Source of the DNA: a virus
Virus record (IMG/VR): IMGVR_UViG_3300046714_000360
Location: 1 to 64,000 of that record
Direction: 5' to 3' (one strand)
Length of the DNA stretch: 64,000 nucleotides
Positions 1-64,000 of this stretch are shown here, piece by piece. Positions within the stretch are counted from its first letter, which is position 1, and the number at the start of each line of letters is the position of its first letter. The position numbers and the translations under genes were made by a program. The notes below the pieces were generated by a model, which saw only the letters and a program-made list of their open reading frames with translations, was not told the origin of the DNA and did no database searches.

Positions 1-27
1 CTGAAGACCTAGGAGGTTAGCCAGGTA

Positions 28-201
28 ATGATCAGACCGCGTGCTCTTACACAGCGAGAAAATAGAATGGTCAACATGTATGTTGCTGGAAGTTTTAGTG
101 CAACGCAGTTGAAAGATTCTTTAGGGTATCTTGCACGGTTCAAGAAGTACAACAATGCCATTAGATTCCGTCGGTGGCAGAGGAGACATTTTCGTGGATA
201 A
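28..201 (+). CDS. small hypothetical protein, 57 aa (below ORF-track cutoff), weak HTH-like pattern
   Basis: Hand-read ATG28..TAA199-201 (MIRPRALTQRENRMVNMYVAGSFSATQLKDSLG..); AGGAGG at 11-16; stop overlaps GTG194 of next gene. Confidence 0.35.
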   Translation: MIRPRALTQRENRMVNMYVAGSFSATQLKDSLGYLARFKKYNNAIRFRRWQRRHFRG

Positions 202-1198
202 TTTTCCTATTATCGGTCAGCAGCATGAGACGTTTGAACACAACGTTGGCCAGGAGTTCAAGAAGCTTCCCGCCATCTATCAGATCGAGGCTAGCTCAGC
301 CTGCAATCTGAAATGTCCGATGTGCCTGCGCACAACAGATGTAACGCGGCCAGATCAGTTGCTCAATATGAAGTTGTTGCTGCTCATGAAAGAGCGTGGC
401 GACTTTCAAGGCTCAGCCTACATCGAGTTGCAGATGTCTGGTGAACCTACGCTACATCCACATCTAGGAGAAATCATTGCGTTTCTCAAAGATGATATCG
501 GTGTGCTGGTTGGTTTGTCCACTCACGGACTGAACATGAAGGCACCACGCGGGCGTAAAGGTGATGTAGCCCGTGATCTTATGATGTTGGATGCCTTGAC
601 TATCTCAGTCGATTCTCTCGACCCTGAGATCTATCACAAGATGCGCTATCCTGCTAAGGTAGAACGCCTGATAGAAAATCTTGACTACTTCTTTGAGCTC
701 GTTGCGTTGCGCGCCAGTCACGGGTATCCGACAACAGTTCCATTCATCGAGCTACAGCTTGTTGTCACCGATCTCGTGAAAGGCTCTGGTAATGTAGAAC
801 AGCTGCAAGATATGATGATATTGAAAGGCTGGGACAAATACGCCGAGATCAGAACCACAGGCGATTGCTTCTCAGAGATGCAAGGCCGTGTAGCCCCAGG
901 TACTCGCGAAAGGAATACCAGTCTGTGCATCAATCCATGGACAACAGTCTCTGTGGCGCAGAATGGTGATGTGACATCGTGTTGCTTCATCTTCGAGCCA
1001 AAGAAAGACGAGATCAACTATTACGGCAACCTGTATGAGCAGTCGCTTGCCGAGATCTGGTCTAGCGAGCGCGTCCAAGAAATGCGGGAGAGTCATATGA
1101 CACGCGCTACCAAAGATCAGTGTACGAAATGCTATCTCAAGTCACCGTATTTGATTCACCAGAACATAATTAGTAGGCTAGTTAGACTAGGGAGGTAG
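194..1198 (+). CDS. radical SAM enzyme with SPASM-type C-terminal Cys-rich domain
   Basis: CNLKCPMC (CX3CX2C), SGEPTLHP, STHG, SVDSLDPEIY; C-terminal CINPW..NGDVTSCCF..GNLYEQSLAEIW..CTKC. Start uncertain: TTG131 (track), ATG155 or GTG194 (AGGAGA 7 nt upstream). Confidence 0.85.
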   Translation: MDNFPIIGQQHETFEHNVGQEFKKLPAIYQIEASSACNLKCPMCLRTTDVTRPDQLLNMKLLLLMKERGDFQGSAYIELQMSGEPTLHPHLGEIIAFLKDDIGVLVGLSTHGLNMKAPRGRKGDVARDLMMLDALTISVDSLDPEIYHKMRYPAKVERLIENLDYFFELVALRASHGYPTTVPFIELQLVVTDLVKGSGNVEQLQDMMILKGWDKYAEIRTTGDCFSEMQGRVAPGTRERNTSLCINPWTTVSVAQNGDVTSCCFIFEPKKDEINYYGNLYEQSLAEIWSSERVQEMRESHMTRATKDQCTKCYLKSPYLIHQNIISRLVRLGR

Positions 1199-1199
1199 T

Positions 1200-2006
1200 A
1201 TGGCGCCGCCGTCAATTGCCAAGAAAGTAGCTATTGGCTTACTCAAAGGGATACTAGATCAAACCGAAGAAGATAAAGTATCCGTAGTGATTGCGTATCT
1301 TGAGACTTATGCGACCCATTGGCGTCTCCACCACTTCCCCGCACCCCAGGTGGCAGGGCCGAGCGCGCAGCCGAGTTGCCCAAAGTGCGGCGGGAAAATA
1401 GCGAGCGGTATCAATCTGCCCGGTAATTCTCTGGTAGCTAAATGCTGGGATTGCGAGTATTCCGTTATAAGTGCGTGGCTGCCTGACTTCGCCCAGTTCT
1501 TCCGTGGCACACCCGAAGTCAACATCACAGGAGAGCAGTTCCTGGCACGTCGCGGATTCGCGGACAGTCGCAACTATTCATCGACACAGCTAGGCCCCTT
1601 GCTTGAGGAGTATGCCCGTGGTGGCGTACCCGCAGAGACCCCGTCGAGCCCCTATGAGTCACGACTGAGGCGCATTACAAGCGACATGCTATTAGCTGCA
1701 AGCTGCGTATCGGAGGATTCAGCAGAGGAGATGGCGTTGGCCGTGCTGCGGAGTGAACTGAGCGGGCTGCTGGAGAAGTTACGGCAAGACGGTTGGATGG
1801 TCGCGGTTCACAACACCCCGGCCCAGCCCGCAGCAGAGGGGAGCGCGGACCAGCGGCGTTGTCAATCGCTTCATCCGTACAATAAGAAAATACAGTGCGA
1901 ATTGCCGGATGGGCATAAAACAGTTGACGGTTCACACTTGAGAGGTGAATTTATCTGGCACGAGTCAACCGGGGCCACACAACCAACTGAAGGAGAAACC
2001 AAATGA
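1200..2006 (+). CDS. hypothetical protein, 268 aa, zinc-ribbon-like CPKCGG..CWDCEY
   Basis: ORF track; GGGAGG SD; starts 1 nt after radical SAM stop. Confidence 0.6.
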   Translation: MAPPSIAKKVAIGLLKGILDQTEEDKVSVVIAYLETYATHWRLHHFPAPQVAGPSAQPSCPKCGGKIASGINLPGNSLVAKCWDCEYSVISAWLPDFAQFFRGTPEVNITGEQFLARRGFADSRNYSSTQLGPLLEEYARGGVPAETPSSPYESRLRRITSDMLLAASCVSEDSAEEMALAVLRSELSGLLEKLRQDGWMVAVHNTPAQPAAEGSADQRRCQSLHPYNKKIQCELPDGHKTVDGSHLRGEFIWHESTGATQPTEGETK

Positions 2007-2153
2007 AATTTTAGAGCAACTGAAAGCACAGAAGGAAGCATTGAGTGTGATGCCGAAGGAGTCCAGAATCCGCTGGCCTTTTGTGCTGCTAGAGAAGACG
2101 CTTGAAGCTTTAGAATTGAGTGCCAGGGCCAACTGAGAAAGGTGAGTGGAGAT

Positions 2154-2393
2154 ATGTTAAAACGAGATGAGTGTGCCGTCAGGACAAGTTATCTCAATAA
2201 GGCTGATGATGATGAGATGATGTTTGTTCTGCTCGCACGTGATAGAGCAGCACCAGATACTATTCGTGGTTGGTGCATCAAGCGTATATCTCTTGGTTTA
2301 AACACTATGAATGATGAACAGATCATTTGCGCACTCCAATGTGCTACAGATATGGAGATCCATCAGACACAGAAAAGGAAGAAGGTGAAATAA
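2154..2393 (+). CDS. hypothetical protein, 79 aa
   Basis: ORF track 2142-2393; ATG2154 preceded by GGAG; co-directional. Confidence 0.5.
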   Translation: MLKRDECAVRTSYLNKADDDEMMFVLLARDRAAPDTIRGWCIKRISLGLNTMNDEQIICALQCATDMEIHQTQKRKKVK

Positions 2394-2908
2394 TGTACAT
2401 CTGCATTTATGGTGCGCGGGAACGTGTAGAGGCGCGTGATATTGACCTAGTTAACAAGTTACTTACTACGTTGAATCAGATCTACGGTTCCGCACTTGTC
2501 ATAGTTACTGCAGCCACAGATAAGGGTGTTGGTTGCTTTGTCAAAGATCGTTGCCTACGTGACAAAGATAAGTTCAAGCTAGTTGATGTCTCTACAAGGA
2601 TATTTGGAGAGATGCCTGCTGCGAGAATGGCTCAAGTGTTTAAATGCAGGAATGCGACTATTGCTGAGCTTTGTATGAAGTTTTACATCTTCGATACAGC
2701 GACAGGTAAAGGGATCACTGAGGATTTGATCACGCGCGCACAGAATGCAGAGCTTCCAGTGTTCGTATTCAAACCTGGCGATATTGAGCCTATAAAGCTT
2801 CCGCCTAAGTTTAAGGCTCCAATCCCTGTGGAAGACGCTGCGACTGCGTCTAAACCCAACCAAAGCACAACAGAGCACTGGCTAGCAGCACAAAACAGAG
2901 ATGTCTAG
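2393..2908 (+). CDS. hypothetical protein, 171 aa; possible Rossmann-like SLOG/DUF2493-type fold (weak)
   Basis: ATG2393 overlaps the upstream TAA stop (TAATG); pattern ICIYGARE..VIVTAATDKGVG..CRNATI..GKGITEDLITRAQ..PVFVF recalled from the family, not searched. Confidence 0.5.
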   Translation: MYICIYGARERVEARDIDLVNKLLTTLNQIYGSALVIVTAATDKGVGCFVKDRCLRDKDKFKLVDVSTRIFGEMPAARMAQVFKCRNATIAELCMKFYIFDTATGKGITEDLITRAQNAELPVFVFKPGDIEPIKLPPKFKAPIPVEDAATASKPNQSTTEHWLAAQNRDV

Positions 2909-2969
2909 CTTGGCCGTGGAAAATGCAGGGCCAGGGATCGTTGCCAGAGCGGGAGCAGGAGAGTCATAA

Positions 2970-3188
2970 ATGGCAGATGATACACACTATACGGATTTAC
3001 ATTTAACTCAGCGTGGATCAAGCGTTGACATCATCGAGCGCTGTGCCGCCTTTATTCGCCAATGTGGAGACTTTGAGGGCATGTTGGATTACGCGGAAGA
3101 TGAGGATGAACCGGGGAAATATCAAAACTTTCTGCATGATCTTACGAAGAAGGCAATGGCGATAATTGCCAAAGAGTCTAAATTCTGA
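2970..3188 (+). CDS. hypothetical acidic protein, 72 aa
   Basis: ORF track; GGAGAG SD. Confidence 0.55.
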   Translation: MADDTHYTDLHLTQRGSSVDIIERCAAFIRQCGDFEGMLDYAEDEDEPGKYQNFLHDLTKKAMAIIAKESKF

Positions 3189-3212
3189 GCCGAAGCAGCA
3201 GGGGAGGGCGAT

Positions 3213-3452
3213 GTGAGCAAGTGGCGGCGATTTTACTTCGATAAGGCGGCGACCAATAAGCATGGCACTGAGAAAAAGGGGCAGCCGTGGAATGGAGAAA
3301 CGCGGCGAGGGCCAAAGCTAGTTCTGGTGACGCTCGAAGGCCATGACGCCAAGGGTAAATTCCGTACTCATGTTGGCTGGAGATTCATTTTCTATTTCCC
3401 CAGCGGTGCATGTTGGTATTTTGACATTTGCAAGAAAGCGTCGCGGCTGTGA
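3213..3452 (+). CDS. hypothetical protein, 79 aa (GTG start)
   Basis: ORF track; GGGGAGGG upstream; competes with overlapping frame 3343-3666. Confidence 0.3.
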   Translation: MSKWRRFYFDKAATNKHGTEKKGQPWNGETRRGPKLVLVTLEGHDAKGKFRTHVGWRFIFYFPSGACWYFDICKKASRL

Positions 3453-3477
3453 CCCAGCCCACGCAGAGGAGGAAGTA

Positions 3478-3666
3478 ATGGCTGAACAGGTAAGAGATCA
3501 TAAAAAATCAAAGTTGTGGGTAAAGCACGAAGAGAAGCAACCTGAATGGACGCCTGTTGCTATTTTAAATAATGACACACTTGAGGAAAATGCCAAGTGG
3601 TGGGAAGCAAAAGGTTATAAAGTCTTAATTAGTGAGGATGGAAAGTTGCCTGCTAATGCTATGTAG
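3478..3666 (+). CDS. hypothetical protein, 62 aa
   Basis: ATG3478 preceded by GAGGAGGAAG; internal start of track ORF 3343-3666. Confidence 0.5.
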   Translation: MAEQVRDHKKSKLWVKHEEKQPEWTPVAILNNDTLEENAKWWEAKGYKVLISEDGKLPANAM

Positions 3667-3688
3667 TTGATGTAGGAGCAAACCTTTT

Positions 3689-3889
3689 ATGCGTTACTTA
3701 GTACAGTCATCTAGATATGGTGGCGGTGAGTATGATGTATGGGATGTGCGCAAACAGAATTTTGAAGCTACTGGTCTCAGTCTTAGTGAAGCTGAAGAGT
3801 TAGCAGATAGAAAAAACGCCGCGAATAAAAAAGAGACAGAAGAGACCATCGCTCAGGTAAACATTCCTAAGAAGGATGAAAAGAAATGA
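3689..3889 (+). CDS. hypothetical protein, 66 aa
   Basis: ORF track; AGGAG upstream. Confidence 0.55.
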   Translation: MRYLVQSSRYGGGEYDVWDVRKQNFEATGLSLSEAEELADRKNAANKKETEETIAQVNIPKKDEKK

Positions 3890-4074
3890 AATACTTCAAA
3901 GCATTATTCCTTTGTGCAAACATGATGTTTCTCGGCTATGCAGCAGCCTATGTCGTGTGTAAGTCTCATGCTATGCAACTACATTGGTCAGCAGATATCG
4001 TCGTTGACTTAGTTCTTTGTGGTACATTCTTTGTAGGCGCTGTCTACGGCTTCGCCAGTAAGGAAATGAAATGA
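3886..4074 (+). CDS. small membrane protein, 62 aa
   Basis: ATGA overlap with upstream gene; two hydrophobic segments; ends KEMK. Confidence 0.6.
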   Translation: MKYFKALFLCANMMFLGYAAAYVVCKSHAMQLHWSADIVVDLVLCGTFFVGAVYGFASKEMK

Positions 4075-4289
4075 GATATCTAACTTTAGTGCTTTGTTTG
4101 TTGATGAGTAGTGTCTTAGTCTTTGGTGCAGTTCGCGGATGGCCGTTGAATCCAAATTTCTTTATTGGCTGGTTGTTTCCATCCATTATGTTGTATGCTA
4201 CCATTAGGATTTGGAAGGCAAAAGTGTTTGTGTCTCAGACAATGACGAAGCAGCAGAGCAATAGGCGCTCAGTAAAGGAAATGAAATGA
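4071..4289 (+). CDS. small membrane protein, 72 aa (apparent paralogue of 3886-4074)
   Basis: Junction AAGGAAATGAAATGA matches the next junction; hydrophobic segments; ends KEMK. Confidence 0.6.
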   Translation: MRYLTLVLCLLMSSVLVFGAVRGWPLNPNFFIGWLFPSIMLYATIRIWKAKVFVSQTMTKQQSNRRSVKEMK

Positions 4290-4558
4290 AGTACATCATG
4301 TTCAGTATCACCATTGGTAGTATTCAGTTCAAGGTGCCTATTATCTTCCCTAATAATCTGGTGCATAGTGAAATAGCGCAGGCAATGCTTCCAGTCTTCC
4401 AGCGGCATTTCGGTGAGTGCAGTCCTGTAGTCATATCAGCCGGTGACTATGATCCAATAGACAGTGTCTGCTATGGAAAATCTGAGACACTCAAAGTCAG
4501 TGCAAGTCCTGACGATGGCAAGATCATTTTGACCTATGCATACACGCATGGCGTGTGA
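4286..4558 (+). CDS. hypothetical protein, 90 aa
   Basis: ATGA overlap; ORF track. Confidence 0.6.
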   Translation: MKYIMFSITIGSIQFKVPIIFPNNLVHSEIAQAMLPVFQRHFGECSPVVISAGDYDPIDSVCYGKSETLKVSASPDDGKIILTYAYTHGV

Positions 4559-4564
4559 GGTGTT

Positions 4565-4894
4565 ATGAATTTGTACATCTTTGAGCCATCGAAAGATTGG
4601 GAGTATTGTGGTGGTGCTATCGTTGCTATCGCAGCAGACGTCGAAGCAGTAGTCCAGCTCATTGTCGCCAAGCAGGAACAAGGAGAGTATGATCATTTCT
4701 ATATCTCCGACTTTGTGAGTGAAGAATCACAAGCTCATGCAGCATGTAAGCAGCATTACATTCTCGATGAGCAAGATGTAGAATTCTTTGACAAGTACCC
4801 GCATGGTAGTTTTGTGTGGGTGTTGCATCACACGATCCCAGTTGCAGATACGGAGCAGCCGCGTGTGCTGACAGTGAATTTCAATGAGGCGTAA
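4565..4894 (+). CDS. hypothetical protein, 109 aa
   Basis: ORF track; GAGGTG SD. Confidence 0.6.
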   Translation: MNLYIFEPSKDWEYCGGAIVAIAADVEAVVQLIVAKQEQGEYDHFYISDFVSEESQAHAACKQHYILDEQDVEFFDKYPHGSFVWVLHHTIPVADTEQPRVLTVNFNEA

Positions 4895-4904
4895 GGAGGT
4901 TGCT

Positions 4905-5279
4905 ATGCCTGAGCCTAAACTCAGAATCTTCCGCTATAGTACAGGTCATACGTACATTTGCGAAGAAATACTCAAAGGTGACGAGTTGACCAATGCTGTT
5001 GGCGTTGTTGAAAAGCCAGGTAGGATGTGGACGGGCTTATCAGCCTCTCCAACATCTTTGTTGACTGGTTACACCATCAATAGAATCGACTTGACACCAG
5101 ATGGCATTGATATTTACGTTTCAAAGGTAGAGGTAGATGATCCTTGTCCCTCTAGCCGCCCACGAAAAGTCAAGAAGCATACTCCAGCAAACTGCCCTGA
5201 GCTGCATGTCAAGAATTGTCCAGGCTGTGGTCGCAGTTGTGCTTGCTACCCAAAGAAGACACATAAGAGAAAGAAATAG
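4905..5279 (+). CDS. hypothetical protein, 124 aa, basic Cys-rich C-terminus
   Basis: ATG4905 after AAGGAGG; CPELHVKNCPGCGRSCACYPKK tail. Confidence 0.6.
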   Translation: MPEPKLRIFRYSTGHTYICEEILKGDELTNAVGVVEKPGRMWTGLSASPTSLLTGYTINRIDLTPDGIDIYVSKVEVDDPCPSSRPRKVKKHTPANCPELHVKNCPGCGRSCACYPKKTHKRKK

Positions 5280-5280
5280 T

Positions 5281-5490
5281 ATGCATGCCCTCTTAGTTGT
5301 ATTGCTGTTCAACAGTGTTGGCTTTACTGTTGCTGTTGTTTTCCATCTTTACCGAGTCGCTTGCTTAGTGCTTGAGGAAGAAGATGTATTTCGACGTATC
5401 GAGTATCTGATGGTCTCTGCTGAGTTAGTCCTGTGTGGTTCAGGTGTGCATGTGATCACGCTTTGCTTAATGTACTTCTTGTTAAACTAA
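5281..5490 (+). CDS. small membrane protein, 69 aa
   Basis: ATG5281 begins 1 nt after upstream stop; hydrophobic MHALLVVLLFNSVGFTVAVVF.. Confidence 0.5.
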   Translation: MHALLVVLLFNSVGFTVAVVFHLYRVACLVLEEEDVFRRIEYLMVSAELVLCGSGVHVITLCLMYFLLN

Positions 5491-5500
5491 AGAGGAGATT

Positions 5501-5668
5501 ATGTCTAAATGTAAATGTGGTGCTTGCTATCAAGGATACAATGCATTCTTTCATTCACTTCTGTATCAAGTCGATCATGGAAGGTGCTTACCAGAAGAAG
5601 TTAGTGACGAGCACATCCCGTTTTTGATTGCCTATTTGGACTTCGATCCTCATCAGCAAATTAGGTAA
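5501..5668 (+). CDS. hypothetical Cys-rich protein, 55 aa (below track cutoff)
   Basis: Hand-read ATG5501..TAA5668 (MSKCKCGACYQGYN..); AGAGGAG SD. Confidence 0.45.
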   Translation: MSKCKCGACYQGYNAFFHSLLYQVDHGRCLPEEVSDEHIPFLIAYLDFDPHQQIR

Positions 5669-5749
5669 CTCTTGTAGGAAGCTCAGTTCATCATGCCATT
5701 ATAGATAGTGGAAGCATTACCTTTAACGTTTTCGGAAGCTAAAAAGGGC

Positions 5750-5778
5750 TTGACAAACGTAGCCTAGACCTTACTATT
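5750..5778 (+). promoter_or_regulatory. sigma70-like promoter candidate (TTGACA, then TACTAT/TATTAT box)
   Basis: TTGACA 5750-5755; CCTTACTATTAT resembles the CCTATACTATTC box of the conserved cassettes; -10 register ambiguous. Confidence 0.35.
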
Positions 5779-5790
5779 ATAGTCAGTAAC

Positions 5791-5830
5791 CGCTTACCAA
5801 AAGAGCTTGCTATTTGGTAGGCGTTTTTGT
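5791..5830 (+). terminator. intrinsic terminator
   Basis: 11-bp stem CGCTTACCAAA/TTTGGTAGGCG (one G-U), 11-nt loop, then TTTTTGTGTG. Confidence 0.7.
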
Positions 5831-5894
5831 GTGTTCTATGCACCGTGAGTTGGCACTGTAAGATGAAAGAAAAATCATCCAAGGAGTCAACGTC

Positions 5895-6056
5895 ATGCCA
5901 AAGCAAATTCCGAACGTACCTCACACCAGTCCATCACCAGTTGCTAACAGCGCCATCCAGAAGAGCTGGGGACAAGACCAGCCCAAGACCTCAGTTCAAG
6001 ATGCACTTGCAGGATCACCGACCAAGCATCCCGTTCCCTGCGGGAGCGTCAAGTAG
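5895..6056 (+). CDS. hypothetical protein, 53 aa (below track cutoff)
   Basis: Hand-read ATG5895..TAG6056; AAGGAG SD 8 nt upstream. Confidence 0.4.
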   Translation: MPKQIPNVPHTSPSPVANSAIQKSWGQDQPKTSVQDALAGSPTKHPVPCGSVK

Positions 6057-6058
6057 TC

Positions 6059-6355
6059 ATGCCCCGCAGAAAACTCTCAGACGTCGTTCAGATCTCTCCC
6101 AGAATGCTAGCCGGTAAGCGTAACGGTAAGAAGGGAGGCCTCGCCACAGCCTCTAAGTACGGACAAGACTTCCGCACTGAGAGATCTGAACGTGGTGGCA
6201 GAAGAGTAGTCGAGCTCTATGGCAAAGACTTCTATCGCTATATGAGAAGCCTAGTCAAGAACCCAGGGCCAAAGAAAAGGAAAGACAATGGACAACGATG
6301 CGATGTACCAGCAAGTAGCACAACGAATGGCACAGTCAATCCAGCAACAGCTTGA
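6059..6355 (+). CDS. hypothetical basic protein, 98 aa
   Basis: ORF track; GKKGG..ERGGRR..GKDFYRYM; 3' end overlaps next ORF by 68 nt. Confidence 0.5.
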   Translation: MPRRKLSDVVQISPRMLAGKRNGKKGGLATASKYGQDFRTERSERGGRRVVELYGKDFYRYMRSLVKNPGPKKRKDNGQRCDVPASSTTNGTVNPATA

Positions 6356-6470
6356 GAAGCAATTCACCGAGCTAGTTATGACTGGCACCACGACAATAGA
6401 CCCAGCTGATCTAGTGTTAAGCACAGACATCATCATTGACAAAGATGCAGCATCAAAACTTGTTAGGTAA
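6288..6470 (+). CDS. hypothetical protein, 60 aa
   Basis: ORF track; AAAGGAAAG upstream. Confidence 0.45.
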   Translation: MDNDAMYQQVAQRMAQSIQQQLEKQFTELVMTGTTTIDPADLVLSTDIIIDKDAASKLVR

Positions 6471-6482
6471 GAGAGGAAAGAA

Positions 6483-6635
6483 ATGGCCGATAATCATGGA
6501 GAAGGTAAGTTGACAGCCAAACAAGGTGGTATTGAGGTGGAGATATCTGTTGAAGAATGTGCCAAGATGACGGATGAGGAGCTGCGCGAATGGTTGCGTA
6601 AGGAATTGCATCTTGCCCCAGAAAATAAAGCGTAG
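6483..6635 (+). CDS. hypothetical protein, 50 aa (below track cutoff)
   Basis: Hand-read ATG6483..TAG6635; AGAGAGGAAAG upstream. Confidence 0.45.
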   Translation: MADNHGEGKLTAKQGGIEVEISVEECAKMTDEELREWLRKELHLAPENKA

Positions 6636-6644
6636 GAGGAAAGT

Positions 6645-6941
6645 ATGTTAGATGAAGAACAGAAGCTGCCAAAGGTAGAGGCAACGTGGCTAGATCCTGA
6701 GCCAGGTTTGCCAAAGAACGCCTATGCAGTTACGTGCCCAGTCTGCGAAATCACCTTGGTAGAAGGCTTGCCAGAAGAGCAGCTAGATAATCTCAATAAT
6801 ACAGCCTGTTCATGCTGCGGTGATCCAACGCATATGTTCTTGTTGATCACAACTGATTGCGCAGCAGGTTGCCCAGCACGCTTCGAGTTCATTCTCAGGC
6901 GTAAGAAGGACGCACAGCCTAAAGAACTGCCTGTGATGTAG
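6645..6941 (+). CDS. hypothetical zinc-ribbon protein, 98 aa
   Basis: AGGAGG SD; CPVCE..CSCCGD. Confidence 0.6.
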   Translation: MLDEEQKLPKVEATWLDPEPGLPKNAYAVTCPVCEITLVEGLPEEQLDNLNNTACSCCGDPTHMFLLITTDCAAGCPARFEFILRRKKDAQPKELPVM

Positions 6942-6952
6942 GAGGTACAATT

Positions 6953-7249
6953 ATGAATGGTGATCTCGAGATTGACTCGCACGGTGGTACAGTCAAATGG
7001 ACTTGGTTGTGGCTTGGTAAGACAGTGGCGAAGTACCTCCAGTTCTTGCTGCTAAGTAGTGCGCTACTATTTCACATGGTGTGGAACCACTTCTCGCAGA
7101 AGGCGCAAGACATACTAAATGACAAAAGGCACGCAGAAGATGTTCAGACCATGAAAACGCTGTTAGACAATCAAGTCAAGTTGGCGCAGGTCTTAGCTTG
7201 CATGAACAATAATGTGTGTTCAGTGAAGGTTGCAGGAGCTGATAAATGA
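6953..7249 (+). CDS. hypothetical membrane protein, 98 aa
   Basis: AGGAGG SD; hydrophobic YLQFLLLSSALLFHMVW. Confidence 0.55.
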   Translation: MNGDLEIDSHGGTVKWTWLWLGKTVAKYLQFLLLSSALLFHMVWNHFSQKAQDILNDKRHAEDVQTMKTLLDNQVKLAQVLACMNNNVCSVKVAGADK

Positions 7250-7731
7250 ACAGCCACACACAAGATGCAGCATTGGCGATCAAGCTGCCACCAGGCATTT
7301 CAGCACAGGAAGAAGCAGAGCTGACATTTTTCCTTGAGAACAGAACATCTATGGAGTTGCGCTATTACAGCAGCAATCTCAAGATGTTAGTCTTGCTCAC
7401 AGCTCTGTACAATATCCCGACGCTAGACATGATCCATGAGATCTGGATACCTAAAAAGTCAAGCGATGCCATTGACAGGTTTGGTTGGAAAGCAATGCGC
7501 AGTACGTGGAACATACCATTTCTCAGGCGTGGTGAATTGGAGGCAGCAGAACAGAAGATGTTCGGCGATATGATAGTCTCTGCAAAGTCAGCATTCACTG
7601 ATACAAGCAGACCTGCACAGTTGAAGTATCTAACCAGTCAGGTTATAGTTGCACAGAATAAGCAGCATTACGATGAGGATGATCTTTCGTTAGTAGCACA
7701 AGGTATGGTGCTGGCTCATCAGTTCAAGTAA
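7246..7731 (+). CDS. hypothetical protein, 161 aa
   Basis: ATGA overlap; ORF track. Confidence 0.65.
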   Translation: MNSHTQDAALAIKLPPGISAQEEAELTFFLENRTSMELRYYSSNLKMLVLLTALYNIPTLDMIHEIWIPKKSSDAIDRFGWKAMRSTWNIPFLRRGELEAAEQKMFGDMIVSAKSAFTDTSRPAQLKYLTSQVIVAQNKQHYDEDDLSLVAQGMVLAHQFK

Positions 7732-7752
7732 ATTCAAGGTGAGGAGGACGCG

Positions 7753-7989
7753 ATGATTCAAGAACATACGAAGCTTAGTGATATTGGCGACGAGATTGTG
7801 AAGAAGTCCGCTGAGCTAACCAATGCACGTGAGAAGGTGAGGAATGCCAGGCAAAATGTTATGACTACGAGGATGCATCTTCAGAAATGCGAGCATGATG
7901 AGACAGATGCAAGCAACGAGTACACGAAAATCCTCGACGAGCTCAAAGTGCTAACAGATCAGGAGGTATCAGCCAATGCTAAGACGTAA
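7753..7989 (+). CDS. hypothetical coiled-coil-like protein, 78 aa
   Basis: GAGGAGG SD; ORF track. Confidence 0.6.
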   Translation: MIQEHTKLSDIGDEIVKKSAELTNAREKVRNARQNVMTTRMHLQKCEHDETDASNEYTKILDELKVLTDQEVSANAKT

Positions 7990-8668
7990 ATTTCTAGCCA
8001 TGCTCGGTATCGGTACAGGTGTTGCAATCGTCAAGCCCAAGATGCTTTTGGCAGAAGCGCCGCCACAGCCCGACACATTTGCATGGGTCAAGGCGAAAGA
8101 TCTCACAAAGCCTATGACGCAAGCAACAGTACACGTGCCTTTCGTGCCATCAGGTCAAACCATCAGGTGGCCTGAATATCCTTATATGGTGCGCGCTTCT
8201 GAGCTCAAGCAAGGAGATCTTATCGCAGGCCACTACTACCCAGCCATTGATAAGCCAATGCGTGTTGTCTTCATTTCTCAGATGTCGCCAGCCTACGGTC
8301 ATTGGATGGATTACCATATCGCCGACCACGTCAATATGTGGCTGAAGCCTCAGGGTGTGAAAGACCAAGACACCTTCTTTGTACCACTTATTACAACAGA
8401 CGTGCCTCAGATAGAAGAGATGTTCATGCTCTCAGCTGCATATCCCTCAGACGATATGGTGGAGGTAGTTGGGCACGAAGAACCAGAACGCATCTGGATA
8501 AGGCCAGTCATTGATCACGATGTTACGCCTGTCGTCTACAAGCCACGTTCAGAAGGGTTCACAACTGCTTATCCAGGTCCACAGCTCATCCGCACATACA
8601 AGATTCGTGAGACATCGCGGCAAGAGTTGCAGACCGCAATCTTCAAGCTTGTTTACGGAGGTGAGTGA
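7976..8668 (+). CDS. hypothetical exported protein with twin-arginine-type signal, 230 aa
   Basis: MLRRKFLAMLGIGTGVAIVKPKMLLA fits the RRxFL Tat motif plus h-region; AGGAGG SD. Confidence 0.65.
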   Translation: MLRRKFLAMLGIGTGVAIVKPKMLLAEAPPQPDTFAWVKAKDLTKPMTQATVHVPFVPSGQTIRWPEYPYMVRASELKQGDLIAGHYYPAIDKPMRVVFISQMSPAYGHWMDYHIADHVNMWLKPQGVKDQDTFFVPLITTDVPQIEEMFMLSAAYPSDDMVEVVGHEEPERIWIRPVIDHDVTPVVYKPRSEGFTTAYPGPQLIRTYKIRETSRQELQTAIFKLVYGGE

Positions 8669-8859
8669 TGGCGAATGACAATGAGAAGATCATGATCTCC
8701 TGCAAAGACGCCAATGGCAAAGAGCTCCAGCCTGGCGACATCGTGGAAGTCACTGTGAAGTATTGTGTGCTCCGTGTCTATGATGGGCAAGTGCTCGCAC
8801 AGAAGGTGTACGACGTGCCCGCTTCAGCACTCAGGAAGACTGGAGAGACACTTCCATGA
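8665..8859 (+). CDS. hypothetical protein, 64 aa
   Basis: GTGATG overlap; GGAGGTG SD. Confidence 0.55.
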   Translation: MMANDNEKIMISCKDANGKELQPGDIVEVTVKYCVLRVYDGQVLAQKVYDVPASALRKTGETLP

Positions 8860-9590
8860 AGAAGCAGTTGCTCAAGAACATGACGATGAGATACAAGCGT
8901 GAGAAGAAGAAACGGCAGCGTGGCCATTGGGAGGAGATCAAAGGCGGGCGTGGTGCAGTCATGTCCCAGGTCACGGTGTTCATGAATAGCTTGCTTCTAG
9001 TAGAAGGGCACGACTATCAGTTAGACGGCAATGTGTTGCGCTTCAATATGATGCGTGACATCCTGACGCCACCGCGGCAGATCGATTTAAATTCCGCCAC
9101 GCGGCAAGAGTTGTTAGACTGGCATGTGAATGAAGGCGCCAACAAAGAGAAGTACAAGCATTACACCACAGTCAAGCTGCGCACACTTGCCTACAAAGGT
9201 GAGGTGTTGTCAGTAAGTTATCACACTAAGGAGTCTATGAGTACTAAAGTCAACATACACAATTCTGCACAAGAACCTCGGTCTGGTCTAACATTTGTCA
9301 AAGCTACTGCTGCTTTAAGCGGCGCGAAGCAGCAGATCACGCTCACAGATCTATCACAGCGGAATTTCTTACTCACTCTTGGCATCTCTCGGAAGGTGGA
9401 TCTCCTTGAGGCCGTTCTCATTGGCAATGCAGACGGAGAGACCAAAGCAGATGTTCCAAAGTCTATTCGTGGCCATGCAGCCCAAACAAATGCAGAGCTG
9501 CAGGATATCGATAGGCGCCTAAACTTGTTGATGTCTGCTGTTGGGCACTATCCATCGAATGAGGAAAACGAGCAAGACGACGAGGATTAA
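8856..9590 (+). CDS. hypothetical protein, 244 aa
   Basis: ATGA overlap; ORF track. Confidence 0.6.
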   Translation: MKKQLLKNMTMRYKREKKKRQRGHWEEIKGGRGAVMSQVTVFMNSLLLVEGHDYQLDGNVLRFNMMRDILTPPRQIDLNSATRQELLDWHVNEGANKEKYKHYTTVKLRTLAYKGEVLSVSYHTKESMSTKVNIHNSAQEPRSGLTFVKATAALSGAKQQITLTDLSQRNFLLTLGISRKVDLLEAVLIGNADGETKADVPKSIRGHAAQTNAELQDIDRRLNLLMSAVGHYPSNEENEQDDED

Positions 9591-9592
9591 AC

Positions 9593-9784
9593 ATGTTCAG
9601 TTATGTGAGCAAGAAGCAACATCAGTCTTTGGTTAGTAGCATAGACAGGCTTACATCAGCTGTCAATGCTCTCATAGCCAAGCTCAGCGTACCAGGTGAT
9701 ATAACTAACGCTGAGCTACACCAAGCCGCCACGGCACTCAGGGTGAGTAATGAAACACTTGCCTCAGAATTGCCAAAACGTTAA
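9593..9784 (+). CDS. hypothetical protein, 63 aa
   Basis: ORF track; GAGGA SD. Confidence 0.5.
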   Translation: MFSYVSKKQHQSLVSSIDRLTSAVNALIAKLSVPGDITNAELHQAATALRVSNETLASELPKR

Positions 9785-9819
9785 CGCAAGCTAACCCCAA
9801 TCCACAAGGAGCAACAGTT

Positions 9820-10062
9820 ATGAATGCAGCATTTCAAGCTCTGCTTGATGAGATCACTCACACAAAGACCGTCGAGGATAGTGCGAAACAGTTCATTCTC
9901 GACCAAGCCGCGAAGATTGCCGACCTAGCATCACAGTTGACAGACAGTCCAACCAAGGATGCGTTGGAGGCCTTGGCAGCTGACATGAAGACACATTCTG
10001 ATGCAGTCACTGCCGCAATTGTAGCTAATACACCAGCTGCACCACCTGCGCCGGGCGCGTAA
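9820..10062 (+). CDS. hypothetical protein, 80 aa
   Basis: AAGGAG SD; followed by a terminator. Confidence 0.55.
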   Translation: MNAAFQALLDEITHTKTVEDSAKQFILDQAAKIADLASQLTDSPTKDALEALAADMKTHSDAVTAAIVANTPAAPPAPGA

Positions 10063-10096
10063 GCCACAAAGGTTCACGTATTCAAAAAGAGGCAGA

Positions 10097-10130
10097 AAAG
10101 AGCTGCCTTAAGCAAGCAGCTCTTTATTTC
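10097..10130 (+). terminator. intrinsic terminator
   Basis: 10-bp perfect stem AAAGAGCTGC/GCAGCTCTTT, 9-nt loop, T-rich tail. Confidence 0.7.
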
Positions 10131-10157
10131 AAAACAAATCAGGAGCATTTAAAGAAA

Positions 10158-10508
10158 ATGTATATCGCCCAATTCCAGTTGTTAGTTGCCACTGACGGCA
10201 CAGTCACTCTTAACAGAGTCAATCCATCCATCGTGTATGATCCAGTCGGGGAAGGTCTTGTTGAGGCTTCTCAGCTATCAGCTGCCATTCGCGGAGTTGC
10301 TGACATACTCATGTTGAACAAAGGTACCGCGCAGCAGTACCAAATCCTGGTCGATAATCAGAGATCAGTGTCTGTGTCAATAGAGGAGCTCTCTGCTATG
10401 CAGGTTACCATCGACGAGTCAGGGCCTGATGTAGCGGGAGTGATCGCTATTGACACAGCTCTGAGTTCCGCACTCGATCATCTAGCCAGTGCTCTTTACG
10501 CAGTTTAA
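10158..10508 (+). CDS. hypothetical protein, 116 aa
   Basis: ORF track; AGGAG upstream. Confidence 0.6.
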   Translation: MYIAQFQLLVATDGTVTLNRVNPSIVYDPVGEGLVEASQLSAAIRGVADILMLNKGTAQQYQILVDNQRSVSVSIEELSAMQVTIDESGPDVAGVIAIDTALSSALDHLASALYAV

Positions 10509-10523
10509 CCAAGGAGGGCAGTT

Positions 10524-10796
10524 GTGGATCAGAAACTAAAACACAAGATAGAGGATGATGTAAGTAAACGGCTTATGGATTTGTCCACATCTCTTGGTGG
10601 CGTCACAACTGCCAGTGATGTAGTCTTTTTTGACACTGATGCTGGCATCTTGTTCGATAAGGTTGGCCCGCATATGGTGGTGTCCCTTGCCATAGTCATC
10701 CGCCATGAGGACTATATGCAAGTAAATCCCCACATGGTTCCCAAGGTCAATGTACCACCCAAGATCATGCAAAGTGCACGTAGCAAGAAAAGGTAG
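10524..10796 (+). CDS. hypothetical protein, 90 aa (GTG start)
   Basis: AAGGAGGG SD; ORF track. Confidence 0.5.
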   Translation: MDQKLKHKIEDDVSKRLMDLSTSLGGVTTASDVVFFDTDAGILFDKVGPHMVVSLAIVIRHEDYMQVNPHMVPKVNVPPKIMQSARSKKR

Positions 10797-10915
10797 TATC
10801 CGTACTATCTATTGTGGCGAGGATATATGAAAAGACTCTATTACTTAGCTGGTTACATTAGTGGGCGCCTGCGTGGAATCAGAGCGATAGGCGTTTACGC
10901 ATACATCAGCGCAGT

Positions 10916-11518
10916 ATGGCACAAAAAGGAAAGCAAATGATTGCAGGATCAATTGTTCAGCTGAACGCATCACCACAAGATCCGGTGCCGCATCTCGATT
11001 TCCAGGCTGCAGCAGCGTATCTCAGAGCAGAGAAGACGTATATGGTGAAGGAAGTACAGGCAGGCAAGTATGAGACGTATGTGTACTTGAACGAGTTCCC
11101 TGGGCATCCTTTCAACTTGAAGATGTTCAAGGTCTCGAATCTGGAGCACAAGGTTGAAGACATTGCTGTGTTACACACGTCAATAGATGATGGCAGCCCT
11201 AAGACAGCTGTTGCCGATCACGAAAGCAAGCTTGAGGAAGAGCACGCCGATACTATTGAAGCTGCTGCGAAGAAGATAGACCCTGATGGCGCAATCAAAG
11301 TTAAGGTTGCAGAGGCATTAGCAGCTGCACTCGGCTTCAGCATTAAGCATGCACTTACTCCTAGTTTACTCAGCAAGAAGAAACGTAGTTGGGTGCTAGC
11401 ATCGACAAGAGTTGATAGCAGTAAGCTGTCGAATAGGGTCGCTACAGATGAAGAAGTTCAGATGTGGTTCATGCTAGTTGAGCTTCGCTATATCGACGTC
11501 ATGCTCAGATTGAAATAA
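10916..11518 (+). CDS. hypothetical protein, 200 aa
   Basis: ORF track; alternative ATG10937 has the better SD (AAAGGAAAG). Confidence 0.6.
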   Translation: MAQKGKQMIAGSIVQLNASPQDPVPHLDFQAAAAYLRAEKTYMVKEVQAGKYETYVYLNEFPGHPFNLKMFKVSNLEHKVEDIAVLHTSIDDGSPKTAVADHESKLEEEHADTIEAAAKKIDPDGAIKVKVAEALAAALGFSIKHALTPSLLSKKKRSWVLASTRVDSSKLSNRVATDEEVQMWFMLVELRYIDVMLRLK

Positions 11519-11546
11519 GGATCATTGTTAGAATTAAGGAGATGTA

Positions 11547-11873
11547 ATGGAAAGCTTTGATGTAGATGAGAAGACTATCAAGTTCAGTGAAAAGGATGTA
11601 GAGCGCTTTATAGCAGAAGGTAAAGCACTTCAGCTACAAGTTCAGCAAGCAAAAGCTTATGCGGATGCATTACGTGATTTGCACAGTAATGATCGTCGTC
11701 TGTTAATAAAGGCATTGAAGAAACTTCACGCAGTACAGCGTGCAGCAGCTCGTTGGAATGTGCGTATGGCTCCGACGTTCGAGTTCTTAAAGATCGTATG
11801 CAGTATGCTAGACGCCAAAGAAGGCACTGCCACACACGTGGCCTTGGAGGAGAAGGATGACAGAGGATCATAA
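11547..11873 (+). CDS. hypothetical protein, 108 aa
   Basis: TAAGGAG SD; ORF track. Confidence 0.6.
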   Translation: MESFDVDEKTIKFSEKDVERFIAEGKALQLQVQQAKAYADALRDLHSNDRRLLIKALKKLHAVQRAAARWNVRMAPTFEFLKIVCSMLDAKEGTATHVALEEKDDRGS

Positions 11874-12078
11874 ACGAACGGCGTTGTCAATTAGTGACTT
11901 GCTCGATCCTTCAGTATCTTGCCAGCTTTCCTTGCCTACTCAGCCTCCACTAGCTTGGCCGCCTCCCATCGAAGTCGATACTGCCTCAGCTTTGTACCTA
12001 GAACTCATATCAAAAAACATTCGTGAGATCTGTGGCTTCACAGTCATCGCCATCGATCCAAGGAGCTTGACTGTATGA
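11857..12078 (+). CDS. hypothetical protein, 73 aa
   Basis: GGAGGAG SD; overlaps both neighbours. Confidence 0.45.
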   Translation: MTEDHKRTALSISDLLDPSVSCQLSLPTQPPLAWPPPIEVDTASALYLELISKNIREICGFTVIAIDPRSLTV

Positions 12079-12818
12079 GCACTGTTCAGTGTTTTCTCGT
12101 CAAAGAGACCAGCTGGTGTCTGCTTTATGCCAGGCGCTATAGTCAAGGCGAAAGCAAATGCCCGTACAATAACTTTTATCACAATGCCATGGTGCAGATT
12201 GGCTATATGCCTCTCGTGCGCACTCAGAAAGATGGTTATGAGCACGTAGGCGTTGATGTCTCTTGTGAAGTGCCTCCCCTTGATGATCGCTGGCCTACGA
12301 AATGTGACCATTGTGACTATGTGTTTGCAGATACCGACTATCGGCAGAATTTCATCGAGATAATGATGGTACAGGTTGCCACTGAGGCAGAAGATGTCAG
12401 CAATGTACATCTGCCAGTTATCAAGACTGGCGACAAAGTCATGGAGCCTGTTCCTTATTTCGATTTTGGAAATAAGCTCGTGCCAGCTACTTGGTGGCCA
12501 CGGCGTGACTTGCCTGCAGGCGCAATGTTCAGATATCCTTCCAGCTATCGAAAGATGTATTGGGACAATGACACTGAAGATCCGCTAGTTGTTATTGTTC
12601 CCAATAACGCAGGCAGTCCAACAGAGTGGATGATAGATAGCAGGTGTAGCAATTGTACTATGCCAGATGATAGGACTCACAGATGCTGGGTACGTACAGG
12701 TGTTCCACCGCTCATCACAGTTGGTAAAGGTGGTGTCACTTGTGCAGCCGGCGCAGGTTCAATCGCGGCGCCAGGCTATCACGGCATGTTAGAGAACGGA
12801 GTGTTGAGAGAGCTATGA
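12075..12818 (+). CDS. hypothetical Cys-rich protein, 247 aa
   Basis: ATGA overlap; AAGGAG SD; C-terminal CSNCT..HRCWVRTG..TCAAGAGSI..YHG. Confidence 0.65.
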   Translation: MSTVQCFLVKETSWCLLYARRYSQGESKCPYNNFYHNAMVQIGYMPLVRTQKDGYEHVGVDVSCEVPPLDDRWPTKCDHCDYVFADTDYRQNFIEIMMVQVATEAEDVSNVHLPVIKTGDKVMEPVPYFDFGNKLVPATWWPRRDLPAGAMFRYPSSYRKMYWDNDTEDPLVVIVPNNAGSPTEWMIDSRCSNCTMPDDRTHRCWVRTGVPPLITVGKGGVTCAAGAGSIAAPGYHGMLENGVLREL

Positions 12819-12837
12819 TTTGCATAACTGACTCCCC
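12815..12837. repeat. left arm of 23-bp perfect inverted repeat
   Basis: ATGATTTGCATAACTGACTCCCC; exact reverse complement at 13126-13148. Confidence 0.9.
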
Positions 12838-12897
12838 CTGTTGAGTTTTTACCATAACCCGATTTCGAGCTAAGGCCGAAAATCAAAGGAGGAACGT

Positions 12898-13113
12898 ATG
12901 GAAAAGATAACAGCGGAGTTGAGGGTGTTAGGACTCAAAGTACAACCATTTACCGATGTCCAAGGAGAAACGTTAGAGCTGAGGGCGTACGGATTCTGGA
13001 AAGACGAGCAAGGGAACGAGTATCCAGTATCGTTGCACTTGACTACTTATCCTGGACATGGAGTTGTGCCTCACATCGGTGACGATGTGTCCATTTCTGT
13101 AGAGCGTAGCTAA
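12898..13113 (+). CDS. hypothetical protein, 71 aa, bracketed by the inverted repeat
   Basis: AAAGGAGG SD; ORF track. Confidence 0.6.
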   Translation: MEKITAELRVLGLKVQPFTDVQGETLELRAYGFWKDEQGNEYPVSLHLTTYPGHGVVPHIGDDVSISVERS

Positions 13114-13125
13114 GTAGGCTTCGCA

Positions 13126-13148
13126 GGGGAGTCAGTTATGCAAATCAT
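13126..13148. repeat. right arm of 23-bp perfect inverted repeat
   Basis: GGGGAGTCAGTTATGCAAATCAT; reverse complement of 12815-12837. Confidence 0.9.
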
Positions 13149-13164
13149 TTAAGGAGAGTGGACG

Positions 13165-13449
13165 ATGCGTAAGATCAAGCTAGGCAGTTACGTCACCATA
13201 GGCAATCTCGGAAGTGAGTTCAGGAATGAATTGTTCCTAGGTAAGATGGGCACAGTCACAAGGATCATCGAGAAGCCAACAGGCGATGAGTACTGCGTAC
13301 TAGACAGTTGGTTTAAGTTGGAGCAGTTAACGTTAGTCCCAGGAGGACAGCATGGAAGCAGTAGGAGAGCTGACGGGTCGCGCAGAGTATTGTTCAAAAA
13401 GAAACAAGGCCAACGTGCAGTGCCGGAGAATGCCAGACCACCCAGGTAA
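13165..13449 (+). CDS. hypothetical protein, 94 aa, KOW/SH3-like N-terminal half
   Basis: TAAGGAGAG SD; KLGSYVTIGN..GKMGTVTRII; low-complexity tail overlaps next gene by 98 nt. Confidence 0.5.
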   Translation: MRKIKLGSYVTIGNLGSEFRNELFLGKMGTVTRIIEKPTGDEYCVLDSWFKLEQLTLVPGGQHGSSRRADGSRRVLFKKKQGQRAVPENARPPR

Positions 13450-13573
13450 GTGCGACTTCAGTCTAGGCGAAGCATTGCAGGCAGCAGACGAACACGTACC
13501 AAGTAGCCCTCGCGACATTCGTGGGATAGACAGCAAACTCGATCCCGACGACTATCATCCAGACAACGATTAG
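13352..13573 (+). CDS. hypothetical protein, 73 aa
   Basis: AGGAGG SD 5 nt upstream of ATG13352. Confidence 0.5.
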   Translation: MEAVGELTGRAEYCSKRNKANVQCRRMPDHPGKCDFSLGEALQAADEHVPSSPRDIRGIDSKLDPDDYHPDND

Positions 13574-13580
13574 GAGCCTT

Positions 13581-13961
13581 GTGCCACGCATTGGTGATAC
13601 AGTTCGTCATGCATTCGAGCAAGATACGTATATGTTTGCAGCCAATGACGTGCCTTGGGTAGGCTTCGACTTTGATGGTACTCTTGCTCACAGTGAGACT
13701 GCTGAGCCCATTGAGAAGATGGTCGATCTTGCCAAGGCGTTCTTGGCACAAGGTAAGAAAGTTAAGATTCTTACAGCTCGCGTAGCCAGCATCCAGTCTG
13801 CGCAGCATAGGAAGCAGGAACGTGAGTTCATTCAGAAGTGGACGCGCAAACACATAGGCAGACAGCTTGAAGTAACGAGTGAGAAAGATCATCTTATGCT
13901 CAGGCTGTACGATGATCGTGCAGTGCAAATCAAACGCAATACCGGAGAGGTTGTTAGATAA
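13581..13961 (+). CDS. HAD-superfamily phosphatase-like protein, 126 aa
   Basis: GFDFDGTLA (DxDxT), KILTAR, LYDDRA; AGGAG SD, GTG start. Confidence 0.6.
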   Translation: MPRIGDTVRHAFEQDTYMFAANDVPWVGFDFDGTLAHSETAEPIEKMVDLAKAFLAQGKKVKILTARVASIQSAQHRKQEREFIQKWTRKHIGRQLEVTSEKDHLMLRLYDDRAVQIKRNTGEVVR

Positions 13962-14130
13962 CAGTACCTGTTACACTTTGCTTCCCGACGAGGAAGGATT
14001 AAGGCAGTAAACAGGTTAGGGGTCGATGTGAACTGATTGCAGTCTTAATGGTAGAGGAACAGGAGAACTCGAAATCCCTTTACACTTTCGTTGGTCCGTC
14101 AGTGGGAAGAAGGAAGGATGGTTAACTTAC

Positions 14131-14790
14131 ATGACTGGATATATCCCTTATACACTAGCGGTTTGCTTCTTGTTAGCAAGCTTGTATTTCATCTTCTTGA
14201 GCGTTATGAAAAGCATAAAGATGATCAAGAAGACCGAAAGCGAGTTTTACACGATCGTGAACACAGCCACGCGCGAAGGGAGAGTCCGCGCGAAGTATCC
14301 GCAACTGATGAAAGTCATAGACCTAGTCACCAGCACGAAGGCAAGAAGCGTCGTCACTAGAGTAAGTGTACTGGCCGCAGTCTTTAGTCTTGGGTATGCA
14401 TCAGGTGTAATGTCTAATGCAGAAGCTATGACTACAGAAGACATCTCAGCCACAAAGGCTGAGCTTGCCACGCTGCGTGCAGAAGAAATCAGGCGGCAGC
14501 AAAGTATTGATTGGATGTACAATATACATGTACTAGGCTACCTTGGTGCAGGTCGGTATCTTATCGAGGAGCTAGATAGTGGGCATCCACGCAACTGTCC
14601 TTTGAATAGTCCATGCACTATCAAGTTTGTGTCGGAGTATATTCCTGAGTTCGAAACAGACAGCGTCATTGAGTGGATCAAGTACATTCCGACGCCGTCT
14701 GGTTGGGATGTGAAAGACCATGATCTAGGTTTCAAGGTGCGACGAGACAAGACCGGCGAGCCCTTGCGGTTCGCCCAACTTAAACAATGA
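14131..14790 (+). CDS. hypothetical protein with N-terminal transmembrane segment, 219 aa
   Basis: ORF track; YIPYTLAVCFLLASLYFIFLSV. Confidence 0.65.
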   Translation: MTGYIPYTLAVCFLLASLYFIFLSVMKSIKMIKKTESEFYTIVNTATREGRVRAKYPQLMKVIDLVTSTKARSVVTRVSVLAAVFSLGYASGVMSNAEAMTTEDISATKAELATLRAEEIRRQQSIDWMYNIHVLGYLGAGRYLIEELDSGHPRNCPLNSPCTIKFVSEYIPEFETDSVIEWIKYIPTPSGWDVKDHDLGFKVRRDKTGEPLRFAQLKQ

Positions 14791-15053
14791 GGTGTTCCAT
14801 GAGCAAAGCTAATCCCAAACCATCGTCTCAATTTAAGTTCAAGTTCCAGGTAGTGGCGGTGAAGAATGAAGACAACAGCATCGTCCTTCAGGTCAGTAAT
14901 CCTGATGGGCCAGGTACTACCACCGCTGGAGAGATCACGCTGACCACCACTGATGTTAACTTGCAGGCGCACATCGTGGTTGGCCAGACGTACGAGTGTT
15001 ACATCGGTGATCCTCCTCCGCCAGCAGATGGTGGCGATAAACCGCCACACTAA
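14787..15053 (+). CDS. hypothetical protein, 88 aa
   Basis: ATGA overlap; alternative ATG14799 follows GAGGTG. Confidence 0.55.
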   Translation: MRCSMSKANPKPSSQFKFKFQVVAVKNEDNSIVLQVSNPDGPGTTTAGEITLTTTDVNLQAHIVVGQTYECYIGDPPPPADGGDKPPH

Positions 15054-15061
15054 AAGGATGT

Positions 15062-15253
15062 ATGGAGAACGAGTTCAAAGACTTACGCACGTTGTTCGAA
15101 GACGAGGTCAATCAAGTTGACGGCTCTAGGCAACAGCTAGTCAGCGTGGTTGACCTCAGTCAGCCTGATCCCAATTGGAACAAGTCAGCACTCGCCCCTA
15201 AGAAGTTTTCGTTCTGGGAGCGAGTTCTGCTACGTATAGGTGGTTGGCTATGA
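15062..15253 (+). CDS. hypothetical protein, 63 aa
   Basis: AAGGA SD; ORF track. Confidence 0.5.
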   Translation: MENEFKDLRTLFEDEVNQVDGSRQQLVSVVDLSQPDPNWNKSALAPKKFSFWERVLLRIGGWL

Positions 15254-15326
15254 CTGTTTGGTGGCTTACATTTGAAGATAAGTTAATCAAGCTGCACAAA
15301 TGCTCTTCAGCCCAGCCTGATACTAT

Positions 15327-15662
15327 ATGCCTGATGTGGCGTTACAGTCTGCGGAATCTGCTCGTAGCCAAGCTCACTGTGTGGTGGAGGAGCTAATGGT
15401 TCGTGTATATTTCAATAAGCATGCAGCTATTGTTGGTAGTAATTTTGTGTGGTCAATAGATCATGGCACACAGGCGACAGAACAAGTAGTTGGGCGTGTT
15501 GAGCTGTTATGTAATATGAAGACAGACTTTGATCCAAAAGTGAAGCAGCCGAATACAGAAGAGCCCGCAGCATGGTTGTACAGTACGACTGCAGACTTTT
15601 GCATTCGCGATGGTGTTGCATACGTAGGTTTGCCTACGTACATCGCCTCACTTCGCTATTAG
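15327..15662 (+). CDS. hypothetical protein, 111 aa
   Basis: ORF track; no SD at 15327, whereas ATG15396 follows GGAGGAG (88 aa alternative). Confidence 0.55.
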   Translation: MPDVALQSAESARSQAHCVVEELMVRVYFNKHAAIVGSNFVWSIDHGTQATEQVVGRVELLCNMKTDFDPKVKQPNTEEPAAWLYSTTADFCIRDGVAYVGLPTYIASLRY

Positions 15663-15679
15663 GTGTGGGGTGATTGGTG

Positions 15680-16501
15680 ATGAGTAAGCATGTAAAGAAG
15701 CAGAATAAAAAAGTCGGAGCACGTGCCTTCTATCGTCAGGTGAATTGGGCAGAGTGGTGGGATGAGTTCTGTTTCGAGATCACTAAGAACGGTAGTCCTA
15801 AGTACAAGACGGTATGGGCATTTGCTAAAGTCAAAGGGAAGAACAATCAAGAAGCATCAGTCATCTATCAGGCGATAGGCCCTGAGCCACAGAACAAAAA
15901 GCAGCTTGTGGTGCCATGGCAAGGTGATTGGGGATTGCGCCGCGAGAAAGGCTTCTGGCATGATCCCGACGGCTCGAAGTTCGAGATACTGCAGGCAGCT
16001 ATTAAGCAGAAGGCAGACAGTCTCGATACACTCAAGCTGCTTTCAGTCGTGCCAGCTCGGTTGGTCGACTTGTACAAGAACGTGCTCAACAAGATCTTAG
16101 CTCACTATGGTGGCCAGCCTTGTCTAGATTCTTTAGACGAGGAAGAGAACTATGCACGCGCGACGAATCTTCTCAGGCTCATTGATCGATGTCGGCAGGG
16201 AGTATCAGGTAGCATTGATGATCTCGCCAAGACGCTAGGCCTGCATCCAGATGCCCCTGAGAGTTGGACCGAGCTTGCAGTAATCTCAGCGGAGCAAGGT
16301 GCTAAAGCTGCATTGCGCGGGCAAGAGGAAGGCTTGAAGCAAGGCATTGGTGTTGGCGCTTCATATGCACGCACGTTGACCGATATGGTGCACATGTGCT
16401 TACAGAAGCAACAGGCGTTTGATCTTCCAATGCCAGCTGAGCTCGATGAAGGAACGCCAAAAGGTACGCACGCAGGCCAAAACGGAAACAGCAGAGGCTA
16501 A
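15680..16501 (+). CDS. hypothetical protein, 273 aa, Lys-rich N-terminus
   Basis: ORF track 15674-16501; first ATG at 15680. Confidence 0.65.
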   Translation: MSKHVKKQNKKVGARAFYRQVNWAEWWDEFCFEITKNGSPKYKTVWAFAKVKGKNNQEASVIYQAIGPEPQNKKQLVVPWQGDWGLRREKGFWHDPDGSKFEILQAAIKQKADSLDTLKLLSVVPARLVDLYKNVLNKILAHYGGQPCLDSLDEEENYARATNLLRLIDRCRQGVSGSIDDLAKTLGLHPDAPESWTELAVISAEQGAKAALRGQEEGLKQGIGVGASYARTLTDMVHMCLQKQQAFDLPMPAELDEGTPKGTHAGQNGNSRG

Positions 16502-16503
16502 TC

Positions 16504-17577
16504 ATGCAGCTAGGTACATATATCGCGTTGCAGGCAGGCAGTACTGTCATCCAGGCTCGGATTGTGAAGCGCGGTAAGAAGCACTGCGTTGTAAGTGAGG
16601 ATGGTAGCAAGAACCTTGGGTGCTCTCCTAGTCGTGGCGGTGCAGAACGGCGGCTTGAGCAAGTGGAGTACTTCAAGCACAAGGTGAGTGCAGGCGGACC
16701 TGGTAGTGGCTGTAATCCAGCAGTAGGACATTGCGGACGCCCAGCAGGCGCCAAGAACGATCTCGTCAAGTTCAAGAACCCAAAGACGCGCGATCAGAAG
16801 AAGTTTGCTAAGCAGGCGAAGCAGGCAGCAAAGCAAGCTGGCTTCAAAGCACCGCGTGTTGACAAGTCGTTCAAGACACACGTACAGCCATCTATTCAGC
16901 ACCAGCAGCCCTTCGAGCATCAAGATAAAGTCGTGCTTACTGAAGACATCTTCCGTGGTACCAAACGTTCGCGGGCCGGCGAAGAAGCTATCGTAGTGAA
17001 TGCACTACCCAAGGTCGCTCATCAAGAACAGATCTATTCAGTGCGTTTGCGTAATGGGCATGTGGAGTACGTGACACAGAGTCAGATTGCTAGACCAGCA
17101 GTGCTTAAGCCTGACGCACCTAAGCCAGCTCTGCAGCCACTTGAAGGTTCTCGGGTCAAGCAGTCATGGGCACGTGCAGATGGTTCTCGCTATACTGAGT
17201 TTTTCCCGTCGACTAAAGGCACAGATGCTGGTAGAACAGGTCAGCGCGATCCATTCAGTACAGCGCACAGTTTGAAAGGCGGCTTTGATAGACTGACAGA
17301 CGATGTGTATGTGCATGGCTCTGAGAACAGGATCACAAGCATTTACTCTGCCCAAGCTAAGTCGGGTGTGGAAGGTGCAGGCACTACAGTCTTTGTTCAT
17401 CGCTATCCGAGTGACAACAGGGTGAATATTCAAGAGTCGAGGACAGGTCAGTACAACTGGCAGTCCTCGTTGTTGAGGCAGTACAATTTTTCAGGCAAGC
17501 AGGCGATGACTAAAGCCATGACGTTCACCAAGACACGGTATGGCATCTCGCTCAAGCTTCCCAAGATGAGGTTCTAA
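16504..17577 (+). CDS. hypothetical (possibly virion-associated) protein with GGPGSGC..CGRP motif, 357 aa
   Basis: SAGGPGSGCNPAVGHCGRPAG at nt 16690-16749; ORF track. Confidence 0.7.
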   Translation: MQLGTYIALQAGSTVIQARIVKRGKKHCVVSEDGSKNLGCSPSRGGAERRLEQVEYFKHKVSAGGPGSGCNPAVGHCGRPAGAKNDLVKFKNPKTRDQKKFAKQAKQAAKQAGFKAPRVDKSFKTHVQPSIQHQQPFEHQDKVVLTEDIFRGTKRSRAGEEAIVVNALPKVAHQEQIYSVRLRNGHVEYVTQSQIARPAVLKPDAPKPALQPLEGSRVKQSWARADGSRYTEFFPSTKGTDAGRTGQRDPFSTAHSLKGGFDRLTDDVYVHGSENRITSIYSAQAKSGVEGAGTTVFVHRYPSDNRVNIQESRTGQYNWQSSLLRQYNFSGKQAMTKAMTFTKTRYGISLKLPKMRF

Positions 17578-17765
17578 TGCTCAGCCCAGGAGAAATCACA
17601 GCAGTGTTGTCACCAGAACAATATGCGCTATTGCATGAGAAGGTGTTCGAGGATGGTGGCAAAGCGTTTGGCGTCGAACACGTCACTAACAATCCGAATG
17701 CTCACAAAGGACCAATCGTCTCTGTTCGTGTCGATGGTACCAAGTCAAAGACGTACTACTTATAG
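17577..17765 (+). CDS. hypothetical protein, 62 aa
   Basis: TAATG overlap; ORF track. Confidence 0.5.
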   Translation: MLSPGEITAVLSPEQYALLHEKVFEDGGKAFGVEHVTNNPNAHKGPIVSVRVDGTKSKTYYL

Positions 17766-17818
17766 GTGGATGGACGCGATGTATGAAGAAATGAAATCGC
17801 TCTAAGGAGATATCGACA

Positions 17819-18721
17819 ATGTCCACTTTGCTACAAGCTGCTAGCTTAGCTAGCATGCGTGTGAATCCACCGACACGTCAAGCACCCAAGATACAGAGCA
17901 GCAAAGACTTAGTGACTTCACTAAAACACTCAGTCGTTTGGGGGAAAGAATGGCTCACTTCGAAACGCTTCGCCTTGATTGATCTCACTCTAGGCAGTGT
18001 AGCCAATCCTGTTCAGCCAGACCATAACCAGCTGATTCGTGCTATCCGCTTCGCAGCCGATTCTGTTCAGCCCATTGTGGTTGACTTGAACAAGAAAGAG
18101 ATTGGCATCATTCGCAGCTTCTGTCCCAAGGTTGTTGTGGTGCATGGTTCTGAGATCTATGCTGCCGCTGAGATACAAGGCAGGAGCACAGTCAAAGCCT
18201 GGATTGGTATCGATGCCGCTAAAGCATTGAAGATCAACATCAAGGCTGACCACGATATCGGTGTTGAGGAGCTGCGCTCTACTCTCAGCTCTAAGCTCAC
18301 AGGCAAGTTCAAGCCCATTGCCACGAACGGCATCTCAGATGCGTGGATCTCAGACATCTTCCCGTTTGAGAACTACTTTATCTATAAGCGGACTGGTAAG
18401 GATTGGAGGCAGGCGTACTCAGTTGACAGCGGACGCAATATCGCATTCGTGGGTGCTCCTGTTGAAGTGCGTGAGACCTATGTGGATGCCGCTCGCATTC
18501 GCGCTGGTGACAAAGGCATCCGCGTTGCTGCTCCTGCCACAAAGAAAGTCAAGAGGGAAGTGCCTCTCGGTACGCCTGACAATGCCATGGATGCCAAAAA
18601 GCCAAAGAAGGTGAAGAAGATGAAAGCGGATGGAGATGAGGAAGATGAGATGGCAGCAAGTCAAGGCTTGCGGCAACCATTGTATGCATCTGCCGTTATG
18701 GCTCATGGCGTTAGGAGGTAG
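17819..18721 (+). CDS. hypothetical protein, 300 aa; degenerate ParB-N-like segment (weak)
   Basis: TAAGGAG SD; VQPIVVDL..VVVVHGSEIYAAAEIQGRSTVKAWI resembles the ParB N-domain but lacks GxRR. Confidence 0.6.
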   Translation: MSTLLQAASLASMRVNPPTRQAPKIQSSKDLVTSLKHSVVWGKEWLTSKRFALIDLTLGSVANPVQPDHNQLIRAIRFAADSVQPIVVDLNKKEIGIIRSFCPKVVVVHGSEIYAAAEIQGRSTVKAWIGIDAAKALKINIKADHDIGVEELRSTLSSKLTGKFKPIATNGISDAWISDIFPFENYFIYKRTGKDWRQAYSVDSGRNIAFVGAPVEVRETYVDAARIRAGDKGIRVAAPATKKVKREVPLGTPDNAMDAKKPKKVKKMKADGDEEDEMAASQGLRQPLYASAVMAHGVRR

Positions 18722-18724
18722 CTC

Positions 18725-19108
18725 GTGCGTTTCATCGATCAAGCCCAACCAAGCAGCCTGAGTCGTAGGCTAGTGCGTTCGACTGTGCTTCAAACTGAAG
18801 GTGGTGTGAGGTTGTTAGCTAGCACAGCACCACCAACTGTTGTGCCTACGCCTCCCAAGACTCGCGAGGTCGAAGAGCATAAGCCTATCTTTCAGCTTCA
18901 TATAGTGCATGTGGCAGATGAAGTACGCCGCATTCGCAAAGGTGATGCAGAGAAGATTAGTTTGACTAAGGACTATGAACCGTTTCCCAAAGGTGTTGGT
19001 GGTGGCTACAAGACTACAATCTACCATGGCGTTGAGGCCTCCACTAAGAAGACCATTGTAATCACAAATGCCGAGGGCACAAAGGTAGTTAGAACCGAGA
19101 AGCTGTAA
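18725..19108 (+). CDS. hypothetical protein, 127 aa (GTG start)
   Basis: AGGAGG SD; ORF track. Confidence 0.55.
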   Translation: MRFIDQAQPSSLSRRLVRSTVLQTEGGVRLLASTAPPTVVPTPPKTREVEEHKPIFQLHIVHVADEVRRIRKGDAEKISLTKDYEPFPKGVGGGYKTTIYHGVEASTKKTIVITNAEGTKVVRTEKL

Positions 19109-19109
19109 A

Positions 19110-19637
19110 ATGACATTCATTCCTGATCAGCAGAACTTCGGTAAAGGTATGTGGATAGATCGTTTCGCCCCTGCCAGAGTACAAATTGTCATCCAACAAG
19201 TCGGTGGCGGAGGCAGTGGCTCTTCTGAACGGACAGACTTCGTTGAAGTGCCCAACGGTGTTCTACTAAGCTTTACGTTGCCCACGGTTCCCAGTGCCTT
19301 AAATCTTCAGGTGTATAGGAATGGTCAGTTGCTAGATGCACCAGGAGATTACACACTTGTAGGTGCTGTATGCACTTTCGGATTTGCACCAGCTACTGGA
19401 GATGTAATCGTAGCTTACTACGGAGGTGGCACTAGTAGGCAGCTTGTTAGTGGTGTACGTAATGGCACTAATAAAGTGTTCACGTTGCCCTCTGCGCCAG
19501 CTTCTACATCATTGCAGTTCTTTTGGAACGGTCTGCTCCAGCATGAAGGTGTTAGCGATGACTATGTATTGTCTGGAAACCAAATAACAATGACACTCGC
19601 ACCAGGCGCCACTGACTCGCTAGTCGCCTACTTCTAA
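19110..19637 (+). CDS. virion/fibre-associated protein with two tandem ~60-aa modules, 175 aa
   Basis: Internal repeat ..FTLP..P..L..NG.L...DY.L.G....... ..Y; same module at the C-terminus of the next ORF. Confidence 0.6.
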   Translation: MTFIPDQQNFGKGMWIDRFAPARVQIVIQQVGGGGSGSSERTDFVEVPNGVLLSFTLPTVPSALNLQVYRNGQLLDAPGDYTLVGAVCTFGFAPATGDVIVAYYGGGTSRQLVSGVRNGTNKVFTLPSAPASTSLQFFWNGLLQHEGVSDDYVLSGNQITMTLAPGATDSLVAYF

Positions 19638-19648
19638 AGGAGAAGTAT

Positions 19649-20314
19649 ATGTACTCAGTACAAAAGAGATCGACTCCTAATAAGCCATGGATAAGCATGA
19701 TGCATCGCCTCGGCATATTCATCGTTGCTTTGGCTGTCTCGCTTCCGCTGCTTGCCGCTGTTACACAGTTCGACTTGACAACACAGGTCAAAGGCACTCT
19801 GCCATTTGGCAACGGTGGAACAAACGCAACGTCTATTAGTACTGGTGTTGTCCGCTCCAACGGTTCAACATTATCAGGTTCTGAGCTATCAGGCGATGCT
19901 ACTACATCGAGTTCCAACGCAGTGACTGTTGTCAAAGTAAACGGTACGTCTGTGCCTACCAATGCCGCTGCCGATCAGCTTTTACTCACTACTGCTTCTG
20001 CTACAGGAGGGTGGGCAAGTATAACTAATTGCCCGACTGGCGCACTTCAGTATGCTACTGCATCTCATACGTTCGCTTGTGGTACAGTGTTGACAGGCAC
20101 CTTCGTTGATGATGAAACTCCGACTGGTGCTATTAATGGAGCCAATACCAGCTATACGTTAGCTTTTGCCCCGAGTCCAGCAGGTAGCCTTGCTCTGTAT
20201 AAGAACGGCCAGAAGCTAACGCTTACTGGTGACTATACGTTGAGCTCGTTGACCATTACTGCTGTGACAGCTCCGAAGACAGGCGATACACTCACCGCAT
20301 CATACAGACACTAA
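19649..20314 (+). CDS. tail fibre-like protein, 221 aa
   Basis: AAAGGAG SD; VTQFDLTTQVKGTLPFGNGGTNAT (fibre-type N-terminal motif shared with next ORF); Thr/Ser/Gly-rich. Confidence 0.6.
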   Translation: MYSVQKRSTPNKPWISMMHRLGIFIVALAVSLPLLAAVTQFDLTTQVKGTLPFGNGGTNATSISTGVVRSNGSTLSGSELSGDATTSSSNAVTVVKVNGTSVPTNAAADQLLLTTASATGGWASITNCPTGALQYATASHTFACGTVLTGTFVDDETPTGAINGANTSYTLAFAPSPAGSLALYKNGQKLTLTGDYTLSSLTITAVTAPKTGDTLTASYRH

Positions 20315-20328
20315 AAAGAGGAGCAAGT

Positions 20329-23217
20329 ATGAAACGGATTGTTAACGCCATCGACGAGTACCTAAAGACTCATGACATTTGGGGCAGGCGGAAAGTTCCA
20401 GTTGAGCTAGAAGCCTCTCAGGAGCTTGATGAGTATCTTAAGACACACGATATCCATGGGAATCTGTTAATGACTCCCGCTACTCCCGATGTAGGCAATT
20501 CTGAACATGAGGAGAGCCTACCGCTACCTGCAGAATTCTATGAGCCCACTTCCCGTAGGCGCACAAGGAAGCCTACTCTCAGTCAACGTGTCGCTGTGTT
20601 TGTTATTTTGGCTACTTGCTTTTTAGCAGCTTTCACAGTAACACAGTTCGATCTGTCTACACAAGTGAAAGGTAAGCTGCCCCAAGCCAGTTTGCCAGAT
20701 ACACTTGATGCTCCTTATTGGGGTAATGCTCCAAGGTTCGATGCATCAGATGCGAAGTTTGCTGGTGCTGATATGTGTGGCAATCTTGTGAATGTGTTGT
20801 CTGATGCTACTTACCTTGCCGCCACAGCAGCTATCATTGATGCCACAGGTTTTGCAGGCGCACAGAATTGTACTACAAATCCGTTTCCTGCTACAGCTCA
20901 TCCGACAAAATGGATGTTTGGTTCTTCTTTACATGTCAACTTGACTGTTTTAGCGACTACTGTCGCACCACCGCCCACAGCTTCTGTGTTAACTGTTCCC
21001 GGCACACCAGGTTTGTCAACTTCTACTAGTGGTGGTTCTCTTGGTGCCTCTGCAGGCATTGGTGTTAAGACTGAATGGGAGTCTGTCTATAATCCAAGTA
21101 CGCCTTCAGCGGAAGGCACTATCACTACCGGCGCAGGTGCTACCAATAGTGTGACTGTTACATCTCCTACTAGTCCGCCATTTGGTGCTGTATGCTATGA
21201 TGTGTTCTCTGCAACGCCTGTAGGGAGTGGCTGGAAAAAGACAAATACAAATTGTATTCCGCTAGGTACGAATTTCGTTATCAAGACGATAGGGGCTGGT
21301 GCTGTTCCTGCAACCTCTAATAATGCGACCGTAGATACCTTTGAGGTTGACGGTGGTGGGTCTACTTGGTCATTGAATAATTCCGCCGCTGCATTGTCTA
21401 TTGGAACCGATGGCACCTATTTCCATGATTTGAATGTAGTCACTTCAGGTACATCAGCAAATGCTACAGGCTCTGTATACATCAATCAGAACGTGCAGTA
21501 CGCGATGATGGAAAGGATATCGTGTTCAGGTGGTGGTCACTGCATTCGTATGGATGCTAATGACTCTCACATCACGCTTAGAGACATCCACTGTAATGTT
21601 CCTACGACGTCGGCGAGTTGTATAGTCGCTGCCAATGGCAATTCAGATTTACGGATTTATAATGTGTTAGAAGACAATTCTGTAATTGCTACTGGCGGCA
21701 ATCTCCAAGGCGTTATTAATTTGAATGGTGCTACAGACTTTATTGTAGATGGTGTCATTGCCAGAGGCCTAGACTTTTCAAATATTACTAATGCAGCTGC
21801 GATCATTATTCAGAATAGCACTCGTGGCATCGTCACAAATTTTCAGTGTAAGGATCTTGTCAATTCAGATTGTGTTGCCGTACTTGCATTCTCGTCATTC
21901 ATTAACATCAGTAATGGAATTGTTACTGGCACAACTGTAGGTGCAGGTGCAGGTGTTGGTGCAAACAGTAATAACGGTGATGCAATAGATGTGTTCGGCG
22001 CCGGGCCAGTGCAAATCTCTAATGTGTATGCTAGTGGTTTGGGCCTTGTTGGTGGCAATCGTTTCCCGTGTTATGAATTCTACGACTCTAATCAGGTTGT
22101 AGCTACCAACATAACGTGTACAGGTTCTACAGGTGAAGGCGTAAACATGTTCGGCTGTACAGGCTGCAAGATTGATAATTCCACTATGACTCTGAACGGG
22201 AAGTCAGGGCTTTTGGCACAAGATGGGACAGCAACAGTTAGTTGTAATGGGACTACTACAGTCACGCGCACTGCAGGTTTTCCTTTCGGGCCCTGGCCAG
22301 TTGGTACGTCGATTACCATCAATGGCGTTGCACATACCATAGCAGTGGTGCCTACAGTTGATACTGTTCTTACGACAGCTGCTAACTGTACCACTGGTGC
22401 AGGACAGGCATTTATAATCTCTACGCAAGATACATCGCTCGGGAATGATCAGTTCGATGACAATGGAACTGCCTCAGTATCTGCTACGAGTTGTTCAGGT
22501 GTTGATCTTCTTGGCAGTAGCAATGTTAGTGTAGAAGGTGGCTCAGCGAATGATAATCATCCGACTGCCACTAAGAAGCAGTGTTTCGCAATTAACGCGA
22601 GTGGTGCAGGATCTTCTTTCAGTGCTTTTGCTTTTGACCCTTCTGGGAATCTCGGAGGTACTTGCTCTAACGAAGTAGGGCCTGCTGTTGCGGGTGACCA
22701 TTGGTTGTGTGACATTCCAAAGAAGAGTGCATTCAGCCTACGTGATCCAGGATCAGAGACCATCTTTACGAGTAATGTGAAACGTGTTACTGCCAATGTT
22801 ACGAACGGCTCGACGACGATGGCCAATTTGACTGGTATGGTTTGGAGTATAGGCGCTAGTAAGAAGTACAAAATTGAGTGTGATTTTATTTATCAGGCAG
22901 CCTCCACAGGTGGTTTGCAAATAGCCTTTACAGGTCCTGCATCACCTACACAGGTGGAGTACTGTATGCATGCAGACAGTTCTGCTACTGCATTAAATGA
23001 TGGAACTGCGTGTACGCCAGCTGCTAATGCGTCTTTTGCCACTAAGGTAGGTGCAGGTGTAGTGGCCACCATTAATACTAACTTCCCTGCTCGCTTTTCT
23101 GGTGTGATAGAGAACGGTACCTCTGCAGGGACTTTGCAAGTTCAGTTTGCCAGCGCCGCTGCTGTGAACACAATTGTCGAGCGCGGCTCATCTTGCGGTT
23201 TGTGGTCGATCAACTAA
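20329..23217 (+). CDS. tail fibre/tailspike-like protein with parallel beta-helix-like repeats, 962 aa
   Basis: VTQFDLSTQVKGKLP motif; long run of short N/G/T/V-rich repeats (..NVLEDNSVIATGGNLQGVINLNGATDFIVDGVIARG..). Confidence 0.7.
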   Translation: MKRIVNAIDEYLKTHDIWGRRKVPVELEASQELDEYLKTHDIHGNLLMTPATPDVGNSEHEESLPLPAEFYEPTSRRRTRKPTLSQRVAVFVILATCFLAAFTVTQFDLSTQVKGKLPQASLPDTLDAPYWGNAPRFDASDAKFAGADMCGNLVNVLSDATYLAATAAIIDATGFAGAQNCTTNPFPATAHPTKWMFGSSLHVNLTVLATTVAPPPTASVLTVPGTPGLSTSTSGGSLGASAGIGVKTEWESVYNPSTPSAEGTITTGAGATNSVTVTSPTSPPFGAVCYDVFSATPVGSGWKKTNTNCIPLGTNFVIKTIGAGAVPATSNNATVDTFEVDGGGSTWSLNNSAAALSIGTDGTYFHDLNVVTSGTSANATGSVYINQNVQYAMMERISCSGGGHCIRMDANDSHITLRDIHCNVPTTSASCIVAANGNSDLRIYNVLEDNSVIATGGNLQGVINLNGATDFIVDGVIARGLDFSNITNAAAIIIQNSTRGIVTNFQCKDLVNSDCVAVLAFSSFINISNGIVTGTTVGAGAGVGANSNNGDAIDVFGAGPVQISNVYASGLGLVGGNRFPCYEFYDSNQVVATNITCTGSTGEGVNMFGCTGCKIDNSTMTLNGKSGLLAQDGTATVSCNGTTTVTRTAGFPFGPWPVGTSITINGVAHTIAVVPTVDTVLTTAANCTTGAGQAFIISTQDTSLGNDQFDDNGTASVSATSCSGVDLLGSSNVSVEGGSANDNHPTATKKQCFAINASGAGSSFSAFAFDPSGNLGGTCSNEVGPAVAGDHWLCDIPKKSAFSLRDPGSETIFTSNVKRVTANVTNGSTTMANLTGMVWSIGASKKYKIECDFIYQAASTGGLQIAFTGPASPTQVEYCMHADSSATALNDGTACTPAANASFATKVGAGVVATINTNFPARFSGVIENGTSAGTLQVQFASAAAVNTIVERGSSCGLWSIN

Positions 23218-23227
23218 AGGAGGCCCT

Positions 23228-23512
23228 ATGGGCGCCGGAGTATTAGGCGAGTATAATTTTATTTATGCTGACTACTCGCCATTGCAGCAAGATCCATCAG
23301 CACCAGCGACTATCATGTGCAATGTCTCATACACTGAGCCGTCGACTGGTACAGACTTTGGCTTTAAGGCGTTTTACATCACAGTGGCTATCGGTGATAC
23401 TCCTGCTGATACCACTGCCAATATCAGGGCAGAGATTCTCAGAAAGATCAATGAAGACAATGAGACCAGTTATGTCGATGCTGATCTCCAGCTTCGTGCA
23501 AATCTAGATTAA
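23228..23512 (+). CDS. hypothetical protein, 94 aa
   Basis: AAAGGAGG SD before ATG23228. Confidence 0.55.
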   Translation: MGAGVLGEYNFIYADYSPLQQDPSAPATIMCNVSYTEPSTGTDFGFKAFYITVAIGDTPADTTANIRAEILRKINEDNETSYVDADLQLRANLD

Positions 23513-23521
23513 TCCAACGAG

Positions 23522-23977
23522 GTGGCTGTGGACGCTGTTATAGTCAAGAAGACGTTAGTAGAAACGCCTAGCGGTAGGATAGAGATAATTCATAATGGTG
23601 TGTTTACAGTGCTTCAGTACAACACATCTTGTGAAGATGCTCTGCCCTACTGCAAAGGCATGTGTTGTGGTCTTCGTGCTGGCTACAATGTTCTATTAAA
23701 ACCAGGTGAAGAAAAAGAGTTTGAGTCCATTCCTCACCCTATGTACCTTGGACGATACATGCTTGCATCTGACCCAAAAGACATGCACTGTGTCTATCAG
23801 GATAAGATGAACGGATTCTGTACAATACACAGTAACAAGCCGCAAGGCTGCCGCGATTGGCATTGCTCTCCAGGCGGGCAAGGTGAGGACGTTGTGAAGC
23901 GAGATCTCGGTTGGTTCCTAAGTCCGATGCAAGGCAATCTGCAAGACAAGGAGATCAAAGATGCCGAACTTGCTTGA
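23522..23977 (+). CDS. Cys-cluster protein of the YkgJ/FliB (CxxCxxCC-like) type, 151 aa
   Basis: CEDALPYCKGMCCG and HCVYQDKMNGFCTIHSNKPQGCRDWHC resemble the UPF0153 pattern; spacing is not canonical. Confidence 0.45.
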   Translation: MAVDAVIVKKTLVETPSGRIEIIHNGVFTVLQYNTSCEDALPYCKGMCCGLRAGYNVLLKPGEEKEFESIPHPMYLGRYMLASDPKDMHCVYQDKMNGFCTIHSNKPQGCRDWHCSPGGQGEDVVKRDLGWFLSPMQGNLQDKEIKDAELA

Positions 23978-24776
23978 AGCCGTTTCCGCACAGCTTCCAC
24001 AAGATGTTGTGTTACATGCTGTGTCTAACTCGAAAGTGAATGGGAAGGACGACAAAGTCATGCTCACTCATAGTCTCGGTGTGAGTAGAGAGCCTGACGA
24101 TGCTCACAGAGAGTTGAACTCACTCGGTTACACAGTGACACGTGCGTCAACAGTCACACATCAGAACGTTGCCAAGCCTGGCAGTACGCGCCAGCTGACA
24201 CCACAAGGCACACAGACCTGGAAGTACAATCATCCGCAGGGTTACAAGGCCGAGATGAACATGCGGGACAGTGGCGGTACTTCTGTCATGATCAATGGGC
24301 CACGTCATCACCATGAACGCTTTCGGGATCGCATGGACATGAAGCCACATCCTGAGTTCAAGAAGATGGATGCAGACAAAGCCAAGGCCACACAAGACGC
24401 CAAGAAACCAAAGGTGCGTGTTGATGCACGCAGCGATGTTGAGCTTGCCTTATCCCGTAGCCACTTGTATGTGAAAGCAGGCGGGCCTGGCAGCGGGCGT
24501 CATCCAGGTGCTTTAAAAGATGCTGGCTTCAAGAAAGACAACGGTATCAGCCGTCGGGCAAGTTCTGCCACTCAAGAGAATCACTATCAGCATGCGAATG
24601 GTGCTTATTATAAGGTCACTCGCAATGTGGACCAAGCTGGAAAACAGACAGATGTGAAAAGCTGGCGTCACATGAGTCAAGACAGTAAGTCTACTAAAGG
24701 AGATGGCGAGGCTAGTCTAGTTGCCCATATAAAGAACACAGGTAGACAAGGCATCAGTCGTTACGAAACAAAGTAA
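23961..24776 (+). CDS. hypothetical protein with GGPGSGR motif, 271 aa
   Basis: KAGGPGSGRHPG at nt 24477-24509; AAGGAG SD. Confidence 0.65.
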   Translation: MPNLLEAVSAQLPQDVVLHAVSNSKVNGKDDKVMLTHSLGVSREPDDAHRELNSLGYTVTRASTVTHQNVAKPGSTRQLTPQGTQTWKYNHPQGYKAEMNMRDSGGTSVMINGPRHHHERFRDRMDMKPHPEFKKMDADKAKATQDAKKPKVRVDARSDVELALSRSHLYVKAGGPGSGRHPGALKDAGFKKDNGISRRASSATQENHYQHANGAYYKVTRNVDQAGKQTDVKSWRHMSQDSKSTKGDGEASLVAHIKNTGRQGISRYETK

Positions 24777-24777
24777 G

Positions 24778-25032
24778 ATGTCTGTGCTCAAGATCCAGTC
24801 CGTGATAGACAATCGTTACCGGCAGCTTAGGCTGAAGGTGATTCGCGGAGAGATGTCTGTAGAGGAATGCAAGACTAGGCTGCAAGCTAGGTTTACTGCT
24901 TGTGTTAGTCTACAGCGCCAGCGAGGAGACTTGTATCTCTCTTCTGCTGCGAAGAGGAGTTTCGCCTATTCAGCTAAGGTTGAGGCAGCTGCAGATAGAG
25001 AATGGTTAGGAAAGAAGGAGGACAATGAGTAA
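24778..25032 (+). CDS. hypothetical protein, 84 aa
   Basis: ORF track; starts 1 nt after upstream stop. Confidence 0.5.
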   Translation: MSVLKIQSVIDNRYRQLRLKVIRGEMSVEECKTRLQARFTACVSLQRQRGDLYLSSAAKRSFAYSAKVEAAADREWLGKKEDNE

Positions 25033-25801
25033 TCGATTAGCAACGTTCAGTGGGAAGTTTGGAGATATCTTGTGGTCACTTGCCACAGTCCGGCAGCTTG
25101 CACTCCGTTACAACAAGCAGCTCGATTTTGCGTGTATGCCACAGTATGTGTCGCTCATTCCGCTTATCCTTAATCAGGAGTACATTGACCACGCGTTCGT
25201 ATTGAATGAATGGACATGTACTGGTTCTCCGCACGGTGATCAGCCGTGGCAAGCACCAGTTTCGAATTTAGCCTATGAGGAAGTGTTTCACCTAACTTAC
25301 CAGCGGCATCCATCGCCGACGCCCCTAGCGCTGTTTATCGCACAACAAAACGGTGTCCAGTTGGATGGCTCACCCTTCTTAGACACACAACATTGGGAAC
25401 AATGGGCCAAGGGTGTTGCTGCACAGACTCCCTATATTGCTTATGCCTTTAATCCGTTGCACGCCGAGCAGAAGCTACAGTTTCTAGCGCAGCTACAGGT
25501 GCTTTGCAAACAAGGTGGTGAAAGTAATCCGCTTTGGGGATTCGAGTTTCTAGATCTTACTCAGTATGAATGGGTACAGACACCAGCTCTTATAGATAGT
25601 GCGCTTGCCTTTGTCGGGTGCAGGTCTGCGAACTACGTGATCGCTCACGGTGTAGGGCAGAAGGTGGTGTGCTACGAACCAGAACCGTGGCGCACTGAAT
25701 GTACATATGGTTATCCGTATGGTACAGAAAAGCTTTGCATGAATTCAGAAGTAGCCCATGCTCAGTTGCTTGAATGGGTGAAGGACTGGAAACCAATTTA
25801 A
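25025..25801 (+). CDS. GT9 (heptosyltransferase)-like glycosyltransferase, 258 aa
   Basis: GAAGGAGG SD; FGDILWSLATVRQL and C-terminal LAFVGCRSANYVIAHGVGQKVV resemble GT9 motifs. Confidence 0.5.
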   Translation: MSNRLATFSGKFGDILWSLATVRQLALRYNKQLDFACMPQYVSLIPLILNQEYIDHAFVLNEWTCTGSPHGDQPWQAPVSNLAYEEVFHLTYQRHPSPTPLALFIAQQNGVQLDGSPFLDTQHWEQWAKGVAAQTPYIAYAFNPLHAEQKLQFLAQLQVLCKQGGESNPLWGFEFLDLTQYEWVQTPALIDSALAFVGCRSANYVIAHGVGQKVVCYEPEPWRTECTYGYPYGTEKLCMNSEVAHAQLLEWVKDWKPI

Positions 25802-25812
25802 GGAGAAGAAGT

Positions 25813-26259
25813 ATGCGTTTGATGAAGCCGAGTCCAGGAGAGGCGTATGACCGCATTACAATCCTGAGCTTAAAAATTCAAGCTGCACAAGGAAGAGGTC
25901 TGCTAACATCTAAAGCTGTGTTCGAGGAAGAGCACAGCGCATTAGTCGACTACATGATCGAGAAGCATTACACAGTGCCGACTGGTCTCGGTGATGAGAT
26001 GTTCAAGATCAACAGTCGGCTTTGGGACTTGGAGGATCAGCAACGGGAAATTTTAGCTCGTATCACAGATCCCTTGAGATGCGAGGAGCCGTATGCATAC
26101 AGCTTCTTGAACAATGCTATTACTGTCCTCCGGTTGAATGATGCCCGCGCAGAGACAGTGCAGAAGATCAATGCTGCTTGCGGAGTCAACGCACCAGAAA
26201 AACTTCACTACGTGAAGGAGTCTCAGATTGCAAACGCTGATCAAGACCATTCAGGCTGA
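25813..26259 (+). CDS. hypothetical protein, 148 aa (LWDLED motif)
   Basis: TAAGGAG SD before ATG25813; motif is reminiscent of DUF4254 from memory only. Confidence 0.5.
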   Translation: MRLMKPSPGEAYDRITILSLKIQAAQGRGLLTSKAVFEEEHSALVDYMIEKHYTVPTGLGDEMFKINSRLWDLEDQQREILARITDPLRCEEPYAYSFLNNAITVLRLNDARAETVQKINAACGVNAPEKLHYVKESQIANADQDHSG

Positions 26260-26944
26260 GGACCATGAGTTCATCAAGGATGAAGCAGCAGAGATTGCTG
26301 GGGTAGCTACTTCACTCGAACGGCAAGGCATTCGTTGCGATGTAGGACATCCAGAACGCTTTTGGGAGTATGGCTTTGCTCTTCAAACGCTTAGAGGAAT
26401 ATATCCTCAGCTACAAGGTCGTCAGGTTTTGGATGTAGGTGCAGGCTGGAGTCCTTTAGGGCCAACGTTGGCTGGTAGTCGTGTTCTGGTGTCAGAAGTA
26501 GAAATTGATTTTGCATGTTATCCAGAGCGTAAGAAAATCAATGAGCTACTTGGGTACTCAGGTTATAGCGCTATCAATTGGATTCAAGGTACAGCAAGCA
26601 GTATGCAACAACATGCCGAGCTCTTTGATGCAGTGTTCTGTATATCAGTCATGGAGCACGTAGACAGGGCGTACGAGTTGAAGATGTGGGCAGACCTTGC
26701 TAAGCTTGTAGCTCCAGGTGGTTTGTTATTTATCACTTGCGACTGTGTTCCTGACCGTGGACCTAAGGTGTTTGACAATCTGCGACAGACAAACTATATG
26801 ACACAGGATCTTATGGCACGGATAAGTAATCTCGAGTCCAACTATCAGATGGAGCCGTTACTCGGGCAGCCTGATTATGATTATCATGGCAATTTTGTTT
26901 ATGACTACACGTTCTTTATGGCTGCCATGAGGAAGAAGCTATGA
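26228..26944 (+). CDS. class I SAM-dependent methyltransferase, 238 aa (TTG start)
   Basis: VLDVGAGWSPLG (motif I), FDAVFCISVMEHV, VAPGGLLFIT; AAGGAG 8 nt upstream of TTG. Confidence 0.7.
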   Translation: MQTLIKTIQAEDHEFIKDEAAEIAGVATSLERQGIRCDVGHPERFWEYGFALQTLRGIYPQLQGRQVLDVGAGWSPLGPTLAGSRVLVSEVEIDFACYPERKKINELLGYSGYSAINWIQGTASSMQQHAELFDAVFCISVMEHVDRAYELKMWADLAKLVAPGGLLFITCDCVPDRGPKVFDNLRQTNYMTQDLMARISNLESNYQMEPLLGQPDYDYHGNFVYDYTFFMAAMRKKL

Positions 26945-27885
26945 GGGTAGGTCTCATCACAACTTGGGAGGAGCGTTGCGGTATCGCTGAGTATGCTAAG
27001 AATCTCGTTAACAGTGTGACTGCTCTAAACGATGGTGTCACATTTGAGGTGCTTGACGTACGTCAGTCTCAGGCAGCTATTCACGCTGCAACTATTTCAT
27101 GTGATGTAGTCGTGTTCAATTATGAGCCAGGGTTGTATCAGCATCTGCCAATAGTTGAGATGGTGCATCTGTTGAGGCGTACACAGAAAGCTTGTATTTT
27201 AATTCTGCACACGTCACATGCAGGCGACAACAGGAGCGTACTAACAGCACCATTCACCAGAGTTGTTGTGCATGAGAAGACGCAGGACGGTTTTGTCCAT
27301 ATTCCGATGGGCGTGCCAGCGCCGTCGCCTCGTGTAAGGGACGTTGTTCCAAATCTTGTAGGTACTGTCGGTTTTCCATTTCCTTGGAAAGGATTTGACA
27401 TTGTTGCTCAAGCTACAGCGAAGCTAGATCTTATGTGCCTAGTTATCGCACCAGACTCTCCCCATTGGGATACGTATGCAGTTGCTAAATATCTCCGCGA
27501 ACAAAATCCTAACTTGTCTGTAAATACAGCATGGAACTCACAGGAAGATGTTGTAGAGATGCTTAGTCAGTGTGCAGTAAATGTGTTTGCTTACTCAGGG
27601 CACCCAGCAGGGATCAGTGGCGCAGTTAAGCTAGGTGTTGCTGCCCAGCGTCCTTTGGTCATTTCCACATGCAGGCAGTTCAGAGATATGTTAGAGTACT
27701 ATCCAGAAGAGGTGTATGTCGCTGATCCGTTGTCTGTAGATACTGTTGTGGAACAGATCCAGTTAGCGCTGTACACAAGAAAGTTTCCAGTTAGAATGTT
27801 ACAAGAAAATGCTTGGCCTGTGGTAGCTTCCATGTACCGTAACGTTTATCTTGAAGCATTAACTGAGGTGAGAGGATGCTTGTAA
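26941..27885 (+). CDS. GT-B glycosyltransferase (GT4-like), 314 aa
   Basis: ATGA overlap; MRVGLITTWEERCGIAEYAKNL N-terminus typical of GT4 enzymes. Confidence 0.65.
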   Translation: MRVGLITTWEERCGIAEYAKNLVNSVTALNDGVTFEVLDVRQSQAAIHAATISCDVVVFNYEPGLYQHLPIVEMVHLLRRTQKACILILHTSHAGDNRSVLTAPFTRVVVHEKTQDGFVHIPMGVPAPSPRVRDVVPNLVGTVGFPFPWKGFDIVAQATAKLDLMCLVIAPDSPHWDTYAVAKYLREQNPNLSVNTAWNSQEDVVEMLSQCAVNVFAYSGHPAGISGAVKLGVAAQRPLVISTCRQFRDMLEYYPEEVYVADPLSVDTVVEQIQLALYTRKFPVRMLQENAWPVVASMYRNVYLEALTEVRGCL

Positions 27886-29192
27886 AACATTGGACGCATT
27901 GTAGAGTTTGTCAGAGTTCCCCGCTTGCGAGTGTTATTAAGTTCGGTTCTCAGCATATTGTTGGTTTTCCAGAACATGTTGCCTTAGGAGAGAGTGCACC
28001 ACTTGATTTGGTGTTGTGCACGAAATGTGGATTGCTTCAGCTAGAGGATTCCGTCGATGCTTCGTTCTTGTTCAGGCACTTTTGGTATCAGTCAGGTATT
28101 AACGAGCAGATGAAAGCTGCACTGTCTGAAGTTGTTAACAAAGCAGTCCAGATTGCCGCTCCTGTTCAAGGAGATGCTGTGCTTGATATAGGTTCCAATG
28201 ACGGCACATTGCTTAGTTTTTATCCTGCTGGTGTATTGCATAGAGTAGGAGTAGAACCAGCAGAGAATATAGAACAGATCGATAAGTCGTCTGATGTACT
28301 TGTCCATGAGTTCTTTTCCAAAGCTGTTGGTGTGCTTTCTAATTGTCAGTTCAAGATCATAACTGCTATTGCGATGTTCTATGATCTCGATGACCCAGCA
28401 GAGTTTCTACAAGGCGTTAGGCAGGTGCTTGCTCCTAATGGCGTATTGATCATTCAAATGAATGCTCTCAGTGTTATGTTGAAGAACTTAGCTTTCGACA
28501 ATATCTCGCATGAGCATGTGTGTTACTATTCGTTGACCACTCTCAAGTTCCTTGCTGAAATTTGTGGCTTTGACGTAATCGATGTTTCTGAGAACTCTGT
28601 CAATGGTGGTAGTCTTCGAGTTTATTTGATGCAGCGAGGTGCCATGCCTGATGGCATTACTGATGTAGAATTCATGCAAGGCCGTGCACGTGTACATCTT
28701 ATGCTGAAGGAAGAGGCAACAGCTGAGTTGCTGTCACCTGTTACGTATAAAAGGTTCCAAAGTAAGATCACTGCTATACAGACTGAGGTAAATCGCTTTG
28801 TGCATACCGTTGTTGCCAAAGATAAAAAGGTTTGTTTATATGGTGCGTCTACCAGAGGCACTATGTTGATGCAGACTCTCAATATAGCCAATTACGTATT
28901 AGGTGCTGCAGAAAGGGATGCGAAGAAGTACTATCGTACGATGGCAGGCACTGCTGTGAGGATATTCCCAGAAGCGTTACTCAGAACTGTTGCTGACTAT
29001 TTTGTTGTACTGCCATGGCATTTTCTTCCGTCCATTCTCGAACGCGAAAAAGAATGGGGCAAACGAGGAGGACGTTTCGTTGTACCATTACCAGAGCCCA
29101 GGATGTATATGTGCAGTGAAGGTCCTGAAGGAGAGTGGATTTGGAATTCTCTACCGTTGGGCGATGAGTTGTATAATCAAGTAGGACTTTAA
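27876..29192 (+). CDS. NDP-sugar C-methyltransferase-like protein (zinc knuckle + SAM MTase + C-terminal domain), 438 aa
   Basis: CRVCQS..LVLCTKCGLLQL, VLDIGSNDG, TylC3-type three-domain layout. Confidence 0.75.
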   Translation: MLVKHWTHCRVCQSSPLASVIKFGSQHIVGFPEHVALGESAPLDLVLCTKCGLLQLEDSVDASFLFRHFWYQSGINEQMKAALSEVVNKAVQIAAPVQGDAVLDIGSNDGTLLSFYPAGVLHRVGVEPAENIEQIDKSSDVLVHEFFSKAVGVLSNCQFKIITAIAMFYDLDDPAEFLQGVRQVLAPNGVLIIQMNALSVMLKNLAFDNISHEHVCYYSLTTLKFLAEICGFDVIDVSENSVNGGSLRVYLMQRGAMPDGITDVEFMQGRARVHLMLKEEATAELLSPVTYKRFQSKITAIQTEVNRFVHTVVAKDKKVCLYGASTRGTMLMQTLNIANYVLGAAERDAKKYYRTMAGTAVRIFPEALLRTVADYFVVLPWHFLPSILEREKEWGKRGGRFVVPLPEPRMYMCSEGPEGEWIWNSLPLGDELYNQVGL

Positions 29193-29200
29193 GGAGGAAG

Positions 29201-30193
29201 ATGAAAGCATTGATTACAGGCTGTTGCGGACAGGATGGTTACTATCTGAGTAAGTATCTTATGTCACTTGGTTATGAAGTCTGGGGAGGTGCACGGCATA
29301 CGCGTCCTGATCTAACCGTCAATTGGGTATTTCTCGATCTGAAGTTTCATGACACTGTCCAAAGTGCTATTCGCAAAGCCGATCCTGATGAGATTTACAA
29401 CCTAGGTGGGCAGTCATTTGTTCCCCCAAGTTGGATTCGCCCAGATGAGACGTTTGATACGAACACGTCTGGCCTTGCTCGCATTCTCGAGTTTGTTGAG
29501 GGGTATAATCCTAAGATCAAGGTGTACCAAGCATCTAGCTCAGAAATGTTTGGTAATGTCGCTGGCTTCTTGGATGAGGAAGCTAGGATGGCACCAGCTT
29601 CACCGTATGGCATTAGCAAGCTTGCTTCCCATGAACTCTGTCGTGTGTATAGGCAGAAAGGACTGTTCATTGTCAGTGGCATCTGCTTTAATCACGAATC
29701 ACCGGAACGTGGTCCTGAAATGGTGACACGGAAAATCACACAAAAAGTAGCCAAGTGGAAGTTAGGTGATGAGACGCCGTTGCATCTTGGCTCTTTGTCT
29801 CCATATCGTGATTGGGGATTTTCTGGCGACTATGTTAAAGCAATGCACATGATGTTGCAGCAAGCCATACCAGAAGATTATGTGGTAGCCACAGGAGAGA
29901 CGCATACTATTCAGGAGTTTATGGATAAAGCGTGTGCGTATGCTGGTGTGACACCGCGCATTGAGGTTGATCCACGTTTCTTACGAGCTGGTGAGATAAA
30001 GATGCTTTGTGGCAACTCGATGAAAGCGCGTAGGACGTTTGATTGGGCGCCTACTGTCAGTTTTGAGCATCTCGTTCATATGATGGTCGATGCTGATGTT
30101 GCACGAGAGACTGAACGAGTCAGCTCGTTCACTACACAAGAGTGTGTCAATGCAGCGACTGACGCTGTAATAAATTCTTTTGAAAGGAGGTAG
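29201..30193 (+). CDS. gmd: GDP-mannose 4,6-dehydratase
   Basis: ITGCCGQDGYYL, YNLGGQSFV, SSSEMFG, SPYGISKL, FNHESPERG, VTRKIT, RDWGF; colinear with E. coli Gmd as recalled. Confidence 0.9.
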   Translation: MKALITGCCGQDGYYLSKYLMSLGYEVWGGARHTRPDLTVNWVFLDLKFHDTVQSAIRKADPDEIYNLGGQSFVPPSWIRPDETFDTNTSGLARILEFVEGYNPKIKVYQASSSEMFGNVAGFLDEEARMAPASPYGISKLASHELCRVYRQKGLFIVSGICFNHESPERGPEMVTRKITQKVAKWKLGDETPLHLGSLSPYRDWGFSGDYVKAMHMMLQQAIPEDYVVATGETHTIQEFMDKACAYAGVTPRIEVDPRFLRAGEIKMLCGNSMKARRTFDWAPTVSFEHLVHMMVDADVARETERVSSFTTQECVNAATDAVINSFERR

Positions 30194-30196
30194 ACT

Positions 30197-30391
30197 ATGC
30201 CATTGAGTTATCATCCACGCATTCGTGCTTTGCAAGAAGCACAAGAGCTTGCAGGCGTTATTAAGCCTGCGAACAGTGTCGCTGTAGCAAACCTGCTCAG
30301 CGCAGAAGCACAAGGTCAGAAGAAAAAGACTGTGCCTGTTGTCGTGTTCAGTTTCAGCGGCGGCAAGGCAGTCAGATACACAGCAGCATAA
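30197..30391 (+). CDS. hypothetical protein, 64 aa
   Basis: AAAGGAGG SD; ORF track. Confidence 0.45.
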   Translation: MPLSYHPRIRALQEAQELAGVIKPANSVAVANLLSAEAQGQKKKTVPVVVFSFSGGKAVRYTAA

Positions 30392-30400
30392 AGGTGCCAC

Positions 30401-31321
30401 ATGGATCTAGCCGCAGCAGTTGCGTTACAAGGCGCAGCTCACAAGTTGGATGGGCGGACAGAGTTCCAAGGTCTCAAGATCAGTATTGAGAACGAAGTGG
30501 GCTCTGTCCGTCGTGGTGTGAATAAGAAGACTGGTAAAGCCTGGGAGACGCGTATGCGTTATCCGTATGGCTACATCAGGCTCACACAGGGCGTTGACGG
30601 AGATCACGTTGACTGTTTCCTCGGTCCTCATAAGCATGCTCGCTATGCGTATGTGATTCATCAGAATAATCCTAATACTGGCAAGTACGACGAAGACAAG
30701 GTGATGCTCGGCTTCACGTCAGCCACTGCTGCGAAGGCTGCGTACAATGTGCATTATGACCAGCCTTGGAAGTTCTATGGTTCTATGGATGAGGTGCTCA
30801 TGGAGGATTTCATTCGGAAGGTGCTCACTACAAAAGACAGGCCGAAAGTAATCAAGGCTCAGCGGCTAGTGTTGCGTGCAGGTGGGCCTGGTAGTGGTTG
30901 CCACGGTGAGAATTGTGGCAGACCACCTAAGTTTCAAGACGTGATTGATAAGAAGTACTTACGTGCGGGAGAGAAGGCAGGTTACGAAAATGTAAAGCAA
31001 CAGTTTCAGAATTCCACTATCGAATATAAGACTGTAGACAGTGCCAGCATAGAGCGTCAGAATACAGATTTGACACAGTCTGCCGTTGCTCGTTGGGAAA
31101 AGAAGATCAATGATGGTAAGGATATCCCAGCATTCGTTGTTGCTCCTAAAGAGCATGGTGGTTATTTTCTATTAGACGGGCATCATAGGTTAGAAGCTTT
31201 AGGTAAAGATCAGCCTGTTCGTATCGCAGTACTTCAGCCGAAAGTTGGTTGGCATTGGACGCGGCATGTTAGTATGCGTACTCGTGAGATTTGGATGGAT
31301 CTAGAAAGGGAGGAAGTATGA
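30401..31321 (+). CDS. multidomain protein: pyrophosphatase-like N-domain, GGPGSGC..CGRP linker, ParB-like nuclease C-domain, 306 aa
   Basis: YPYGYIRLTQGVDGDHVDCF (family-I PPase-like); RAGGPGSGCHGENCGRPPK at 30878-30931; FLLDGHHRLEAL (ParB/Srx DGHHR). Confidence 0.65.
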   Translation: MDLAAAVALQGAAHKLDGRTEFQGLKISIENEVGSVRRGVNKKTGKAWETRMRYPYGYIRLTQGVDGDHVDCFLGPHKHARYAYVIHQNNPNTGKYDEDKVMLGFTSATAAKAAYNVHYDQPWKFYGSMDEVLMEDFIRKVLTTKDRPKVIKAQRLVLRAGGPGSGCHGENCGRPPKFQDVIDKKYLRAGEKAGYENVKQQFQNSTIEYKTVDSASIERQNTDLTQSAVARWEKKINDGKDIPAFVVAPKEHGGYFLLDGHHRLEALGKDQPVRIAVLQPKVGWHWTRHVSMRTREIWMDLEREEV

Positions 31322-32028
31322 TTGCAGTGCTCACTGCCGTGCTAGGAAGCAAGTTCGGGAAGTACTTTGTTGAATTGGGTGTAGTGGGAGGTCTTGTATT
31401 CGGGGCATATTGGTATGCTGTGAATCATGGTAAGGCTGTTCAGAAGGACGAAGACAACAAGGTGCAAGCACAGGAGCTCGAGAAAGCTCGGCAGGTAGGC
31501 GCTGATGCGAAAGACCTTTTGGTTAAGCAGGCACATGACCACGAGCTAGAAGCAGACCAGCGCGCTCAAGAAGATCGTGCCAAGAACGCTGCACTTGTGT
31601 CTGTTCTGCAAGGGTTAGGTGTAAAAGAAAAAGAAGGAAAGACTCAAGTGAGTCAGTTGCCAGATTCTGAGCTACGGAGTGACATCATACACAAGCTTAG
31701 TGTGCGCGCTGCGAATGATATGACTGCTTGCTATCTGCCTTCTGAGGAACGTGTGCTCGATAATGCGATTACTCAGTACCCTTTATGTGTGCAAGGCAAG
31801 GCAGTACTCACAGAACAGGTGACTACGAAAGAGCACGAGGTACAGGATCAAGTTGTCATGGCCTCTTCTAAGCAGGCGACTATTGATGCTTTGCAGGTGT
31901 ACATCACACAGTTAGAAAAAGATTATAAGGTATTGTACGATCAGCATCCTCCAAAGAAGAGATCGATCAAGTGTTTGTTCATTTGGAAGTGTGCGATTAT
32001 CCCAACCAACATTGTCGTTGCCAAGTAG
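31318..32028 (+). CDS. membrane-anchored coiled-coil-like protein, 236 aa
   Basis: AGGGAGGAAG SD before ATG31318; N-terminal hydrophobic IAVLTAVLG..VVGGLVFGAYWYAV. Confidence 0.6.
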   Translation: MIAVLTAVLGSKFGKYFVELGVVGGLVFGAYWYAVNHGKAVQKDEDNKVQAQELEKARQVGADAKDLLVKQAHDHELEADQRAQEDRAKNAALVSVLQGLGVKEKEGKTQVSQLPDSELRSDIIHKLSVRAANDMTACYLPSEERVLDNAITQYPLCVQGKAVLTEQVTTKEHEVQDQVVMASSKQATIDALQVYITQLEKDYKVLYDQHPPKKRSIKCLFIWKCAIIPTNIVVAK

Positions 32029-32037
32029 GAGGCAGTC

Positions 32038-32253
32038 ATGGATCACCGTACAGCTGTCGCTCTTTATGATCCACCATCTTCAGAGAAGACAGGTCCTGGT
32101 GGTTGACTGATCAAAATAGGCGACCGCGTGACGGTCGATAGTGCGAAGAATCAAACAGGTGTAGTGCTTAGCCGCAAAGGGAGAGAGCTCACAGTACAAA
32201 TGAACCCGTCCGGTGACAAGGTTACCGTTGACCAGCGTGAGGTGCATCTGTGA
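32038..32253 (+). CDS. KOW-like small protein reading frame interrupted by in-frame TGA (32104-32106): recoding, split ORFs or pseudogene
   Basis: AGGAGG SD + ATG32038, 22 codons, TGA, then 48 in-frame codons LIKIGDRVTVDSAKNQTGVV..; no ATG after the TGA. Confidence 0.4.
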
Positions 32254-33158
32254 ATCTCCAAACTTATATGTCATTGTATGCAGGAGGTCCTGGTAGTGGA
32301 TGTACAGGTAGCAACTGTGGCAGACCAGCAGGAAGCAGTTCTTCAAATGAACATAAAGCGGGTGACCATGTGTACTCTGTGCATCAGTACACTGCTGATA
32401 AAGGTGTCATTGAAAAAACGAGTGGCCCTTGGCATCTTATCAGTACTCCTACTAAAGGCAGTCAAGTTTTCCATGATAAGGAGCTTACCAAAGTTCCAAG
32501 GTCTGTTCATAATGTGGAGATGGTTGCACGGCTTAGTACTGTAGTGGATGATGCTATTACTCGGTTTGCTGCTCAACAGCTTCGTGATACAGCGGAGCCT
32601 GTAAAGTATTCCCATCAAGCTAAGGCACAAGCTAGGCAGAATAGGGAGTACAATAATGATATGTTACTGAATAGATACATTGTCGGTAACAGGCTAGTCG
32701 ATGTAGTCCACTCTCTTGCAAAAAGTAATCCTGCTGCGTTTGCACAAGCGCTGAAAGCTAATCAGATCTTTCATAGGGAAGAAGCTCGCCGTTCATCTGA
32801 AGACTCGTTTAGGCACACTGACAATGTGAAGGTGATGGGAGAACAGCTCAAAGGGTTGCAGCTACTTAGAGAAGCGCTTACTACAGTGCAGCATACAAGT
32901 CTTAAGAGCGATGCTGATATTGCTGTTTATCATATGGAAGGGTTCCCTGCCTTTCATCCGCCATCGCTAAAGAATCCACAGCACATACCAGCTGATCAGC
33001 CTGGAGAGACTGACGACCGTTTCTTGGATGTCACCAAACGTAAGTCGCGTGAGAATGCATTATTCAATGACCAGCTAACGAGGAACCAAGGACAGCCTAC
33101 AACGGTGCGGACTACCTTGGTAGAACCCGGCACTTATGTTCCCTTTGATAAGTTATAA
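32250..33158 (+). CDS. hypothetical protein with N-terminal GGPGSGC..CGRP motif, 302 aa (GTG start)
   Basis: YAGGPGSGCTGSNCGRPAG at 32280-32333; GTGA overlap with upstream stop. Confidence 0.65.
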   Translation: MNLQTYMSLYAGGPGSGCTGSNCGRPAGSSSSNEHKAGDHVYSVHQYTADKGVIEKTSGPWHLISTPTKGSQVFHDKELTKVPRSVHNVEMVARLSTVVDDAITRFAAQQLRDTAEPVKYSHQAKAQARQNREYNNDMLLNRYIVGNRLVDVVHSLAKSNPAAFAQALKANQIFHREEARRSSEDSFRHTDNVKVMGEQLKGLQLLREALTTVQHTSLKSDADIAVYHMEGFPAFHPPSLKNPQHIPADQPGETDDRFLDVTKRKSRENALFNDQLTRNQGQPTTVRTTLVEPGTYVPFDKL

Positions 33159-33192
33159 ATAAGAAGAAAAGACTCCGTACAATTCATTGACC

Positions 33193-33849
33193 ATGAACTC
33201 GCATCCTGGGAATCCTATGCAAGGTAAGAAGCACTCTGCTTCTTCTATTCGTAAGATGCAGAAAGCTGCACAACAGCGTTGGAAGGATAAAGATTATAAG
33301 ACACGTTGGGTTGCTGCAGTTAGAAAGCGTTGGAAAGATCCTAGGTTTGCAGCAAGAAGGAGACGTGAGCTCAAAGATCCAGTTAGGTGTTCTAGGATCT
33401 CTGCTGCCCATGTAGGTAAAGTTATGCCGCGTAGCGCTATTGCTAAAATGCGTGCCACTAAGTTGTTGCCAGCAAATCGTCGGGCAGCGTCAGAACGTGC
33501 AAAGAAGCAATGGCTATCTCCAGGTATGCAGCAACGTATGCATGCTAAAGGATGGAATACAAAACTTGAGCAGTTAGTATCTGCAGTGTTGTCTCAGTTA
33601 GGTATCAAGTTTAAACAACAGCCTGATATTCCAGGCGTAAGTTCGGTTCCTGATTTTCTGTTGCCTAGCTTTAATAGAATCGTTGAGTGTGATGGTGCTT
33701 ATTGGCATACACGTCCTGAAGTGCAAATGAGAGACAGACGGTCTACAAGACGATATCGTAAAGCAGGTTATCATGTATCGAGGTGGTCAGACAAGTTTGT
33801 AAAAAGGCAGTCTTTCATATCTCATGTTGTGAGGTTGCTAGGTTTATGA
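33193..33849 (+). CDS. free-standing homing-endonuclease-like protein: NUMOD3-type repeats + Vsr/DUF559-like PD-(D/E)XK domain, 218 aa
   Basis: GKKHSASSIRKMQKA, GKVMPRSAIAKMRAT; VPDFLLPSFNRIVECDGAYWH..RDRRSTRRYRKAGYHVSRW. Confidence 0.6.
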   Translation: MNSHPGNPMQGKKHSASSIRKMQKAAQQRWKDKDYKTRWVAAVRKRWKDPRFAARRRRELKDPVRCSRISAAHVGKVMPRSAIAKMRATKLLPANRRAASERAKKQWLSPGMQQRMHAKGWNTKLEQLVSAVLSQLGIKFKQQPDIPGVSSVPDFLLPSFNRIVECDGAYWHTRPEVQMRDRRSTRRYRKAGYHVSRWSDKFVKRQSFISHVVRLLGL

Positions 33850-34550
33850 CACCACCTACAGATATTGTGATTTGTTTACATTCGACTGCACAATACCCGA
33901 TGATTGAGTACTTCAAACCGTGTGTCGAGACTGTGAGGCAGCACACCCAGGCCGTCCGCTTCATTTTCGTGAGCGATGGTTGTGATGCTGCACATGACCA
34001 GGAGATGCAGGAATACATCAAACGGTTCCCTGAGAGCTTGTATCTCCGGACGCCGAAGCAGTTGTGGTTCACTCGTGCCCATAACTTAGGTCTCCGGTTT
34101 GCCCGGACACCATGGGTCGTGATGCTAAACGCGGACACGGTTGTTGATGCCGGTTGGCTGGAGGATCTTTATGATGTTCGGGATGCCGTATCCGCAGAAG
34201 GATACAAAGTGGGTCTTGTCGGAGTGGAGCAGTCTGGAGAAGAGCAGAGGCGCTACCACAGAACTGCTGAGCCCGGATTTGTCACAGGCCACTGCTATCT
34301 TGCAAGCATGGATGCATTGTATGAAGCCTCAGCTAATAGAGGAACGCCAGGCATCTATCTTGATGAGACACAACAGAAGACGATACATATATATTCCGAC
34401 AACGAGATCTGTTACAGAATGAATCAGTTAGGTTGGACGACTGTAACATCCTTCAAAACTGCTGTTGGTCATCATGGAGGTAAGGCTTGGGGATATGATT
34501 TAAGTGTGTTGGGGCTTCCACTAGATGCTGTTGCCCCAAGATGGATTTGA
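33846..34550 (+). CDS. GT2 family glycosyltransferase, 234 aa
   Basis: ATGA overlap; IVICLHS.., FIFVSDGCD, NLGLRFA..VVMLNADT. Confidence 0.7.
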   Translation: MTPPTDIVICLHSTAQYPMIEYFKPCVETVRQHTQAVRFIFVSDGCDAAHDQEMQEYIKRFPESLYLRTPKQLWFTRAHNLGLRFARTPWVVMLNADTVVDAGWLEDLYDVRDAVSAEGYKVGLVGVEQSGEEQRRYHRTAEPGFVTGHCYLASMDALYEASANRGTPGIYLDETQQKTIHIYSDNEICYRMNQLGWTTVTSFKTAVGHHGGKAWGYDLSVLGLPLDAVAPRWI

Positions 34551-34905
34551 GATCACCGATAATACCGGAGCTGGGTAGTAGCAAGTGTTGCCCTGGCAAC
34601 GTTGCTACGTTGTTCATAGTGGTTGAGCTACTATTTGGTCTCCATGGGAAAAGCTAGGTTCTGCGAAATGCCTGGCATCGGTTGGTATGGTGGAGAGGGG
34701 TGAAATTCGCAGACCTCTCCACCGAGACATTAAGATCAGGTCTGTGGGACGCTTCGCCAGAAATTCACACTGGCCTTTCATGCGACTCCTAACTCGCGAG
34801 ACAGACCTGTAGGGCGGTAAAGGTGGGGCATAAGTTTTGTAGTCCTGTTGCCGATGACAGGTAGTAAGGCATCGGCTGGCGCGTCTTGACGCAATGTTAG
34901 AAAGT
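34551..34905 (+). ncRNA. candidate structured non-coding RNA region (class unknown)
   Basis: 355 nt without a plausible ORF; several perfect 7-10-bp stems and one 12-bp stem with four G-U pairs that only works on the + strand. Confidence 0.3.
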
Positions 34906-34982
34906 GGGTCATTAGCTCAGCTGGATAGAGCGTTTCACTACGAATGAAAAGGCCGGGGGTTCGAGTCCCTCATGGCCCACCA
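34906..34982 (+). tRNA. tRNA-Arg (anticodon ACG), CCA encoded
   Basis: Hand-folded cloverleaf: GGGTCAT/ATGGCCC acceptor, GCTC/GAGC D stem, TTTCA-CTACGAA-TGAAA, GGGGG-TTCGAGT-CCCTC. Confidence 0.9.
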
Positions 34983-35003
34983 GTTTTAAAAGGAGGTATA
35001 GGA

Positions 35004-35363
35004 ATGAACAAGAAGTTGCTATTGACTATGTTGTTGATGTTTACCATTTGCGCATTTGCTCAAGCTGCTCCAGCTCTTGGTGTAACGAATGATGTAGCGA
35101 CAACTGCCATCGTTAAAGCAATAGGTGTGGCAGGTGCTGTCTCTGGCCTCATTCAAATCATCAAGATCAAAGCACCCTATTTGACAGGGAACGCTGCGAT
35201 TACTATTAACGTGCTCGGTGCTTTGACAGGTGCCTGGGCGTTGTCCACTCCAGGGCAATGGAAGACGCCTAGCTTTTGGGTGCAAGTTGCTGCATCTGTA
35301 ATTGGTGCAGCAGGCGTTCATGATCTCGCATCATTCACGAAGATCTTTAAACAGAGTAAGTAG
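35004..35363 (+). CDS. secreted/membrane protein, 119 aa (holin-like hydrophobic pattern)
   Basis: AAAGGAGG SD; signal-like MNKKLLLTMLLMFTICAFAQA then three Gly/Ala-rich hydrophobic segments; the track start 34944 lies inside the tRNA. Confidence 0.6.
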   Translation: MNKKLLLTMLLMFTICAFAQAAPALGVTNDVATTAIVKAIGVAGAVSGLIQIIKIKAPYLTGNAAITINVLGALTGAWALSTPGQWKTPSFWVQVAASVIGAAGVHDLASFTKIFKQSK

Positions 35364-35465
35364 GTTTTCTTAGGGCCTGTAGGTGTCAGGAATTAGTAAT
35401 GCAGGCAGCTAAGCGGGAGGCGATTGCAGCCGCGGCGTTATCGCTTTCGTCTCTCGACACTTTGT

Positions 35466-35547
35466 TGCGGGGTGGTGATGATTCTAGAGGAAACATATCA
35501 GGCCCATAACCTGAAGGTAGCAGGTTCGACTCCTGCCCCCGCAACCA
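35466..35547 (+). tRNA. atypical tRNA with CAU anticodon (Met or Ile2), CCA encoded
   Basis: TGCGGGG/CCCCGCA acceptor, TCAGG-CCCATAA-CCTGA, GCAGG-TTCGACT-CCTGC; unusual C33 and an oversized, weakly paired D arm. Confidence 0.6.
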
Positions 35548-35551
35548 AATT

Positions 35552-35652
35552 TGCGGCGGTGGTGAAGATCAGAGTTACTTCTTAGGGAAACGGACGCAGC
35601 CCGTCCACAAAACGGGCGTGCACGATACTCTGGTCACTTGTTCCCCGCCGCA
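35552..35652 (+). ncRNA. tRNA-derived/tRNA-like structured RNA candidate
   Basis: 8-bp closing stem TGCGGCGG/CCGCCGCA; 5' ~20 nt parallels the preceding tRNA; inner 8-bp helix GATCAGAG/CTCTGGTC; apical GCCCGT-CCACAAA-ACGGGC; no T arm. Confidence 0.35.
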
Positions 35653-35659
35653 TCAAAGT

Positions 35660-35744
35660 GGGCACAGGGAGGCTGTTCAAGTCAGCTGAGGTCAGTGTTG
35701 AGCTGGCCAAAATTGGATTGCCTGTGCCCGGCCTTTAATGTTTT
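35660..35744 (+). terminator. long hairpin plus T-rich tail (possible terminator of the tRNA cluster)
   Basis: 9-bp stem GGGCACAGG/CCTGTGCCC enclosing a 7-bp inner stem; followed by GGCCTTTAATGTTTT. Confidence 0.35.
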
Positions 35745-35777
35745 AAGAAAGGAGTTACCTAAATTGAGGAGGAGTTG

Positions 35778-36383
35778 ATGAAGAAGGTTTTGAGTATTGC
35801 CATTTGTTATTTGTTGTTAGCCTGTTCAGTGAGCTTTACAACAGGTTGCAACCAAACGCCCACTGAGATTGTTCAGTCCGCTGTGAACGGTTTCACTCTT
35901 ACAAAGACGTATGTTGCCGCCGCGAAGAGTATGCTGCCACAGATCACAACACTGAATCCAGAGCTAGCGAAAGAAGTGACAGAATACGCTGCACTCGCTG
36001 ACGCTAATTTGGATAGTCTTATTACGATTGGCAATGCCTGGTTAGCTGCCCCCTCTGGGGACAAATATCAGAATCTGTTGAATGGTCTCGATGCATTGGT
36101 AGCAAATGTAGACGCTAAAGTCCTTGCCGCCGCGAAGATTACAAATACACAGTCACAGGCCCAGGTGCTTGCAGGGTTCACCATCGCATCCGTTGTCTTA
36201 CATGGTGTCCTTGTAGCGTTAAAGAATAAAGCCAGTAGCACTCAGATCAAAGCAATTCCCAAAGTCACAGGGCGCGTGCAGTTTGAGGAGATCAGACAGT
36301 ATCTCGATCGCGAGTATGCTCGACAAGAATTGACCGCGCACGGCGTGGATGCCGGGCAGGTCTTTTCAGCAATTGGTCTTTAG
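35778..36383 (+). CDS. lipoprotein, 201 aa
   Basis: GAGGAGG SD; MKKVLSIAICYLLLAC lipobox LLAC. Confidence 0.65.
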   Translation: MKKVLSIAICYLLLACSVSFTTGCNQTPTEIVQSAVNGFTLTKTYVAAAKSMLPQITTLNPELAKEVTEYAALADANLDSLITIGNAWLAAPSGDKYQNLLNGLDALVANVDAKVLAAAKITNTQSQAQVLAGFTIASVVLHGVLVALKNKASSTQIKAIPKVTGRVQFEEIRQYLDREYARQELTAHGVDAGQVFSAIGL

Positions 36384-36400
36384 TCTTTTTACAGGCCGGC

Positions 36401-36436
36401 ATGGGCGGAGATAGTTTCCGCCCATTAATTTCGTTT
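36401..36436 (+). terminator. intrinsic terminator
   Basis: 8-bp stem ATGGGCGG/CCGCCCAT, 9-nt loop, TAATTTCGTTT. Confidence 0.6.
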
Positions 36437-36449
36437 GAGAGGAGTTGTT

Positions 36450-36896
36450 ATGGGTACCAAAAAAGAAGAAGAAGGCCAATTTTTAGGTCCTGTTGGCTAT
36501 GTGCAAGGTGAAGACTTTAATGGTAACACGACAGAGTCTCTCGCCAAGTTTACGACAGATGCTGTAAATGGTTTAGCATCATTAAAGATGCAGATTGGCT
36601 TATCTGGCCATAGAACTCCTGCCTCTGTAATAGAAGGTGGCCGTGCAGATGATATTGCTGCCGCTCTCGATGCAGGTGACACAGTCCGGGCAGGGCAAAT
36701 TGCTGGTGTACGTACAACACAGACTACTGCTGTTGGTGATGTTTACGCTCGTGGAGATCGGGTGAAGTATTCAGGTTCTCGTGGTAACAAGACTGTCACT
36801 ATTCTTAAAACCAATGTTGGTGAAGTAGGAAAGTTTGAAGTCGCTGATTCGAAAGGCAATAAATGGGTCACAAGAAAAAAGAACCTAAGTCGGTAA
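36450..36896 (+). CDS. hypothetical protein, 148 aa
   Basis: GAGAGGAG SD before ATG36450. Confidence 0.6.
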   Translation: MGTKKEEEGQFLGPVGYVQGEDFNGNTTESLAKFTTDAVNGLASLKMQIGLSGHRTPASVIEGGRADDIAAALDAGDTVRAGQIAGVRTTQTTAVGDVYARGDRVKYSGSRGNKTVTILKTNVGEVGKFEVADSKGNKWVTRKKNLSR

Positions 36897-37081
36897 AGCC
36901 TGATGTTGATCTTAAGATCAAAGAGATGATTGACGATCTTGAGAATGAGACACTTCGCATGAATGATTGGGAACGCGATGAGTTCTTCCCAAGTGTCTCA
37001 GATCAATTCACAAACCGCGGAACGTTGTCAGACAATCAGTACAATTGTCTAGAGAAGATCCACAAAAGGTTGATCAAATGA
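36863..37081 (+). CDS. hypothetical protein, 72 aa
   Basis: ORF track; overlaps the upstream gene by 34 nt. Confidence 0.5.
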   Translation: MGHKKKEPKSVKPDVDLKIKEMIDDLENETLRMNDWERDEFFPSVSDQFTNRGTLSDNQYNCLEKIHKRLIK

Positions 37082-37245
37082 TTGTTTATGTTAAGTGCGT
37101 GACTGGTGTTATTGTTCATAAGGCTTGGAGTGATTTCGGTTTTGCTTTGCGGTTTCCTATCTACGGTAATGTGCGTATCTTGCAGCTCAATTGCATGCTG
37201 CCTGATCCACTACCTATCAATGTAAGCGTTGAGGCTTTGCACTAA
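37078..37245 (+). CDS. hypothetical protein, 55 aa
   Basis: ATGA overlap at 37078-37081; internal start of track ORF 37045-37245. Confidence 0.4.
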   Translation: MIVYVKCVTGVIVHKAWSDFGFALRFPIYGNVRILQLNCMLPDPLPINVSVEALH

Positions 37246-37246
37246 G

Positions 37247-38065
37247 ATGACCAAGCAAGAAGCAAGACGGAATCTTAAAGATGTCCGCAACCGTTTAAAA
37301 GGGTTGCGGGCTGATGTGCGTCGGAACGAGAGCGCAGAACGTAGATACCTCAAAGCCGCCAAGAAGATGAAGCCAGGCGGTGGCAGGAACAAGGGCAATT
37401 CGTTTGAGCGTGTTGTAGCTCACAAGATTGTCACTGCATTTAGTAAAGCCGGCTTTGACTTTGACGATCGCGATTGCTATCGTACACCATCGTCAGGCGG
37501 TCACAGGTATGCGAAGCACGAAGACCCAGGCGATCTTGTCATCGCTCCAAAGCTTCTCAAGGTATTTCCATATTCGGTAGAATGCAAGGACCAGAAGAGT
37601 CTTGAACTGTATCGCTTCTTCATTCCGTTCAGTAGGCATAAGTCATCCTGGCCCGAACATCAGTTCCTTGCACAAGCACTTGCAGCAGCTAAGCTTAAGA
37701 AGAGGCTTGCTCCGATGCTCGTGTTCAAGTATGCTTCTAAGATCTGGTGTGCTTTCCCTTGTCCGATTATGACCTATCCGCCGTCGATGACATTCCTGTA
37801 TCCTGATCAGTATAGTGAAAGGGCACACTGGCAACTGACTTTACTCAGTCGCTTCTTGAAGCGTCATGCAGAGCTGATGAAGAAGATAGGACATTCTAAA
37901 TTTGTGCAAGCACCCGCAGATGAGCGGGCATCTGATATCCACTATCGTGCTCACTGTGAGCCTATTGAGGATGTTGTAGACAAAAAGAAAGCTAAGAAGG
38001 TTAAGAGCAGTTACAAAGATGGCGACTATGGCAAGCTCGCAGACTTCATCATGCAAAGGAAGTAG
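37247..38065 (+). CDS. Hjc/PD-(D/E)XK-type nuclease-like protein (possible Holliday junction resolvase), 272 aa
   Basis: GNSFERVVAHKI..RTPSSGG..PGDLVI..YSVECKDQK fits the archaeal-Hjc-like pattern. Confidence 0.55.
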   Translation: MTKQEARRNLKDVRNRLKGLRADVRRNESAERRYLKAAKKMKPGGGRNKGNSFERVVAHKIVTAFSKAGFDFDDRDCYRTPSSGGHRYAKHEDPGDLVIAPKLLKVFPYSVECKDQKSLELYRFFIPFSRHKSSWPEHQFLAQALAAAKLKKRLAPMLVFKYASKIWCAFPCPIMTYPPSMTFLYPDQYSERAHWQLTLLSRFLKRHAELMKKIGHSKFVQAPADERASDIHYRAHCEPIEDVVDKKKAKKVKSSYKDGDYGKLADFIMQRK

Positions 38066-38665
38066 ATGATCATTCAAAAGAAATATTCGTTCGATTCCAG
38101 TCACATCTTGCCTAGGCACAAAGGCAAGTGTGGTAGGTTGCACGGTCACACGTATGTGGTAGACATCATCATTGAAGGCGAGTTGGATGAAGAAACCCAG
38201 TTCGTTCTTGATTATGGTGATTTGGATGTGTTCTTAAAGCCGCTCATCGAACAGGTAGATCATCGGCATCTGAACACTTTCATCCAATATCCGTCTGCGG
38301 AGAACATCTGTATCTACTTTGCGGACAAAGTCACTGACGCATTAAGATTGCATTGTGCATGGGCACTGCATCGTGATTATCAGCGACTTTGCGTTAGCGT
38401 CTCTGAGACACCAAAGACCAGCGCACATTGGGATTCACACAGCGACTATGATCTCCGCCTTTTGACTTTCGGCACAGGTTGGAAGGCTCCTACATCACCT
38501 TATATTGTTGCTTGCCAAGCCAATGATGTGACAAGGCAAAATGTCGTCATGAGAGATGCAGGTATCATCAATGAACAGCGAGCACTTGCTACTGAAGCAC
38601 TTGCCACTTATACAGCCGCGCTGATCAACATCCAGTTCCTTGAAAGTCTCGTGTTGAAGAAATGA
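38066..38665 (+). CDS. queD: 6-carboxy-5,6,7,8-tetrahydropterin synthase (QueD) with C-terminal extension, 199 aa
   Basis: FDSSHILP..CGRLHGHTYVVDI..VLDYGDL..VDHRHLN. Confidence 0.85.
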   Translation: MIIQKKYSFDSSHILPRHKGKCGRLHGHTYVVDIIIEGELDEETQFVLDYGDLDVFLKPLIEQVDHRHLNTFIQYPSAENICIYFADKVTDALRLHCAWALHRDYQRLCVSVSETPKTSAHWDSHSDYDLRLLTFGTGWKAPTSPYIVACQANDVTRQNVVMRDAGIINEQRALATEALATYTAALINIQFLESLVLKK

Positions 38666-39678
38666 ATACTGAGCCTATTGTCGCGTTTCTCCCCGCAGGT
38701 CTCGATGCGTGTGCGCTTTATCGCATGTTTCAGCCCCACATGCATATGCCACATTCTCGGTTCGTGTTCAGCTATAAGAAGCTGCCCATCGAAGACTTCG
38801 CAGAGGCCAAGGTTGCCGTCGTCCAGCGGCAATGTACGCAAGGCAACTTTATGGCGTTCAAAGTCATGAAGGATCTGGGCATGAAGATCATCTATGATCT
38901 TGATGACAATCTGTGGGCAGTACCAGCGACGAACCCAGCTTCTACGACATTCAAGGCAGTCCGTGAAGGACTCATAGTCATTGCATCGCGTTGTGATCTG
39001 ATTACTGTGTCTACACCTTCGTTGCAGACCGCAGTACGCACAGCTATGGCTCATTCAGGAGTTACAGGCTTACGTATAGAAGTGGTTCCAAATATGATTG
39101 ATCTGAATTGGTTTCATCAGCCACAAGTGCCGAAGGACAAAGAAAAAGTAATCTTAGGTTGGGCAGGTTCTAATACACATGCAGGTGATATTGGTTATGC
39201 TTGGGAAGCCTTGCCAAGTGCTCTTGCTAAAGTGCCCAATTTGTATATGGAGTTTGTTGGCATGGCTCCACCTGCGTCTATTGCTAATCACCCAAGAGTC
39301 AGGCAGCGTGATTGGGTAGGCGTCGGAGAGTTCCCAGCACGCTTCTCAAGTTGGGGATGGGACATTTGCATTGCCCCACTCGAAGATAATCGTTTCAACA
39401 GATCAAAGAGTAACATCAAGATGCTAGAATCAGGAGCAGTAGGTGCTGTATGTTTAGTGTCACCAGTAGGTCCGTATGCTGCCTTCTGCGAAACAGATCC
39501 TGAGATGCAGTATCTTGTCTGCTACAGTAGGCTGGCATGGGAGACCAAGATTGTTGAGCTAGCAAGTGACAGTGCTGTTCGTGCGCACTATGCTCAAGTG
39601 CTCCGGCGTAATGTTGAAGCGCAGTATGAAGTGACGCGTCATATTCATATCTGGAAAGATGTAGTGAGTTCTCTATGA
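38662..39678 (+). CDS. GT-B fold glycosyltransferase, 338 aa
   Basis: ATGA overlap with queD; IIYDLDDNLW, ILGWAGSNTH, IAPLEDNRFNRSKSNIKMLESGAVG. Confidence 0.65.
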   Translation: MNTEPIVAFLPAGLDACALYRMFQPHMHMPHSRFVFSYKKLPIEDFAEAKVAVVQRQCTQGNFMAFKVMKDLGMKIIYDLDDNLWAVPATNPASTTFKAVREGLIVIASRCDLITVSTPSLQTAVRTAMAHSGVTGLRIEVVPNMIDLNWFHQPQVPKDKEKVILGWAGSNTHAGDIGYAWEALPSALAKVPNLYMEFVGMAPPASIANHPRVRQRDWVGVGEFPARFSSWGWDICIAPLEDNRFNRSKSNIKMLESGAVGAVCLVSPVGPYAAFCETDPEMQYLVCYSRLAWETKIVELASDSAVRAHYAQVLRRNVEAQYEVTRHIHIWKDVVSSL

Positions 39679-39923
39679 TAGGACACATACTGTTGTATGG
39701 CTTTTATACGCTTGTGTGTTTAGGTGTTTGTATTGGTGTTTTTTACGGTTATGCTTATCTAGGTGCATATAGTACAGTGAAAACTCTGCCACGGGAGGCC
39801 ATGTTCTTTTGTAGCATTCACGGTTACATGTCGAAGTCTGCAGTTATCACTTTTTATAATGTAGAGTACTGTCCTATCTGTTACAATGCCAGTCTTGGAA
39901 ACGCGGAGCGTATTGATGGATAA
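39675..39923 (+). CDS. small membrane protein with CxxC pair, 82 aa
   Basis: ATGA overlap; hydrophobic N-terminus; CSIHG..CPICY. Confidence 0.55.
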   Translation: MIGHILLYGFYTLVCLGVCIGVFYGYAYLGAYSTVKTLPREAMFFCSIHGYMSKSAVITFYNVEYCPICYNASLGNAERIDG

Positions 39924-40728
39924 GCTGTGTTTTATCATGCCAAAAGATCCTGAAATCTATTTGGTGTCACTTGCTGTATTGCAATCCTATTTCCAAGAAC
40001 GCAAGCAACGTGAAGAAGTTGCAGGTGTGATTACACATCTAGTCGTTTCTGTGGTTACAGATTCTGCTCTACAGTTCTTGTTGGATGCTCTTCCAGTGCC
40101 TTGCCAAGTGCTACCTTTCGACACTGTTCTTATGTGTTCTGATTATGACCTAGTGTTTGCTTTTGATGCCGAAGCTGCATATCCTTTATCTGTTGCCACA
40201 GAGAAGCACATCACACAGACATTTGGTTTGCTTCTTGGTACTGATCCAAAGGCGCTACCAGATCTCTCCGCCCTTGTGGAGATAGAGCAGGCTATCAGCG
40301 GTATCGCAGAAGATATCGATAAGTCGTTGTTCGTTTTCAATGAGCTCAGCTTGTTCACGATCAGTGGTATTGTGCGTGCTTTTGAGGAAGATTATCCAGT
40401 TTTAAAGTGGACAGCCACTAAGTTGTGGAAACATCGTGCCAGTGCTCACGACCGCTTCTGTTCTGTGTTGCATGCTCCAATGGTAATTGGTGAACGGTCA
40501 TTCGAGACAATGATCTCCGCTGCGTTAGGAAAGACCACAGTTGAGTTCTATCCCACAACAATACACAGACGGTGGCTTTCCAAGTGGTCAGCAAAGTCGT
40601 ACCAGATGATTTACGGATTAGAGAACGTCACTCCAGTTAGTGTGCTAACTGCACTGAGGACCGCATGTCATCGTTTGGCTTTAGTAGCACGCCATCCTAC
40701 CGCGGTAGAAACGCGGATGGTACAGTAG
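39916..40728 (+). CDS. degenerate GT9-like protein, 270 aa
   Basis: C-terminal VLHAPMVIGERSFETMISAALGKTTVEFYP parallels the GT9 motif in 25025 and 58278. Confidence 0.5.
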   Translation: MDKLCFIMPKDPEIYLVSLAVLQSYFQERKQREEVAGVITHLVVSVVTDSALQFLLDALPVPCQVLPFDTVLMCSDYDLVFAFDAEAAYPLSVATEKHITQTFGLLLGTDPKALPDLSALVEIEQAISGIAEDIDKSLFVFNELSLFTISGIVRAFEEDYPVLKWTATKLWKHRASAHDRFCSVLHAPMVIGERSFETMISAALGKTTVEFYPTTIHRRWLSKWSAKSYQMIYGLENVTPVSVLTALRTACHRLALVARHPTAVETRMVQ

Positions 40729-41063
40729 AGATTAGATGCCATCTTTGTGGTAAGTTTATTAAGAAGGCGCTTACAAAGTTTATAGCCGTCTGTCTTGAAT
40801 GCGAGCAAAATGTGTCGCCAATAGATAGGCAACCTGTTCAGGAGGAGCCAGTTGTCTCTTTGTACACTGAGGAAGAATTGAAATCAGTTAAGAATGAAGA
40901 TAAGGCAGGCTTCATTCGTACTATCTTTCGTGCATTAGGCTTGCCAAAAGTAATACCGCTTAAGAAGAAAACATCGCAGGTAGTTGCAAAGGCCAAAGGG
41001 AGAATGAAACTGTTCTCTGCTAGAGATGAGAAGAAGGTCGAGGAGACTGAGGAAGATGAGTGA
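40665..41063 (+). CDS. hypothetical zinc-ribbon protein, 132 aa
   Basis: ORF track; CHLCGK..CLECEQ; overlaps upstream gene by 64 nt. Confidence 0.5.
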   Translation: MSSFGFSSTPSYRGRNADGTVEIRCHLCGKFIKKALTKFIAVCLECEQNVSPIDRQPVQEEPVVSLYTEEELKSVKNEDKAGFIRTIFRALGLPKVIPLKKKTSQVVAKAKGRMKLFSARDEKKVEETEEDE

Positions 41064-41868
41064 TAAGAAATACCCTGTGTCAGAAATCTTCACATCGCCA
41101 CAAGGTGAGGGCGTGTGGACTGGTACGTTGATGACTTTCATTCGCCTTGCCGGTTGTTGCGTTGGCAAGCCATTTCCAAAAGAGCGTTATACTGAACTGC
41201 CGCATTGTAAGTTTGAATGCAAAGGTGGAGACCCTGATATAGGCCACGGGCCTACGTGTGCGTATGCCAAGTCAGTCAATGCACATTTGCCTATCTACAC
41301 AGAGCAGTGCACCACGTATGATGGTCGGCACTTCGAGTGTGATACCGATTATCGCACCAAGTCGCTTATGACCAGCGAAGAGATTGTTACCCAGGTTCCA
41401 GAGGGAGTAAAGTACATCTGTCTCACTGGTGGTGAGCCTCTCATGCATAACCTGTGCCCTTTACTGCACGCTCTCACTAAGACTGGCCGCAAGATCCACA
41501 TCGAGACATCAGGCACTCGCATGCCGGTCATTGAGGAAGGCTTTGAGTTGTGGTTTCCTCCTAGCCGTGTTAGTAATCGCTATGATCCTTTGGTGTGGAT
41601 CACAGTCAGTCCTAAGGCCGGCGTCCTCATGCAGATGATAGAGCGCGCAGATGAGATCAAGTTGCTTGTAGACAACGCCTTCAAAGTGGACAAGTTGCCT
41701 TTTTACAATGTGTTCCCTTGGAGCAAAGAAGAGAACGTGTTCATCCAGCCGATCAATCACGAGAACAGTATCAATCAAGCCAACATGAAGCTTGTTCTCC
41801 AGCTCCAGCTTCAGTATCCGCATTGGAAGATATCTACACAGATGCACAAGCTGTGGCAGGTGAGGTAG
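41056..41868 (+). CDS. queE: 7-carboxy-7-deazaguanine synthase (QueE), non-canonical cluster loop, 270 aa
   Basis: VSEIFTSPQGEG, FIRLAGC, CDTDY, LTGGEPL, IETSGT, VSPK, EIKLLV, FIQP, QMHKLWQV. Confidence 0.85.
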   Translation: MSDKKYPVSEIFTSPQGEGVWTGTLMTFIRLAGCCVGKPFPKERYTELPHCKFECKGGDPDIGHGPTCAYAKSVNAHLPIYTEQCTTYDGRHFECDTDYRTKSLMTSEEIVTQVPEGVKYICLTGGEPLMHNLCPLLHALTKTGRKIHIETSGTRMPVIEEGFELWFPPSRVSNRYDPLVWITVSPKAGVLMQMIERADEIKLLVDNAFKVDKLPFYNVFPWSKEENVFIQPINHENSINQANMKLVLQLQLQYPHWKISTQMHKLWQVR

Positions 41869-41871
41869 CCG

Positions 41872-42198
41872 ATGCCTTCCATGGATAGGCCAATCTACAA
41901 ACTCGAATGTACTGAATGCAAAGGCGCAGTAGAAGCAACGTTTCCTGAGCCACGTGTTCATAATGATGTAGACATGATTTCGGTTGGTATTGTCTTGCCC
42001 TCCGTCGAGTGTCCGCACTGCCACAAGGTGCAATTCAAGTTATCCATTTCAGGGATGGCTATGACAGGTGCATCTCGTGATCTACTTGTGATGCAGACTG
42101 TCTGGGTAGCCTGCCCAGTATCACCTAAGTTGGTAGGTGCTACGCAGCTACCTCCATCATTAACACTGCCACCAGGAAAGAAGCAACGACCATTCTAA
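41872..42198 (+). CDS. hypothetical zinc-ribbon protein, 108 aa
   Basis: ORF track; CTECKG..CPHCHK. Confidence 0.55.
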   Translation: MPSMDRPIYKLECTECKGAVEATFPEPRVHNDVDMISVGIVLPSVECPHCHKVQFKLSISGMAMTGASRDLLVMQTVWVACPVSPKLVGATQLPPSLTLPPGKKQRPF

Positions 42199-42207
42199 GG
42201 AGATGTG

Positions 42208-42753
42208 ATGCCCCGTAAAAAGAAAGCCATCCAAGATCAGATAACAGAGCTAGCTCAGAGGGAGTACAGGGAGACAGGACGTTCCTTCCGTCCGTTGTAT
42301 CCTTGGATTCTCGTACGCATACTTCCAAAGGAAGCCTGGAGCTCTTCAGGCAGGATTGTATTGCCTGCCAGTCAAAACAAAGTGTTGTATGAAGGCATTG
42401 TGTTAGAAACATACCAGCCAGTTAAGAAGCTGGTTGACGATGCACATGTCACTGTCACATGCCCACTCAAGCCAGGCGATCAGATTGCGTTCCCACATTG
42501 GGACGGCTTCCCTGTTCCGTTTCTGAACGAACGGACACACAGGTGCATTCGGGAGATCGTGACGGAAGCGTTAGGTGGTGTGCCGTTCAAGATCGAGGCG
42601 GACGATGAAGACACTGTCACTCAGTTAGCAAGGAGGATCCAAGCTAAGAGGAAGTTGAGCTTCCAGAATGCGTACAAGCTCGCTGAGGACATCTTGCTGA
42701 AGTTCACAGTCATACCGACAGGGCAGAAGGCAAAGTTCACGACCAACGCGTAA
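42208..42753 (+). CDS. GroES/Cpn10-like co-chaperonin with C-terminal extension, 181 aa
   Basis: AAGGAG SD; FRPLYPWILVRILPKE..SGRIVLP..YEGIVLE..LKPGDQIAF. Confidence 0.5.
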   Translation: MPRKKKAIQDQITELAQREYRETGRSFRPLYPWILVRILPKEAWSSSGRIVLPASQNKVLYEGIVLETYQPVKKLVDDAHVTVTCPLKPGDQIAFPHWDGFPVPFLNERTHRCIREIVTEALGGVPFKIEADDEDTVTQLARRIQAKRKLSFQNAYKLAEDILLKFTVIPTGQKAKFTTNA

Positions 42754-42795
42754 CTGATGTAACAAGAAAGGCACACCCGTTTCAGGGAGCCTTCG

Positions 42796-44565
42796 TTGCC
42801 GATCACGTTAGTTCGTAAGAGTAAAAGCGCATACCGCGGGCCAGACCCTTACCAGGTAAAAGATCAGCTAGCAGGATTGCAGAATCTTTTACATGTGTGG
42901 GGGTCTGAGGCGTTCATGCGCTATTTCTTCTGGATCCTCCGCAAGCAGGAGAAACCAGATGCCAGTACTAAGGTTAAGGTCTCCCATGGTTGGAACAAAC
43001 GCCTAGTCCCATTCAGCTTAAATAAAATCCAGCGCGACATTAATGATCGTCTGCAAGAGCGCAACATCTGCTTGAAGGCTCGCCAAGTCGGTTATACAAC
43101 TTATTTTATTTTGCGTCGCCTTTGCCTGCCAGCGATCACCGAGCCTGGTGTAGGCTGCCTGCTTATCTCTCAAAACTCCGCATCTGTTGCTAAGCACTTT
43201 GATATCGTCAAGCGCACAGTTCGTTACATGGGTTGCCAAGATCCTTATGACCCAAAAGCTAACAAGGTGCACGATGAGCTGATGCAGCATCTTCTGCATA
43301 CGACCTATTCCAATAGACGAGAGATCATATTCGACCAGCTTGACTCTAGGATCATGACGGAGTCTGCTGAAGTAGAAGAGGCTGGCCAAGGTGTAACGTT
43401 GCACCACGTTGTCGCCTCTGAGGTTGCTCGCTGGGCTACCAGTCAGCAGTCTCGTTCTGGCGCACGCAGTTCAAAGCCAGAAGAAGTCCTAGCTAATGTG
43501 AAAGAGGCTATCGTGCTCGGCGGGACTCTCGATGAAGAGTCTACTGCTGATGGTATGGGTGGCTACTTCTATGAAGAGTGTATGCGCGCACGAGATGGAA
43601 GATCAGAGTTCAATTATTTCTTCCATGAATGGTGGTGGCATGAAGAGTATCGCTCGAAGATCGCTGCAGCACTTGACTCATTAGATGAGCGTGAGCAAGA
43701 GCTGCATGAGAAGATGGGTCTTGATCTATATCAGATCGGCTTCAGGCGTATCAAGCAGAAGTCACTCCGTCACAATTTTGAAGAGAAATATCCTGAAGAC
43801 GACATAACGTGTTTCCTGTTGTCAGGCAATGCGTTCTTTGATCGCGATATTATCGCTGCCAGATATAAAGAGGTCAGACTCGAGCCACCTATCGCTGAAC
43901 TGCGTAATGGTGAAGGTAAGATCTACATCAAACGTAAGAAGGGGCGTCGTTATCTAATCGGTGCTGACCCTGCAACAGGCAGGCAAGTTAACAGTGCTGA
44001 TACTGATTTCTGTGCAGCCGTTGTTATTGATATTGAGTCTGGAGAAGAGTGTGCCTCTTATAGAGCACGGTGTAGTCCTGAAGACTTCGCATATGATCTC
44101 GAGGAGCTCGGACGCACATACAACAATGCACTCATCTGTGTCGAACGTACAGGAGATGGTGGTACGTGTATCCTCACGCTACAGACACAGTGTCAGTATA
44201 CGAACATCTACAAGCACAAGGAGTGGTTCAAGAGGAACCGCGAGAAGCAGGTTGTAGAAGTTGATGGCTTCCCTACGTCCCCGAAGACGCGGCCTATCGC
44301 TCTGAACAAGCTGGCATGGTTCGTGCGGGAATATCCTGAGCTGCTTCATGACCAGACCTTCTTAGAAGAAGCGATGCGCTTCGTTCGCGACGAGAAAGGC
44401 AAACCAGCTGCAGCAGTAGGGAGCCACGATGATACCGTTTCAGCAAGATGGTGTGCGTATTATTGCAGAGAAGTAGTGCTCGGATATTTAGATCCTATGT
44501 CCTCCAAGAAACAGAAATATGGGGAAATTGAGGAGGATCTAGGGGAAGAAGTTGAGGCCGCTTAA
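42796..44565 (+). CDS. terL: terminase large subunit, 589 aa (TTG start)
   Basis: ARQVGYTTY ATPase motif region; LIGADPATG..DFCAAVVID and GSHDDTVSA nuclease motifs; AGGGAG SD. Confidence 0.85.
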   Translation: MPITLVRKSKSAYRGPDPYQVKDQLAGLQNLLHVWGSEAFMRYFFWILRKQEKPDASTKVKVSHGWNKRLVPFSLNKIQRDINDRLQERNICLKARQVGYTTYFILRRLCLPAITEPGVGCLLISQNSASVAKHFDIVKRTVRYMGCQDPYDPKANKVHDELMQHLLHTTYSNRREIIFDQLDSRIMTESAEVEEAGQGVTLHHVVASEVARWATSQQSRSGARSSKPEEVLANVKEAIVLGGTLDEESTADGMGGYFYEECMRARDGRSEFNYFFHEWWWHEEYRSKIAAALDSLDEREQELHEKMGLDLYQIGFRRIKQKSLRHNFEEKYPEDDITCFLLSGNAFFDRDIIAARYKEVRLEPPIAELRNGEGKIYIKRKKGRRYLIGADPATGRQVNSADTDFCAAVVIDIESGEECASYRARCSPEDFAYDLEELGRTYNNALICVERTGDGGTCILTLQTQCQYTNIYKHKEWFKRNREKQVVEVDGFPTSPKTRPIALNKLAWFVREYPELLHDQTFLEEAMRFVRDEKGKPAAAVGSHDDTVSARWCAYYCREVVLGYLDPMSSKKQKYGEIEEDLGEEVEAA

Positions 44566-44618
44566 ATATAGCTCTGAGGACACACTGTTTTCGGAGGATA
44601 ATAATTGCTAGATTTCTC

Positions 44619-44712
44619 TTGACTTGAGGACCGCGAAAACCTATACTATTCTTGGGTAGAGGGACTGTTCAAAAGAGGGTCGTCCAAACGGGCGGCCCTT
44701 TATCCTTTATAT
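44619..44712 (+). promoter_or_regulatory. conserved promoter-leader cassette, copy A
   Basis: TTGACT 44619-24, 17-nt spacer, TATACT 44642-47, ATTCTTGGGTAGAGGGACTG; 9-bp hairpin 44677-44698 then TTTATCCTTTATAT. Confidence 0.6.
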
Positions 44713-44758
44713 ACGTCGCTACATTCCCTGGCCCAATTTCTCCTATGAGGTGTTTCAA

Positions 44759-44977
44759 ATGGCTAAGACAAAATGTGAGATATGTTCTGTGTCTCTCAAG
44801 CGCGGCATGCGAGTCTGCTGCGAATGCAGCGAAGAGGTATGCGTCGTCGCTGACCGGTACAATCTTTCGTTCGCGGAAGGTGTTCAGAAAGTTCTCGACA
44901 TCCGAGAAACAAGTGCAATGGTTTCTCAAATGAATAGTGCCACCGTCCAGCGCCAGATTAAAAGAGGTGTGCGATGA
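44759..44977 (+). CDS. hypothetical zinc-ribbon protein, 72 aa
   Basis: GAGGTG SD; CEICS..CCECS. Confidence 0.55.
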   Translation: MAKTKCEICSVSLKRGMRVCCECSEEVCVVADRYNLSFAEGVQKVLDIRETSAMVSQMNSATVQRQIKRGVR

Positions 44978-45246
44978 ATGAGCAAATCAAGTTCATCGTT
45001 GGTATCGAGACCGTTCAGAAAGTCAGGAACGGTAGACGTTGGCGTGTCATTGGAAAAGGCAAGCCGAAGTTCGTTGCCAGTATGCGCTATGCAGAGACCG
45101 GTACAGATTTCAACAAGATCAGTCTCAGGAGTAAGGAAGAGGCTGCCGCATTCGGTAAGCTCCGCGCTGAAGAGATTGCTACTATCCTCCGCAGCAATCG
45201 TTGGGGCTTCAAGGATGTATTTATCGAAGCAAAGGTAGGTGCGTGA
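44974..45246 (+). CDS. hypothetical protein, 90 aa
   Basis: ATGA overlap; ORF track. Confidence 0.6.
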   Translation: MNEQIKFIVGIETVQKVRNGRRWRVIGKGKPKFVASMRYAETGTDFNKISLRSKEEAAAFGKLRAEEIATILRSNRWGFKDVFIEAKVGA

Positions 45247-45452
45247 TGTTGCATTGTACATGTCGAGCTTGCACTCGTACGTACCGAGAAGACAAAGCAA
45301 CTGCTGATTGGAAGGGCTATTGTAGCCAAAAGTGTATTCGGGAAAAGTTAAAAACTTTCGGGTACAACGCCAGCAAAGTTTTTAAAGAAGGTAAAGTTTA
45401 CAGGGTGCTCAAAGCACATGATGCGATTGGCTCCATTAAGGTAGGTGCATGA
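45246..45452 (+). CDS. hypothetical Cys-rich protein, 68 aa
   Basis: TGATG overlap; CTCRAC..CSQKC. Confidence 0.55.
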   Translation: MLHCTCRACTRTYREDKATADWKGYCSQKCIREKLKTFGYNASKVFKEGKVYRVLKAHDAIGSIKVGA

Positions 45453-45697
45453 TGACTTCCATTTTCGCGAACACACATTGGCTCAGTACGTTTCAAGGTG
45501 TAAAAGTTTCTTCACCACATAAGGCAGGTGCACTTACCGATTTGATGAATCGCGCTAAGCTTACAGATGAGCAGTTAGGCAAGCTAGCCCGTCGCTTATT
45601 TGTACGCGTTCCTCGCAAAGGGCTCGCAGAGATTGAAACTTGTGATTGCACAGACGGCCTTCACGCAGAAGTGAAATCAGAATTCGAGGGAGACTGA
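45449..45697 (+). CDS. hypothetical protein, 82 aa
   Basis: ATGATG overlap; ORF track. Confidence 0.55.
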   Translation: MMTSIFANTHWLSTFQGVKVSSPHKAGALTDLMNRAKLTDEQLGKLARRLFVRVPRKGLAEIETCDCTDGLHAEVKSEFEGD

Positions 45698-45698
45698 T

Positions 45699-45989
45699 AT
45701 GACACCGAGAACAGCAATGAAGAAAATCGCAGCAGCCTGCGTTGAAGTCAGGAAGCACAATCTGTCCGAGCTCAGTCTTCCGTTTGACGTCACTCGTCGT
45801 GAGCTGCAAACCATTAACAGGATAGTAGACCTCAAGATCGTAGATGCTCGGGCAGGTAAAACGCACAAAGGCAGTTTCCATCTAAAAGATGAGGATCTGA
45901 ATTTGTGGAAACTGAAAGCAGACGTGCGCGCATTGGAGCGTGCTTTCCTTCAAGTGCAGACCACCGCACAGTTGATTCACAAGCCGTAG
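45699..45989 (+). CDS. hypothetical protein, 96 aa
   Basis: GAGGGAG SD; ORF track. Confidence 0.55.
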   Translation: MTPRTAMKKIAAACVEVRKHNLSELSLPFDVTRRELQTINRIVDLKIVDARAGKTHKGSFHLKDEDLNLWKLKADVRALERAFLQVQTTAQLIHKP

Positions 45990-46015
45990 AAAGAAAATTC
46001 TCCTTTATTGAGGTC

Positions 46016-46243
46016 ATGGCCATGAAACAAGAATCAAAGCTCACAGTAGCCAATGCGATGGAAGCCGAGCTCAGAACTTATTGCTACATCGTCAGCCACA
46101 GCCGTTCAAACAGTACGCGGGCATTTAATCCCGCACCCAACAAGACAGTGCGGCAGGCTGACTGCAGTCCTGCCCTCACCGAACAGCGGAAGCGTTACGA
46201 ACAGCAATCAGTTCATGACCCCGTCCGCGTGCTGAGGTTTTAA
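46016..46243 (+). CDS. hypothetical protein, 75 aa
   Basis: Internal ATG46016 of track ORF 45905-46243, preceded by GAGG. Confidence 0.45.
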   Translation: MAMKQESKLTVANAMEAELRTYCYIVSHSRSNSTRAFNPAPNKTVRQADCSPALTEQRKRYEQQSVHDPVRVLRF

Positions 46244-46512
46244 TGGAACACACGCACGCAACTTCTCACAGGCTCAGCCCTCGACTGCTGGCAAAAGATT
46301 GTGAGGCAGCCTACACTAATGCAGTGATGGCGTTAGCACTTTATGGTAGCGTAGACGGTTGCCCGTGGTGGGCAGTGCCCGTCGGCGGGAAGCGTTGGTT
46401 GCGTATCACAAACATTCGGAAGAAAGGCTTGCACATTCAAGCTTACTTCCGCAACACAAACATGTGGCGTTACGTTGAAGGCTTCTCTTGTATAAGAGGA
46501 GATGAGGATTGA
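46243..46512 (+). CDS. hypothetical protein, 89 aa
   Basis: TAATG overlap; ORF track. Confidence 0.55.
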   Translation: MEHTHATSHRLSPRLLAKDCEAAYTNAVMALALYGSVDGCPWWAVPVGGKRWLRITNIRKKGLHIQAYFRNTNMWRYVEGFSCIRGDED

Positions 46513-46513
46513 T

Positions 46514-46822
46514 ATGACACAAGAAGAGTTCGATGCCCTTAAGGTAGGGCAGTTTGTAGAACTGCTCAGCCTTGCGTTGCAGCCGACAGGCCGTCGTGGC
46601 AAGATCGTTCACATACCACCACGTGGTGGTATTTACGTTGCGAATCTTTACCCTGATGCATCCAAGCCGCAGTTCATCGATAACCATCGACGAGTTGCCA
46701 TCGCTGTTCCGACAGGTTATGTGCCATCCGAGCTTGATGACTTGTGCAAGCTGTACTGGTCGTTAGATGCGCACAAGCAGCATGTCATTAAGGAGGTACT
46801 ATGCCAGCCAGTCGGGATGTAA
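46514..46822 (+). CDS. hypothetical protein, 102 aa
   Basis: ATG46514 begins 1 nt after upstream TGA; AGAGGAG upstream. Confidence 0.55.
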   Translation: MTQEEFDALKVGQFVELLSLALQPTGRRGKIVHIPPRGGIYVANLYPDASKPQFIDNHRRVAIAVPTGYVPSELDDLCKLYWSLDAHKQHVIKEVLCQPVGM

Positions 46823-46974
46823 TCAAAGTCATCGCCGCCACGCTTATCAAGGAGTTAGGCAAGGATGTCGCTAAGCGAGTTGTCAATAGCATTCACGCTA
46901 AGGTGATGGAAGTGAACGGCTCCAGTTCAGTTGCCAAAACATTCATCGCCTTGTATCGTGAAGTGAAGAAGTAA
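46801..46974 (+). CDS. hypothetical protein, 57 aa (below track cutoff)
   Basis: Hand-read ATG46801..TAA46974; AAGGAGG SD. Confidence 0.45.
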   Translation: MPASRDVIKVIAATLIKELGKDVAKRVVNSIHAKVMEVNGSSSVAKTFIALYREVKK

Positions 46975-46999
46975 TCTTGTAACAAGAAAGGTATCTCCT

Positions 47000-47560
47000 A
47001 TGAATATGCAATCTGGCTTGCACATTTTCCGTGATAAGTATTACACTGCGCGCCACTCAGTTCTGCGTGTTGCAAAATTGTTTGGTGGTCAGCTACCCAT
47101 CCTTGAGATAGTACGCCGTCCCTTCTATGAGGTGACAGAAGGCTTTTTTGGTGAGACATTTCATTATCTCGGGCTACCTATGGTGGTAGCTTGCACTCAC
47201 TGCCAAATGACGCATACGTTCTTTAGCACCTGGGTTGATGAACAAAGACGTTTCTTCTGTACATTTTGTGGGCTTGCTGCTCAGCATGAACACACAATGG
47301 CCCAGCCACCCGCATTGGCTACAGACCCGCGGGTTACTCTCATTGCCAACACGCTGCTCGCTATTCGCAAGCACGAAAGCTTCATCGCAGATGAGATAAG
47401 CGCATTCGATGCACCTAGTGAATGTGCATCTTTGTTGTACAAGACTATAAGGAAAGACATCCTGCAGGCGTTCATCGACAATAAAATGACACAGGAGGAG
47501 TTCGATGCAGGCCTCCGTGCCAAGATCAGTCACAAAGCTGCCTATCAATTAGGCCTTTAA
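47000..47560 (+). CDS. hypothetical zinc-ribbon protein, 186 aa
   Basis: ORF track; CTHCQ..CTFCG. Confidence 0.6.
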   Translation: MNMQSGLHIFRDKYYTARHSVLRVAKLFGGQLPILEIVRRPFYEVTEGFFGETFHYLGLPMVVACTHCQMTHTFFSTWVDEQRRFFCTFCGLAAQHEHTMAQPPALATDPRVTLIANTLLAIRKHESFIADEISAFDAPSECASLLYKTIRKDILQAFIDNKMTQEEFDAGLRAKISHKAAYQLGL

Positions 47561-47570
47561 GGAGAAAGCG

Positions 47571-48275
47571 ATGTCAGAGCAAGCGAAAGTAAAACGACCC
47601 AAACGTACATTCGACATCAGTTCTACTCAAGGTAGCCTCGATGCTGAGGCAGAACGTGGAAGACTTTACAAGTGGATGATGCAGACCTGGTCGCCTACAC
47701 AGCGCTACGAGTATCTCGTACGCTCCGGTTGGCAGCGCTTAGGCAAAACCGTCACAGATGGTCTGCATGTGAAGAAGGCGTTCATTACCATCCAATGGGA
47801 GATGCCTGCAGCCTACTTGCAGAATTTCAGGGCCAAAGACAGGATCTGGAATCAGACGCGCGCAATACTGATCCAGATTTGGTGGGACATGGAAGACAAT
47901 GGGTTTATCACATACCCGGGAAAGGTGCAGATTACTAAGACTGCAAGAGACTTGATGGCTGTCATCAATCCTCGGGAGCCGATGGACAAGGAGCCTATTC
48001 AAGGAGACACACTAGACTTGTTCAGTGTTCTCGACTACAATCTTGCTGATCATCTGCGCGGGTACTGCATGCAGCCGAACACATTCACACAGTTCGATTC
48101 AACGACCGGGAAGTATTACTGGGATTGGGAGAAGGAGGTTGCCACACCTGCTCTTCAGGTCAAAGGCTTTCAGGTGCTAGGTGTTGTGAACTTAGACGCA
48201 GACAGCTTCGGACCATTGGTGCGCGCTTTCATCGTCGAGAAAGAAGGAAGGAAATCAAAATTGGTTTACGGATAG
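47571..48275 (+). CDS. hypothetical protein, 234 aa
   Basis: TAAGGAG SD; ORF track. Confidence 0.65.
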   Translation: MSEQAKVKRPKRTFDISSTQGSLDAEAERGRLYKWMMQTWSPTQRYEYLVRSGWQRLGKTVTDGLHVKKAFITIQWEMPAAYLQNFRAKDRIWNQTRAILIQIWWDMEDNGFITYPGKVQITKTARDLMAVINPREPMDKEPIQGDTLDLFSVLDYNLADHLRGYCMQPNTFTQFDSTTGKYYWDWEKEVATPALQVKGFQVLGVVNLDADSFGPLVRAFIVEKEGRKSKLVYG

Positions 48276-48326
48276 AGTTCAGTCTGAGTACGTAACCCCC
48301 TTGCGTACTTAATACTGGAAGGCGTA

Positions 48327-48441
48327 GTGCTTGATTGCTGCGCCTGCTACTTTGGAGTGTGCCCAACAGTTTCATGTGGGAATGCCGGCGGTAGTCGGAA
48401 CACGTGCTTAGGGAACCAAAGTAGCAGGGACAGCAATCAGC
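48327..48441 (+). promoter_or_regulatory. 5' UTR long-range hairpin (repeat family with 49320-49349)
   Basis: TGATTGCTG-CG-CCTGCTACTTTGG (48332-55) pairs with CCAAAGTAGCAGG-GA-CAGCAATCA (48416-39): 9 + 13 bp around a 2x2 internal loop, 60-nt apical region. Confidence 0.5.
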
Positions 48442-48461
48442 TAGTCCACAAGGAGAAACAA

Positions 48462-49175
48462 ATGAAGACGATGTTTCGCTTAGGTGTAATTATGGCAGCG
48501 CTGTTTGTTGCCTTCAACATTGTGTTGCTTGGTTGTGGCGGTGGACCTGCAGGTCCAGGCAGCGGTGGTGGTGGAGGCACTCCTGGAAAGCCAGCAGCCT
48601 TCTTTTCGTTCAATCCATTGGGCCATCAAGGCGGCCTGCACCCGACAATTGCACATTCGAAAGTGGCGACTACTTATTCCATTCATCATGGTGAGTTGCT
48701 AGTAGAAGCTGCTACAAACTTCTCTGCCGCAGGGAGCTACAACGGCAATTGCGCAAAGATGCCGAATGTCACATTCCCAGGAATGTATATGAATGGCGCT
48801 GGCAGTCCTTTCGGGTCAAACGATTGTGCCGCCAATTTTACTAATAGTACAGCTGCAGGTATTTGCGATACAGTTGTAGGCGACGGTACTTTGCAGAATC
48901 TTATTATCACAGGCTCTGGTGGTGCCTTTAGCAATAGCGGGCACATCCAGGTCATCGTATTTGTTGCCCAGAAAGATGTTGGTGGCAACATTACTGGATT
49001 TGTCAAAACGACGACGCCATTGCAAGCTACTCTTGGTTTGAACCCACGGGTAGATGACGATGTCAATTCCTTTGCAGTGCACGACAAGGACACAGTGTGT
49101 ATGACCATCGATGCACTTAGTAGTGATTCACTTAACAATGTGAAAGCAATGGTGTTCAAAACTGTTGCTCCTTAG
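48462..49175 (+). CDS. lipoprotein, 237 aa
   Basis: AAGGAG SD; MKTMFRLGVIMAALFVAFNIVLLGC lipobox LLGC, then a Gly-rich linker. Confidence 0.7.
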   Translation: MKTMFRLGVIMAALFVAFNIVLLGCGGGPAGPGSGGGGGTPGKPAAFFSFNPLGHQGGLHPTIAHSKVATTYSIHHGELLVEAATNFSAAGSYNGNCAKMPNVTFPGMYMNGAGSPFGSNDCAANFTNSTAAGICDTVVGDGTLQNLIITGSGGAFSNSGHIQVIVFVAQKDVGGNITGFVKTTTPLQATLGLNPRVDDDVNSFAVHDKDTVCMTIDALSSDSLNNVKAMVFKTVAP

Positions 49176-49319
49176 GTCTTGCCTCTCGTAGTCGCTACAA
49201 CCAGATAATGCTGTTGAGCATATACGCGGGAGATCACAAGAGGCACAGATTACTGTGCCTGCTGCAATCAATCGTTCCAGCGACGCCTAGGAGACGTTGC
49301 GCCATCTTAGCCATAGGTG

Positions 49320-49349
49320 GTGCTTGATTGCAGCAGGGACAGTAATCGA
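49320..49349 (+). promoter_or_regulatory. short version of the 48327 5' UTR element, abutting the SD
   Basis: GTGCTTGATTGC + AGCAGGGACAGTAATCGA matches both ends of the 48327-48441 element; 8-bp hairpin with two G-U pairs. Confidence 0.4.
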
Positions 49350-49361
49350 AGGAGGAGATGT

Positions 49362-49661
49362 ATGTCAATATCAGCTACTGAATTAGCAAGTTTACGTAGT
49401 ATCACCGACCGCAGCCTTGGTACCTTATGGAAGGTAGCCATTATGCCAGAGCGTGCAGCAGATACAGATCCTGCTTGGCGGCATGCTGTGTATCTAGAAA
49501 TTAAAAGGCGTTATGGTAGTCTCTCTGAATTTCACCGCAAGATTGAAGCCAGCGGTGTTTTCATCGATCAGCAATTGTACAGGGAAGCAGTAGCACATGA
49601 AGAAGAGGTTAGGAGGTTGTATGAGTCGCATGCTCGACAGGTTGCTTCGTATTATGAGTGA
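49362..49661 (+). CDS. hypothetical protein, 99 aa
   Basis: AAGGAGGAG SD before ATG49362. Confidence 0.55.
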   Translation: MSISATELASLRSITDRSLGTLWKVAIMPERAADTDPAWRHAVYLEIKRRYGSLSEFHRKIEASGVFIDQQLYREAVAHEEEVRRLYESHARQVASYYE

Positions 49662-50613
49662 GGGCGCTTTGAAGCAAGCCATCGCTCAGAAGGATCTCGA
49701 AATCATCGACGGTTCCAATGTGGCTCAGTATATGTGGTCAGGTGTGAAGCCAGGTTGGGATTTGATCGGTGATGTGCCGAACATCGCACCACCGTTCCCC
49801 AGGATGTGGATTGAGTGTAGGGCACCCAACATCGGTAAGACGCCCGATGGCAAGACATTCTCGATTGACAGGACTCACATACCAGGAACGTGGGGCTTGT
49901 ACATTCAAGCGGAGTTGATCGCTGACATCCAGGCGAGGGAAGTATCTTCAACAGAAGGGCAGTATGTGCCAGCTGCCGACGCAGAAGGTGCCAAATGGTT
50001 ATTGTTCTGTGTCTTGTACGCGGAGGCTGAGCACCAACGACCTGATGGTCCGTTGCACGCATGGTGGTTGCCTGTGGGGGCAGATGGTCGCATCATTATG
50101 AAACGCGCAGAAGACGGTTCCACAAGGCCGTATTTCAAGACCTCTATGCTGAATCCTGATGCAACTAATGAGGAGATCAGTGCAGCAGAGTTTTTCTGGT
50201 TGCTGCCTTTCATCACTTGTATGATGACCATTTCATTCATGCATTGCAAGAATGTCAAACAGCTAGTACAGACTCCGCCACCCAAAGCAATGAGGGAGGC
50301 AAAGAAGGCCTATGGACGAGAGTTAGTCGCCTACAAGGTGTTGCAAATCGAACCCATGAAACGCGTGCTATTACATGAGGGTGCAGCAGGTACCAAAGGC
50401 ATTCAGCATGCACTCAGTGTGTGCCGTGGCCACTTCAAAACTTTCGAGCAGAAGGGCTTGTTCGGAAAATATACAGGGACGTTTTGGTGGGCCGACCACG
50501 CACGTGGGCTTGCTGAAAAAGGAACTGTAGTTCATGACTATGAGGTGCATCCACCTAGAGAGGAGGCAACAGTTGCAAAAGAAGCAGCTCCGTTTAGCGG
50601 TCAGGATTACTGA
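49621..50613 (+). CDS. hypothetical protein, 330 aa
   Basis: AGGAGG SD before ATG49621; ORF track 49597-50613. Confidence 0.65.
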   Translation: MSRMLDRLLRIMSEGALKQAIAQKDLEIIDGSNVAQYMWSGVKPGWDLIGDVPNIAPPFPRMWIECRAPNIGKTPDGKTFSIDRTHIPGTWGLYIQAELIADIQAREVSSTEGQYVPAADAEGAKWLLFCVLYAEAEHQRPDGPLHAWWLPVGADGRIIMKRAEDGSTRPYFKTSMLNPDATNEEISAAEFFWLLPFITCMMTISFMHCKNVKQLVQTPPPKAMREAKKAYGRELVAYKVLQIEPMKRVLLHEGAAGTKGIQHALSVCRGHFKTFEQKGLFGKYTGTFWWADHARGLAEKGTVVHDYEVHPPREEATVAKEAAPFSGQDY

Positions 50614-50803
50614 AGCCACTGATGAGGTGCGCCATGCATCTTTGAAACGTAGGAAGAAGCTCGCGCTTGATACTCGAGAAGGACGTGAGAAGTATCTTGA
50701 GGATGTTGTTACACGGCATGACCTCTGGGGTACGAGCGTTGAAAACTATTTCAGGTTGAAAGCACTTTGCCTGATGAAACGAAAGGAGGTCTCGATTGTC
50801 TGA
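50573..50803 (+). CDS. hypothetical protein, 76 aa (TTG start; track start 50534)
   Basis: GAGGAGG 6 nt upstream of TTG50573. Confidence 0.4.
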   Translation: MQKKQLRLAVRITEATDEVRHASLKRRKKLALDTREGREKYLEDVVTRHDLWGTSVENYFRLKALCLMKRKEVSIV

Positions 50804-51059
50804 GCCTCACTTTGTAAAACGTCTTGTGGAGTTGCGGCAAGGTCGTGATTCATTCAGTGGATGGCGTTTGTGTTATAAAGAAGGTTGTAGAATTGTAAAG
50901 TGGTTGAACCCTGCTACATACCCTTATGATAAAGAAGTTAAATGTGTCTGCGGAGAAAAGCTTACGCCGCTGCTTGATCGTGAGTTAGAGTACTATGTTA
51001 AGCAGTACCACGAGATGTGTGATACTGCCCACAAGTTCTTTCAGCTACTTGGGAGATAG
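50796..51059 (+). CDS. hypothetical protein, 87 aa (TTG start)
   Basis: AAAGGAGG SD; ORF track. Confidence 0.5.
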   Translation: MSEPHFVKRLVELRQGRDSFSGWRLCYKEGCRIVKWLNPATYPYDKEVKCVCGEKLTPLLDRELEYYVKQYHEMCDTAHKFFQLLGR

Positions 51060-51110
51060 TTCTTAGTTCAGCAAATCAAAAAGCACTGCGGTGCTATAAG
51101 GAGATGTAAC

Positions 51111-51419
51111 ATGAAAAGCACTACAAAGAAAGTTGTCAAGAAAGCCATCACCAACGCCAGCGGGAAAGTCGCAGGCATTTACCAGCATGACAGCGCCATG
51201 GGTCAGCTTACTCTTGCTCTCAGCGACGAGAAGCCCAAGACCGAACAGCAGTTGAAGAAGGCAGCACAAGGTGCTGACCTCAAGCAGCGGTTGTTCTATA
51301 TCGGTGCCCATGGCAAAGAAAAGAAGCTTTGGGTGCTGACGAAGAAAGATGACAAGGTTCAGCTAAAGTTGACCGCTGCCGGTAAGAAAGCGTTGGCTTC
51401 TAATAAGAAGACAGCGTAA
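51111..51419 (+). CDS. Lys-rich hypothetical protein, 102 aa
   Basis: TAAGGAG SD; followed by 8-bp hairpin TTGCGGGC/GCCCGCAA. Confidence 0.6.
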   Translation: MKSTTKKVVKKAITNASGKVAGIYQHDSAMGQLTLALSDEKPKTEQQLKKAAQGADLKQRLFYIGAHGKEKKLWVLTKKDDKVQLKLTAAGKKALASNKKTA

Positions 51420-51496
51420 CTGTTCACTTTGCGGGCCAGAGAACTAGACTAGCCCGCAAGCCTGAGCAGTTAACTTGTATGTTATGGAGGTAGCAC

Positions 51497-51808
51497 ATGA
51501 CCACTCGTAAGAAGAAAGCTAACAAAAAGAAAGTCAACAAGAAGCCAGCCCCCAAGAAAAAGAAAGGCTCGAAAAAGAAAGCAGTTCACGAACCAAAGCC
51601 GCCAGCAGGCACCGGTGGTGTTCCGCATGGAGCCGGTGCAGGTGCTCTCAGTGGTGATGGAGGCCCTGGTATAAGTGATCCTCCTGTTGAACATGACATT
51701 TCAGAAGAGGATGATGACGAAGAGAATGCACCTTACGCAGGTGATGACTTTGAAGAAGACGAGGAAGAAGAGGACGTTGACTACTCTGGAGATCTTGAAG
51801 ATCTATAA
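51497..51808 (+). CDS. bipolar protein: poly-Lys N-half, poly-Asp/Glu C-half, 103 aa
   Basis: GGAGG SD; TTRKKKANKKKVNKKPAPKKKKGSKKK .. EEDDDEEN..DDFEEDEEEEDVDYSGDLEDL. Confidence 0.6.
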   Translation: MTTRKKKANKKKVNKKPAPKKKKGSKKKAVHEPKPPAGTGGVPHGAGAGALSGDGGPGISDPPVEHDISEEDDDEENAPYAGDDFEEDEEEEDVDYSGDLEDL

Positions 51809-51829
51809 GCATATGGCGCGGTTGCCGCG

Positions 51830-51933
51830 CCTACTGTACTCGATATCCATATAGCCCTCTCCAGCTATGCTGTGCGTTTTTCCTACTGCTGACATACCGG
51901 TAGGTTTAAAAGCAGCCATTCGAGTACAGTAGG
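51830..51933 (+). repeat. 14-bp perfect inverted repeat in the 5' UTR of the 51947 gene
   Basis: CCTACTGTACTCGA 51830-43 and TCGAGTACAGTAGG 51920-33; the right arm abuts the SD GGGGAGG. Confidence 0.6.
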
Positions 51934-51946
51934 GGAGGCAACACGT

Positions 51947-52207
51947 ATGCCAGTAGTCGCATTAGTAAACGCAGCAGGTCCACTTGGCGATGTTCATGTT
52001 AACGAGTTTAGCACATGGTCTACAAAGCCAGAGCTACGAGAAGGAGAGACCATCGATAATCTTGAGGCAGATGGTCTCGAGCTCACAGCAATCTTCAGAC
52101 AGATCCAAGGAGTACCGTTCGCGTTTGACGCTTTCGGTTCTCTTAAGGCAAAGCAAGTCTGGCGCGGAGTTCTCGCACAATTCATTTACGAAAACTTAGA
52201 GCTGTAG
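51947..52207 (+). CDS. hypothetical protein, 86 aa
   Basis: GGGGAGG SD; ORF track. Confidence 0.55.
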   Translation: MPVVALVNAAGPLGDVHVNEFSTWSTKPELREGETIDNLEADGLELTAIFRQIQGVPFAFDAFGSLKAKQVWRGVLAQFIYENLEL

Positions 52208-52216
52208 GAGGATAGT

Positions 52217-53104
52217 ATGTTCAAGCCGATGTTAGCTTGTAAGATCAAGCCGCCTTTCACAGATCTCGCAAAGATCAAGTATCCAGTTCTCGCTAGTAGG
52301 AAGCTGGATGGCATTCGCGCAACTGTTCAAGATGGGCGCCTTCTCAGTCGAAAGTTGAAAGACATTCCAAATCTGCATGTGCAGAAGCTGTTCGGTAAAT
52401 CTGTACTGAATGGTTTGGACGGTGAGCTTATCATGGGAGTTCCTACTGCTCATGATGTGTTCAGGAGAACCAGTAGTGCAGTCATGAGTCATGAGGGAGA
52501 ACCTTATGTCATGTTCCGGGTGTTTGACAAACACTCGTTGCGTTGCTTTGAAGAAAGGCTACAAGCCGCTTGGAAGCTCATAAGGCATTTCCAACCGCGT
52601 GTGCAATTAGTAGAACATACACTTGTGCACTCACGCAAAGATTTGTTGACACTCGAGTCTGAATGGCTTGATGAAGGCTATGAAGGTTTGATGCTTCGTG
52701 ATCCTCAAGGGCTGTACAAGCAAGGGCGCAGTACTCTCAGAGAAGGAGGTCTCATTGCCTTGAAGCGCAGGCTTGATGGGGAAGCTGTCGTTCTTGATAT
52801 TGAAGAACAGATGCACAATGCCAATGAGGCTGAGGAAGACGCTCTCGGACATACAAAGCGCAGTAGCAAAACGGCAGGTATGCAACCTATGGGCGTGCTC
52901 GGCGCTGTTTTCGTTCGCGATCTCAAGACCAAGGTCGAGTTCCGCATCGGTTCAGGATTCGATGCAGCAGACAGAAAGAAGCTTTGGAAGAAGGCAAATA
53001 GGCCGATTGGGAGAATCGTCAAGTACAGTTACTTTCCAGTCGGTGTCAAAGACAAACCGCGGCATCCGGTGTTTGAGGGCTTCCGCGATCCCATAGACAT
53101 GTAG
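52217..53104 (+). CDS. ATP-dependent DNA ligase, 295 aa
   Basis: AGGAGG SD; SRKLDGIRA (KxDG), GLDGELI, YEGLMLRD, IALKRR. Confidence 0.85.
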   Translation: MFKPMLACKIKPPFTDLAKIKYPVLASRKLDGIRATVQDGRLLSRKLKDIPNLHVQKLFGKSVLNGLDGELIMGVPTAHDVFRRTSSAVMSHEGEPYVMFRVFDKHSLRCFEERLQAAWKLIRHFQPRVQLVEHTLVHSRKDLLTLESEWLDEGYEGLMLRDPQGLYKQGRSTLREGGLIALKRRLDGEAVVLDIEEQMHNANEAEEDALGHTKRSSKTAGMQPMGVLGAVFVRDLKTKVEFRIGSGFDAADRKKLWKKANRPIGRIVKYSYFPVGVKDKPRHPVFEGFRDPIDM

Positions 53105-53112
53105 GAGGTCAC

Positions 53113-53295
53113 ATGGACGCAACGTTTCTCGAAGAGCTCGAAAACCAGCATCAAGAGTTCATTCGGCAGCTTGAGGCGCAAGGGAGAGCACTTGCTGTCG
53201 CTCACTTTCATGGTGTCCACGGTTGGGATAACATAACCGCCAAGTCCGAGTTCCAAGACATCATGAACCAGCTACGAGACGAGCGCGGTCACTGA
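53113..53295 (+). CDS. hypothetical protein, 60 aa
   Basis: AGGAGG SD; ORF track. Confidence 0.5.
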   Translation: MDATFLEELENQHQEFIRQLEAQGRALAVAHFHGVHGWDNITAKSEFQDIMNQLRDERGH

Positions 53296-53333
53296 GGTCA
53301 TGCGACCCCTATATAAAGGAGACGAGAAAACTC

Positions 53334-53412
53334 TTGACTCCTGCGCCAAGAAAACCTATACTATTCATGGGTAGAGGGACTGTCCTAAATAGGGCCAGTC
53401 CCTTTATTACGT
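53334..53412 (+). promoter_or_regulatory. conserved promoter-leader cassette, copy B
   Basis: TTGACT 53334-39, 17-nt spacer, TATACT 53357-62, ATTCATGGGTAGAGGGACTG; hairpin GGGACTG/CAGTCCC 53376-53402, then TTTATTACGT. Confidence 0.6.
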
Positions 53413-53431
53413 TCTAAGACGAGGTTCACAA

Positions 53432-53716
53432 ATGGGTACAACGTCGGATGGGAAGTTCAAAGCAGTTGATGTACGCCCAGCGCCAGCTTATATTCTCGAG
53501 TACACAGCTATCGACGGCACTCGAGAACGTTCCAATTTAATGAGGCTTTGCATTCAGCAGGTCAAAGCTTGCAGCCCAGAAGGTGTTATCGAAAGTCTGA
53601 TGGCCACGTTCGTAGAAGACATGGGGCTTAGTAAAGCGCGTGCTGTTGCTGCCTTACAGGCAATGGTGCCTGTTGTCGCGCGCTACTATCGTCCAAAGAA
53701 AAAGAATAAGAAATAG
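53432..53716 (+). CDS. hypothetical protein, 94 aa
   Basis: GAGG SD; ORF track. Confidence 0.55.
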   Translation: MGTTSDGKFKAVDVRPAPAYILEYTAIDGTRERSNLMRLCIQQVKACSPEGVIESLMATFVEDMGLSKARAVAALQAMVPVVARYYRPKKKNKK

Positions 53717-53751
53717 GTCCGCAAAACACGTAAGAAGAAAAAGGAGACAGT

Positions 53752-54186
53752 ATGTCCACAGCAGGTAATCCAATCGAGCAAGGAATCTTTTCTAAGCTCA
53801 GCGCCCACGTCGCCGTTGTCTTTGCCAAGATCAAGAAGCGTCGCAAAGACCTCGCCGAGAAAGAATCGTCGATGGCAGCACAGATCAAGCTGCTGATCGA
53901 GAACGACAAGTTCACCAATGTCAAGAAAACGAAGGACGGTGCCAACGGCACAATCGAGACGCACAGCTATCAGCCACCAGACAGTCCCTTTGCTTTGGTG
54001 ATGACTCGCTACCTCAAGAAGGATGCAGTCGACTACAAGGCAGAGTGTCTTCGCTTGTACAAGAAGATGTACGGAGAAGGCAAGTGGAAGAAACCGTGGG
54101 CAGCGTTCACCAAGAACGTCGACCTGAATCCTATCGAGTCACTCGACGTTGATGTTAACCCAGGCTACATTCACCCGAGGAGTTAA
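53752..54186 (+). CDS. hypothetical protein, 144 aa
   Basis: AAGGAG SD; ORF track. Confidence 0.6.
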   Translation: MSTAGNPIEQGIFSKLSAHVAVVFAKIKKRRKDLAEKESSMAAQIKLLIENDKFTNVKKTKDGANGTIETHSYQPPDSPFALVMTRYLKKDAVDYKAECLRLYKKMYGEGKWKKPWAAFTKNVDLNPIESLDVDVNPGYIHPRS

Positions 54187-54188
54187 AC

Positions 54189-54512
54189 ATGGCCAGACGC
54201 TTTGTACCTGATCCGCTACCACCACCGAACAATAGCCGAGGACTCTTAACTGATGATGAGCTGTACACGTTGCGCAATCCAGATAGTCTGGAGTACGTGG
54301 TCACTATCATCAAAGAAAAACTGCGCAATGCTGAACAGAAGCAGTGGCTCGACGCCAATGACATCAGCATCGAGGAATCGTTAACCGGGCGGTGGGAAGT
54401 TACACCAGCTCGCGATAAGTTCATGCAAGAGATGTTTGCAGATTGGAACAGGAAATGTGGTGAGCACCAGTTTGGTAGATACCACGGTACCAGATTCGAA
54501 AATTCAAAATGA
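54189..54512 (+). CDS. hypothetical protein, 107 aa
   Basis: GAGGAG SD; ORF track. Confidence 0.6.
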   Translation: MARRFVPDPLPPPNNSRGLLTDDELYTLRNPDSLEYVVTIIKEKLRNAEQKQWLDANDISIEESLTGRWEVTPARDKFMQEMFADWNRKCGEHQFGRYHGTRFENSK

Positions 54513-54522
54513 GGGTAGTGAC

Positions 54523-55887
54523 ATGAAAAAGAAAGTATCCGCTCAGAAAACTTCCACGAAGGCTCCCGCAAAGCCAGTAGCCGCTCCCAAAGCAACTGCT
54601 GCCCCCAAGCAGCAAGGTGCTTCCACGCAGCAGGCTCCTATCGAGTCCACGACAGACGAGTGTAGTGACTGTGGCAGCCGCCACTACTTTGAAGTTGGTG
54701 GCGTCAAGTTCTGCGCCGCGGGCTGTGGTGACAAAGGTCGTCATCCAATTCCCCAGGTAGCAGCTACTCCTGTTCGTGAGGTAGTCAAGAATGTTGTTGC
54801 CGTGTTGGCCAATGAGCCCCCAGTTGCAGGCCTAGGCCTTGATGAGGAAATGGTTGCCGGTGAAGTTGCCTCTGGCGATTCATTTATCGTTGCCACTGGA
54901 GAAGATGCCACACAGAAGGAAGCCTACGAGACAGTCTCTGTTGACGCCGGCTCCGGTTCCACTCTCGCAGACATTTACGATCGCGAGATGAAGCTGTGGT
55001 ACGTCGTCGACAATTCGGGTTCCATGGCAGACGGGATGGACAAAGAGACAGATCAGATGGTCAAAGAGTTCCAATGGCCGCCAGAAATGTTGCTCGAGTT
55101 CAGGAAGCGGCTTGCCGATGAGCAAGGTAGTCTACCAACGCCAGCACCTGATGCAGATGCTGATGATGAAGATGAGTTCGACGAAGAGTACGCTGATGCA
55201 GAGCCAATCGTGAATTGGCTAGACTCTGCATCGGTAACAGACCTCCAGCTCCAGATGAAGATCCTGGACGAGCAGTTGAATGACAAGTACAAGATACCGT
55301 TGGTGCCTGTGAAGTCATATGGTGCTGACACCAAGGGCCCGATGAGGAAGTTGGATGTAGTTAAGACAGAGTCCAAATCTTTCGTGCGGGAAAGGTTCCA
55401 GAAGTTTCCGCGAGCGAAGGTTGGTGTCTTCTCATTCAATCAGTCTTGCACATTGCGCGCGCCCGTCGGTAGCTTTGAGGCCAGCGTGTATGAAGCCATC
55501 GACAGTATGTATCCAAATGGTGGCACATCGATCATTCCTGCTATCGAGAGGGTGATGAAAGAATGTGGTCGGCTGAAGAAAGAAATCGGTATGCATCACA
55601 TCGTGCTGATCTCTGATGGTTTTGACAACGGCGCACTTGATGCTGAGAAGCTGATCCCACAAATGAAAGAGATTGGCATCGTCTTCGATTTCATTTTTGT
55701 CGCCAACCGTGCTCTCGATGAAAACGGTTACGAGCGCGCATTGGTCGAAAAGGTCGCTGCTGTCCTCCGCAAAGTTTGTGAAGCTACTGGAGGGGAGTTC
55801 ACCGAAGTCAACAAGGTCTCCGAGTTCAAGCAGAAGTTCCTTTCAGTTTCCACTCGGCTTTGCTTGCCACCCGCAAGCGGAAAGTAA
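54523..55887 (+). CDS. von Willebrand factor A (VWA) domain protein with Lys/Ala/Pro-rich N-terminus and zinc ribbon, 454 aa
   Basis: YVVDNSGSMADG (MIDAS DxSxS), HIVLISDGFDNG; CSDCGS..CAAGCG; acidic linker DADADDEDEFDEE. Confidence 0.75.
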   Translation: MKKKVSAQKTSTKAPAKPVAAPKATAAPKQQGASTQQAPIESTTDECSDCGSRHYFEVGGVKFCAAGCGDKGRHPIPQVAATPVREVVKNVVAVLANEPPVAGLGLDEEMVAGEVASGDSFIVATGEDATQKEAYETVSVDAGSGSTLADIYDREMKLWYVVDNSGSMADGMDKETDQMVKEFQWPPEMLLEFRKRLADEQGSLPTPAPDADADDEDEFDEEYADAEPIVNWLDSASVTDLQLQMKILDEQLNDKYKIPLVPVKSYGADTKGPMRKLDVVKTESKSFVRERFQKFPRAKVGVFSFNQSCTLRAPVGSFEASVYEAIDSMYPNGGTSIIPAIERVMKECGRLKKEIGMHHIVLISDGFDNGALDAEKLIPQMKEIGIVFDFIFVANRALDENGYERALVEKVAAVLRKVCEATGGEFTEVNKVSEFKQKFLSVSTRLCLPPASGK

Positions 55888-55894
55888 AGGCAAT

Positions 55895-56032
55895 ATGTAT
55901 AGACCCTTTACAGAAGAAGAAGCTGCTTATCTTTTTAGGACATATGGTGCTTGGCTCGTCTTTATGTCCTATGAGGATAAAAGGAAAGTAGCAGATCATT
56001 ATACATCCAGCCAGAAAGAGGTGACGAAATGA
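55895..56032 (+). CDS. hypothetical protein, 45 aa
   Basis: Hand-read ATG55895..TGA56032; ATGA overlap with the next gene. Confidence 0.4.
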   Translation: MYRPFTEEEAAYLFRTYGAWLVFMSYEDKRKVADHYTSSQKEVTK

Positions 56033-56433
56033 AATGCTCAGCATGCAAAGGAACAAAGATGATCGGTGACCGTCCTTGCGGTAATTGTGCAGGCACCGGT
56101 GTTGCTAAAGACATTCACCTGTCTGGTGGGCCACATCCAACAGCATTGATCCTCGATCCTGATGACAAGCTTTTCAGGATCAAGATCACTTGCAAATGTA
56201 GTGCTGCACTAGTGTTTGAGATTCCTGAGAAGCTCAAGCACATTGTACGCCACATGGTTCGGTGTAACATGTGCAGCACGCTGTACGTGTTTGACACAGA
56301 TGGTTCACTGGGACGTGTCAGTCCTGATGGATCAGTTAAGATTCTCCAGCCAGCGGAGAAGACTAGTATCAAAGAGACCAAGCCAAGTGCAGATTCCTTT
56401 CAGGCGTCTGCATCTACAAAATGGGTTAACTAA
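56029..56433 (+). CDS. protein with DnaJ-type CxxCxGxG zinc-finger repeats, 134 aa
   Basis: CSACKGTK and CGNCAGTG near the N-terminus. Confidence 0.5.
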   Translation: MKCSACKGTKMIGDRPCGNCAGTGVAKDIHLSGGPHPTALILDPDDKLFRIKITCKCSAALVFEIPEKLKHIVRHMVRCNMCSTLYVFDTDGSLGRVSPDGSVKILQPAEKTSIKETKPSADSFQASASTKWVN

Positions 56434-56467
56434 GCTCAACACAAAAATTCTAGAATGAGGTAATGAG

Positions 56468-57631
56468 ATGCCGTTCAAACGTCGTCGTGTTCATCAAACG
56501 TCTACGCAGCCCAAGGCCCCCAAGCCTGCGCCGCTTCCGAAGCCGAAGTCCTCAGACCTTCGGATGATCCTAAAAGGTTACATATCACCAGACACAACGC
56601 AGAGGATCAATGCACTCTCGTATGCGTTGCAGTTCTATGACAAGGCTCTTGAGTATTGCATGTCCAGGAAGAAGGTAGGTCCTGATCAAGCCAAGACACT
56701 CGACCGCGCGGTCAAGGCTCGCAAGCTCGGACAGCAAGCAGGAACGCTGCCAGAGAAAGACACTTCATACAGGACCGCAGTCACCTTGTACGAGAAGGTG
56801 TGCGCGTTCATTCATCCGCCAGTTGCCAGTGAGTTCTTCAAACGGTTCGACGAGAAGAAAGATGTACTCGAAAAGAAACAGACCAGCATTGGTGAGAAGT
56901 TCGGTGACTTCATCGACCTTATTACCAAAGCCCTGCAGCCTAAGAATCCAGAAGGCAAGGTTCTGCAGATCATCGTTACTGATGCGCAGAAGCCTTTTGG
57001 ATTCGACCCTCTCATTACCCAGGTGAGCTATGACAAGCATGAAGCTCGCCGGGTGAAGGACAAGATCCGCCGCGAAGGCTTGCTGCCTGTTGCCATTGAG
57101 GAAGCTTCTAGGCTTTCACGCGCTGCCGCTTACGAGCCTGCACCAGATGGCTCTGGTAAGTATGTGGTCAATTCACGCAAGATGCTCGAGGCCTATCACA
57201 GCATTCTGCAGACGTTTGTAATCTATGCGAGTACAGATCCTCAAGCTCCTAAGCGGCTTGCGAAGCGTCCAGGACCTGTACAAGCATCCAATGGACAAGC
57301 AGTCCCCTCTGCTACTCCCAAACAGAAAGGGACGCGTCCAGCGGGCTTTGGCGGTACCAAAGGGCCTAAGGTCCTCACACTCTATGTACAGGGTGGTGCC
57401 ATGGCCATCGTGGGCCAGCATCTAGCCACTAACAATGAGGCATGGTTCGAGCAAGCAGATCTTCAGAAGTTGGTTGCTGCTGATGTTGCTGGTCGCCTCA
57501 AAGCAATGCAGAAGCATGGTATCCAGTATGGCATGTGGAAGGTTGAACAGAAAGGATCACAATGGCGCATGGTGCTGCAGACTGCTCCTGCTAGTCAACA
57601 GCCTAGCTCTGGAGCACCTGCCAACCCATAG
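56468..57631 (+). CDS. hypothetical protein, 387 aa, basic Pro/Lys-rich N-terminus
   Basis: GAGG SD; ORF track. Confidence 0.65.
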   Translation: MPFKRRRVHQTSTQPKAPKPAPLPKPKSSDLRMILKGYISPDTTQRINALSYALQFYDKALEYCMSRKKVGPDQAKTLDRAVKARKLGQQAGTLPEKDTSYRTAVTLYEKVCAFIHPPVASEFFKRFDEKKDVLEKKQTSIGEKFGDFIDLITKALQPKNPEGKVLQIIVTDAQKPFGFDPLITQVSYDKHEARRVKDKIRREGLLPVAIEEASRLSRAAAYEPAPDGSGKYVVNSRKMLEAYHSILQTFVIYASTDPQAPKRLAKRPGPVQASNGQAVPSATPKQKGTRPAGFGGTKGPKVLTLYVQGGAMAIVGQHLATNNEAWFEQADLQKLVAADVAGRLKAMQKHGIQYGMWKVEQKGSQWRMVLQTAPASQQPSSGAPANP

Positions 57632-57640
57632 GAGGCGTGT

Positions 57641-57865
57641 ATGTTTGATCGCTTTAAATTGCCTGAAGGAGTTACTCGGTTCAGAGTGTTGCCTCCAACA
57701 GTAATGCAATCTCCGTTTGAGTATCGCTTTGAAGATGCTGTAGCTAGATGGCCATGTACTGGCCCACTCACATGTCCTCTGTGTTTGATGGAAGCAGAGC
57801 ACAAGCTAGACGAAAGACTTCAGCAGCTTTGGGAAGATGACGGAGGCACTATTTCGATGAGGTAG
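57641..57865 (+). CDS. hypothetical protein, 74 aa
   Basis: AGGAGG SD; ORF track. Confidence 0.5.
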   Translation: MFDRFKLPEGVTRFRVLPPTVMQSPFEYRFEDAVARWPCTGPLTCPLCLMEAEHKLDERLQQLWEDDGGTISMR

Positions 57866-57999
57866 TAAAACGATATGGGTGGTCGGGGTGCTACCTCTCC
57901 CGGGAATCAAAGTCGCTTGGGGGCGATCACGATTCTGAACTGCCTGGTGTTCTGAGCCATCAGGCAAGTTCCTGCCCTCCATTTTCTTTAGGAGGTTGT

Positions 58000-58281
58000 A
58001 TGCAAAAGATGTTAGGTGTTTTCTTAGAAGCCGCTGGCCAGTTTGTAGCGATATTGGCAGTCATTTATGTTTCTGCCAAAGTGTTGCAACTTGCTTTAGA
58101 AAGCATTCTAAGAATGCTACGTGCCTACTTGTACTTTTGTGAGTACATCATTCATCGCAAGAGTTTTCGCAAATGGCTCGTAGCAAATTGCGAGCATAAT
58201 AAAGGCCCAGTACTTACGCCGTCCATTCTTGTACGTGACAAGGACGAGTATGAGCCACCACAAGAGGAGCAGCTGTTATGA
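58000..58281 (+). CDS. hypothetical membrane protein, 93 aa
   Basis: AGGAGG SD; hydrophobic N-terminus. Confidence 0.5.
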   Translation: MQKMLGVFLEAAGQFVAILAVIYVSAKVLQLALESILRMLRAYLYFCEYIIHRKSFRKWLVANCEHNKGPVLTPSILVRDKDEYEPPQEEQLL

Positions 58282-59168
58282 GAAAGGTGCTAGTTATTTC
58301 CAAGAACCTTATAGGCGACGCGTTGTATACCAGCTGCGCCATGAAGGCGTACCTTGCCAAATATCCTGATACACATTTCACTGTGCTCACGCTAGACAAT
58401 CATGTGACACAGGTGTACAGGCAGTTTAATTTGCCTATCACAGTCGTTACTGAACCTTTAGATTCTAATCTCGATGAAAGCTTCGACGAGATATTCGAGT
58501 TGGGCGCAGGAGCTGCAGGGCAACTTGCAGATCTCGTTCTCCGAGGAGAAAAGAAATATCTGCACATTGCTCAATGCTTCGGTCGTATGATGGGAGTAGA
58601 AGTTACTGACTTCCGTCCAACATATAGGCCAGTTGGTCAGTTGCCTTTGTATGATGCTTTCCACACGCAGAATGCTATTTTTATTTCACCCTTCTCGATG
58701 AGCTGTACCAGCCGAGATAAGAACAGGCCAGGTATGCCTCCAAATAAGATGCTGCCATGGACAACGTGGGGGCTCATCATCAGGCAGTTGAGGACGTTCA
58801 GTCTTCCAATTCGTTGCCTTGGCGCGAAAGAGGATCGCGCGCCTATGCTTACTCTTTCAGAAGAAGAGTACTATACGGGCGTGCCTCTTAACAATGTAGC
58901 CCTCGCCCTGCAGCAATGCAGGATGCTTGTTACTGTCGATAACGGGATGGGCCATCTTGCCGCAACTTTACACAGACCAATGGTAGTGTTTTATCCGATG
59001 GTGCTACCAGTTAGTTTTATTGGTTCTGTTTATAATCCGCGGAGTGTGATTATACATGTAGACCCAGCTACCACCGCCCCGCTTAACTTGTATCTGAGTG
59101 CAAAAGAAGGTATAGACAAGTGCATCGAACGTGATGCTCAGATTTCCCTTGAGGAGAAGACTCGATGA
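58278..59168 (+). CDS. GT9 (heptosyltransferase)-like glycosyltransferase, 296 aa
   Basis: ATGA overlap; KVLVISKNLIGDALYTSCAMKAYLAKYPDTHFTVLT and LVTVDNGMGHLAATLHRPMVVFYP. Confidence 0.6.
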   Translation: MRKVLVISKNLIGDALYTSCAMKAYLAKYPDTHFTVLTLDNHVTQVYRQFNLPITVVTEPLDSNLDESFDEIFELGAGAAGQLADLVLRGEKKYLHIAQCFGRMMGVEVTDFRPTYRPVGQLPLYDAFHTQNAIFISPFSMSCTSRDKNRPGMPPNKMLPWTTWGLIIRQLRTFSLPIRCLGAKEDRAPMLTLSEEEYYTGVPLNNVALALQQCRMLVTVDNGMGHLAATLHRPMVVFYPMVLPVSFIGSVYNPRSVIIHVDPATTAPLNLYLSAKEGIDKCIERDAQISLEEKTR

Positions 59169-59719
59169 AGACCGTACGTAACAAGAAAGACAAGCCGCCA
59201 GTTGTTATGCCTGGAGTACCTACACCTGATTGCTTTGATGATACGCTGCATCATCAAGCAGTTGCTGTTGAGCGCAATAAACAGTTGTTCGATCACTACA
59301 TTCGCAACAGCCCGCAAGTAGGAGGGCTAATCTGCAGGTGCTGTGTAAAGGATTACAGCATGTTGCAGATGATGAGTGCTAAGCCATTCGCTACTCGGAT
59401 GGCTGCTGCACATCATATCCTCAAGCATCTGGCTGGGATGCCTGTTCCTACGCGGGATGTTCATGCAGAGGTCGGACAGTTACTCCACACTCAAGTGGTG
59501 AAGCATGCAGAGAAGAGAGCAGCTGAGCATTACATGGCACTGGGTGCTGTTGCTATTTCGTTGCTCATAGAGTTAACTACAGCACCCATGGCTCAGCAGA
59601 ATCAGACATACCACCTGATGATGGAGACTGCTATTCGCCAAGCAGATGGTGCTTTTGCGATTCTTGGTTGCCAATTTGGGGCCCGTTGGGAGTCTCCATT
59701 AGGAGAAGGCCATGAGTAA
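59165..59719 (+). CDS. hypothetical protein, 184 aa
   Basis: ATGA overlap; ORF track. Confidence 0.6.
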   Translation: MKTVRNKKDKPPVVMPGVPTPDCFDDTLHHQAVAVERNKQLFDHYIRNSPQVGGLICRCCVKDYSMLQMMSAKPFATRMAAAHHILKHLAGMPVPTRDVHAEVGQLLHTQVVKHAEKRAAEHYMALGAVAISLLIELTTAPMAQQNQTYHLMMETAIRQADGAFAILGCQFGARWESPLGEGHE

Positions 59720-59924
59720 GGTACAGACAACGGTAACGGGGTCAGTAATCGGTGATGCTTTTATGCTTGCTGATGAAGAAGATCTAATAGGCCTCAAGTC
59801 CCAAAGTGAGCTTGCCCTTGCTGATCCTAAGGCTACTCTTACTCAGATAGAAGTAGAAACAGTGAGGAAGCTTATTCAAGCCATCGACCATGAACTTAAG
59901 AGGAGGAAGGATGCCTGCAATTAA
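59712..59924 (+). CDS. hypothetical protein, 70 aa
   Basis: AGGAGAAGG SD; ORF track. Confidence 0.5.
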   Translation: MSKVQTTVTGSVIGDAFMLADEEDLIGLKSQSELALADPKATLTQIEVETVRKLIQAIDHELKRRKDACN

Positions 59925-60567
59925 TGCAATTGAGCAACAGCATATGTACGCTATTTATGGCGTATTGTATTCCTTTCGTTGTGACGATTCAAAATGTCGT
60001 AAAGGTTTCCATGATGTATTGAATACTTACAACGCAGTAGTGCTTGGTGGTCATACGTATTGCCTCTCATGTAAAGAAGATCACATCTTATCGAAGACAG
60101 ATACTGTTGAATGGATTCCAAAGATGTTGCGTCCAACATTTTTAGGGAAGAAGGACAATCCTGAAGTTCCTGAATCATGGACACATTGCGGAGACTGCAA
60201 TGCAGTGCTCAGACCAACTGAGCACAATCTAGCTGCATGTTATATCATAGTCGTGAACAGAATAAGGAAGGCAGTGTGCCACACCTGTTACGATACCAAG
60301 TACAAGCTCGCTACTCCTTCGAGGCAACGTAGTGTAACGACACCTACGACATCTGCTAAGGATGTAGAGAAAATGGAGAAGATGGTTCTCGAGACCATCA
60401 GGATGAATCCCAAGAAGAAGTGGAATGTAGGCGTGCTGTTCGAAGCCATCGGCAAAGAGTATGGCAAGGACAAACTCATTCGCGAGGCCGTCCGCAACTT
60501 GCGGAATGCAGGCACGCTGCTATTCACAGACCATCAGCTCACGCTCAGCAAGAAGCAGGTACAGTAA
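59911..60567 (+). CDS. hypothetical Cys-rich protein with winged-helix-like C-terminus, 218 aa
   Basis: AGGAGGAAGG SD before ATG59911. Confidence 0.6.
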   Translation: MPAINAIEQQHMYAIYGVLYSFRCDDSKCRKGFHDVLNTYNAVVLGGHTYCLSCKEDHILSKTDTVEWIPKMLRPTFLGKKDNPEVPESWTHCGDCNAVLRPTEHNLAACYIIVVNRIRKAVCHTCYDTKYKLATPSRQRSVTTPTTSAKDVEKMEKMVLETIRMNPKKKWNVGVLFEAIGKEYGKDKLIREAVRNLRNAGTLLFTDHQLTLSKKQVQ

Positions 60568-60728
60568 TGTCTGATGATGATTTACTTGAACTTCAATTTA
60601 TGTTGTTTAAACATTTAGTGTTCGTGCATCGTCAGTCAGGTGATGTTGCAGGACCATTTAGCAAACAAGCAGATGCACAAACGAAATGTCCCCACTGCGA
60701 GTTGACTGTAATGCAGCTAACGCACTAA
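60567..60728 (+). CDS. hypothetical protein, 53 aa
   Basis: TAATG overlap; internal start of track ORF 60420-60728. Confidence 0.45.
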   Translation: MSDDDLLELQFMLFKHLVFVHRQSGDVAGPFSKQADAQTKCPHCELTVMQLTH

Positions 60729-60744
60729 CGCTCAGAAGGAACTC

Positions 60745-61647
60745 ATGAATCAAAAACCGTTATTCGCTCAGAACCAAGTGAGGTTAAGACGTGGCATTAC
60801 GAATACACCCATCCATTATAAGGTGCTGTCAGTTAATATGCTCCCCAAGCACCTTAAGGTTGAGCTTGGTGCCACGCTCATGAAGATCAGTACAGGTACA
60901 GAAGCCAAAGCACTTGCAGGACAACCGCCGGGTTGGGGCTATGAGGTACTTGATACCTTAGGCCGCATCGGTGTCTTGCGTATGCGTGGTGTTGACGTTG
61001 CTTTATTTTTCAAGCGTCAATGTCAAGAGGTAGCTGTTGAAGAATGTGATCCTGTTCCCGAAGGTGAGATACAAGACCCTATTGATGTTTGGGTTCGCCT
61101 AGACCTCATGGGTCAGTCAGCTCGCCAAGTCAATCAACGCATCAAGCAGCAGATCAACATCATGTCTGCAGACAATCAATTGAACAATACCCAGCTAGCT
61201 GCCAAAGAACAAATCATCACAGCACACGAAGCAGACATCAAGCGCCTTAAGAATCAGGTACAGGCGCTTGAGGATGAAGCAACGCGCAAGCGCACCGAGC
61301 CTGGTAAGCATCGTGAGATGGGTCAGCGTGATGTGATGGAAGGGTTTCTTGAGCTGCTAGCATCTATTCAGATGGGCGCAGACGATCCGCTCGTTAAAGA
61401 GCCGAAGCTATTTAAGATGCTCGACTCAATGGGCAAGAAAGTGATCGAGCAGTACCAAGGTGAAGTTGTTGCTCCTCATAAAGGCGAGGACTTTGATCCC
61501 AACGTTCATGAAGCTATTGCTCCAGATCCGTTCTACTCTGACGGTAAGATATCAGCTATCGGAGCTGTCGGTATCAAAATGCATGGCGTGCTCGTGCGCC
61601 CTGCTCGGGTAATAGTTGGCACCAGGAAAGACGAGGAGGCCAAGTGA
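60745..61647 (+). CDS. protein with GrpE-like C-terminal domain, 300 aa
   Basis: Coiled-coil region then GEDFDPNVHEAIAPDP..GAVGIKMHGVLVRPARVIVG, which parallels the GrpE C-terminus. Confidence 0.65.
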   Translation: MNQKPLFAQNQVRLRRGITNTPIHYKVLSVNMLPKHLKVELGATLMKISTGTEAKALAGQPPGWGYEVLDTLGRIGVLRMRGVDVALFFKRQCQEVAVEECDPVPEGEIQDPIDVWVRLDLMGQSARQVNQRIKQQINIMSADNQLNNTQLAAKEQIITAHEADIKRLKNQVQALEDEATRKRTEPGKHREMGQRDVMEGFLELLASIQMGADDPLVKEPKLFKMLDSMGKKVIEQYQGEVVAPHKGEDFDPNVHEAIAPDPFYSDGKISAIGAVGIKMHGVLVRPARVIVGTRKDEEAK

Positions 61648-61853
61648 ACAGACAACTTGCCAGTATTTACAAGACGCCTAGTCGGGTGAAGGACTTCAAG
61701 GTCGGTTTTAAGTATGCTATGAAGTGTGCAGCCGAGTTCATTAACACATGGGACGGACAGACATCGCGTTATCGTTTAGGTGATGTGCTGCTTTGTAAGT
61801 TCAACATGAGGAAAACGCCGCCTCGACGTTCTAGGAAGAAGGTGGTCAAGTGA
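61644..61853 (+). CDS. hypothetical protein, 69 aa (GTG start)
   Basis: GAGGAGG SD; GTGA overlap. Confidence 0.5.
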   Translation: MNRQLASIYKTPSRVKDFKVGFKYAMKCAAEFINTWDGQTSRYRLGDVLLCKFNMRKTPPRRSRKKVVK

Positions 61854-61946
61854 GCCCTCAAGAAATTGAGAAGTGGCTAGCCTACTATCGTGAGGCTGTA
61901 GAGCGAGACTTTGCACAGATGATTTACAAGCAATGCGCCAAAGAGG

Positions 61947-62327
61947 ATGCAGATGAAGCAGAAGCAGAAGGCTCTTAACAAACGAGGACCTGCAGTGTAC
62001 GCAAACACAGTTCGGGTGATGGATAAAGATATTGCACGCCTGTCACCCGATCTTGTGATCGCCAACAGTTTTACAACAGGCATCGACACGAGAGGACCAG
62101 AAATTATTTTGATCCCTGCACAAGGAAGAACAGGCAACCTGAAGGTGTGGTTCAGTTCTCCGCGTTCCAAGAGCGGGCTGATCTCACTGACAGGTGCCTT
62201 TTCATATCTTGCCATCCCTAAGCATAAGCGCAAAGGGACGTACAAGGCGCACGTGCTCAAGTCAGGTGACAAAGCCTGTGTAGTGATCGAGCTCTGGCAT
62301 CGTAAACGCAGTCGCGTTCCTGTATAA
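61947..62327 (+). CDS. hypothetical basic protein, 126 aa
   Basis: ORF track; preferred over the antisense ORF 61877-62335; a 42-codon GTG ORF 61851-61979 may precede it. Confidence 0.5.
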   Translation: MQMKQKQKALNKRGPAVYANTVRVMDKDIARLSPDLVIANSFTTGIDTRGPEIILIPAQGRTGNLKVWFSSPRSKSGLISLTGAFSYLAIPKHKRKGTYKAHVLKSGDKACVVIELWHRKRSRVPV

Positions 62328-62385
62328 TTATTCAATCAAGTTTCCTCTAAAATGATGCATGCTGGAAGAAAGGAAGGAGGCTACC

Positions 62386-62466
62386 ATGGCAAGGCAGGCG
62401 CACGCTGTATTTCTCATAGCGTCTGACCTTCTACTGATCATATCTTCCCGTTACCGAGGGAAATAG
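62386..62466 (+). CDS. 26-aa hydrophobic micro-ORF candidate
   Basis: AAGGAGG 6 nt upstream of ATG62386; MARQAHAVFLIASDLLLIISSRYRGK. Confidence 0.25.
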   Translation: MARQAHAVFLIASDLLLIISSRYRGK

Positions 62467-62469
62467 TTA

Positions 62470-62498
62470 GGAGAGCGCTACAGCCGGTAGCGCTCTCC
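62470..62498. other. 12-bp perfect GC-rich hairpin without a T tract
   Basis: GGAGAGCGCTAC-AGCCG-GTAGCGCTCTCC, 11 nt upstream of the copy D -35 box. Confidence 0.6.
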
Positions 62499-62509
62499 AA
62501 CACTCTAGG

Positions 62510-62579
62510 TTGACAGCGTCACTCGCCGTCTTTATACTCTGTCTTGGGTAGGAGGACTGCCCACTAACTTTGTACCAAG
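62510..62579 (+). promoter_or_regulatory. conserved promoter-leader cassette, diverged copy D
   Basis: TTGACA 62510-15, 17-nt spacer, TATACT 62533-38, CTGTCTTGGGTAGGAGGACTGC; 7-bp bulged stem 62543-50/62573-79 next to the SD. Confidence 0.5.
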
Positions 62580-62590
62580 AAAGGAACACC

Positions 62591-62977
62591 ATGTCAGACA
62601 AGAAGAAGGACAAAAAGAAAGGCAAGAAGAAAAGGAATCGCGCTCAGGAAAAGTACAACAGCAAGATGCAGAAGTTCCACAAGAAGCACTACACACTGAT
62701 GGTGCAACATGTTGCTGCCCTTTCAGCCCACGCAGAACGCACAGTCGATTGGCTCTCACATGTTGAGGATCAAGTCCCAGAAGGGCCTACTGAGTTGTCT
62801 GAGATTCCGCAAGCGTTCGATCAGCTCAGTTCATTGGTGGCTTCCGCCAGTCAGACGCTGCAGGTTTGTACAGAAATTGTCGCCAGTTATTCCGAAGCAA
62901 ACAAGGTGGCCGACAAGGTCCACGACAAGGCGTTCGAAAAAGGCTCAAAACCTTTCACCAAAGGTTATCCAAAGTAA
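62591..62977 (+). CDS. hypothetical protein with poly-Lys N-terminus, 128 aa
   Basis: AAAGGAA SD before ATG62591; MSDKKKDKKKGKKKRNR. Confidence 0.6.
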   Translation: MSDKKKDKKKGKKKRNRAQEKYNSKMQKFHKKHYTLMVQHVAALSAHAERTVDWLSHVEDQVPEGPTELSEIPQAFDQLSSLVASASQTLQVCTEIVASYSEANKVADKVHDKAFEKGSKPFTKGYPK

Positions 62978-63003
62978 CCTGTTGCTGCAGCAGCCTAACA
63001 TCC

Positions 63004-63043
63004 AACGGGGGCGCCCGCATTTCCTCCTGCGCCCCGTTTCTTC
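63004..63043 (+). terminator. intrinsic terminator
   Basis: ~10-bp GC stem AACGGGG(G)CGC/GCGCCCCGTT with one bulged G, then TTTCTTCG. Confidence 0.6.
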
Positions 63044-63115
63044 GAGTTCCGAGTACCTGTAGTTCCAGCAGCCTCCCAAGTACCTTTCGCCTTTTATTCG
63101 CCCTTCCGATTTCTC

Positions 63116-63196
63116 TTGACTCACTCGTGCGAAAAACCTATACTATTCATGGGTAGAGGGACTGCTTAAAACAAGGGCAGTCCCTTATTTCACGTT
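63116..63196 (+). promoter_or_regulatory. conserved promoter-leader cassette, copy C
   Basis: TTGACT 63116-21, 17-nt spacer, TATACT 63139-44, ATTCATGGGTAGAGGGACTG; hairpin GGGACTGC/GCAGTCCC 63158-63184, then TTATTTCACGTT. Confidence 0.6.
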
Positions 63197-63207
63197 TGGA
63201 GGATGCT

Positions 63208-63378
63208 ATGTACAAGCAGGGTGATAAGGTCGAGTTTATAAGCGACAGGCCATCAGTCGCTTATTTGAAAGGCAAGCAAGGAGTTGTTTGCGCTGTTGTT
63301 GACTCTAAGAACATAGCCGTGCGGCTTACAGGTAAAACAGGTACTATCGTGCGTGCTGTAGATATCAAAAAAGTTTAG
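63208..63378 (+). CDS. KOW-like small protein, 56 aa
   Basis: GGAGGA SD before ATG63208; YKQGDKVEF..GKQGVVCAVV. Confidence 0.5.
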   Translation: MYKQGDKVEFISDRPSVAYLKGKQGVVCAVVDSKNIAVRLTGKTGTIVRAVDIKKV

Positions 63379-63430
63379 TCGAAAAAACAAACGCGCTGTG
63401 TCGCGTATCTCCTATATGAGGTAATGGCAA

Positions 63431-64000
63431 ATGAAATCGAAGAAAGCAAAAGCTCAGAAGTCCACGAAGAAAACTTCCACCAAGAAAGCAACCAAGGCTG
63501 CCCCCAAGTATGCCGTAGTCAAAACTCCAACAGGTACTGTATTGAATGCGTTGTCCATCGGTACCGCAAACGGCAAGCCGGTGGTATTCGATCTCGACAA
63601 ACTGCGAACCAGCCACCTTATGGTTACCGGTGCATCAGGCTCCGGCAAGTCGTACACGAACCGCGTCATCGCCGAGCAGCTGTACGGGATCATTCCCTTA
63701 TTCATTTTCGACCCTGAGGAAGAATACCTCACGCTGAAAGAGAAATTCAATTTCGTTGTCATCGGTGGAGAGGGAGCCGATGCTCCTATTCATCCACAGA
63801 CAGCCGAGATTACAATCAAGCGGCTGATGGCAGCCAACATGTCAGCTATCTTCAATCTTTACAGCCTGTCGGTTGAAGATCAGTACTTGTGGGTCGAGAC
63901 TGCTATCCACACGTTAATGAATCTGCCCCGCGATGAATGGCATCCAGTTGCAGTGCTCGTTGATGAAGCCCATCTGTGGTGCCCAGAGAAAGGTGAGGGC
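63431..64000 (+). CDS. HerA/FtsK-type P-loop ATPase, 5' partial (runs off window end)
   Basis: Hand-read frame from ATG63431 with no stop to 64000; Lys-rich N-terminus, MVTGASGSGKS (Walker A), VAVLVDEAHLW (Walker B); GAGG SD. Confidence 0.7.
   Translation, partial: MKSKKAKAQKSTKKTSTKKATKAAPKYAVVKTPTGTVLNALSIGTANGKPVVFDLDKLRTSHLMVTGASGSGKSYTNRVIAEQLYGIIPLFIFDPEEEYLTLKEKFNFVVIGGEGADAPIHPQTAEITIKRLMAANMSAIFNLYSLSVEDQYLWVETAIHTLMNLPRDEWHPVAVLVDEAHLWCPEKGEG

Follow-up and report, generated by a model that had tools for sequence, protein, structure and literature searches.

What does a phage make from two enzymes of 7-deazaguanine synthesis, QueD and QueE, when proteins resembling glycosyltransferases lie between their genes? 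The phage considered here is an uncultivated tailed phage with a genome of about 125 kb, of which a 64-kb stretch (the window) was analysed. A 124,662-bp contig carries a QueE and a glycosyltransferase identical to those of the target, so that the genome extends beyond the window, and the 7 kb 5' of the window encode RecA, a clamp loader and an SMC-like protein. The block of interest consists of ten + strand genes (37247-44565) that adjoin or overlap one another, with terminator-like hairpins on each side, in the order resolvase-like nuclease, QueD, a GT4-like glycosyltransferase (GT338), small membrane protein, GT9-like ORF5, zinc ribbon, QueE, zinc ribbon, GroES-like protein and large terminase subunit (Table 1).

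Table 1. Features of the block and of the 5' end of the window, by position in the window.
Feature	Position	Strand	Basis
GT349-family 404-aa GT4-type glycosyltransferase (last 20 nt only in window)	1..20	+	remainder upstream, L002 5941-7155
Radical SAM/SPASM protein	131..1198	+	PF04055 2e-11; PF13186 4.5e-13
Terminator-like hairpin, 5' of transcription unit	36401..36425	+	11-bp stem, 6 GC pairs, then T-rich tail
PD-(D/E)XK resolvase-like nuclease	37247..38065	+	PF24608 PDDEXK_15 2.7e-11; phrog_244 RusA-like resolvase 9.7e-13
QueD (6-carboxytetrahydropterin synthase)	38066..38665	+	PF01242 1.2e-27
GT338, GT4-like retaining-type GT-B glycosyltransferase	38662..39678	+	phrog_7162 2.8e-36
82-aa protein, hydrophobic N-terminal segment, C-terminal CxxC	39675..39923	+	sequence reading
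ORF5, degenerate GT9-like (GT-B) protein	39916..40728	+	profile-level match only
132-aa zinc-ribbon protein (CxxC ... CxxC)	40665..41063	+	without Pfam/PHROG match
QueE (7-carboxy-7-deazaguanine synthase), divergent clade	41056..41868	+	phrog_2076 7.9e-28
108-aa zinc-ribbon protein	41872..42198	+	phrog_2834 7.7e-4
GroES/Cpn10-like protein	42205..42753	+	PF00166 4.2e-7
Large terminase subunit (TerL)	42796..44565	+	phrog_2 2.1e-20
Terminator-like hairpin, 3' of TerL	44674..44701	+	12-bp stem, 7 GC pairs, then T-rich tail

The initial annotation had read these genes as an operon, and this is confirmed by the junctions, by conservation in relatives and by the flanking hairpins. In the ORF table, stop and ATG abut at 38065/38066, there are 4-nt overlaps at 38662-38665 and 39675-39678, 8-nt overlaps at 39916-39923 and 41056-41063, and a 3-nt gap at 41868/41872; independent gene calls on an identical Logan contig give the same starts for QueD, GT338, the 82-aa protein, ORF5 and QueE. 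The 132-aa zinc-ribbon ORF overlaps the 3' end of ORF5 by 64 nt, and the form conserved in relatives is the long one (62% identity across the whole length in L005; 26% at the same position in L009). Both hairpin-plus-T sites, on the + strand, were rated strong. Overlapping gene junctions are common in phage genomes, and it is the conservation in relatives, not the overlaps by themselves, that raises this block above chance.

The block is kept in eight relatives (QueE 41-64% identical) in which nearly all flanking genes differ, and the same bracket is found in three further GT338 contexts. The nesting of sugar transferases between queD and queE, noticed in the initial annotation, thus recurs: QueD lies upstream and QueE downstream of the glycosyltransferase in 12 of 13 complete contexts, despite the turnover of the flanks and even with extra genes inserted inside. 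The 82-aa protein has homologues at the same position in L005, L009, L017, L019, L126 and L127, the 108-aa zinc ribbon in L005 (61%) and L009 (29%), and the GroES-like gene is kept in every relative examined; TerL is 42-84% identical, and the position of the nuclease is taken by an endonuclease VII in L009, L127 and L128. GT338-family and QueE-family proteins also co-occur on at least 12 long contigs, as judged from a length fingerprint. The bracket persists more than expected for unrelated neighbours, and we count this against explanations in which the glycosyltransferase genes form an independent module.

QueD and QueE are genuine enzymes of the 7-carboxy-7-deazaguanine (CDG) pathway, as first assigned. 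QueD carries the CxxxHGH and DHxHLN motifs, and its CGRLHGH and DHRHLN align with E. coli QueD (4ntm, 2.4e-15); its nearest solved structures are CPH4 synthases, it has a C-terminal extension of about 80 aa, and it scores 88.7 bits against TIGR03367, below the cutoff of 89.25. For QueE, the PDB sequence matches are QueE proteins (6nhl, 1.5e-17; 4njg, 1.5e-11), the best six Foldseek matches of its AF2 model (pLDDT 87.7) are all QueE, and at E<1e-6 only QueE structures are matched. Across 63 sequences there is no variation in C34, C85, C95, QGEG, F28/R30, CDT, GGEP, ETSG, PK and QxHK, and all the substrate-, Mg- and SAM-associated motifs are likewise invariant; the cluster motif of this QueE, CX~50CX9C, is a new one.

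The proteins between queD and queE are genuinely of GT-B type. The AF2 model of GT338 (pLDDT 95.1, pTM 0.92) finds BshA first in Foldseek (3mbo, 2e-12, TM 0.73), then MshA, GlgM, PimA, PglA and WaaG. With the GT4 retaining enzymes BshA, MshA, PimA and WaaG it shares the fold (TM 0.6-0.73, probability 1.0), the C-terminal nucleotide-sugar-binding motif and the second Glu of EX7E (E256), but it is only 10-15% identical to them, its first EX7E Glu is replaced (S248-K249), and its N-terminal domain has a distinctive invariant motif, YDLDDNLW. In all, 22 residues are invariant across 62 homologues. Profile and structure searches, as proposed in the initial annotation, matched the nuclease, QueD, GT338, QueE, the GroES-like protein, TerL and, at 7.7e-4, the 108-aa zinc ribbon. 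ORF5 had no match in Pfam, PHROG or NCBIfam, and is GT9-like by profile comparison only: its family profile aligns with the Pfam-supported GT9 of the window (58278-59165; hhalign 85%, E 6.6e-6), with G-E-R-S-F-E, of which the G is invariant, at the position of the GT9 D-x-G-x-x-H.

Where, then, is the rest of the pathway? FolE, QueC and DpdA were indeed not found in the window, either with Pfam (all + strand ORFs), with PHROGs (most of them) or with a DpdA HMM in six frames. The initial annotation took the pathway to be incomplete; we think that it is instead split, since relatives encode DpdA and FolE, with DpdL or a QueC-like protein, some 60 kb away. The 119,002-bp relative L012 carries the same block, and a contig walk places GT349-162aa-rSAM/SPASM-MTase-DpdA-DpdL-FolE-378aa about 60 kb from it, beside the DNA polymerase, a large polymerase-like ORF (DpdA HMM 4e-32; DpdL with LxxxHRHxF; FolE PF01227 1e-50). 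A second relative (L016/L120) has a QueC-like protein (PF06508 8e-23) and a DpdA whose N-terminus is 61% identical to that of the first. DpdA is thus encoded in both relatives examinable in the relevant region, so that QueD and QueE most likely feed a DpdA-dependent 7-deazaguanine modification of DNA. As DpdA, DpdL, QueC and FolE were not seen within the 71 kb read from the target, it is from these two relatives that we infer a DpdA in the target itself, and its DNA would be modified.

The explanation that we consider best overall, and in which we have moderate confidence, is therefore a split pathway accompanied by a separable glycosylation module, the block being part of a late, packaging-proximal operon. 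QueD would convert host-made dihydroneopterin triphosphate into CPH4, and the divergent radical-SAM QueE would convert CPH4 into CDG, the two forming the CDG-producing half; the distant half, beside replication genes, would comprise the DpdA transglycosylase and FolE, plus either the QueD paralog DpdL or a QueC-like enzyme. GT338, the small membrane protein and ORF5 would be co-inherited and co-transcribed with queD and queE.

The closest precedent is Cellulophaga phage phiST, whose QueC-less set of FolE, QueD, QueE, DpdL and DpdA3 leads to dDG, its DNA carrying 2'-deoxy-7-deazaguanine (Cui et al. 2023, PMC10516641). Like phiST, the target has QueD and QueE without QueC, and the relative L119 has DpdL, with its LxxxHRHxF signature, beside DpdA and FolE and adjoining a polymerase. 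Unlike phiST, the genes here are split over two loci, QueD and QueE are parted by the glycosyltransferase module and adjoin TerL, GT4 proteins occur at both loci, DpdA and DpdL are known from relatives, and in the relatives DpdA is similar to that of Iggy and R7M rather than to DpdA3. The canonical dPreQ0/dG+ clusters (Queuovirinae; Pseudomonas phage Iggy; Alteromonas phage R7M) likewise have QueD and QueE homologues, a DpdA-type transglycosylase and a link to replication genes, but they are contiguous (QueE-QueC-QueD-FolE-DpdA), include QueC or Gat-QueC, lack a glycosyltransferase, and have a QueE only about 25% identical to that of the target.

A more direct coupling deserves to be taken seriously, even if we consider it rather unlikely. 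Here GT338 would attach a sugar to a base, nucleotide or DNA residue derived from CDG, possibly assisted by the GT9-like protein in a non-catalytic capacity, and a 7-deazaguanine bearing a sugar or some other extension would be present in the DNA of the phage. Besides the conserved bracket, the coupled junctions and the co-occurrence on long contigs, it can draw on the intein inside the most conserved motif of the L012 GT338 homologue, on the small-molecule enzymes BshA and MshA among the nearest folds, and on the observation that dDG was not reconstituted from DpdL and DpdA, so that further enzymes are perhaps needed (Cui et al. 2023, PMC10516641). It can also draw on a second family, GT349, to which the 404-aa protein at the edge of the window belongs (alignment A8: hhalign 99.4%, E 5e-22, 287 columns). 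GT349 adjoins DpdA/DpdL in L119, L046 and L048 and lies directly beside them in two isolates, Acidovorax phage ACP17 and Xanthomonas phage X1. L119 has the order GT349-162aa-rSAM-MTase-DpdA-DpdL-FolE, and the radical SAM/SPASM protein of the window is 56% identical to the L119 protein (14481-15473) two genes upstream of DpdA; the target thus has both genes in common with a relative's DpdA module. A GT349 with intact EX7E is also found in the overlapping six-gene operons of L046 and L048 (DpdA-DpdL-GT-QueD-QueE-FolE), where DpdL precedes it and QueD follows. A GT4 family inside such compact operons means that glycosyltransferases may genuinely take part in deazaguanine systems that lack QueC. 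The initial view that sugar transferases fall outside any known deazaguanine pathway is thus not supported, the more so as the actinomycete huimycin and dapiramicin clusters combine deazapurine core genes with a GT4-type glycosyltransferase (a likeness of gene content), HuiG of huimycin acting on the preQ0-derived base (PMC7439116; bioRxiv 10.64898/2026.04.15.718813). Those clusters serve bacterial secondary metabolism, yield a free small molecule and require QueC and an O-methyltransferase.

Several observations nevertheless weigh against such coupling, and against the glycosylated deazapurine as originally proposed. L126 retains GT338-TM-ORF5-Cpn10-TerL with QueD and QueE absent within 6 kb (they may be encoded elsewhere in its 170 kb), and in L007, L013, L015 and group B this QueE clade is present but GT338 is not. 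GT338 and GT349 represent separate GT4 subfamilies (hhalign 8%), the glycosyltransferase fold is a generic one, cellular GT338 homologues never adjoin que genes, and 7-deazaguanine, the DpdL product, offers no obvious acceptor at C7. That the module is separable is also favoured by the other sugar genes of the window, an island at 25-34.5 kb and the GT9 at 58278. The model for this coupled reading is the pair of T4 alpha- and beta-glucosyltransferases, phage GT-B enzymes that act after replication on a base that already bears a modification; their acceptor is the hydroxymethyl group of 5-hmC, and neither of them is in the list of the 50 top structural matches of GT338. We infer that GT338, the membrane protein and ORF5 work independently of QueD and QueE, a glycan, envelope or virion target being a more likely acceptor than a deazapurine. 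Of the initial interpretation, the Que enzymes, the GT-B proteins and their conserved nesting stand; the incompleteness, the placing of sugar transferases outside deazaguanine pathways and the product are not supported in the form first given.

A role of queD and queE as auxiliary metabolic genes, raising the queuosine-tRNA supply or CDG pool of the host during infection while the DNA stays unmodified, we consider improbable: FolE, QueC, QueF and TGT are normally supplied by the host in the established queuosine pathway, and the 71 kb read would agree with this, but both examinable relatives have DpdA, related QueE genes lie in DNA-metabolism modules (some members of the clade adjoin DpdA and QueF, others exonuclease, Sak4, SSB and polymerase), and the sole tRNA of the window is tRNA-Arg(ACG), a non-queuosine tRNA. 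Least credible of all is a diffusible glycosylated 7-deazapurine of the huimycin or dapiramicin kind that would target the host or competitors. The actinomycete clusters and the small-molecule acceptors of the best structural matches of GT338 could be invoked for it, but the present block is without phosphoribosyltransferase, exporter or QueC, its neighbourhood is one of DNA packaging (resolvase, TerL), relatives have DpdA, and no phage precedent was found in the literature searched.

If the split pathway judged from relatives is correct, the QueD/QueE block is one half of a DNA-modification system.

The 64-kb window carries all of its genes on the + strand, with one tRNA-Arg, and has a GC content of 44-51%. 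Ten ORFs with abutting or overlapping stop and start codons occupy 37247-44565 (+), and this arrangement, which the initial annotation had described for 37247-42753, is upheld by the ORF table and by gene calls made independently on a Logan contig of identical sequence, which give the same starts. Strong + strand hairpin-plus-T sites flank the transcription unit at 36401-36425 and 44674-44701, and between them the + strand hairpins are only weak (5-7 bp). Most of the labels given earlier to these genes (nuclease, QueD, glycosyltransferase, QueE-like, Cpn10 and TerL) agree with our family searches; ORF5 (the fifth gene of the block) and the two zinc-ribbon proteins gave a significant match in none of the libraries searched. 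The profile and structure searches recommended at that stage likewise recognise QueD, and find a QueE fold for QueE and a GT-B fold for GT338, the glycosyltransferase of the block.

Genes of the block and loci that hold a gene of the GT349 glycosyltransferase family (window positions unless a locus is named; block, 37247-44565)
Feature	Location	Strand	Evidence
PD-(D/E)XK resolvase-like nuclease	block	+	family search
QueD	block	+	PF01242, 1.2e-27
Glycosyltransferase GT338	block	+	phrog_7162, 2.8e-36
QueE-like radical SAM	41056-41868	+	phrog_2076, 7.9e-28
Cpn10/GroES-like	42205-42753	+	family search
TerL	block	+	family search
GT349, metagenomic loci	L046 1932-6022; L048 5427-9740; L119 12959-14008		
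GT349, isolates	L122 (ACP17) 5963-7375; L123 (X1) 4446-7363		
GT349, target	L002 5941-7155 = window -1194..20		

In an alignment with E. coli QueD (4ntm) and P. aeruginosa 2oba, residues 22-28 of QueD read CGRLHGH, that is, the CxxxHGH signature, which contains the catalytic Cys together with two His that bind Zn and is distinct from the variant LxxxHRHxF of the QueD paralog DpdL. The protein also has DHRHLN, and its best alignment is with solved CPH4 synthases. It scores 96.7 bits against PF01242 (cutoff 22.4) and falls 0.55 bits short of the NCBIfam equivalog TIGR03367 (88.7 bits, cutoff 89.25). A C-terminal extension of about 80 aa (window 38426-38665, residues ~120-199) is shared with the relative L019.

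The QueE of the block matches the E. coli and B. multivorans enzymes in sequence, and the six best PDB matches of its AF2 model (pLDDT 87.7) are all QueE (6nhl, 4njg, 5th5, 5tgs; E 2e-12 to 5e-7), with PFL-AE as the next family at 4e-4; the predicted fold is the modified (beta/alpha)6 radical-SAM core of QueE type. The motifs QGEG, F-x-R, CDT, (T)GGEP, ETSG, (S)PK and QxHK show no or almost no variation among 63 clade members and align with the E. coli and B. multivorans proteins, in whose structures we take them to serve substrate, Mg and SAM binding. The usual [4Fe-4S] cluster of QueE is held by three Cys spaced CX3CX2C or CX14CX2C. Neither spacing was found in this clade (the window protein and its 63 homologs), where C34, C85 and C95 are invariant with the spacing CX~50CX9C, the third position ahead of the last Cys varies, and the insertion between the cysteines is variable and at times Cys-rich. 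All five curated NCBIfam QueE types score far under their cutoffs (the best, TIGR04508, at 81 bits versus 240). The clade is a sixth, uncurated QueE type, to judge from sequence and model QueE-like in function, and is defined by a putative cluster-binding CX~50CX9C insertion whatever the role of the glycosyltransferases proves to be.

Genomic contexts gathered by an IMG/VR scan with a QueE alignment and by contig look-ups are of three kinds. Group A (L005, L009, L011, L012, L014, L016, L017 and L019, on contigs of up to 128 kb; QueE 41-64% and TerL 42-84% identical to those of the window) keeps the order QueD-GT338-(TM)-ORF5-(Zn)-QueE in all eight members, TM being the 82-aa membrane protein; Cpn10-TerL follows in seven of them, and L012 stops at a contig end just past QueE. 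Group B (QueE 34-40% identical) has QueC...QueD-QueE-FolE in a replication/recombination module without a glycosyltransferase, and group C (25-30%) has canonical DpdA-QueC-QueD-QueE-FolE clusters; in L007 and L010 (48%), DpdA, QueE and QueF lie amid replication genes. Three further GT338 contexts (L127, L128 and L129) show the same bracket with extra genes inside (GT2_5, a TSCPD protein, small ORFs). The nesting of glycosyltransferases between queD and queE, already noticed in the initial annotation, is therefore strengthened, since QueD...GT338...QueE is present in 12 of 13 complete GT338 contexts. The exception, L126 (ENA ERZ25039522 contig_9583, 169,835 bp), has GT338-TM-ORF5-...-Cpn10-(N6/N4 MTase)-TerL at 5989-12484, with neither QueD nor QueE within 6 kb. 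Of the window ORFs at 24.8-56 kb (47 in all), those outside the block are almost all without a homolog in the seven more distant relatives; the block is a conserved core within a turnover-prone region. The extra ORFs between QueD and GT338 differ among relatives (L019 6825-7277; L128 6367-7023; L129 6252-6998; GT2_5 and the TSCPD-domain protein are among them), which indicates that the block tolerates insertions at this one junction. HNH genes interrupt the Que region in L016, L017, L021, L120, L128 and L129; TerL is enlarged to ~970-1018 aa in L019 and L129 (running off the locus in the latter) and is interrupted by an insert in L017.

FolE, QueC and DpdA, the DNA transglycosylase, had been described as not recognisable in the window, and the pathway as incomplete. 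The first statement is correct: no DpdA, QueC, FolE or QueF was found there with Pfam (all + strand ORFs) or PHROGs (most of them), and no DpdA by tblastn with three DpdA types or with phiST DpdA3 in six frames. As Pfam, NCBIfam and precomputed annotation fail on the DpdA proteins of these phages, we built our own DpdA HMM (120 homologs), which detects the DpdA of L010 and those of group C and finds none in the window, in the 7 kb upstream of it, or, at group A and B loci, up to 10 kb from QueE. Three candidates were discarded: a weak match to Iggy DpdA at 63425-64000, which is a Walker-A ATPase; a DpdA of the L007 type, whose contig-length fingerprints did not match and which differs from the type later found in this clade; and two ORFs (268 aa and 193 aa) that follow the rSAM/SPASM gene and bear no relation to DpdA. 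The ATPase ORF (motif GASGSGKS) runs off the window end, and L009 has an FtsK-family gene in a similar position.

The second statement is not borne out by the relatives. We walked along the group A contig of 119,002 bp to which L012 belongs. Downstream of TerL, its GT9 and GrpE are collinear with window 58278-61647; the 681-aa protein that comes next corresponds in gene order to the Walker-A ATPase ORF, and after it lie what is probably the head and tail module, made up of large conserved ORFs without annotation, and further ORFs. These are followed, in the stretch L119 of the contig, by a module of the order GT349-162 aa-rSAM/SPASM-SAM methyltransferase-DpdA-DpdL-FolE-378 aa-980-aa polymerase-like ORF. 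Its DpdA (16675-17655) is recognised by the HMM at 4e-32 and matches Iggy DpdA at 6e-22; its DpdL reads LRDNHRHEF, i.e. the published LxxxHRHxF motif, and matches phiST DpdL at 5e-18; its FolE matches PF01227 at 1e-50. The FolE ORF (18036-19193) has an HNH endonuclease domain in its N-terminal half. The second group A contig reaching this region (L016/L120) encodes a QueC-like protein (PF06508, 8e-23) and, at L120 15942-16481, the N-terminal part of a DpdA that shares 61% identity with the L119 protein; L019 has a QueC-like gene near the block. DpdA being present in both relatives in which the relevant region was read, the clade encodes the insertion enzyme, and its pathway is divided over two loci, one packaging-proximal and the other replication-proximal.

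The search of more of the genome for folE, queC and dpdA, suggested at the outset, thus succeeded in relatives and found no DpdA in the 7 kb upstream of the target window. RecA, a clamp loader and an SMC-like protein are encoded in these 7 kb, as is a 404-aa protein ending at window position 20, which is a GT349-family member (99.4%, E 5e-22). Together with the rSAM/SPASM gene at 131-1198, it makes two genes that the target shares with the replication-proximal module; the rSAM/SPASM protein is 56% identical to its L119 ortholog, which lies between GT349 and the methyltransferase-DpdA-DpdL-FolE run. No DpdA adjoins these two genes in the target. A 124,662-bp JGI contig carries identical QueE and GT338, so that the window is about half a genome and, if the two relatives are a guide, the target's own DpdA would lie in the remaining ~53 kb. 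Joining two Logan contigs of SRR26075294 at an exact 32-bp direct repeat (53350-53381 and 63132-63163, 9782 bp apart) gives the window itself; as the repeat coincides with the contig ends, the assembly broke there. A circular genome wrapping around within the window was rejected, no long self-repeat being present. We also rejected the existence of close cultured relatives, the best isolate TerL being ~31% and the best isolate QueE 27% identical.

The AF2 model of GT338 (pLDDT 95.1) is a GT4-like GT-B structure with two Rossmann-like domains. It has more than 300 PDB fold matches at E<=1e-3, and the best 50 listed are GT-B glycosyltransferases, mainly GT4, led by BshA, MshA, GlgM, PimA, PglA and WaaG; the family profile matches BshA (2jjm) at 1.7e-5. 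Twenty-two residues are invariant in 62 homologs, and in the EX7E motif the second Glu is invariant (E256 in SKSNIKMLE), the first position being Ser/Lys. A DNA glucosyltransferase was considered and rejected, T4 AGT and BGT being absent from the best structural matches listed, and cellular homologs (25-30% identical, never adjoining que genes) were discarded as a functional clue. The L012 homolog (6226-8445) contains a full intein (Cys ... His-Asn/Ser, LAGLIDADG-type blocks) inserted at the slash in the invariant GT338 motif FNxSK/SNIKMLE. ORF5 has no match in Pfam or NCBIfam; its family profile aligns with the Pfam-supported GT9 of the window (hhalign 85%, E 6.6e-6, 192 columns). The sugar-nucleotide motif D-x-G-x-x-H of GT9 is not conserved and reads G-E-R-S-F-E, with Gly at the Asp position in nine of nine family members, so "degenerate GT9-like" seems a fair label. 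The sole match of ORF5 among PDB sequences, MreC, is spurious, and the GT9-like ORF at 25025 showed no relation to it.

We are inclined to think, with moderate confidence, that QueD and QueE supply 7-carboxy-7-deazaguanine (CDG) for a DpdA-dependent DNA modification and that GT338-TM-ORF5 is a separable glycosylation module sharing the late operon. By analogy with the relatives, the product would be a QueC-less base of dDG (2'-deoxy-7-deazaguanine) or dCDG type, or a base depending on the QueC-like protein. We read the cassette as separable because L126 retains it without Que genes nearby, because the QueE clade exists without it, and because the window holds many other sugar genes.

The glycosylated deazapurine proposed in the initial annotation, with the glycosyltransferases acting on the deazapurine itself, is possible and in our opinion rather unlikely. 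Its premises stand as far as the protein identities and the conserved nesting are concerned, and the translational coupling of the block genes also speaks for it; the supposed incompleteness of the pathway is not borne out by the relatives, L126 keeps the glycosyltransferases without Que genes nearby, and the reaction is chemically plausible only with CDG-type or exocyclic-amine acceptors. An independent argument in its favour comes from GT349, whose EX7E motif is intact and whose PDB matches are only GT1/GT4 proteins. In L046 and L048/L049, DpdL and QueD flank it in operons of six fully overlapping genes (DpdA-DpdL-GT-QueD-QueE-FolE); in Acidovorax phage ACP17 (ASD50404) it is followed directly by DpdL, and in Xanthomonas phage X1 (WEM34306) directly by DpdA and DpdL. 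It also occurs in the cultured Xanthomonas phage BUDD. Grouping GT338 and GT349 in one family was rejected (hhalign 8%; different GT4 subfamilies). That QueD and QueE boost tRNA queuosine is improbable given DpdA in the relatives and the packaging and replication context, and the same evidence makes a diffusible deazapurine glycoside most improbable. Huimycin and dapiramicin, actinomycete metabolites, are glycosylated preQ0 derivatives (PMC7439116; bioRxiv 10.64898/2026.04.15.718813); there the sugar is on a preQ0-derived free metabolite. GT338 and GT349 are linked to deazaguanine by genomic association only.

Eight 7-deazaguanine DNA modifications are known and, to our knowledge, none carries a sugar. 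A more general idea, which we regard as doubtful, is that QueC-less (CDG- or DpdL-type) phages use dedicated GT4-type enzymes to make a sugar-bearing 7-deazaguanine in DNA, the candidates being the GT349 family and, for this clade, GT338 together with its GT9-like partner. If true, this would be a class of DNA hypermodification not yet described. Two GT4 families show, independently of each other, a genomic link to QueC-less deazaguanine genes. The presence of GT349 in cultured phages (ACP17, X1, BUDD) makes such a ninth, glycosylated class directly testable by nucleoside mass spectrometry. It could also explain why dDG was not reconstituted from DpdL and DpdA of ACP17 or phiST, for which further enzymes were suggested as perhaps needed by Cui et al. 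2023 (PMC10516641), who make no mention of a glycosyltransferase. The deazaguanine papers that we found do not discuss the GT349 family, and our literature search found none on glycosylated deazaguanine in phage DNA.

Compared with the known phage 7-deazaguanine system, the split architecture, the QueE type and the embedded glycosyltransferase modules are new. Regardless of what the glycosyltransferases do, a widespread clade of phages of ~115-130 kb divides this pathway between packaging and replication modules, which calls for caution before a pathway is called incomplete from partial contigs; nor does it change the result that Pfam, NCBIfam and precomputed annotations overlook the DpdA proteins of these phages.

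Elsewhere in the window, a sugar-gene island (26228-34550) encodes a SAM methyltransferase, a GT4, a sugar C-methyltransferase (Methyltransf_13/14), GDP-mannose 4,6-dehydratase, an InPase-domain protein and a GT2, with an HNH/Vsr-like endonuclease ORF (33187-33849) between a 302-aa ORF and the GT2. The separate GT9 (58278-59168) is conserved with GrpE in relatives (L110-L113). GrpE (60745-61647) and the GroES-like protein are phage-encoded chaperones, and the close relative L005 has a faint DnaJ zinc-finger match at 17277-17930.

Follow-up and report, generated by a model that had tools for sequence, protein, structure and literature searches.

Probable PeSL-like promoter and hairpin cassettes, repeated in an uncultured ~125-kb phage and carrying a conserved block at the predicted transcript start

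The DNA analyzed here (the window) spans positions 1 to 64,000 of the IMG/VR virus record IMGVR_UViG_3300046714_000360, about half of the ~125-kb genome of an uncultured phage. A single strand carries all of its genes. TerL shares <30% identity with that of any cultured phage, and the phage is not T4-like. The window contains exactly four copies of a promoter cassette, namely A (44619), B (53334), D (62510), and C (63116), in the places where the earlier note had put them (Table 1). In each copy, TTGACN-N17-TATACT is followed by a pyrimidine-rich discriminator of 6 to 7 nt and then by GGGTAGRRGGACTG. Copies A, B, and C have the exact 26-mer TATACTATTC(T/A)TGGGTAGAGGGACTG in common; three exact 26-mers within 64 kb rule out chance. 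Copy D has TTGACA as its -35 element, one additional base in the discriminator, and two mismatches in the block (GGGTAGGAGGACTG).

The cassettes constitute the top family of direct repeats in the window. A search for TTGAC-N18-TATACT with zero mismatches retrieved only four sites in the 64 kb, all of them cassettes, which also represent four of the five best sigma70-like sites between 44 and 64 kb. The sigma70-type assignment made previously is thereby upheld, and each copy (TTGACN-17-TATACT) comes, in sequence terms, close to the consensus for a promoter of the host housekeeping sigma factor. An nhmmer profile search of the window returned no copy beyond A to D, and a 9-mer search of all window intergenic regions found no other repeated regulatory motif.

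The copy A promoter begins 54 nt past the terminase large-subunit stop (44565), and the first gene behind it starts at 44759. Copy B lies downstream of a DNA ligase gene and a 60-amino-acid gene and is followed by a start codon at 53432. Copy D precedes a gene for a Lys-rich protein of 128 amino acids (62591-62977); after this gene, and upstream of the copy C promoter, lies a separate terminator-like hairpin. The start codon behind copy C is at 63208, and its operon runs on into the DUF87 ATPase and portal genes past the window end. The description of the region as early-like is reasonable for A, B, and D; copy C, however, heads an operon leading into portal/head genes. A Shine-Dalgarno (SD) sequence and start codon occur 10 to 60 nt past each cassette. 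The block itself lies 45 to 105 nt upstream of the start codons, with a separate SD for each gene.

Table 1. Positions and parts of the cassettes and of related features in the window
Feature	Position	Strand	Details
Promoter + immediate hairpin + T5 unit	5750..5828	+	TTGACA-N16-TACTAT; without GGGTAG block; hairpin 5791-5823, dG -14.3, then TTTTT
Copy A promoter	44619..44647	+	-35 TTGACT 44619-44624, 17-nt spacer, -10 TATACT 44642-44647
Copy A block	44654..44667	+	GGGTAGAGGGACTG; predicted +1 at first G, 7 nt past -10
Copy A leader hairpin + tail	44674..44713	+	Core GGGTCGTCC-AAAC-GGGCGGCCC, 44677-44698, dG -16.2; T-rich tail TTTATCCTTTATATA, 44699-44713
Copy B promoter	53334..53362	+	TTGACT-N17-TATACT
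Copy B invariant block	53369..53382	+	3' half GGGACTG doubles as hairpin 5' arm
Copy B hairpin + tail	53376..53417	+	GGGACTGTCC-TAAATA-GGG(C)CAGTCCC, 53376-53402, dG -15.7; T-rich tail TTTATTACGTTCTAA, 53403-53417
Copy D promoter	62510..62538	+	TTGACA-N17-TATACT
Copy D block variant	62546..62562	+	GGGTAGGAGGACTG then CCC; possible 6-bp mini-hairpin GGGUAG/CUGCCC, 62546-62562, dG -9.0; without terminator-like hairpin
Separate terminator-like hairpin	63008..63042	+	GGGGCGC...GCGCCCC then GTTTCTT
Copy C promoter	63116..63144	+	TTGACT-N17-TATACT
Copy C invariant block	63151..63164	+	
Copy C hairpin + tail	63158..63199	+	GGGACTGCTT-AAAACAA-GGGCAGTCCC, 63158-63184, dG -15.9; T-rich tail TTATTTCACGTTTGG, 63185-63199

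Relatives were reached via TerL and DUF87 homologs and contig look-ups, and the related loci covered ~200 kb (±10 kb around the two anchor genes). In total, 12 cassettes were found in four uncultured ~120-kb phage genomes (TerL identity, 65 to 84%), and TTGACN-N17-TATACT was present in all 12. The view of the cassettes as a shared multipromoter set gains support from this co-conservation. Within the ~200 kb, the block occurred at a fixed spacing behind every strict TTGACN-N17-TANANT site. A fifth genome (59% TerL identity) has a diverged form of the block (GGGAAGAGGAACGG) with a canonical terminator behind it, and the block is absent from distant relatives with TerL identities of 43 to 56%. 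One of the distant relatives, L006, has a promoter family of its own, in which the spacer is conserved and the block is missing. One relative also displays G-rich GGGGTAG repeats on the minus strand, upstream of its portal gene; no GGGTAG occurs upstream of the portal gene in the window's own phage.

The clade is missing from IMG/VR, GTDB genomes, and JGI metagenome contigs as searched with the exact pattern TATACT-N5-6-TGGGTAGRRGGACTG, which gave no match, and a megablast search with 12 kb of sequence likewise retrieved nothing from 50,697 phage records. Logan contigs L003 and L004/L046 are independent assemblies of the same phage, with identical cassette copies. These contigs end exactly at a 30-nt repeat common to B and C; the cassettes account for the breaks in short-read assemblies of this phage at cassette positions.

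Conservation was measured as information content over the 12 cassettes from the four genomes. The -10 element reached 2.0 bits, and the -35 element and the +1 to +14 block each reached 1.85 bits; values were low for the spacer (0.51 bits) and for the downstream positions +15 to +28 (0.63 bits). Across the 12 copies, 11 of 14 block columns were invariant; no spacer column (0/17) was invariant across genomes. Judged by these columns, purifying selection acts on the block as strongly as on the -35 and -10 hexamers. The conservation that the earlier note had seen beyond the promoter therefore does continue into the predicted transcript, for ~14 nt. An initial transcribed sequence (ITS) conserved across diverged genomes as strictly as the -35 and -10 elements is not predicted by standard sigma70 promoter models. 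The same note had listed GAAAACC as the shared 3' end of the spacer. This holds for A and B, but copy C reads AAAAACC, and the motif is not conserved in relatives; spacers are homogenized within genomes, and GAAAACC is specific to the window genome.

A GC-rich hairpin with a T-rich tail follows in 11 of 12 copies (core dG, -12.6 to -18.3). The hairpin and U-rich tract fall within +8 to +48 and have the anatomy of an intrinsic terminator. For the 11 hairpin-bearing copies, minimum free energy (MFE) z-scores ranged from -2.0 to -4.2 (-2.6 to -3.6 for A to C), and the sense strand was more stable than its reverse complement in 11/12 copies. At least five T residues occurred in the 8 nt past the stem in 11/11 hairpins, against a background frequency of 2.65%. 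A classical terminator discriminant was >0 in 7/11 hairpins, with the other four below threshold, and the U-tracts are mostly interrupted past 2 to 4 U. The A-type stem shows compensatory double changes at 3/18 pairs, with no pair broken, and the B/C-type stem at 2/12, among them GGGACUG:CAGUCCC to GGUCUG:CAGACC. One architecture is kept by at least six unrelated hairpin sequences, with loops of 3 to 13 nt that are not conserved in sequence.

The stem-loop and U-rich run first noted in A to C are borne out by these z-scores, compensatory changes, and strand asymmetry, and only the extents require revision. The copy A hairpin, given as 9 bp at 44677-44698, exists but extends to 12 bp (44674-44701), and the copy B stem is present at 53376-53402 but reaches ~17 bp with a bulge (53370-53408). 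Specific sequestration of the 5' end through several independent pairing solutions found no support: downstream sequence shuffled at constant composition pairs with the block equally well.

The sequence around the conserved parts suggests that the cassettes exchange with one another. Variable positions are 56 to 72% alike between paralogs in one genome and 32 to 48% alike between the positional counterparts B and C across genomes. The first gene behind A, B, and C has no homolog at the same slot in relatives, whereas the neighboring genes are conserved. Members of one gene family follow cassette A in the window and cassette C in a relative. The homogenization of spacers within genomes and the presence of a gene family in different slots are consistent with recombination between copies. 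An integron-like attI/attC arrangement was rejected, as no recombinase was found and the hairpin stands before the variable gene, not after it.

We consider it probable that these elements are PeSL-like composite early promoter/terminator cassettes, which is our best reading of the repeats in this uncultured ~125-kb phage. PeSLs (promoter-early stem-loops) were absent from the readings offered in the earlier note and are the closest known analog: they combine a sigma70 promoter with a terminator stem-loop, adjoin ORFans, and recombine by modular shuffling and mini-circles (Arbiol et al. 2010, PMC2839356; Comeau et al. 2014, PMC4122927). In the mechanism that we propose, transcription would start at the first G of GGGTAGRRGGACTG, so that the same purine-rich 14 nt would open every transcript. 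The block may have been selected as part of the initiation/escape region of a very strong promoter, since a purine-rich ITS with GA/GG near +6 favors escape; in about half of the copies, it would additionally serve as the 5' arm of the leader hairpin. The hairpin would stop read-through from the upstream operon (the interval from the upstream gene to the promoter contains no other terminator in A and B) and may also attenuate the cassette's own very strong promoter, with escaping transcripts retaining a structured 5' leader. Given the sequence exchange within genomes and the replacement of downstream genes, the cassettes appear to behave like PeSL "mobile regulatory cassettes."

Several observations run counter to this reading. 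A hairpin past the start would terminate the cassette's own transcripts, which the PeSL model neither requires nor explains. Copy C retains its hairpin despite the terminator-like hairpin ahead of its promoter, and copy D has no such hairpin of its own. Moreover, the invariance of T4, C12, T13, and G14 in the block goes beyond what "purine-rich for escape" would account for. If the block is an escape-optimized ITS, it would offer a rule from nature for designing very strong promoters; if it is a factor-binding site, it would define a new early-gene regulon.

The hairpin might instead be mainly a 5' leader element that guards the transcript against 5'-end-dependent decay; jointly with the U-rich tract ahead of the SD, it would set translation efficiency, and its terminator look would be incidental. 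A common 5' RNA stabilizer, as raised in the earlier note, is plausible; as the main explanation, we regard a leader role as possible but unlikely. It fits the hairpin of copy C, which has a terminator-like hairpin upstream, and the U-rich tract that reaches the SD in B- and C-type copies. Nucleotides 1 to 6 are paired in 8 of 12 MFE structures (counted from a start site that is predicted only), copy D keeps a 5'-terminal mini-hairpin without a terminator, and 5' hairpins are likewise predicted at the start of the T7 A1 and A2 early RNAs. However, the first 10 nt are paired no better than in shuffled sequences of equal composition, and T-richness past a GC stem in every hairpin is a terminator signature that is unnecessary for 5' protection. 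That the A and B operons are separated from their upstream neighbors by no other terminator likewise argues for termination.

Regulated promoter-proximal termination appears doubtful. The hairpins would be efficient terminators holding the operons off, and the +1 to +14 element would enable read-through, either by loading a phage or host factor (as DNA or nascent RNA) or by acting in cis on the polymerase; the cassettes would then form a multipromoter regulon of processive antitermination that operates in the manner of Q, N/nut, or put. In its favor, a strong promoter is followed at once by a terminator-like hairpin in 11/12 copies, transcripts from that promoter have to pass the hairpin, and the element is invariant, held at a fixed promoter distance, conserved like the hexamers, and seen solely next to promoters. 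Downstream of copy C, the portal gene is preceded by a long untranslated stretch, C-rich and G-poor, that could also be a Rho-dependent barrier in need of antitermination.

Several features of the known systems are missing. The sole -10-like candidate, TAGRRG at +4 to +9, ends in an invariant G, whereas a lambda-type pause element needs A2 and T6, and the spacer is not conserved across genomes. A nut site pairs boxA with a boxB hairpin of conserved loop, and put is a conserved two-stem RNA of ~70 nt. In the cassettes, the block does not resemble boxA, the loops differ in length and share no sequence, and Rfam, run over the whole window at the gathering threshold, matched only tRNA (nothing at E ≤ 1 for 62300-63300). 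The interrupted U-tracts suggest partial termination. Pfam (genes from ~11.5 to 64 kb) and PHROGs (ten largest open reading frames) gave no Q-family match, and no antiterminator (Q, N, or other), sigma factor, or RNA polymerase was recognizable among the scanned proteins of the window, which is about half of the genome. Nor does any obvious "master" gene escape the hairpins: hairpin-less copy D drives the Lys-rich protein, but the homolog of this protein (48%) in one relative stands behind a cassette with a hairpin. An N-like role for the Lys-rich protein was considered and found unsupported; a large-database search returned only the protein itself. Q-type and put-type antitermination, both suggested earlier, and nut-type antitermination thus fail on the features that can be checked in sequence, and the earlier interpretation as a whole is partly supported. 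A variant in which some unknown factor recognizes the block (as DNA or nascent RNA), or the block affects the polymerase in cis, and in which the polymerase thereby reads through its own promoter-proximal terminator would constitute a multipromoter, processive antitermination/attenuation regulon mechanistically distinct from Q, N/nut, and put; we find it improbable.

Equally improbable, in our estimate, is a DNA operator, in which a phage or host protein would bind the asymmetric 14-bp site at +1 to +14 and co-repress or co-activate the early promoters. Precedents for this mode of action are the asymmetric operators of P1 C1 and, in Cluster A mycobacteriophages, the stoperators. The block is strictly conserved, asymmetric, in one orientation, and placed where a bound protein would block RNA polymerase, and the separate promoter family of L006 suggests clade-specific regulator sites. 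Yet no stand-alone block was found in the ~200 kb of related loci, and no helix-turn-helix or other DNA-binding protein was recognized among the scanned window proteins. In two copies, the distance from the -10 element to the block is off by 1 bp with the block still at the predicted +1, which fits a transcript-start role at least equally well. Furthermore, the sole block change that touches a hairpin arm is compensated on its RNA partner.

We place very little weight on the cassettes being genes for short (~40- to 55-nt) noncoding RNAs that end at the hairpin, with downstream genes expressed from elsewhere. A promoter followed by a terminator within ~50 nt is indeed the anatomy of a small RNA gene, but RNA sequence outside the 14-nt block is not conserved between copies, no Rfam family matches, and an SD and start codon closely follow each cassette in operons that have no other promoter-like site ahead of them. 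Leaderless micro-ORFs starting at (A/T)TG GGT AGR GGG ACT, another earlier suggestion, can be dismissed: GGT is preceded by ATG in B and C, but across the copies the codon is ATG in 2, TTG in 8, CTG in 1, and TCG in 1. This codon straddles the predicted +1, and the frames run for 6 (C), 16 (B), and 93 (A) codons with no conserved stop or peptide past the block.

Among known elements, intrinsic terminators consist of a GC-rich stem and a U-rich tract and are normally found at operon ends, and ompA-type stabilizing stem-loops near the mRNA 5' end, in which the helix begins ~2 to 4 nt or less from that end, need no U-tract. The cassette hairpins differ from usual intrinsic terminators in lying 10 to 50 nt past a promoter. 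The start-associated sequence (SAS) of Cluster K mycobacteriophages (GGGATAGGAGCCC, 13 bp) is located 3 to 7 bp upstream of the start codon, in the ribosome-binding site position (Pope et al. 2011, PMC3203893). Like the block, it is a short, asymmetric, single-orientation repeat in the nonstructural half of a phage genome, is conserved before nonhomologous genes, and has an SD-like purine core with GGG...CCC ends (compare D-type GGGTAGGAGGACTGCCC); the block, however, stands far ahead of the start codon and coincides with the predicted start of the transcript.

The arrangement of lambda pR'-qut-tR' is also similar, with a strong sigma70 promoter, a functional initial transcribed region, and a promoter-proximal intrinsic terminator. 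Lambda Q depends on a -10-like element (AACGAT, +1 to +6) that causes sigma-dependent pausing at +16 and on a promoter site bound by Q (PMC4005639); neither the -10-like pause element nor the Q-binding site is present in the cassettes. In addition, lambda has one site per genome before the late genes, whereas at least four cassettes precede small early-type genes here.

T7 A1 (NC_001604, start 498) has TTGACT-17-GATACT, compared with TTGACT-17 bp-TATACT in the cassettes, and carries AGAGGGAC at +5 to +12, which matches the register of the block provided that +1 falls on the first G. As in the cassettes, the predicted fold of its RNA begins at nt 2 and uses GGGA as the 5' arm. Unlike the cassettes, T7 A1 occurs just once, its ITS is not found in A2 or A3, and no U-tract terminator follows. 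Purine content and GG/GA near +6 favor promoter escape (PMC5961368). A scan of IMG/VR for AGAGGGAC at +5 to +12 retrieved 15 loci from ~9 lineages, one of them T7-like; shifted-register and permuted 8-mer controls retrieved 4 to 5 loci from 3 to 4 lineages each. With at most a 2- to 3-fold excess, AGAGGGAC is not established as a general ITS motif of phage early promoters, and its match in T7 A1 may reflect chance or convergence.

The closest parallel is with the PeSLs of T4-type phages. PeSL stem-loops are located upstream of, within, or just before the start site, in five subclasses (PMC2839356), and so lie outside the cassette's own transcript; in the cassettes described here, the stem-loop occupies about +8 to +48 and follows the predicted start. 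The cassettes also have an invariant ITS, which PeSLs lack, and number four in 64 kb, versus ~50 PeSLs per genome. Shared by both are a near-consensus sigma70 promoter and a terminator-type stem-loop within one cassette of ~100 bp, several copies per genome with sequence conserved among them, a position ahead of ORFans or variable genes, and signs of copy exchange and of gene shuffling between slots. The PeSL-like reading would thus extend the idea of a mobile promoter/terminator cassette, so far confined to T4-type phages, to an unrelated, uncultured ~125-kb lineage in which the cassettes again mark slots of gene swapping.

The four promoter-leader cassettes that the earlier note had described were all found, each exactly where it had been placed, and copies A, B and C share one form (table). 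The block, a conserved 14-nt stretch at predicted +1 to +14, has three exact matches in the window and one with two mismatches; the sole further match there has three mismatches, which is at chance level. At zero mismatch, TTGAC-N18-TATACT retrieved only the four cassette sites from the window. The cassettes are the largest of its direct-repeat families, and they account for four of the best five sigma70-like sites in the 44- to 64-kb region. The scan for further copies proposed in the earlier note, run on the window with a profile built from all copies, returned no fifth cassette, and a 9-mer census of all intergenic regions of the window found no other repeated motif. B and C have an exact 30-mer in common, which explains why two Logan contigs of the same phage start and stop inside these cassettes.

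Cassettes and other features of the window
Feature	Position	Composition
Cassette A	44619	TTGACT-N17-TATACT, then ATTC(T/A)TGGGTAGAGGGACTG; form common to A, B and C
Cassette B	53334	TTGACT-N17-TATACT, then ATTC(T/A)TGGGTAGAGGGACTG; form common to A, B and C
Cassette C	63116	TTGACT-N17-TATACT, then ATTC(T/A)TGGGTAGAGGGACTG; form common to A, B and C
Cassette D	62510	TTGACA-N17-TATACT, discriminator longer by one base, then GGGTAGGAGGACTG
Hairpin just 5' of copy-D promoter	62466-62501	Perfect 12-bp GC-rich stem GGAGAGCGCTAC-AGCCG-GTAGCGCTCTCC, dG about -25; no T-run
Paired ~165-nt intergenic regions	48290-48455, 49190-49355	Either side of lipoprotein-like gene (48462-49175); nearly perfect ~26-bp outer stem, dG about -64; common arms GCTTGATTGC.GC... 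/ ...GCAGGGACAG.AATC
Long-range inverted repeat	51815-51945	CCTACTGTACTCGA ... TCGAGTACAGTAGG, dG -56.8; spans entire intergenic region 5' of gene 51947
Peptide AGGPGSG(C)xGxxCGRP(A/P)	16693, 24480, 30881, 32283 (+ strand)	Common to four otherwise different proteins; also seen as a DNA repeat family
Auxiliary gene set	27876-44565	C-methyltransferase and GDP-mannose 4,6-dehydratase-like genes; GT2 and GT9 glycosyltransferases; QueD (PTPS) and radical-SAM genes; inorganic pyrophosphatase-like domain
Cpn10-like and GrpE-like co-chaperones (auxiliary set)	60745-61647 (GrpE-like)	
tRNA-Arg(ACG) (auxiliary set)	34906-34982	

All genes in the window lie on the + strand. No close relative was found among 50,697 phage records, and the terminase large subunit (TerL; 42916-44565) shares no more than 28% identity with its counterpart in any cultured phage; the same terminase is present on a 124,662-nt metagenomic contig, and contigs of 116-123 kb carry its relatives. 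At 54 nt beyond the terminase stop, copy A leads a series of small genes; a DNA ligase gene and a 60-aa gene precede copy B. The copy-C operon comprises a 56-aa gene and a DUF87 ATPase, continuing into portal/head genes just past the window. Copy D precedes a gene (62591-62977) for a Lys-rich 128-aa protein with a histone-H1-like N-terminus; a large-database search returned this protein alone, and a 48% identical homologue lies behind a D-type cassette of a relative (L045 8579-9064).

Several further features were observed. An untranslated region of ~450 nt precedes the portal gene (L046, a contig of the same phage, 2370-2830, about 65.5-66.0 kb and outside the window; L045 12390-12830). Its coding strand is rich in C and poor in G, and the opposite strand carries G-rich repeats, for example (A/G)GGGGTA. 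This region might act as a Rho-dependent barrier that separates the head genes from the copy-C operon; alternatively, it may serve as an iteron, an origin or a packaging region. The paired ~165-nt regions are candidates for RNase III-type processing, or they may delimit a mobile gene cassette. The shared peptide may be a motif of virion proteins, involved in maturation cleavage or marking a shared domain, and the QueD and radical-SAM genes may represent a 7-deazaguanine pathway.

For comparison, we examined relatives whose TerL identities are 84%, 82%, 65% and 59%, taking ±10 kb on each occasion from their terminase and DUF87 homologues. On the coding strand of these loci, GGGTAGRRGG(A/T)CTG follows every strict TTGACN-N17-TANANT site at the same spacing. 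Across the 12 distinct cassettes counted in four genomes, information content is 1.85 bits/position both for the -35 box and for the block, in which 11 of 14 columns do not vary, and 2.0 for the -10 box, as against 0.51 for the 17-nt spacer and 0.63 for +15 to +28, bearing out the earlier claim that conservation extends into the predicted transcript. The 59% relative has TTGACC-N17-TATATT and then GGGAAGAGGAACGG, identical to the block at 11/14 positions, with a canonical terminator (CCCTGGC-GAGA-GCCAGGG-T6) 3' of it. The block is absent from relatives at 43-56% TerL identity; one of these possesses a promoter family of its own, in which the spacer is conserved and no leader is shared. No block without a promoter turned up in about 200 kb of clade sequence. 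These figures and the lack of promoter-free blocks show that purifying selection on the block matches in strength that acting on the core promoter, and that the block is tied to the start site. We note that two distant relatives (L007 and L012) carry intergenic GTTGGCA(C/G) on the coding strand 8-9 times per ~13-20 kb; this motif, absent or rare in the window's clade, may mark a different promoter class of those phages.

A GC-rich hairpin lies between about +8 and +48 in 11/12 cassettes, the exception being copy D. Folding energies of +1 to +62 give z-scores of -2.0 to -4.2 (copy D, -0.95). The 3' half of the block (GGGACTG) forms the 5' arm in five copies, while the remaining hairpin copies have an A-rich linker between the block and an unrelated hairpin. 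The stems comprise at least six different sequences, and the dG of the stem cores ranges from -12.6 to -18.3 kcal/mol. After each of the 11 hairpins, 5 or more of the next 8 nt are T (background, 2.65% of window positions), and the d'Aubenton-Carafa discriminant exceeds 0 in seven; these values are comparable with or better than those of the window's other terminator-like hairpins. Three orthologous copies of the A-type stem show double compensatory changes in 3/18 pairs with none broken, and the B/C-type stem changes from GGGACUG:CAGUCCC to GGUCUG:CAGACC. Owing to G-U pairs, the sense strand folds better than its reverse complement in 11/12 copies. Fold scores, T-rich tails, compensatory changes and strand asymmetry thus support the stem-loop and U-rich run of the earlier note and point to a real structure, acting at the RNA level, with the anatomy of an intrinsic terminator. 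Pairing of the first ten nucleotides seemed to be a common theme but was no better than in composition-preserving shuffles of the downstream sequence, and it is therefore not used as evidence here. Separately, a fifth sigma70-like promoter (5750-5828; TTGACA-N16-TACTAT) without the GGGTAG block is directly followed by a hairpin (5791-5823; dG -14.3) and TTTTT; the promoter-then-terminator layout is therefore not confined to block-bearing cassettes.

At variable positions (8 nt upstream of -35 plus the spacer), paralogues of one genome are 56-72% identical, while B or C copies at the same position across genomes are only 32-48% identical. The shared GAAAACC reported earlier is one of these genome-specific features; in the second genome, all three copies have ATTCTC. 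For cassettes A, B and C, both the preceding gene and the second gene downstream are conserved between genomes, whereas no homologue of the first gene could be detected at the corresponding slot of other genomes. In one relative, the second gene behind C shares 47% identity with the window's second gene behind A.

Judged from sequence, the cassette combines a host-type promoter, a selected +1 to +14 block and a selected RNA hairpin with a U-rich tail, and its copies appear to exchange with one another ahead of variable genes. Transcription would start at the first G of the block, 7 nt from the -10 box in most copies and 8 nt in two with a longer discriminator. The hairpin would stop polymerase arriving from the operon upstream, for which A and B offer no other barrier, and partly attenuate the cassette's own very strong promoter; transcripts that escape would bear a structured leader. 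Selection on the block probably reflects its place in the initiation/escape region. Promoter escape is favored by purine content and GA/GG near +6 and hindered by YG steps (PMC5961368); the block has AGAGGGA at +5 to +11 and no YG step ahead of +13. This reasoning does not fully explain its nucleotide-level invariance. T7 A1 (TTGACT-17-GATACT) has AGAGGGAC at +5 to +12, in the block's register, and TTGAC-N18-KATACT-N10-11-AGAGGGAC occurs at 15 IMG/VR loci (about 9 lineages), compared with 4-5 loci (3-4 lineages) for shifted or permuted controls, which is only suggestive of a general initial-transcribed motif. An unrelated 193-kb IMG/VR viral contig (L056 2981-3794) also repeats a promoter whose initial transcribed sequence is conserved, with two copies of TTGACA-N17-TATACT-aacagtgtca-AGAGGGAC and an SD directly after.

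Regulated antitermination, in which polymerase from the cassette promoter passes its own terminator in a controlled way, would explain a terminator placed behind its own promoter. The sequence hallmarks of Q sites, nut and put were looked for in the cassettes and not found, so that the Q- or put-type comparison of the earlier note is unsupported. In the window, about half of the genome, the ten largest ORFs (PHROGs) and the genes from about 11.5 to 64 kb (Pfam) yielded no RNA polymerase, sigma factor, Q-like protein or recognizable DNA-binding regulator; neither a candidate antitermination factor nor a recognizable binding protein for a DNA operator at +1 to +14 was found there. Such an operator is possible, but the ~200 kb of clade sequence holds no stand-alone sites. 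A purely 5'-stabilizing hairpin leaves the universal T-rich tail unaccounted for. It is unlikely that the cassettes are small-RNA genes. The leaderless micro-ORFs raised earlier are unlikely too, since the would-be start codon is mixed (TTG in eight copies, ATG in two, and CTG and TCG in one each) and ORF lengths vary without conservation.

We conclude that the cassette is a real, selected regulatory element. Promoter-early stem-loops (PeSLs), mobile regulatory cassettes of T4-type phages, pair strong sigma70 promoters with terminator stem-loops, are sited before ORFans and mediate modular shuffling (PMC2839356, PMC4122927). Apparent copy exchange and variable downstream genes match these reported properties, but the stem-loop of our cassettes sits in the transcribed leader, and their invariant initial transcribed sequence is an extra and unexplained element. 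The cassette is thus best filed as working like a PeSL composite promoter/terminator, rather than as a strict member of that group.
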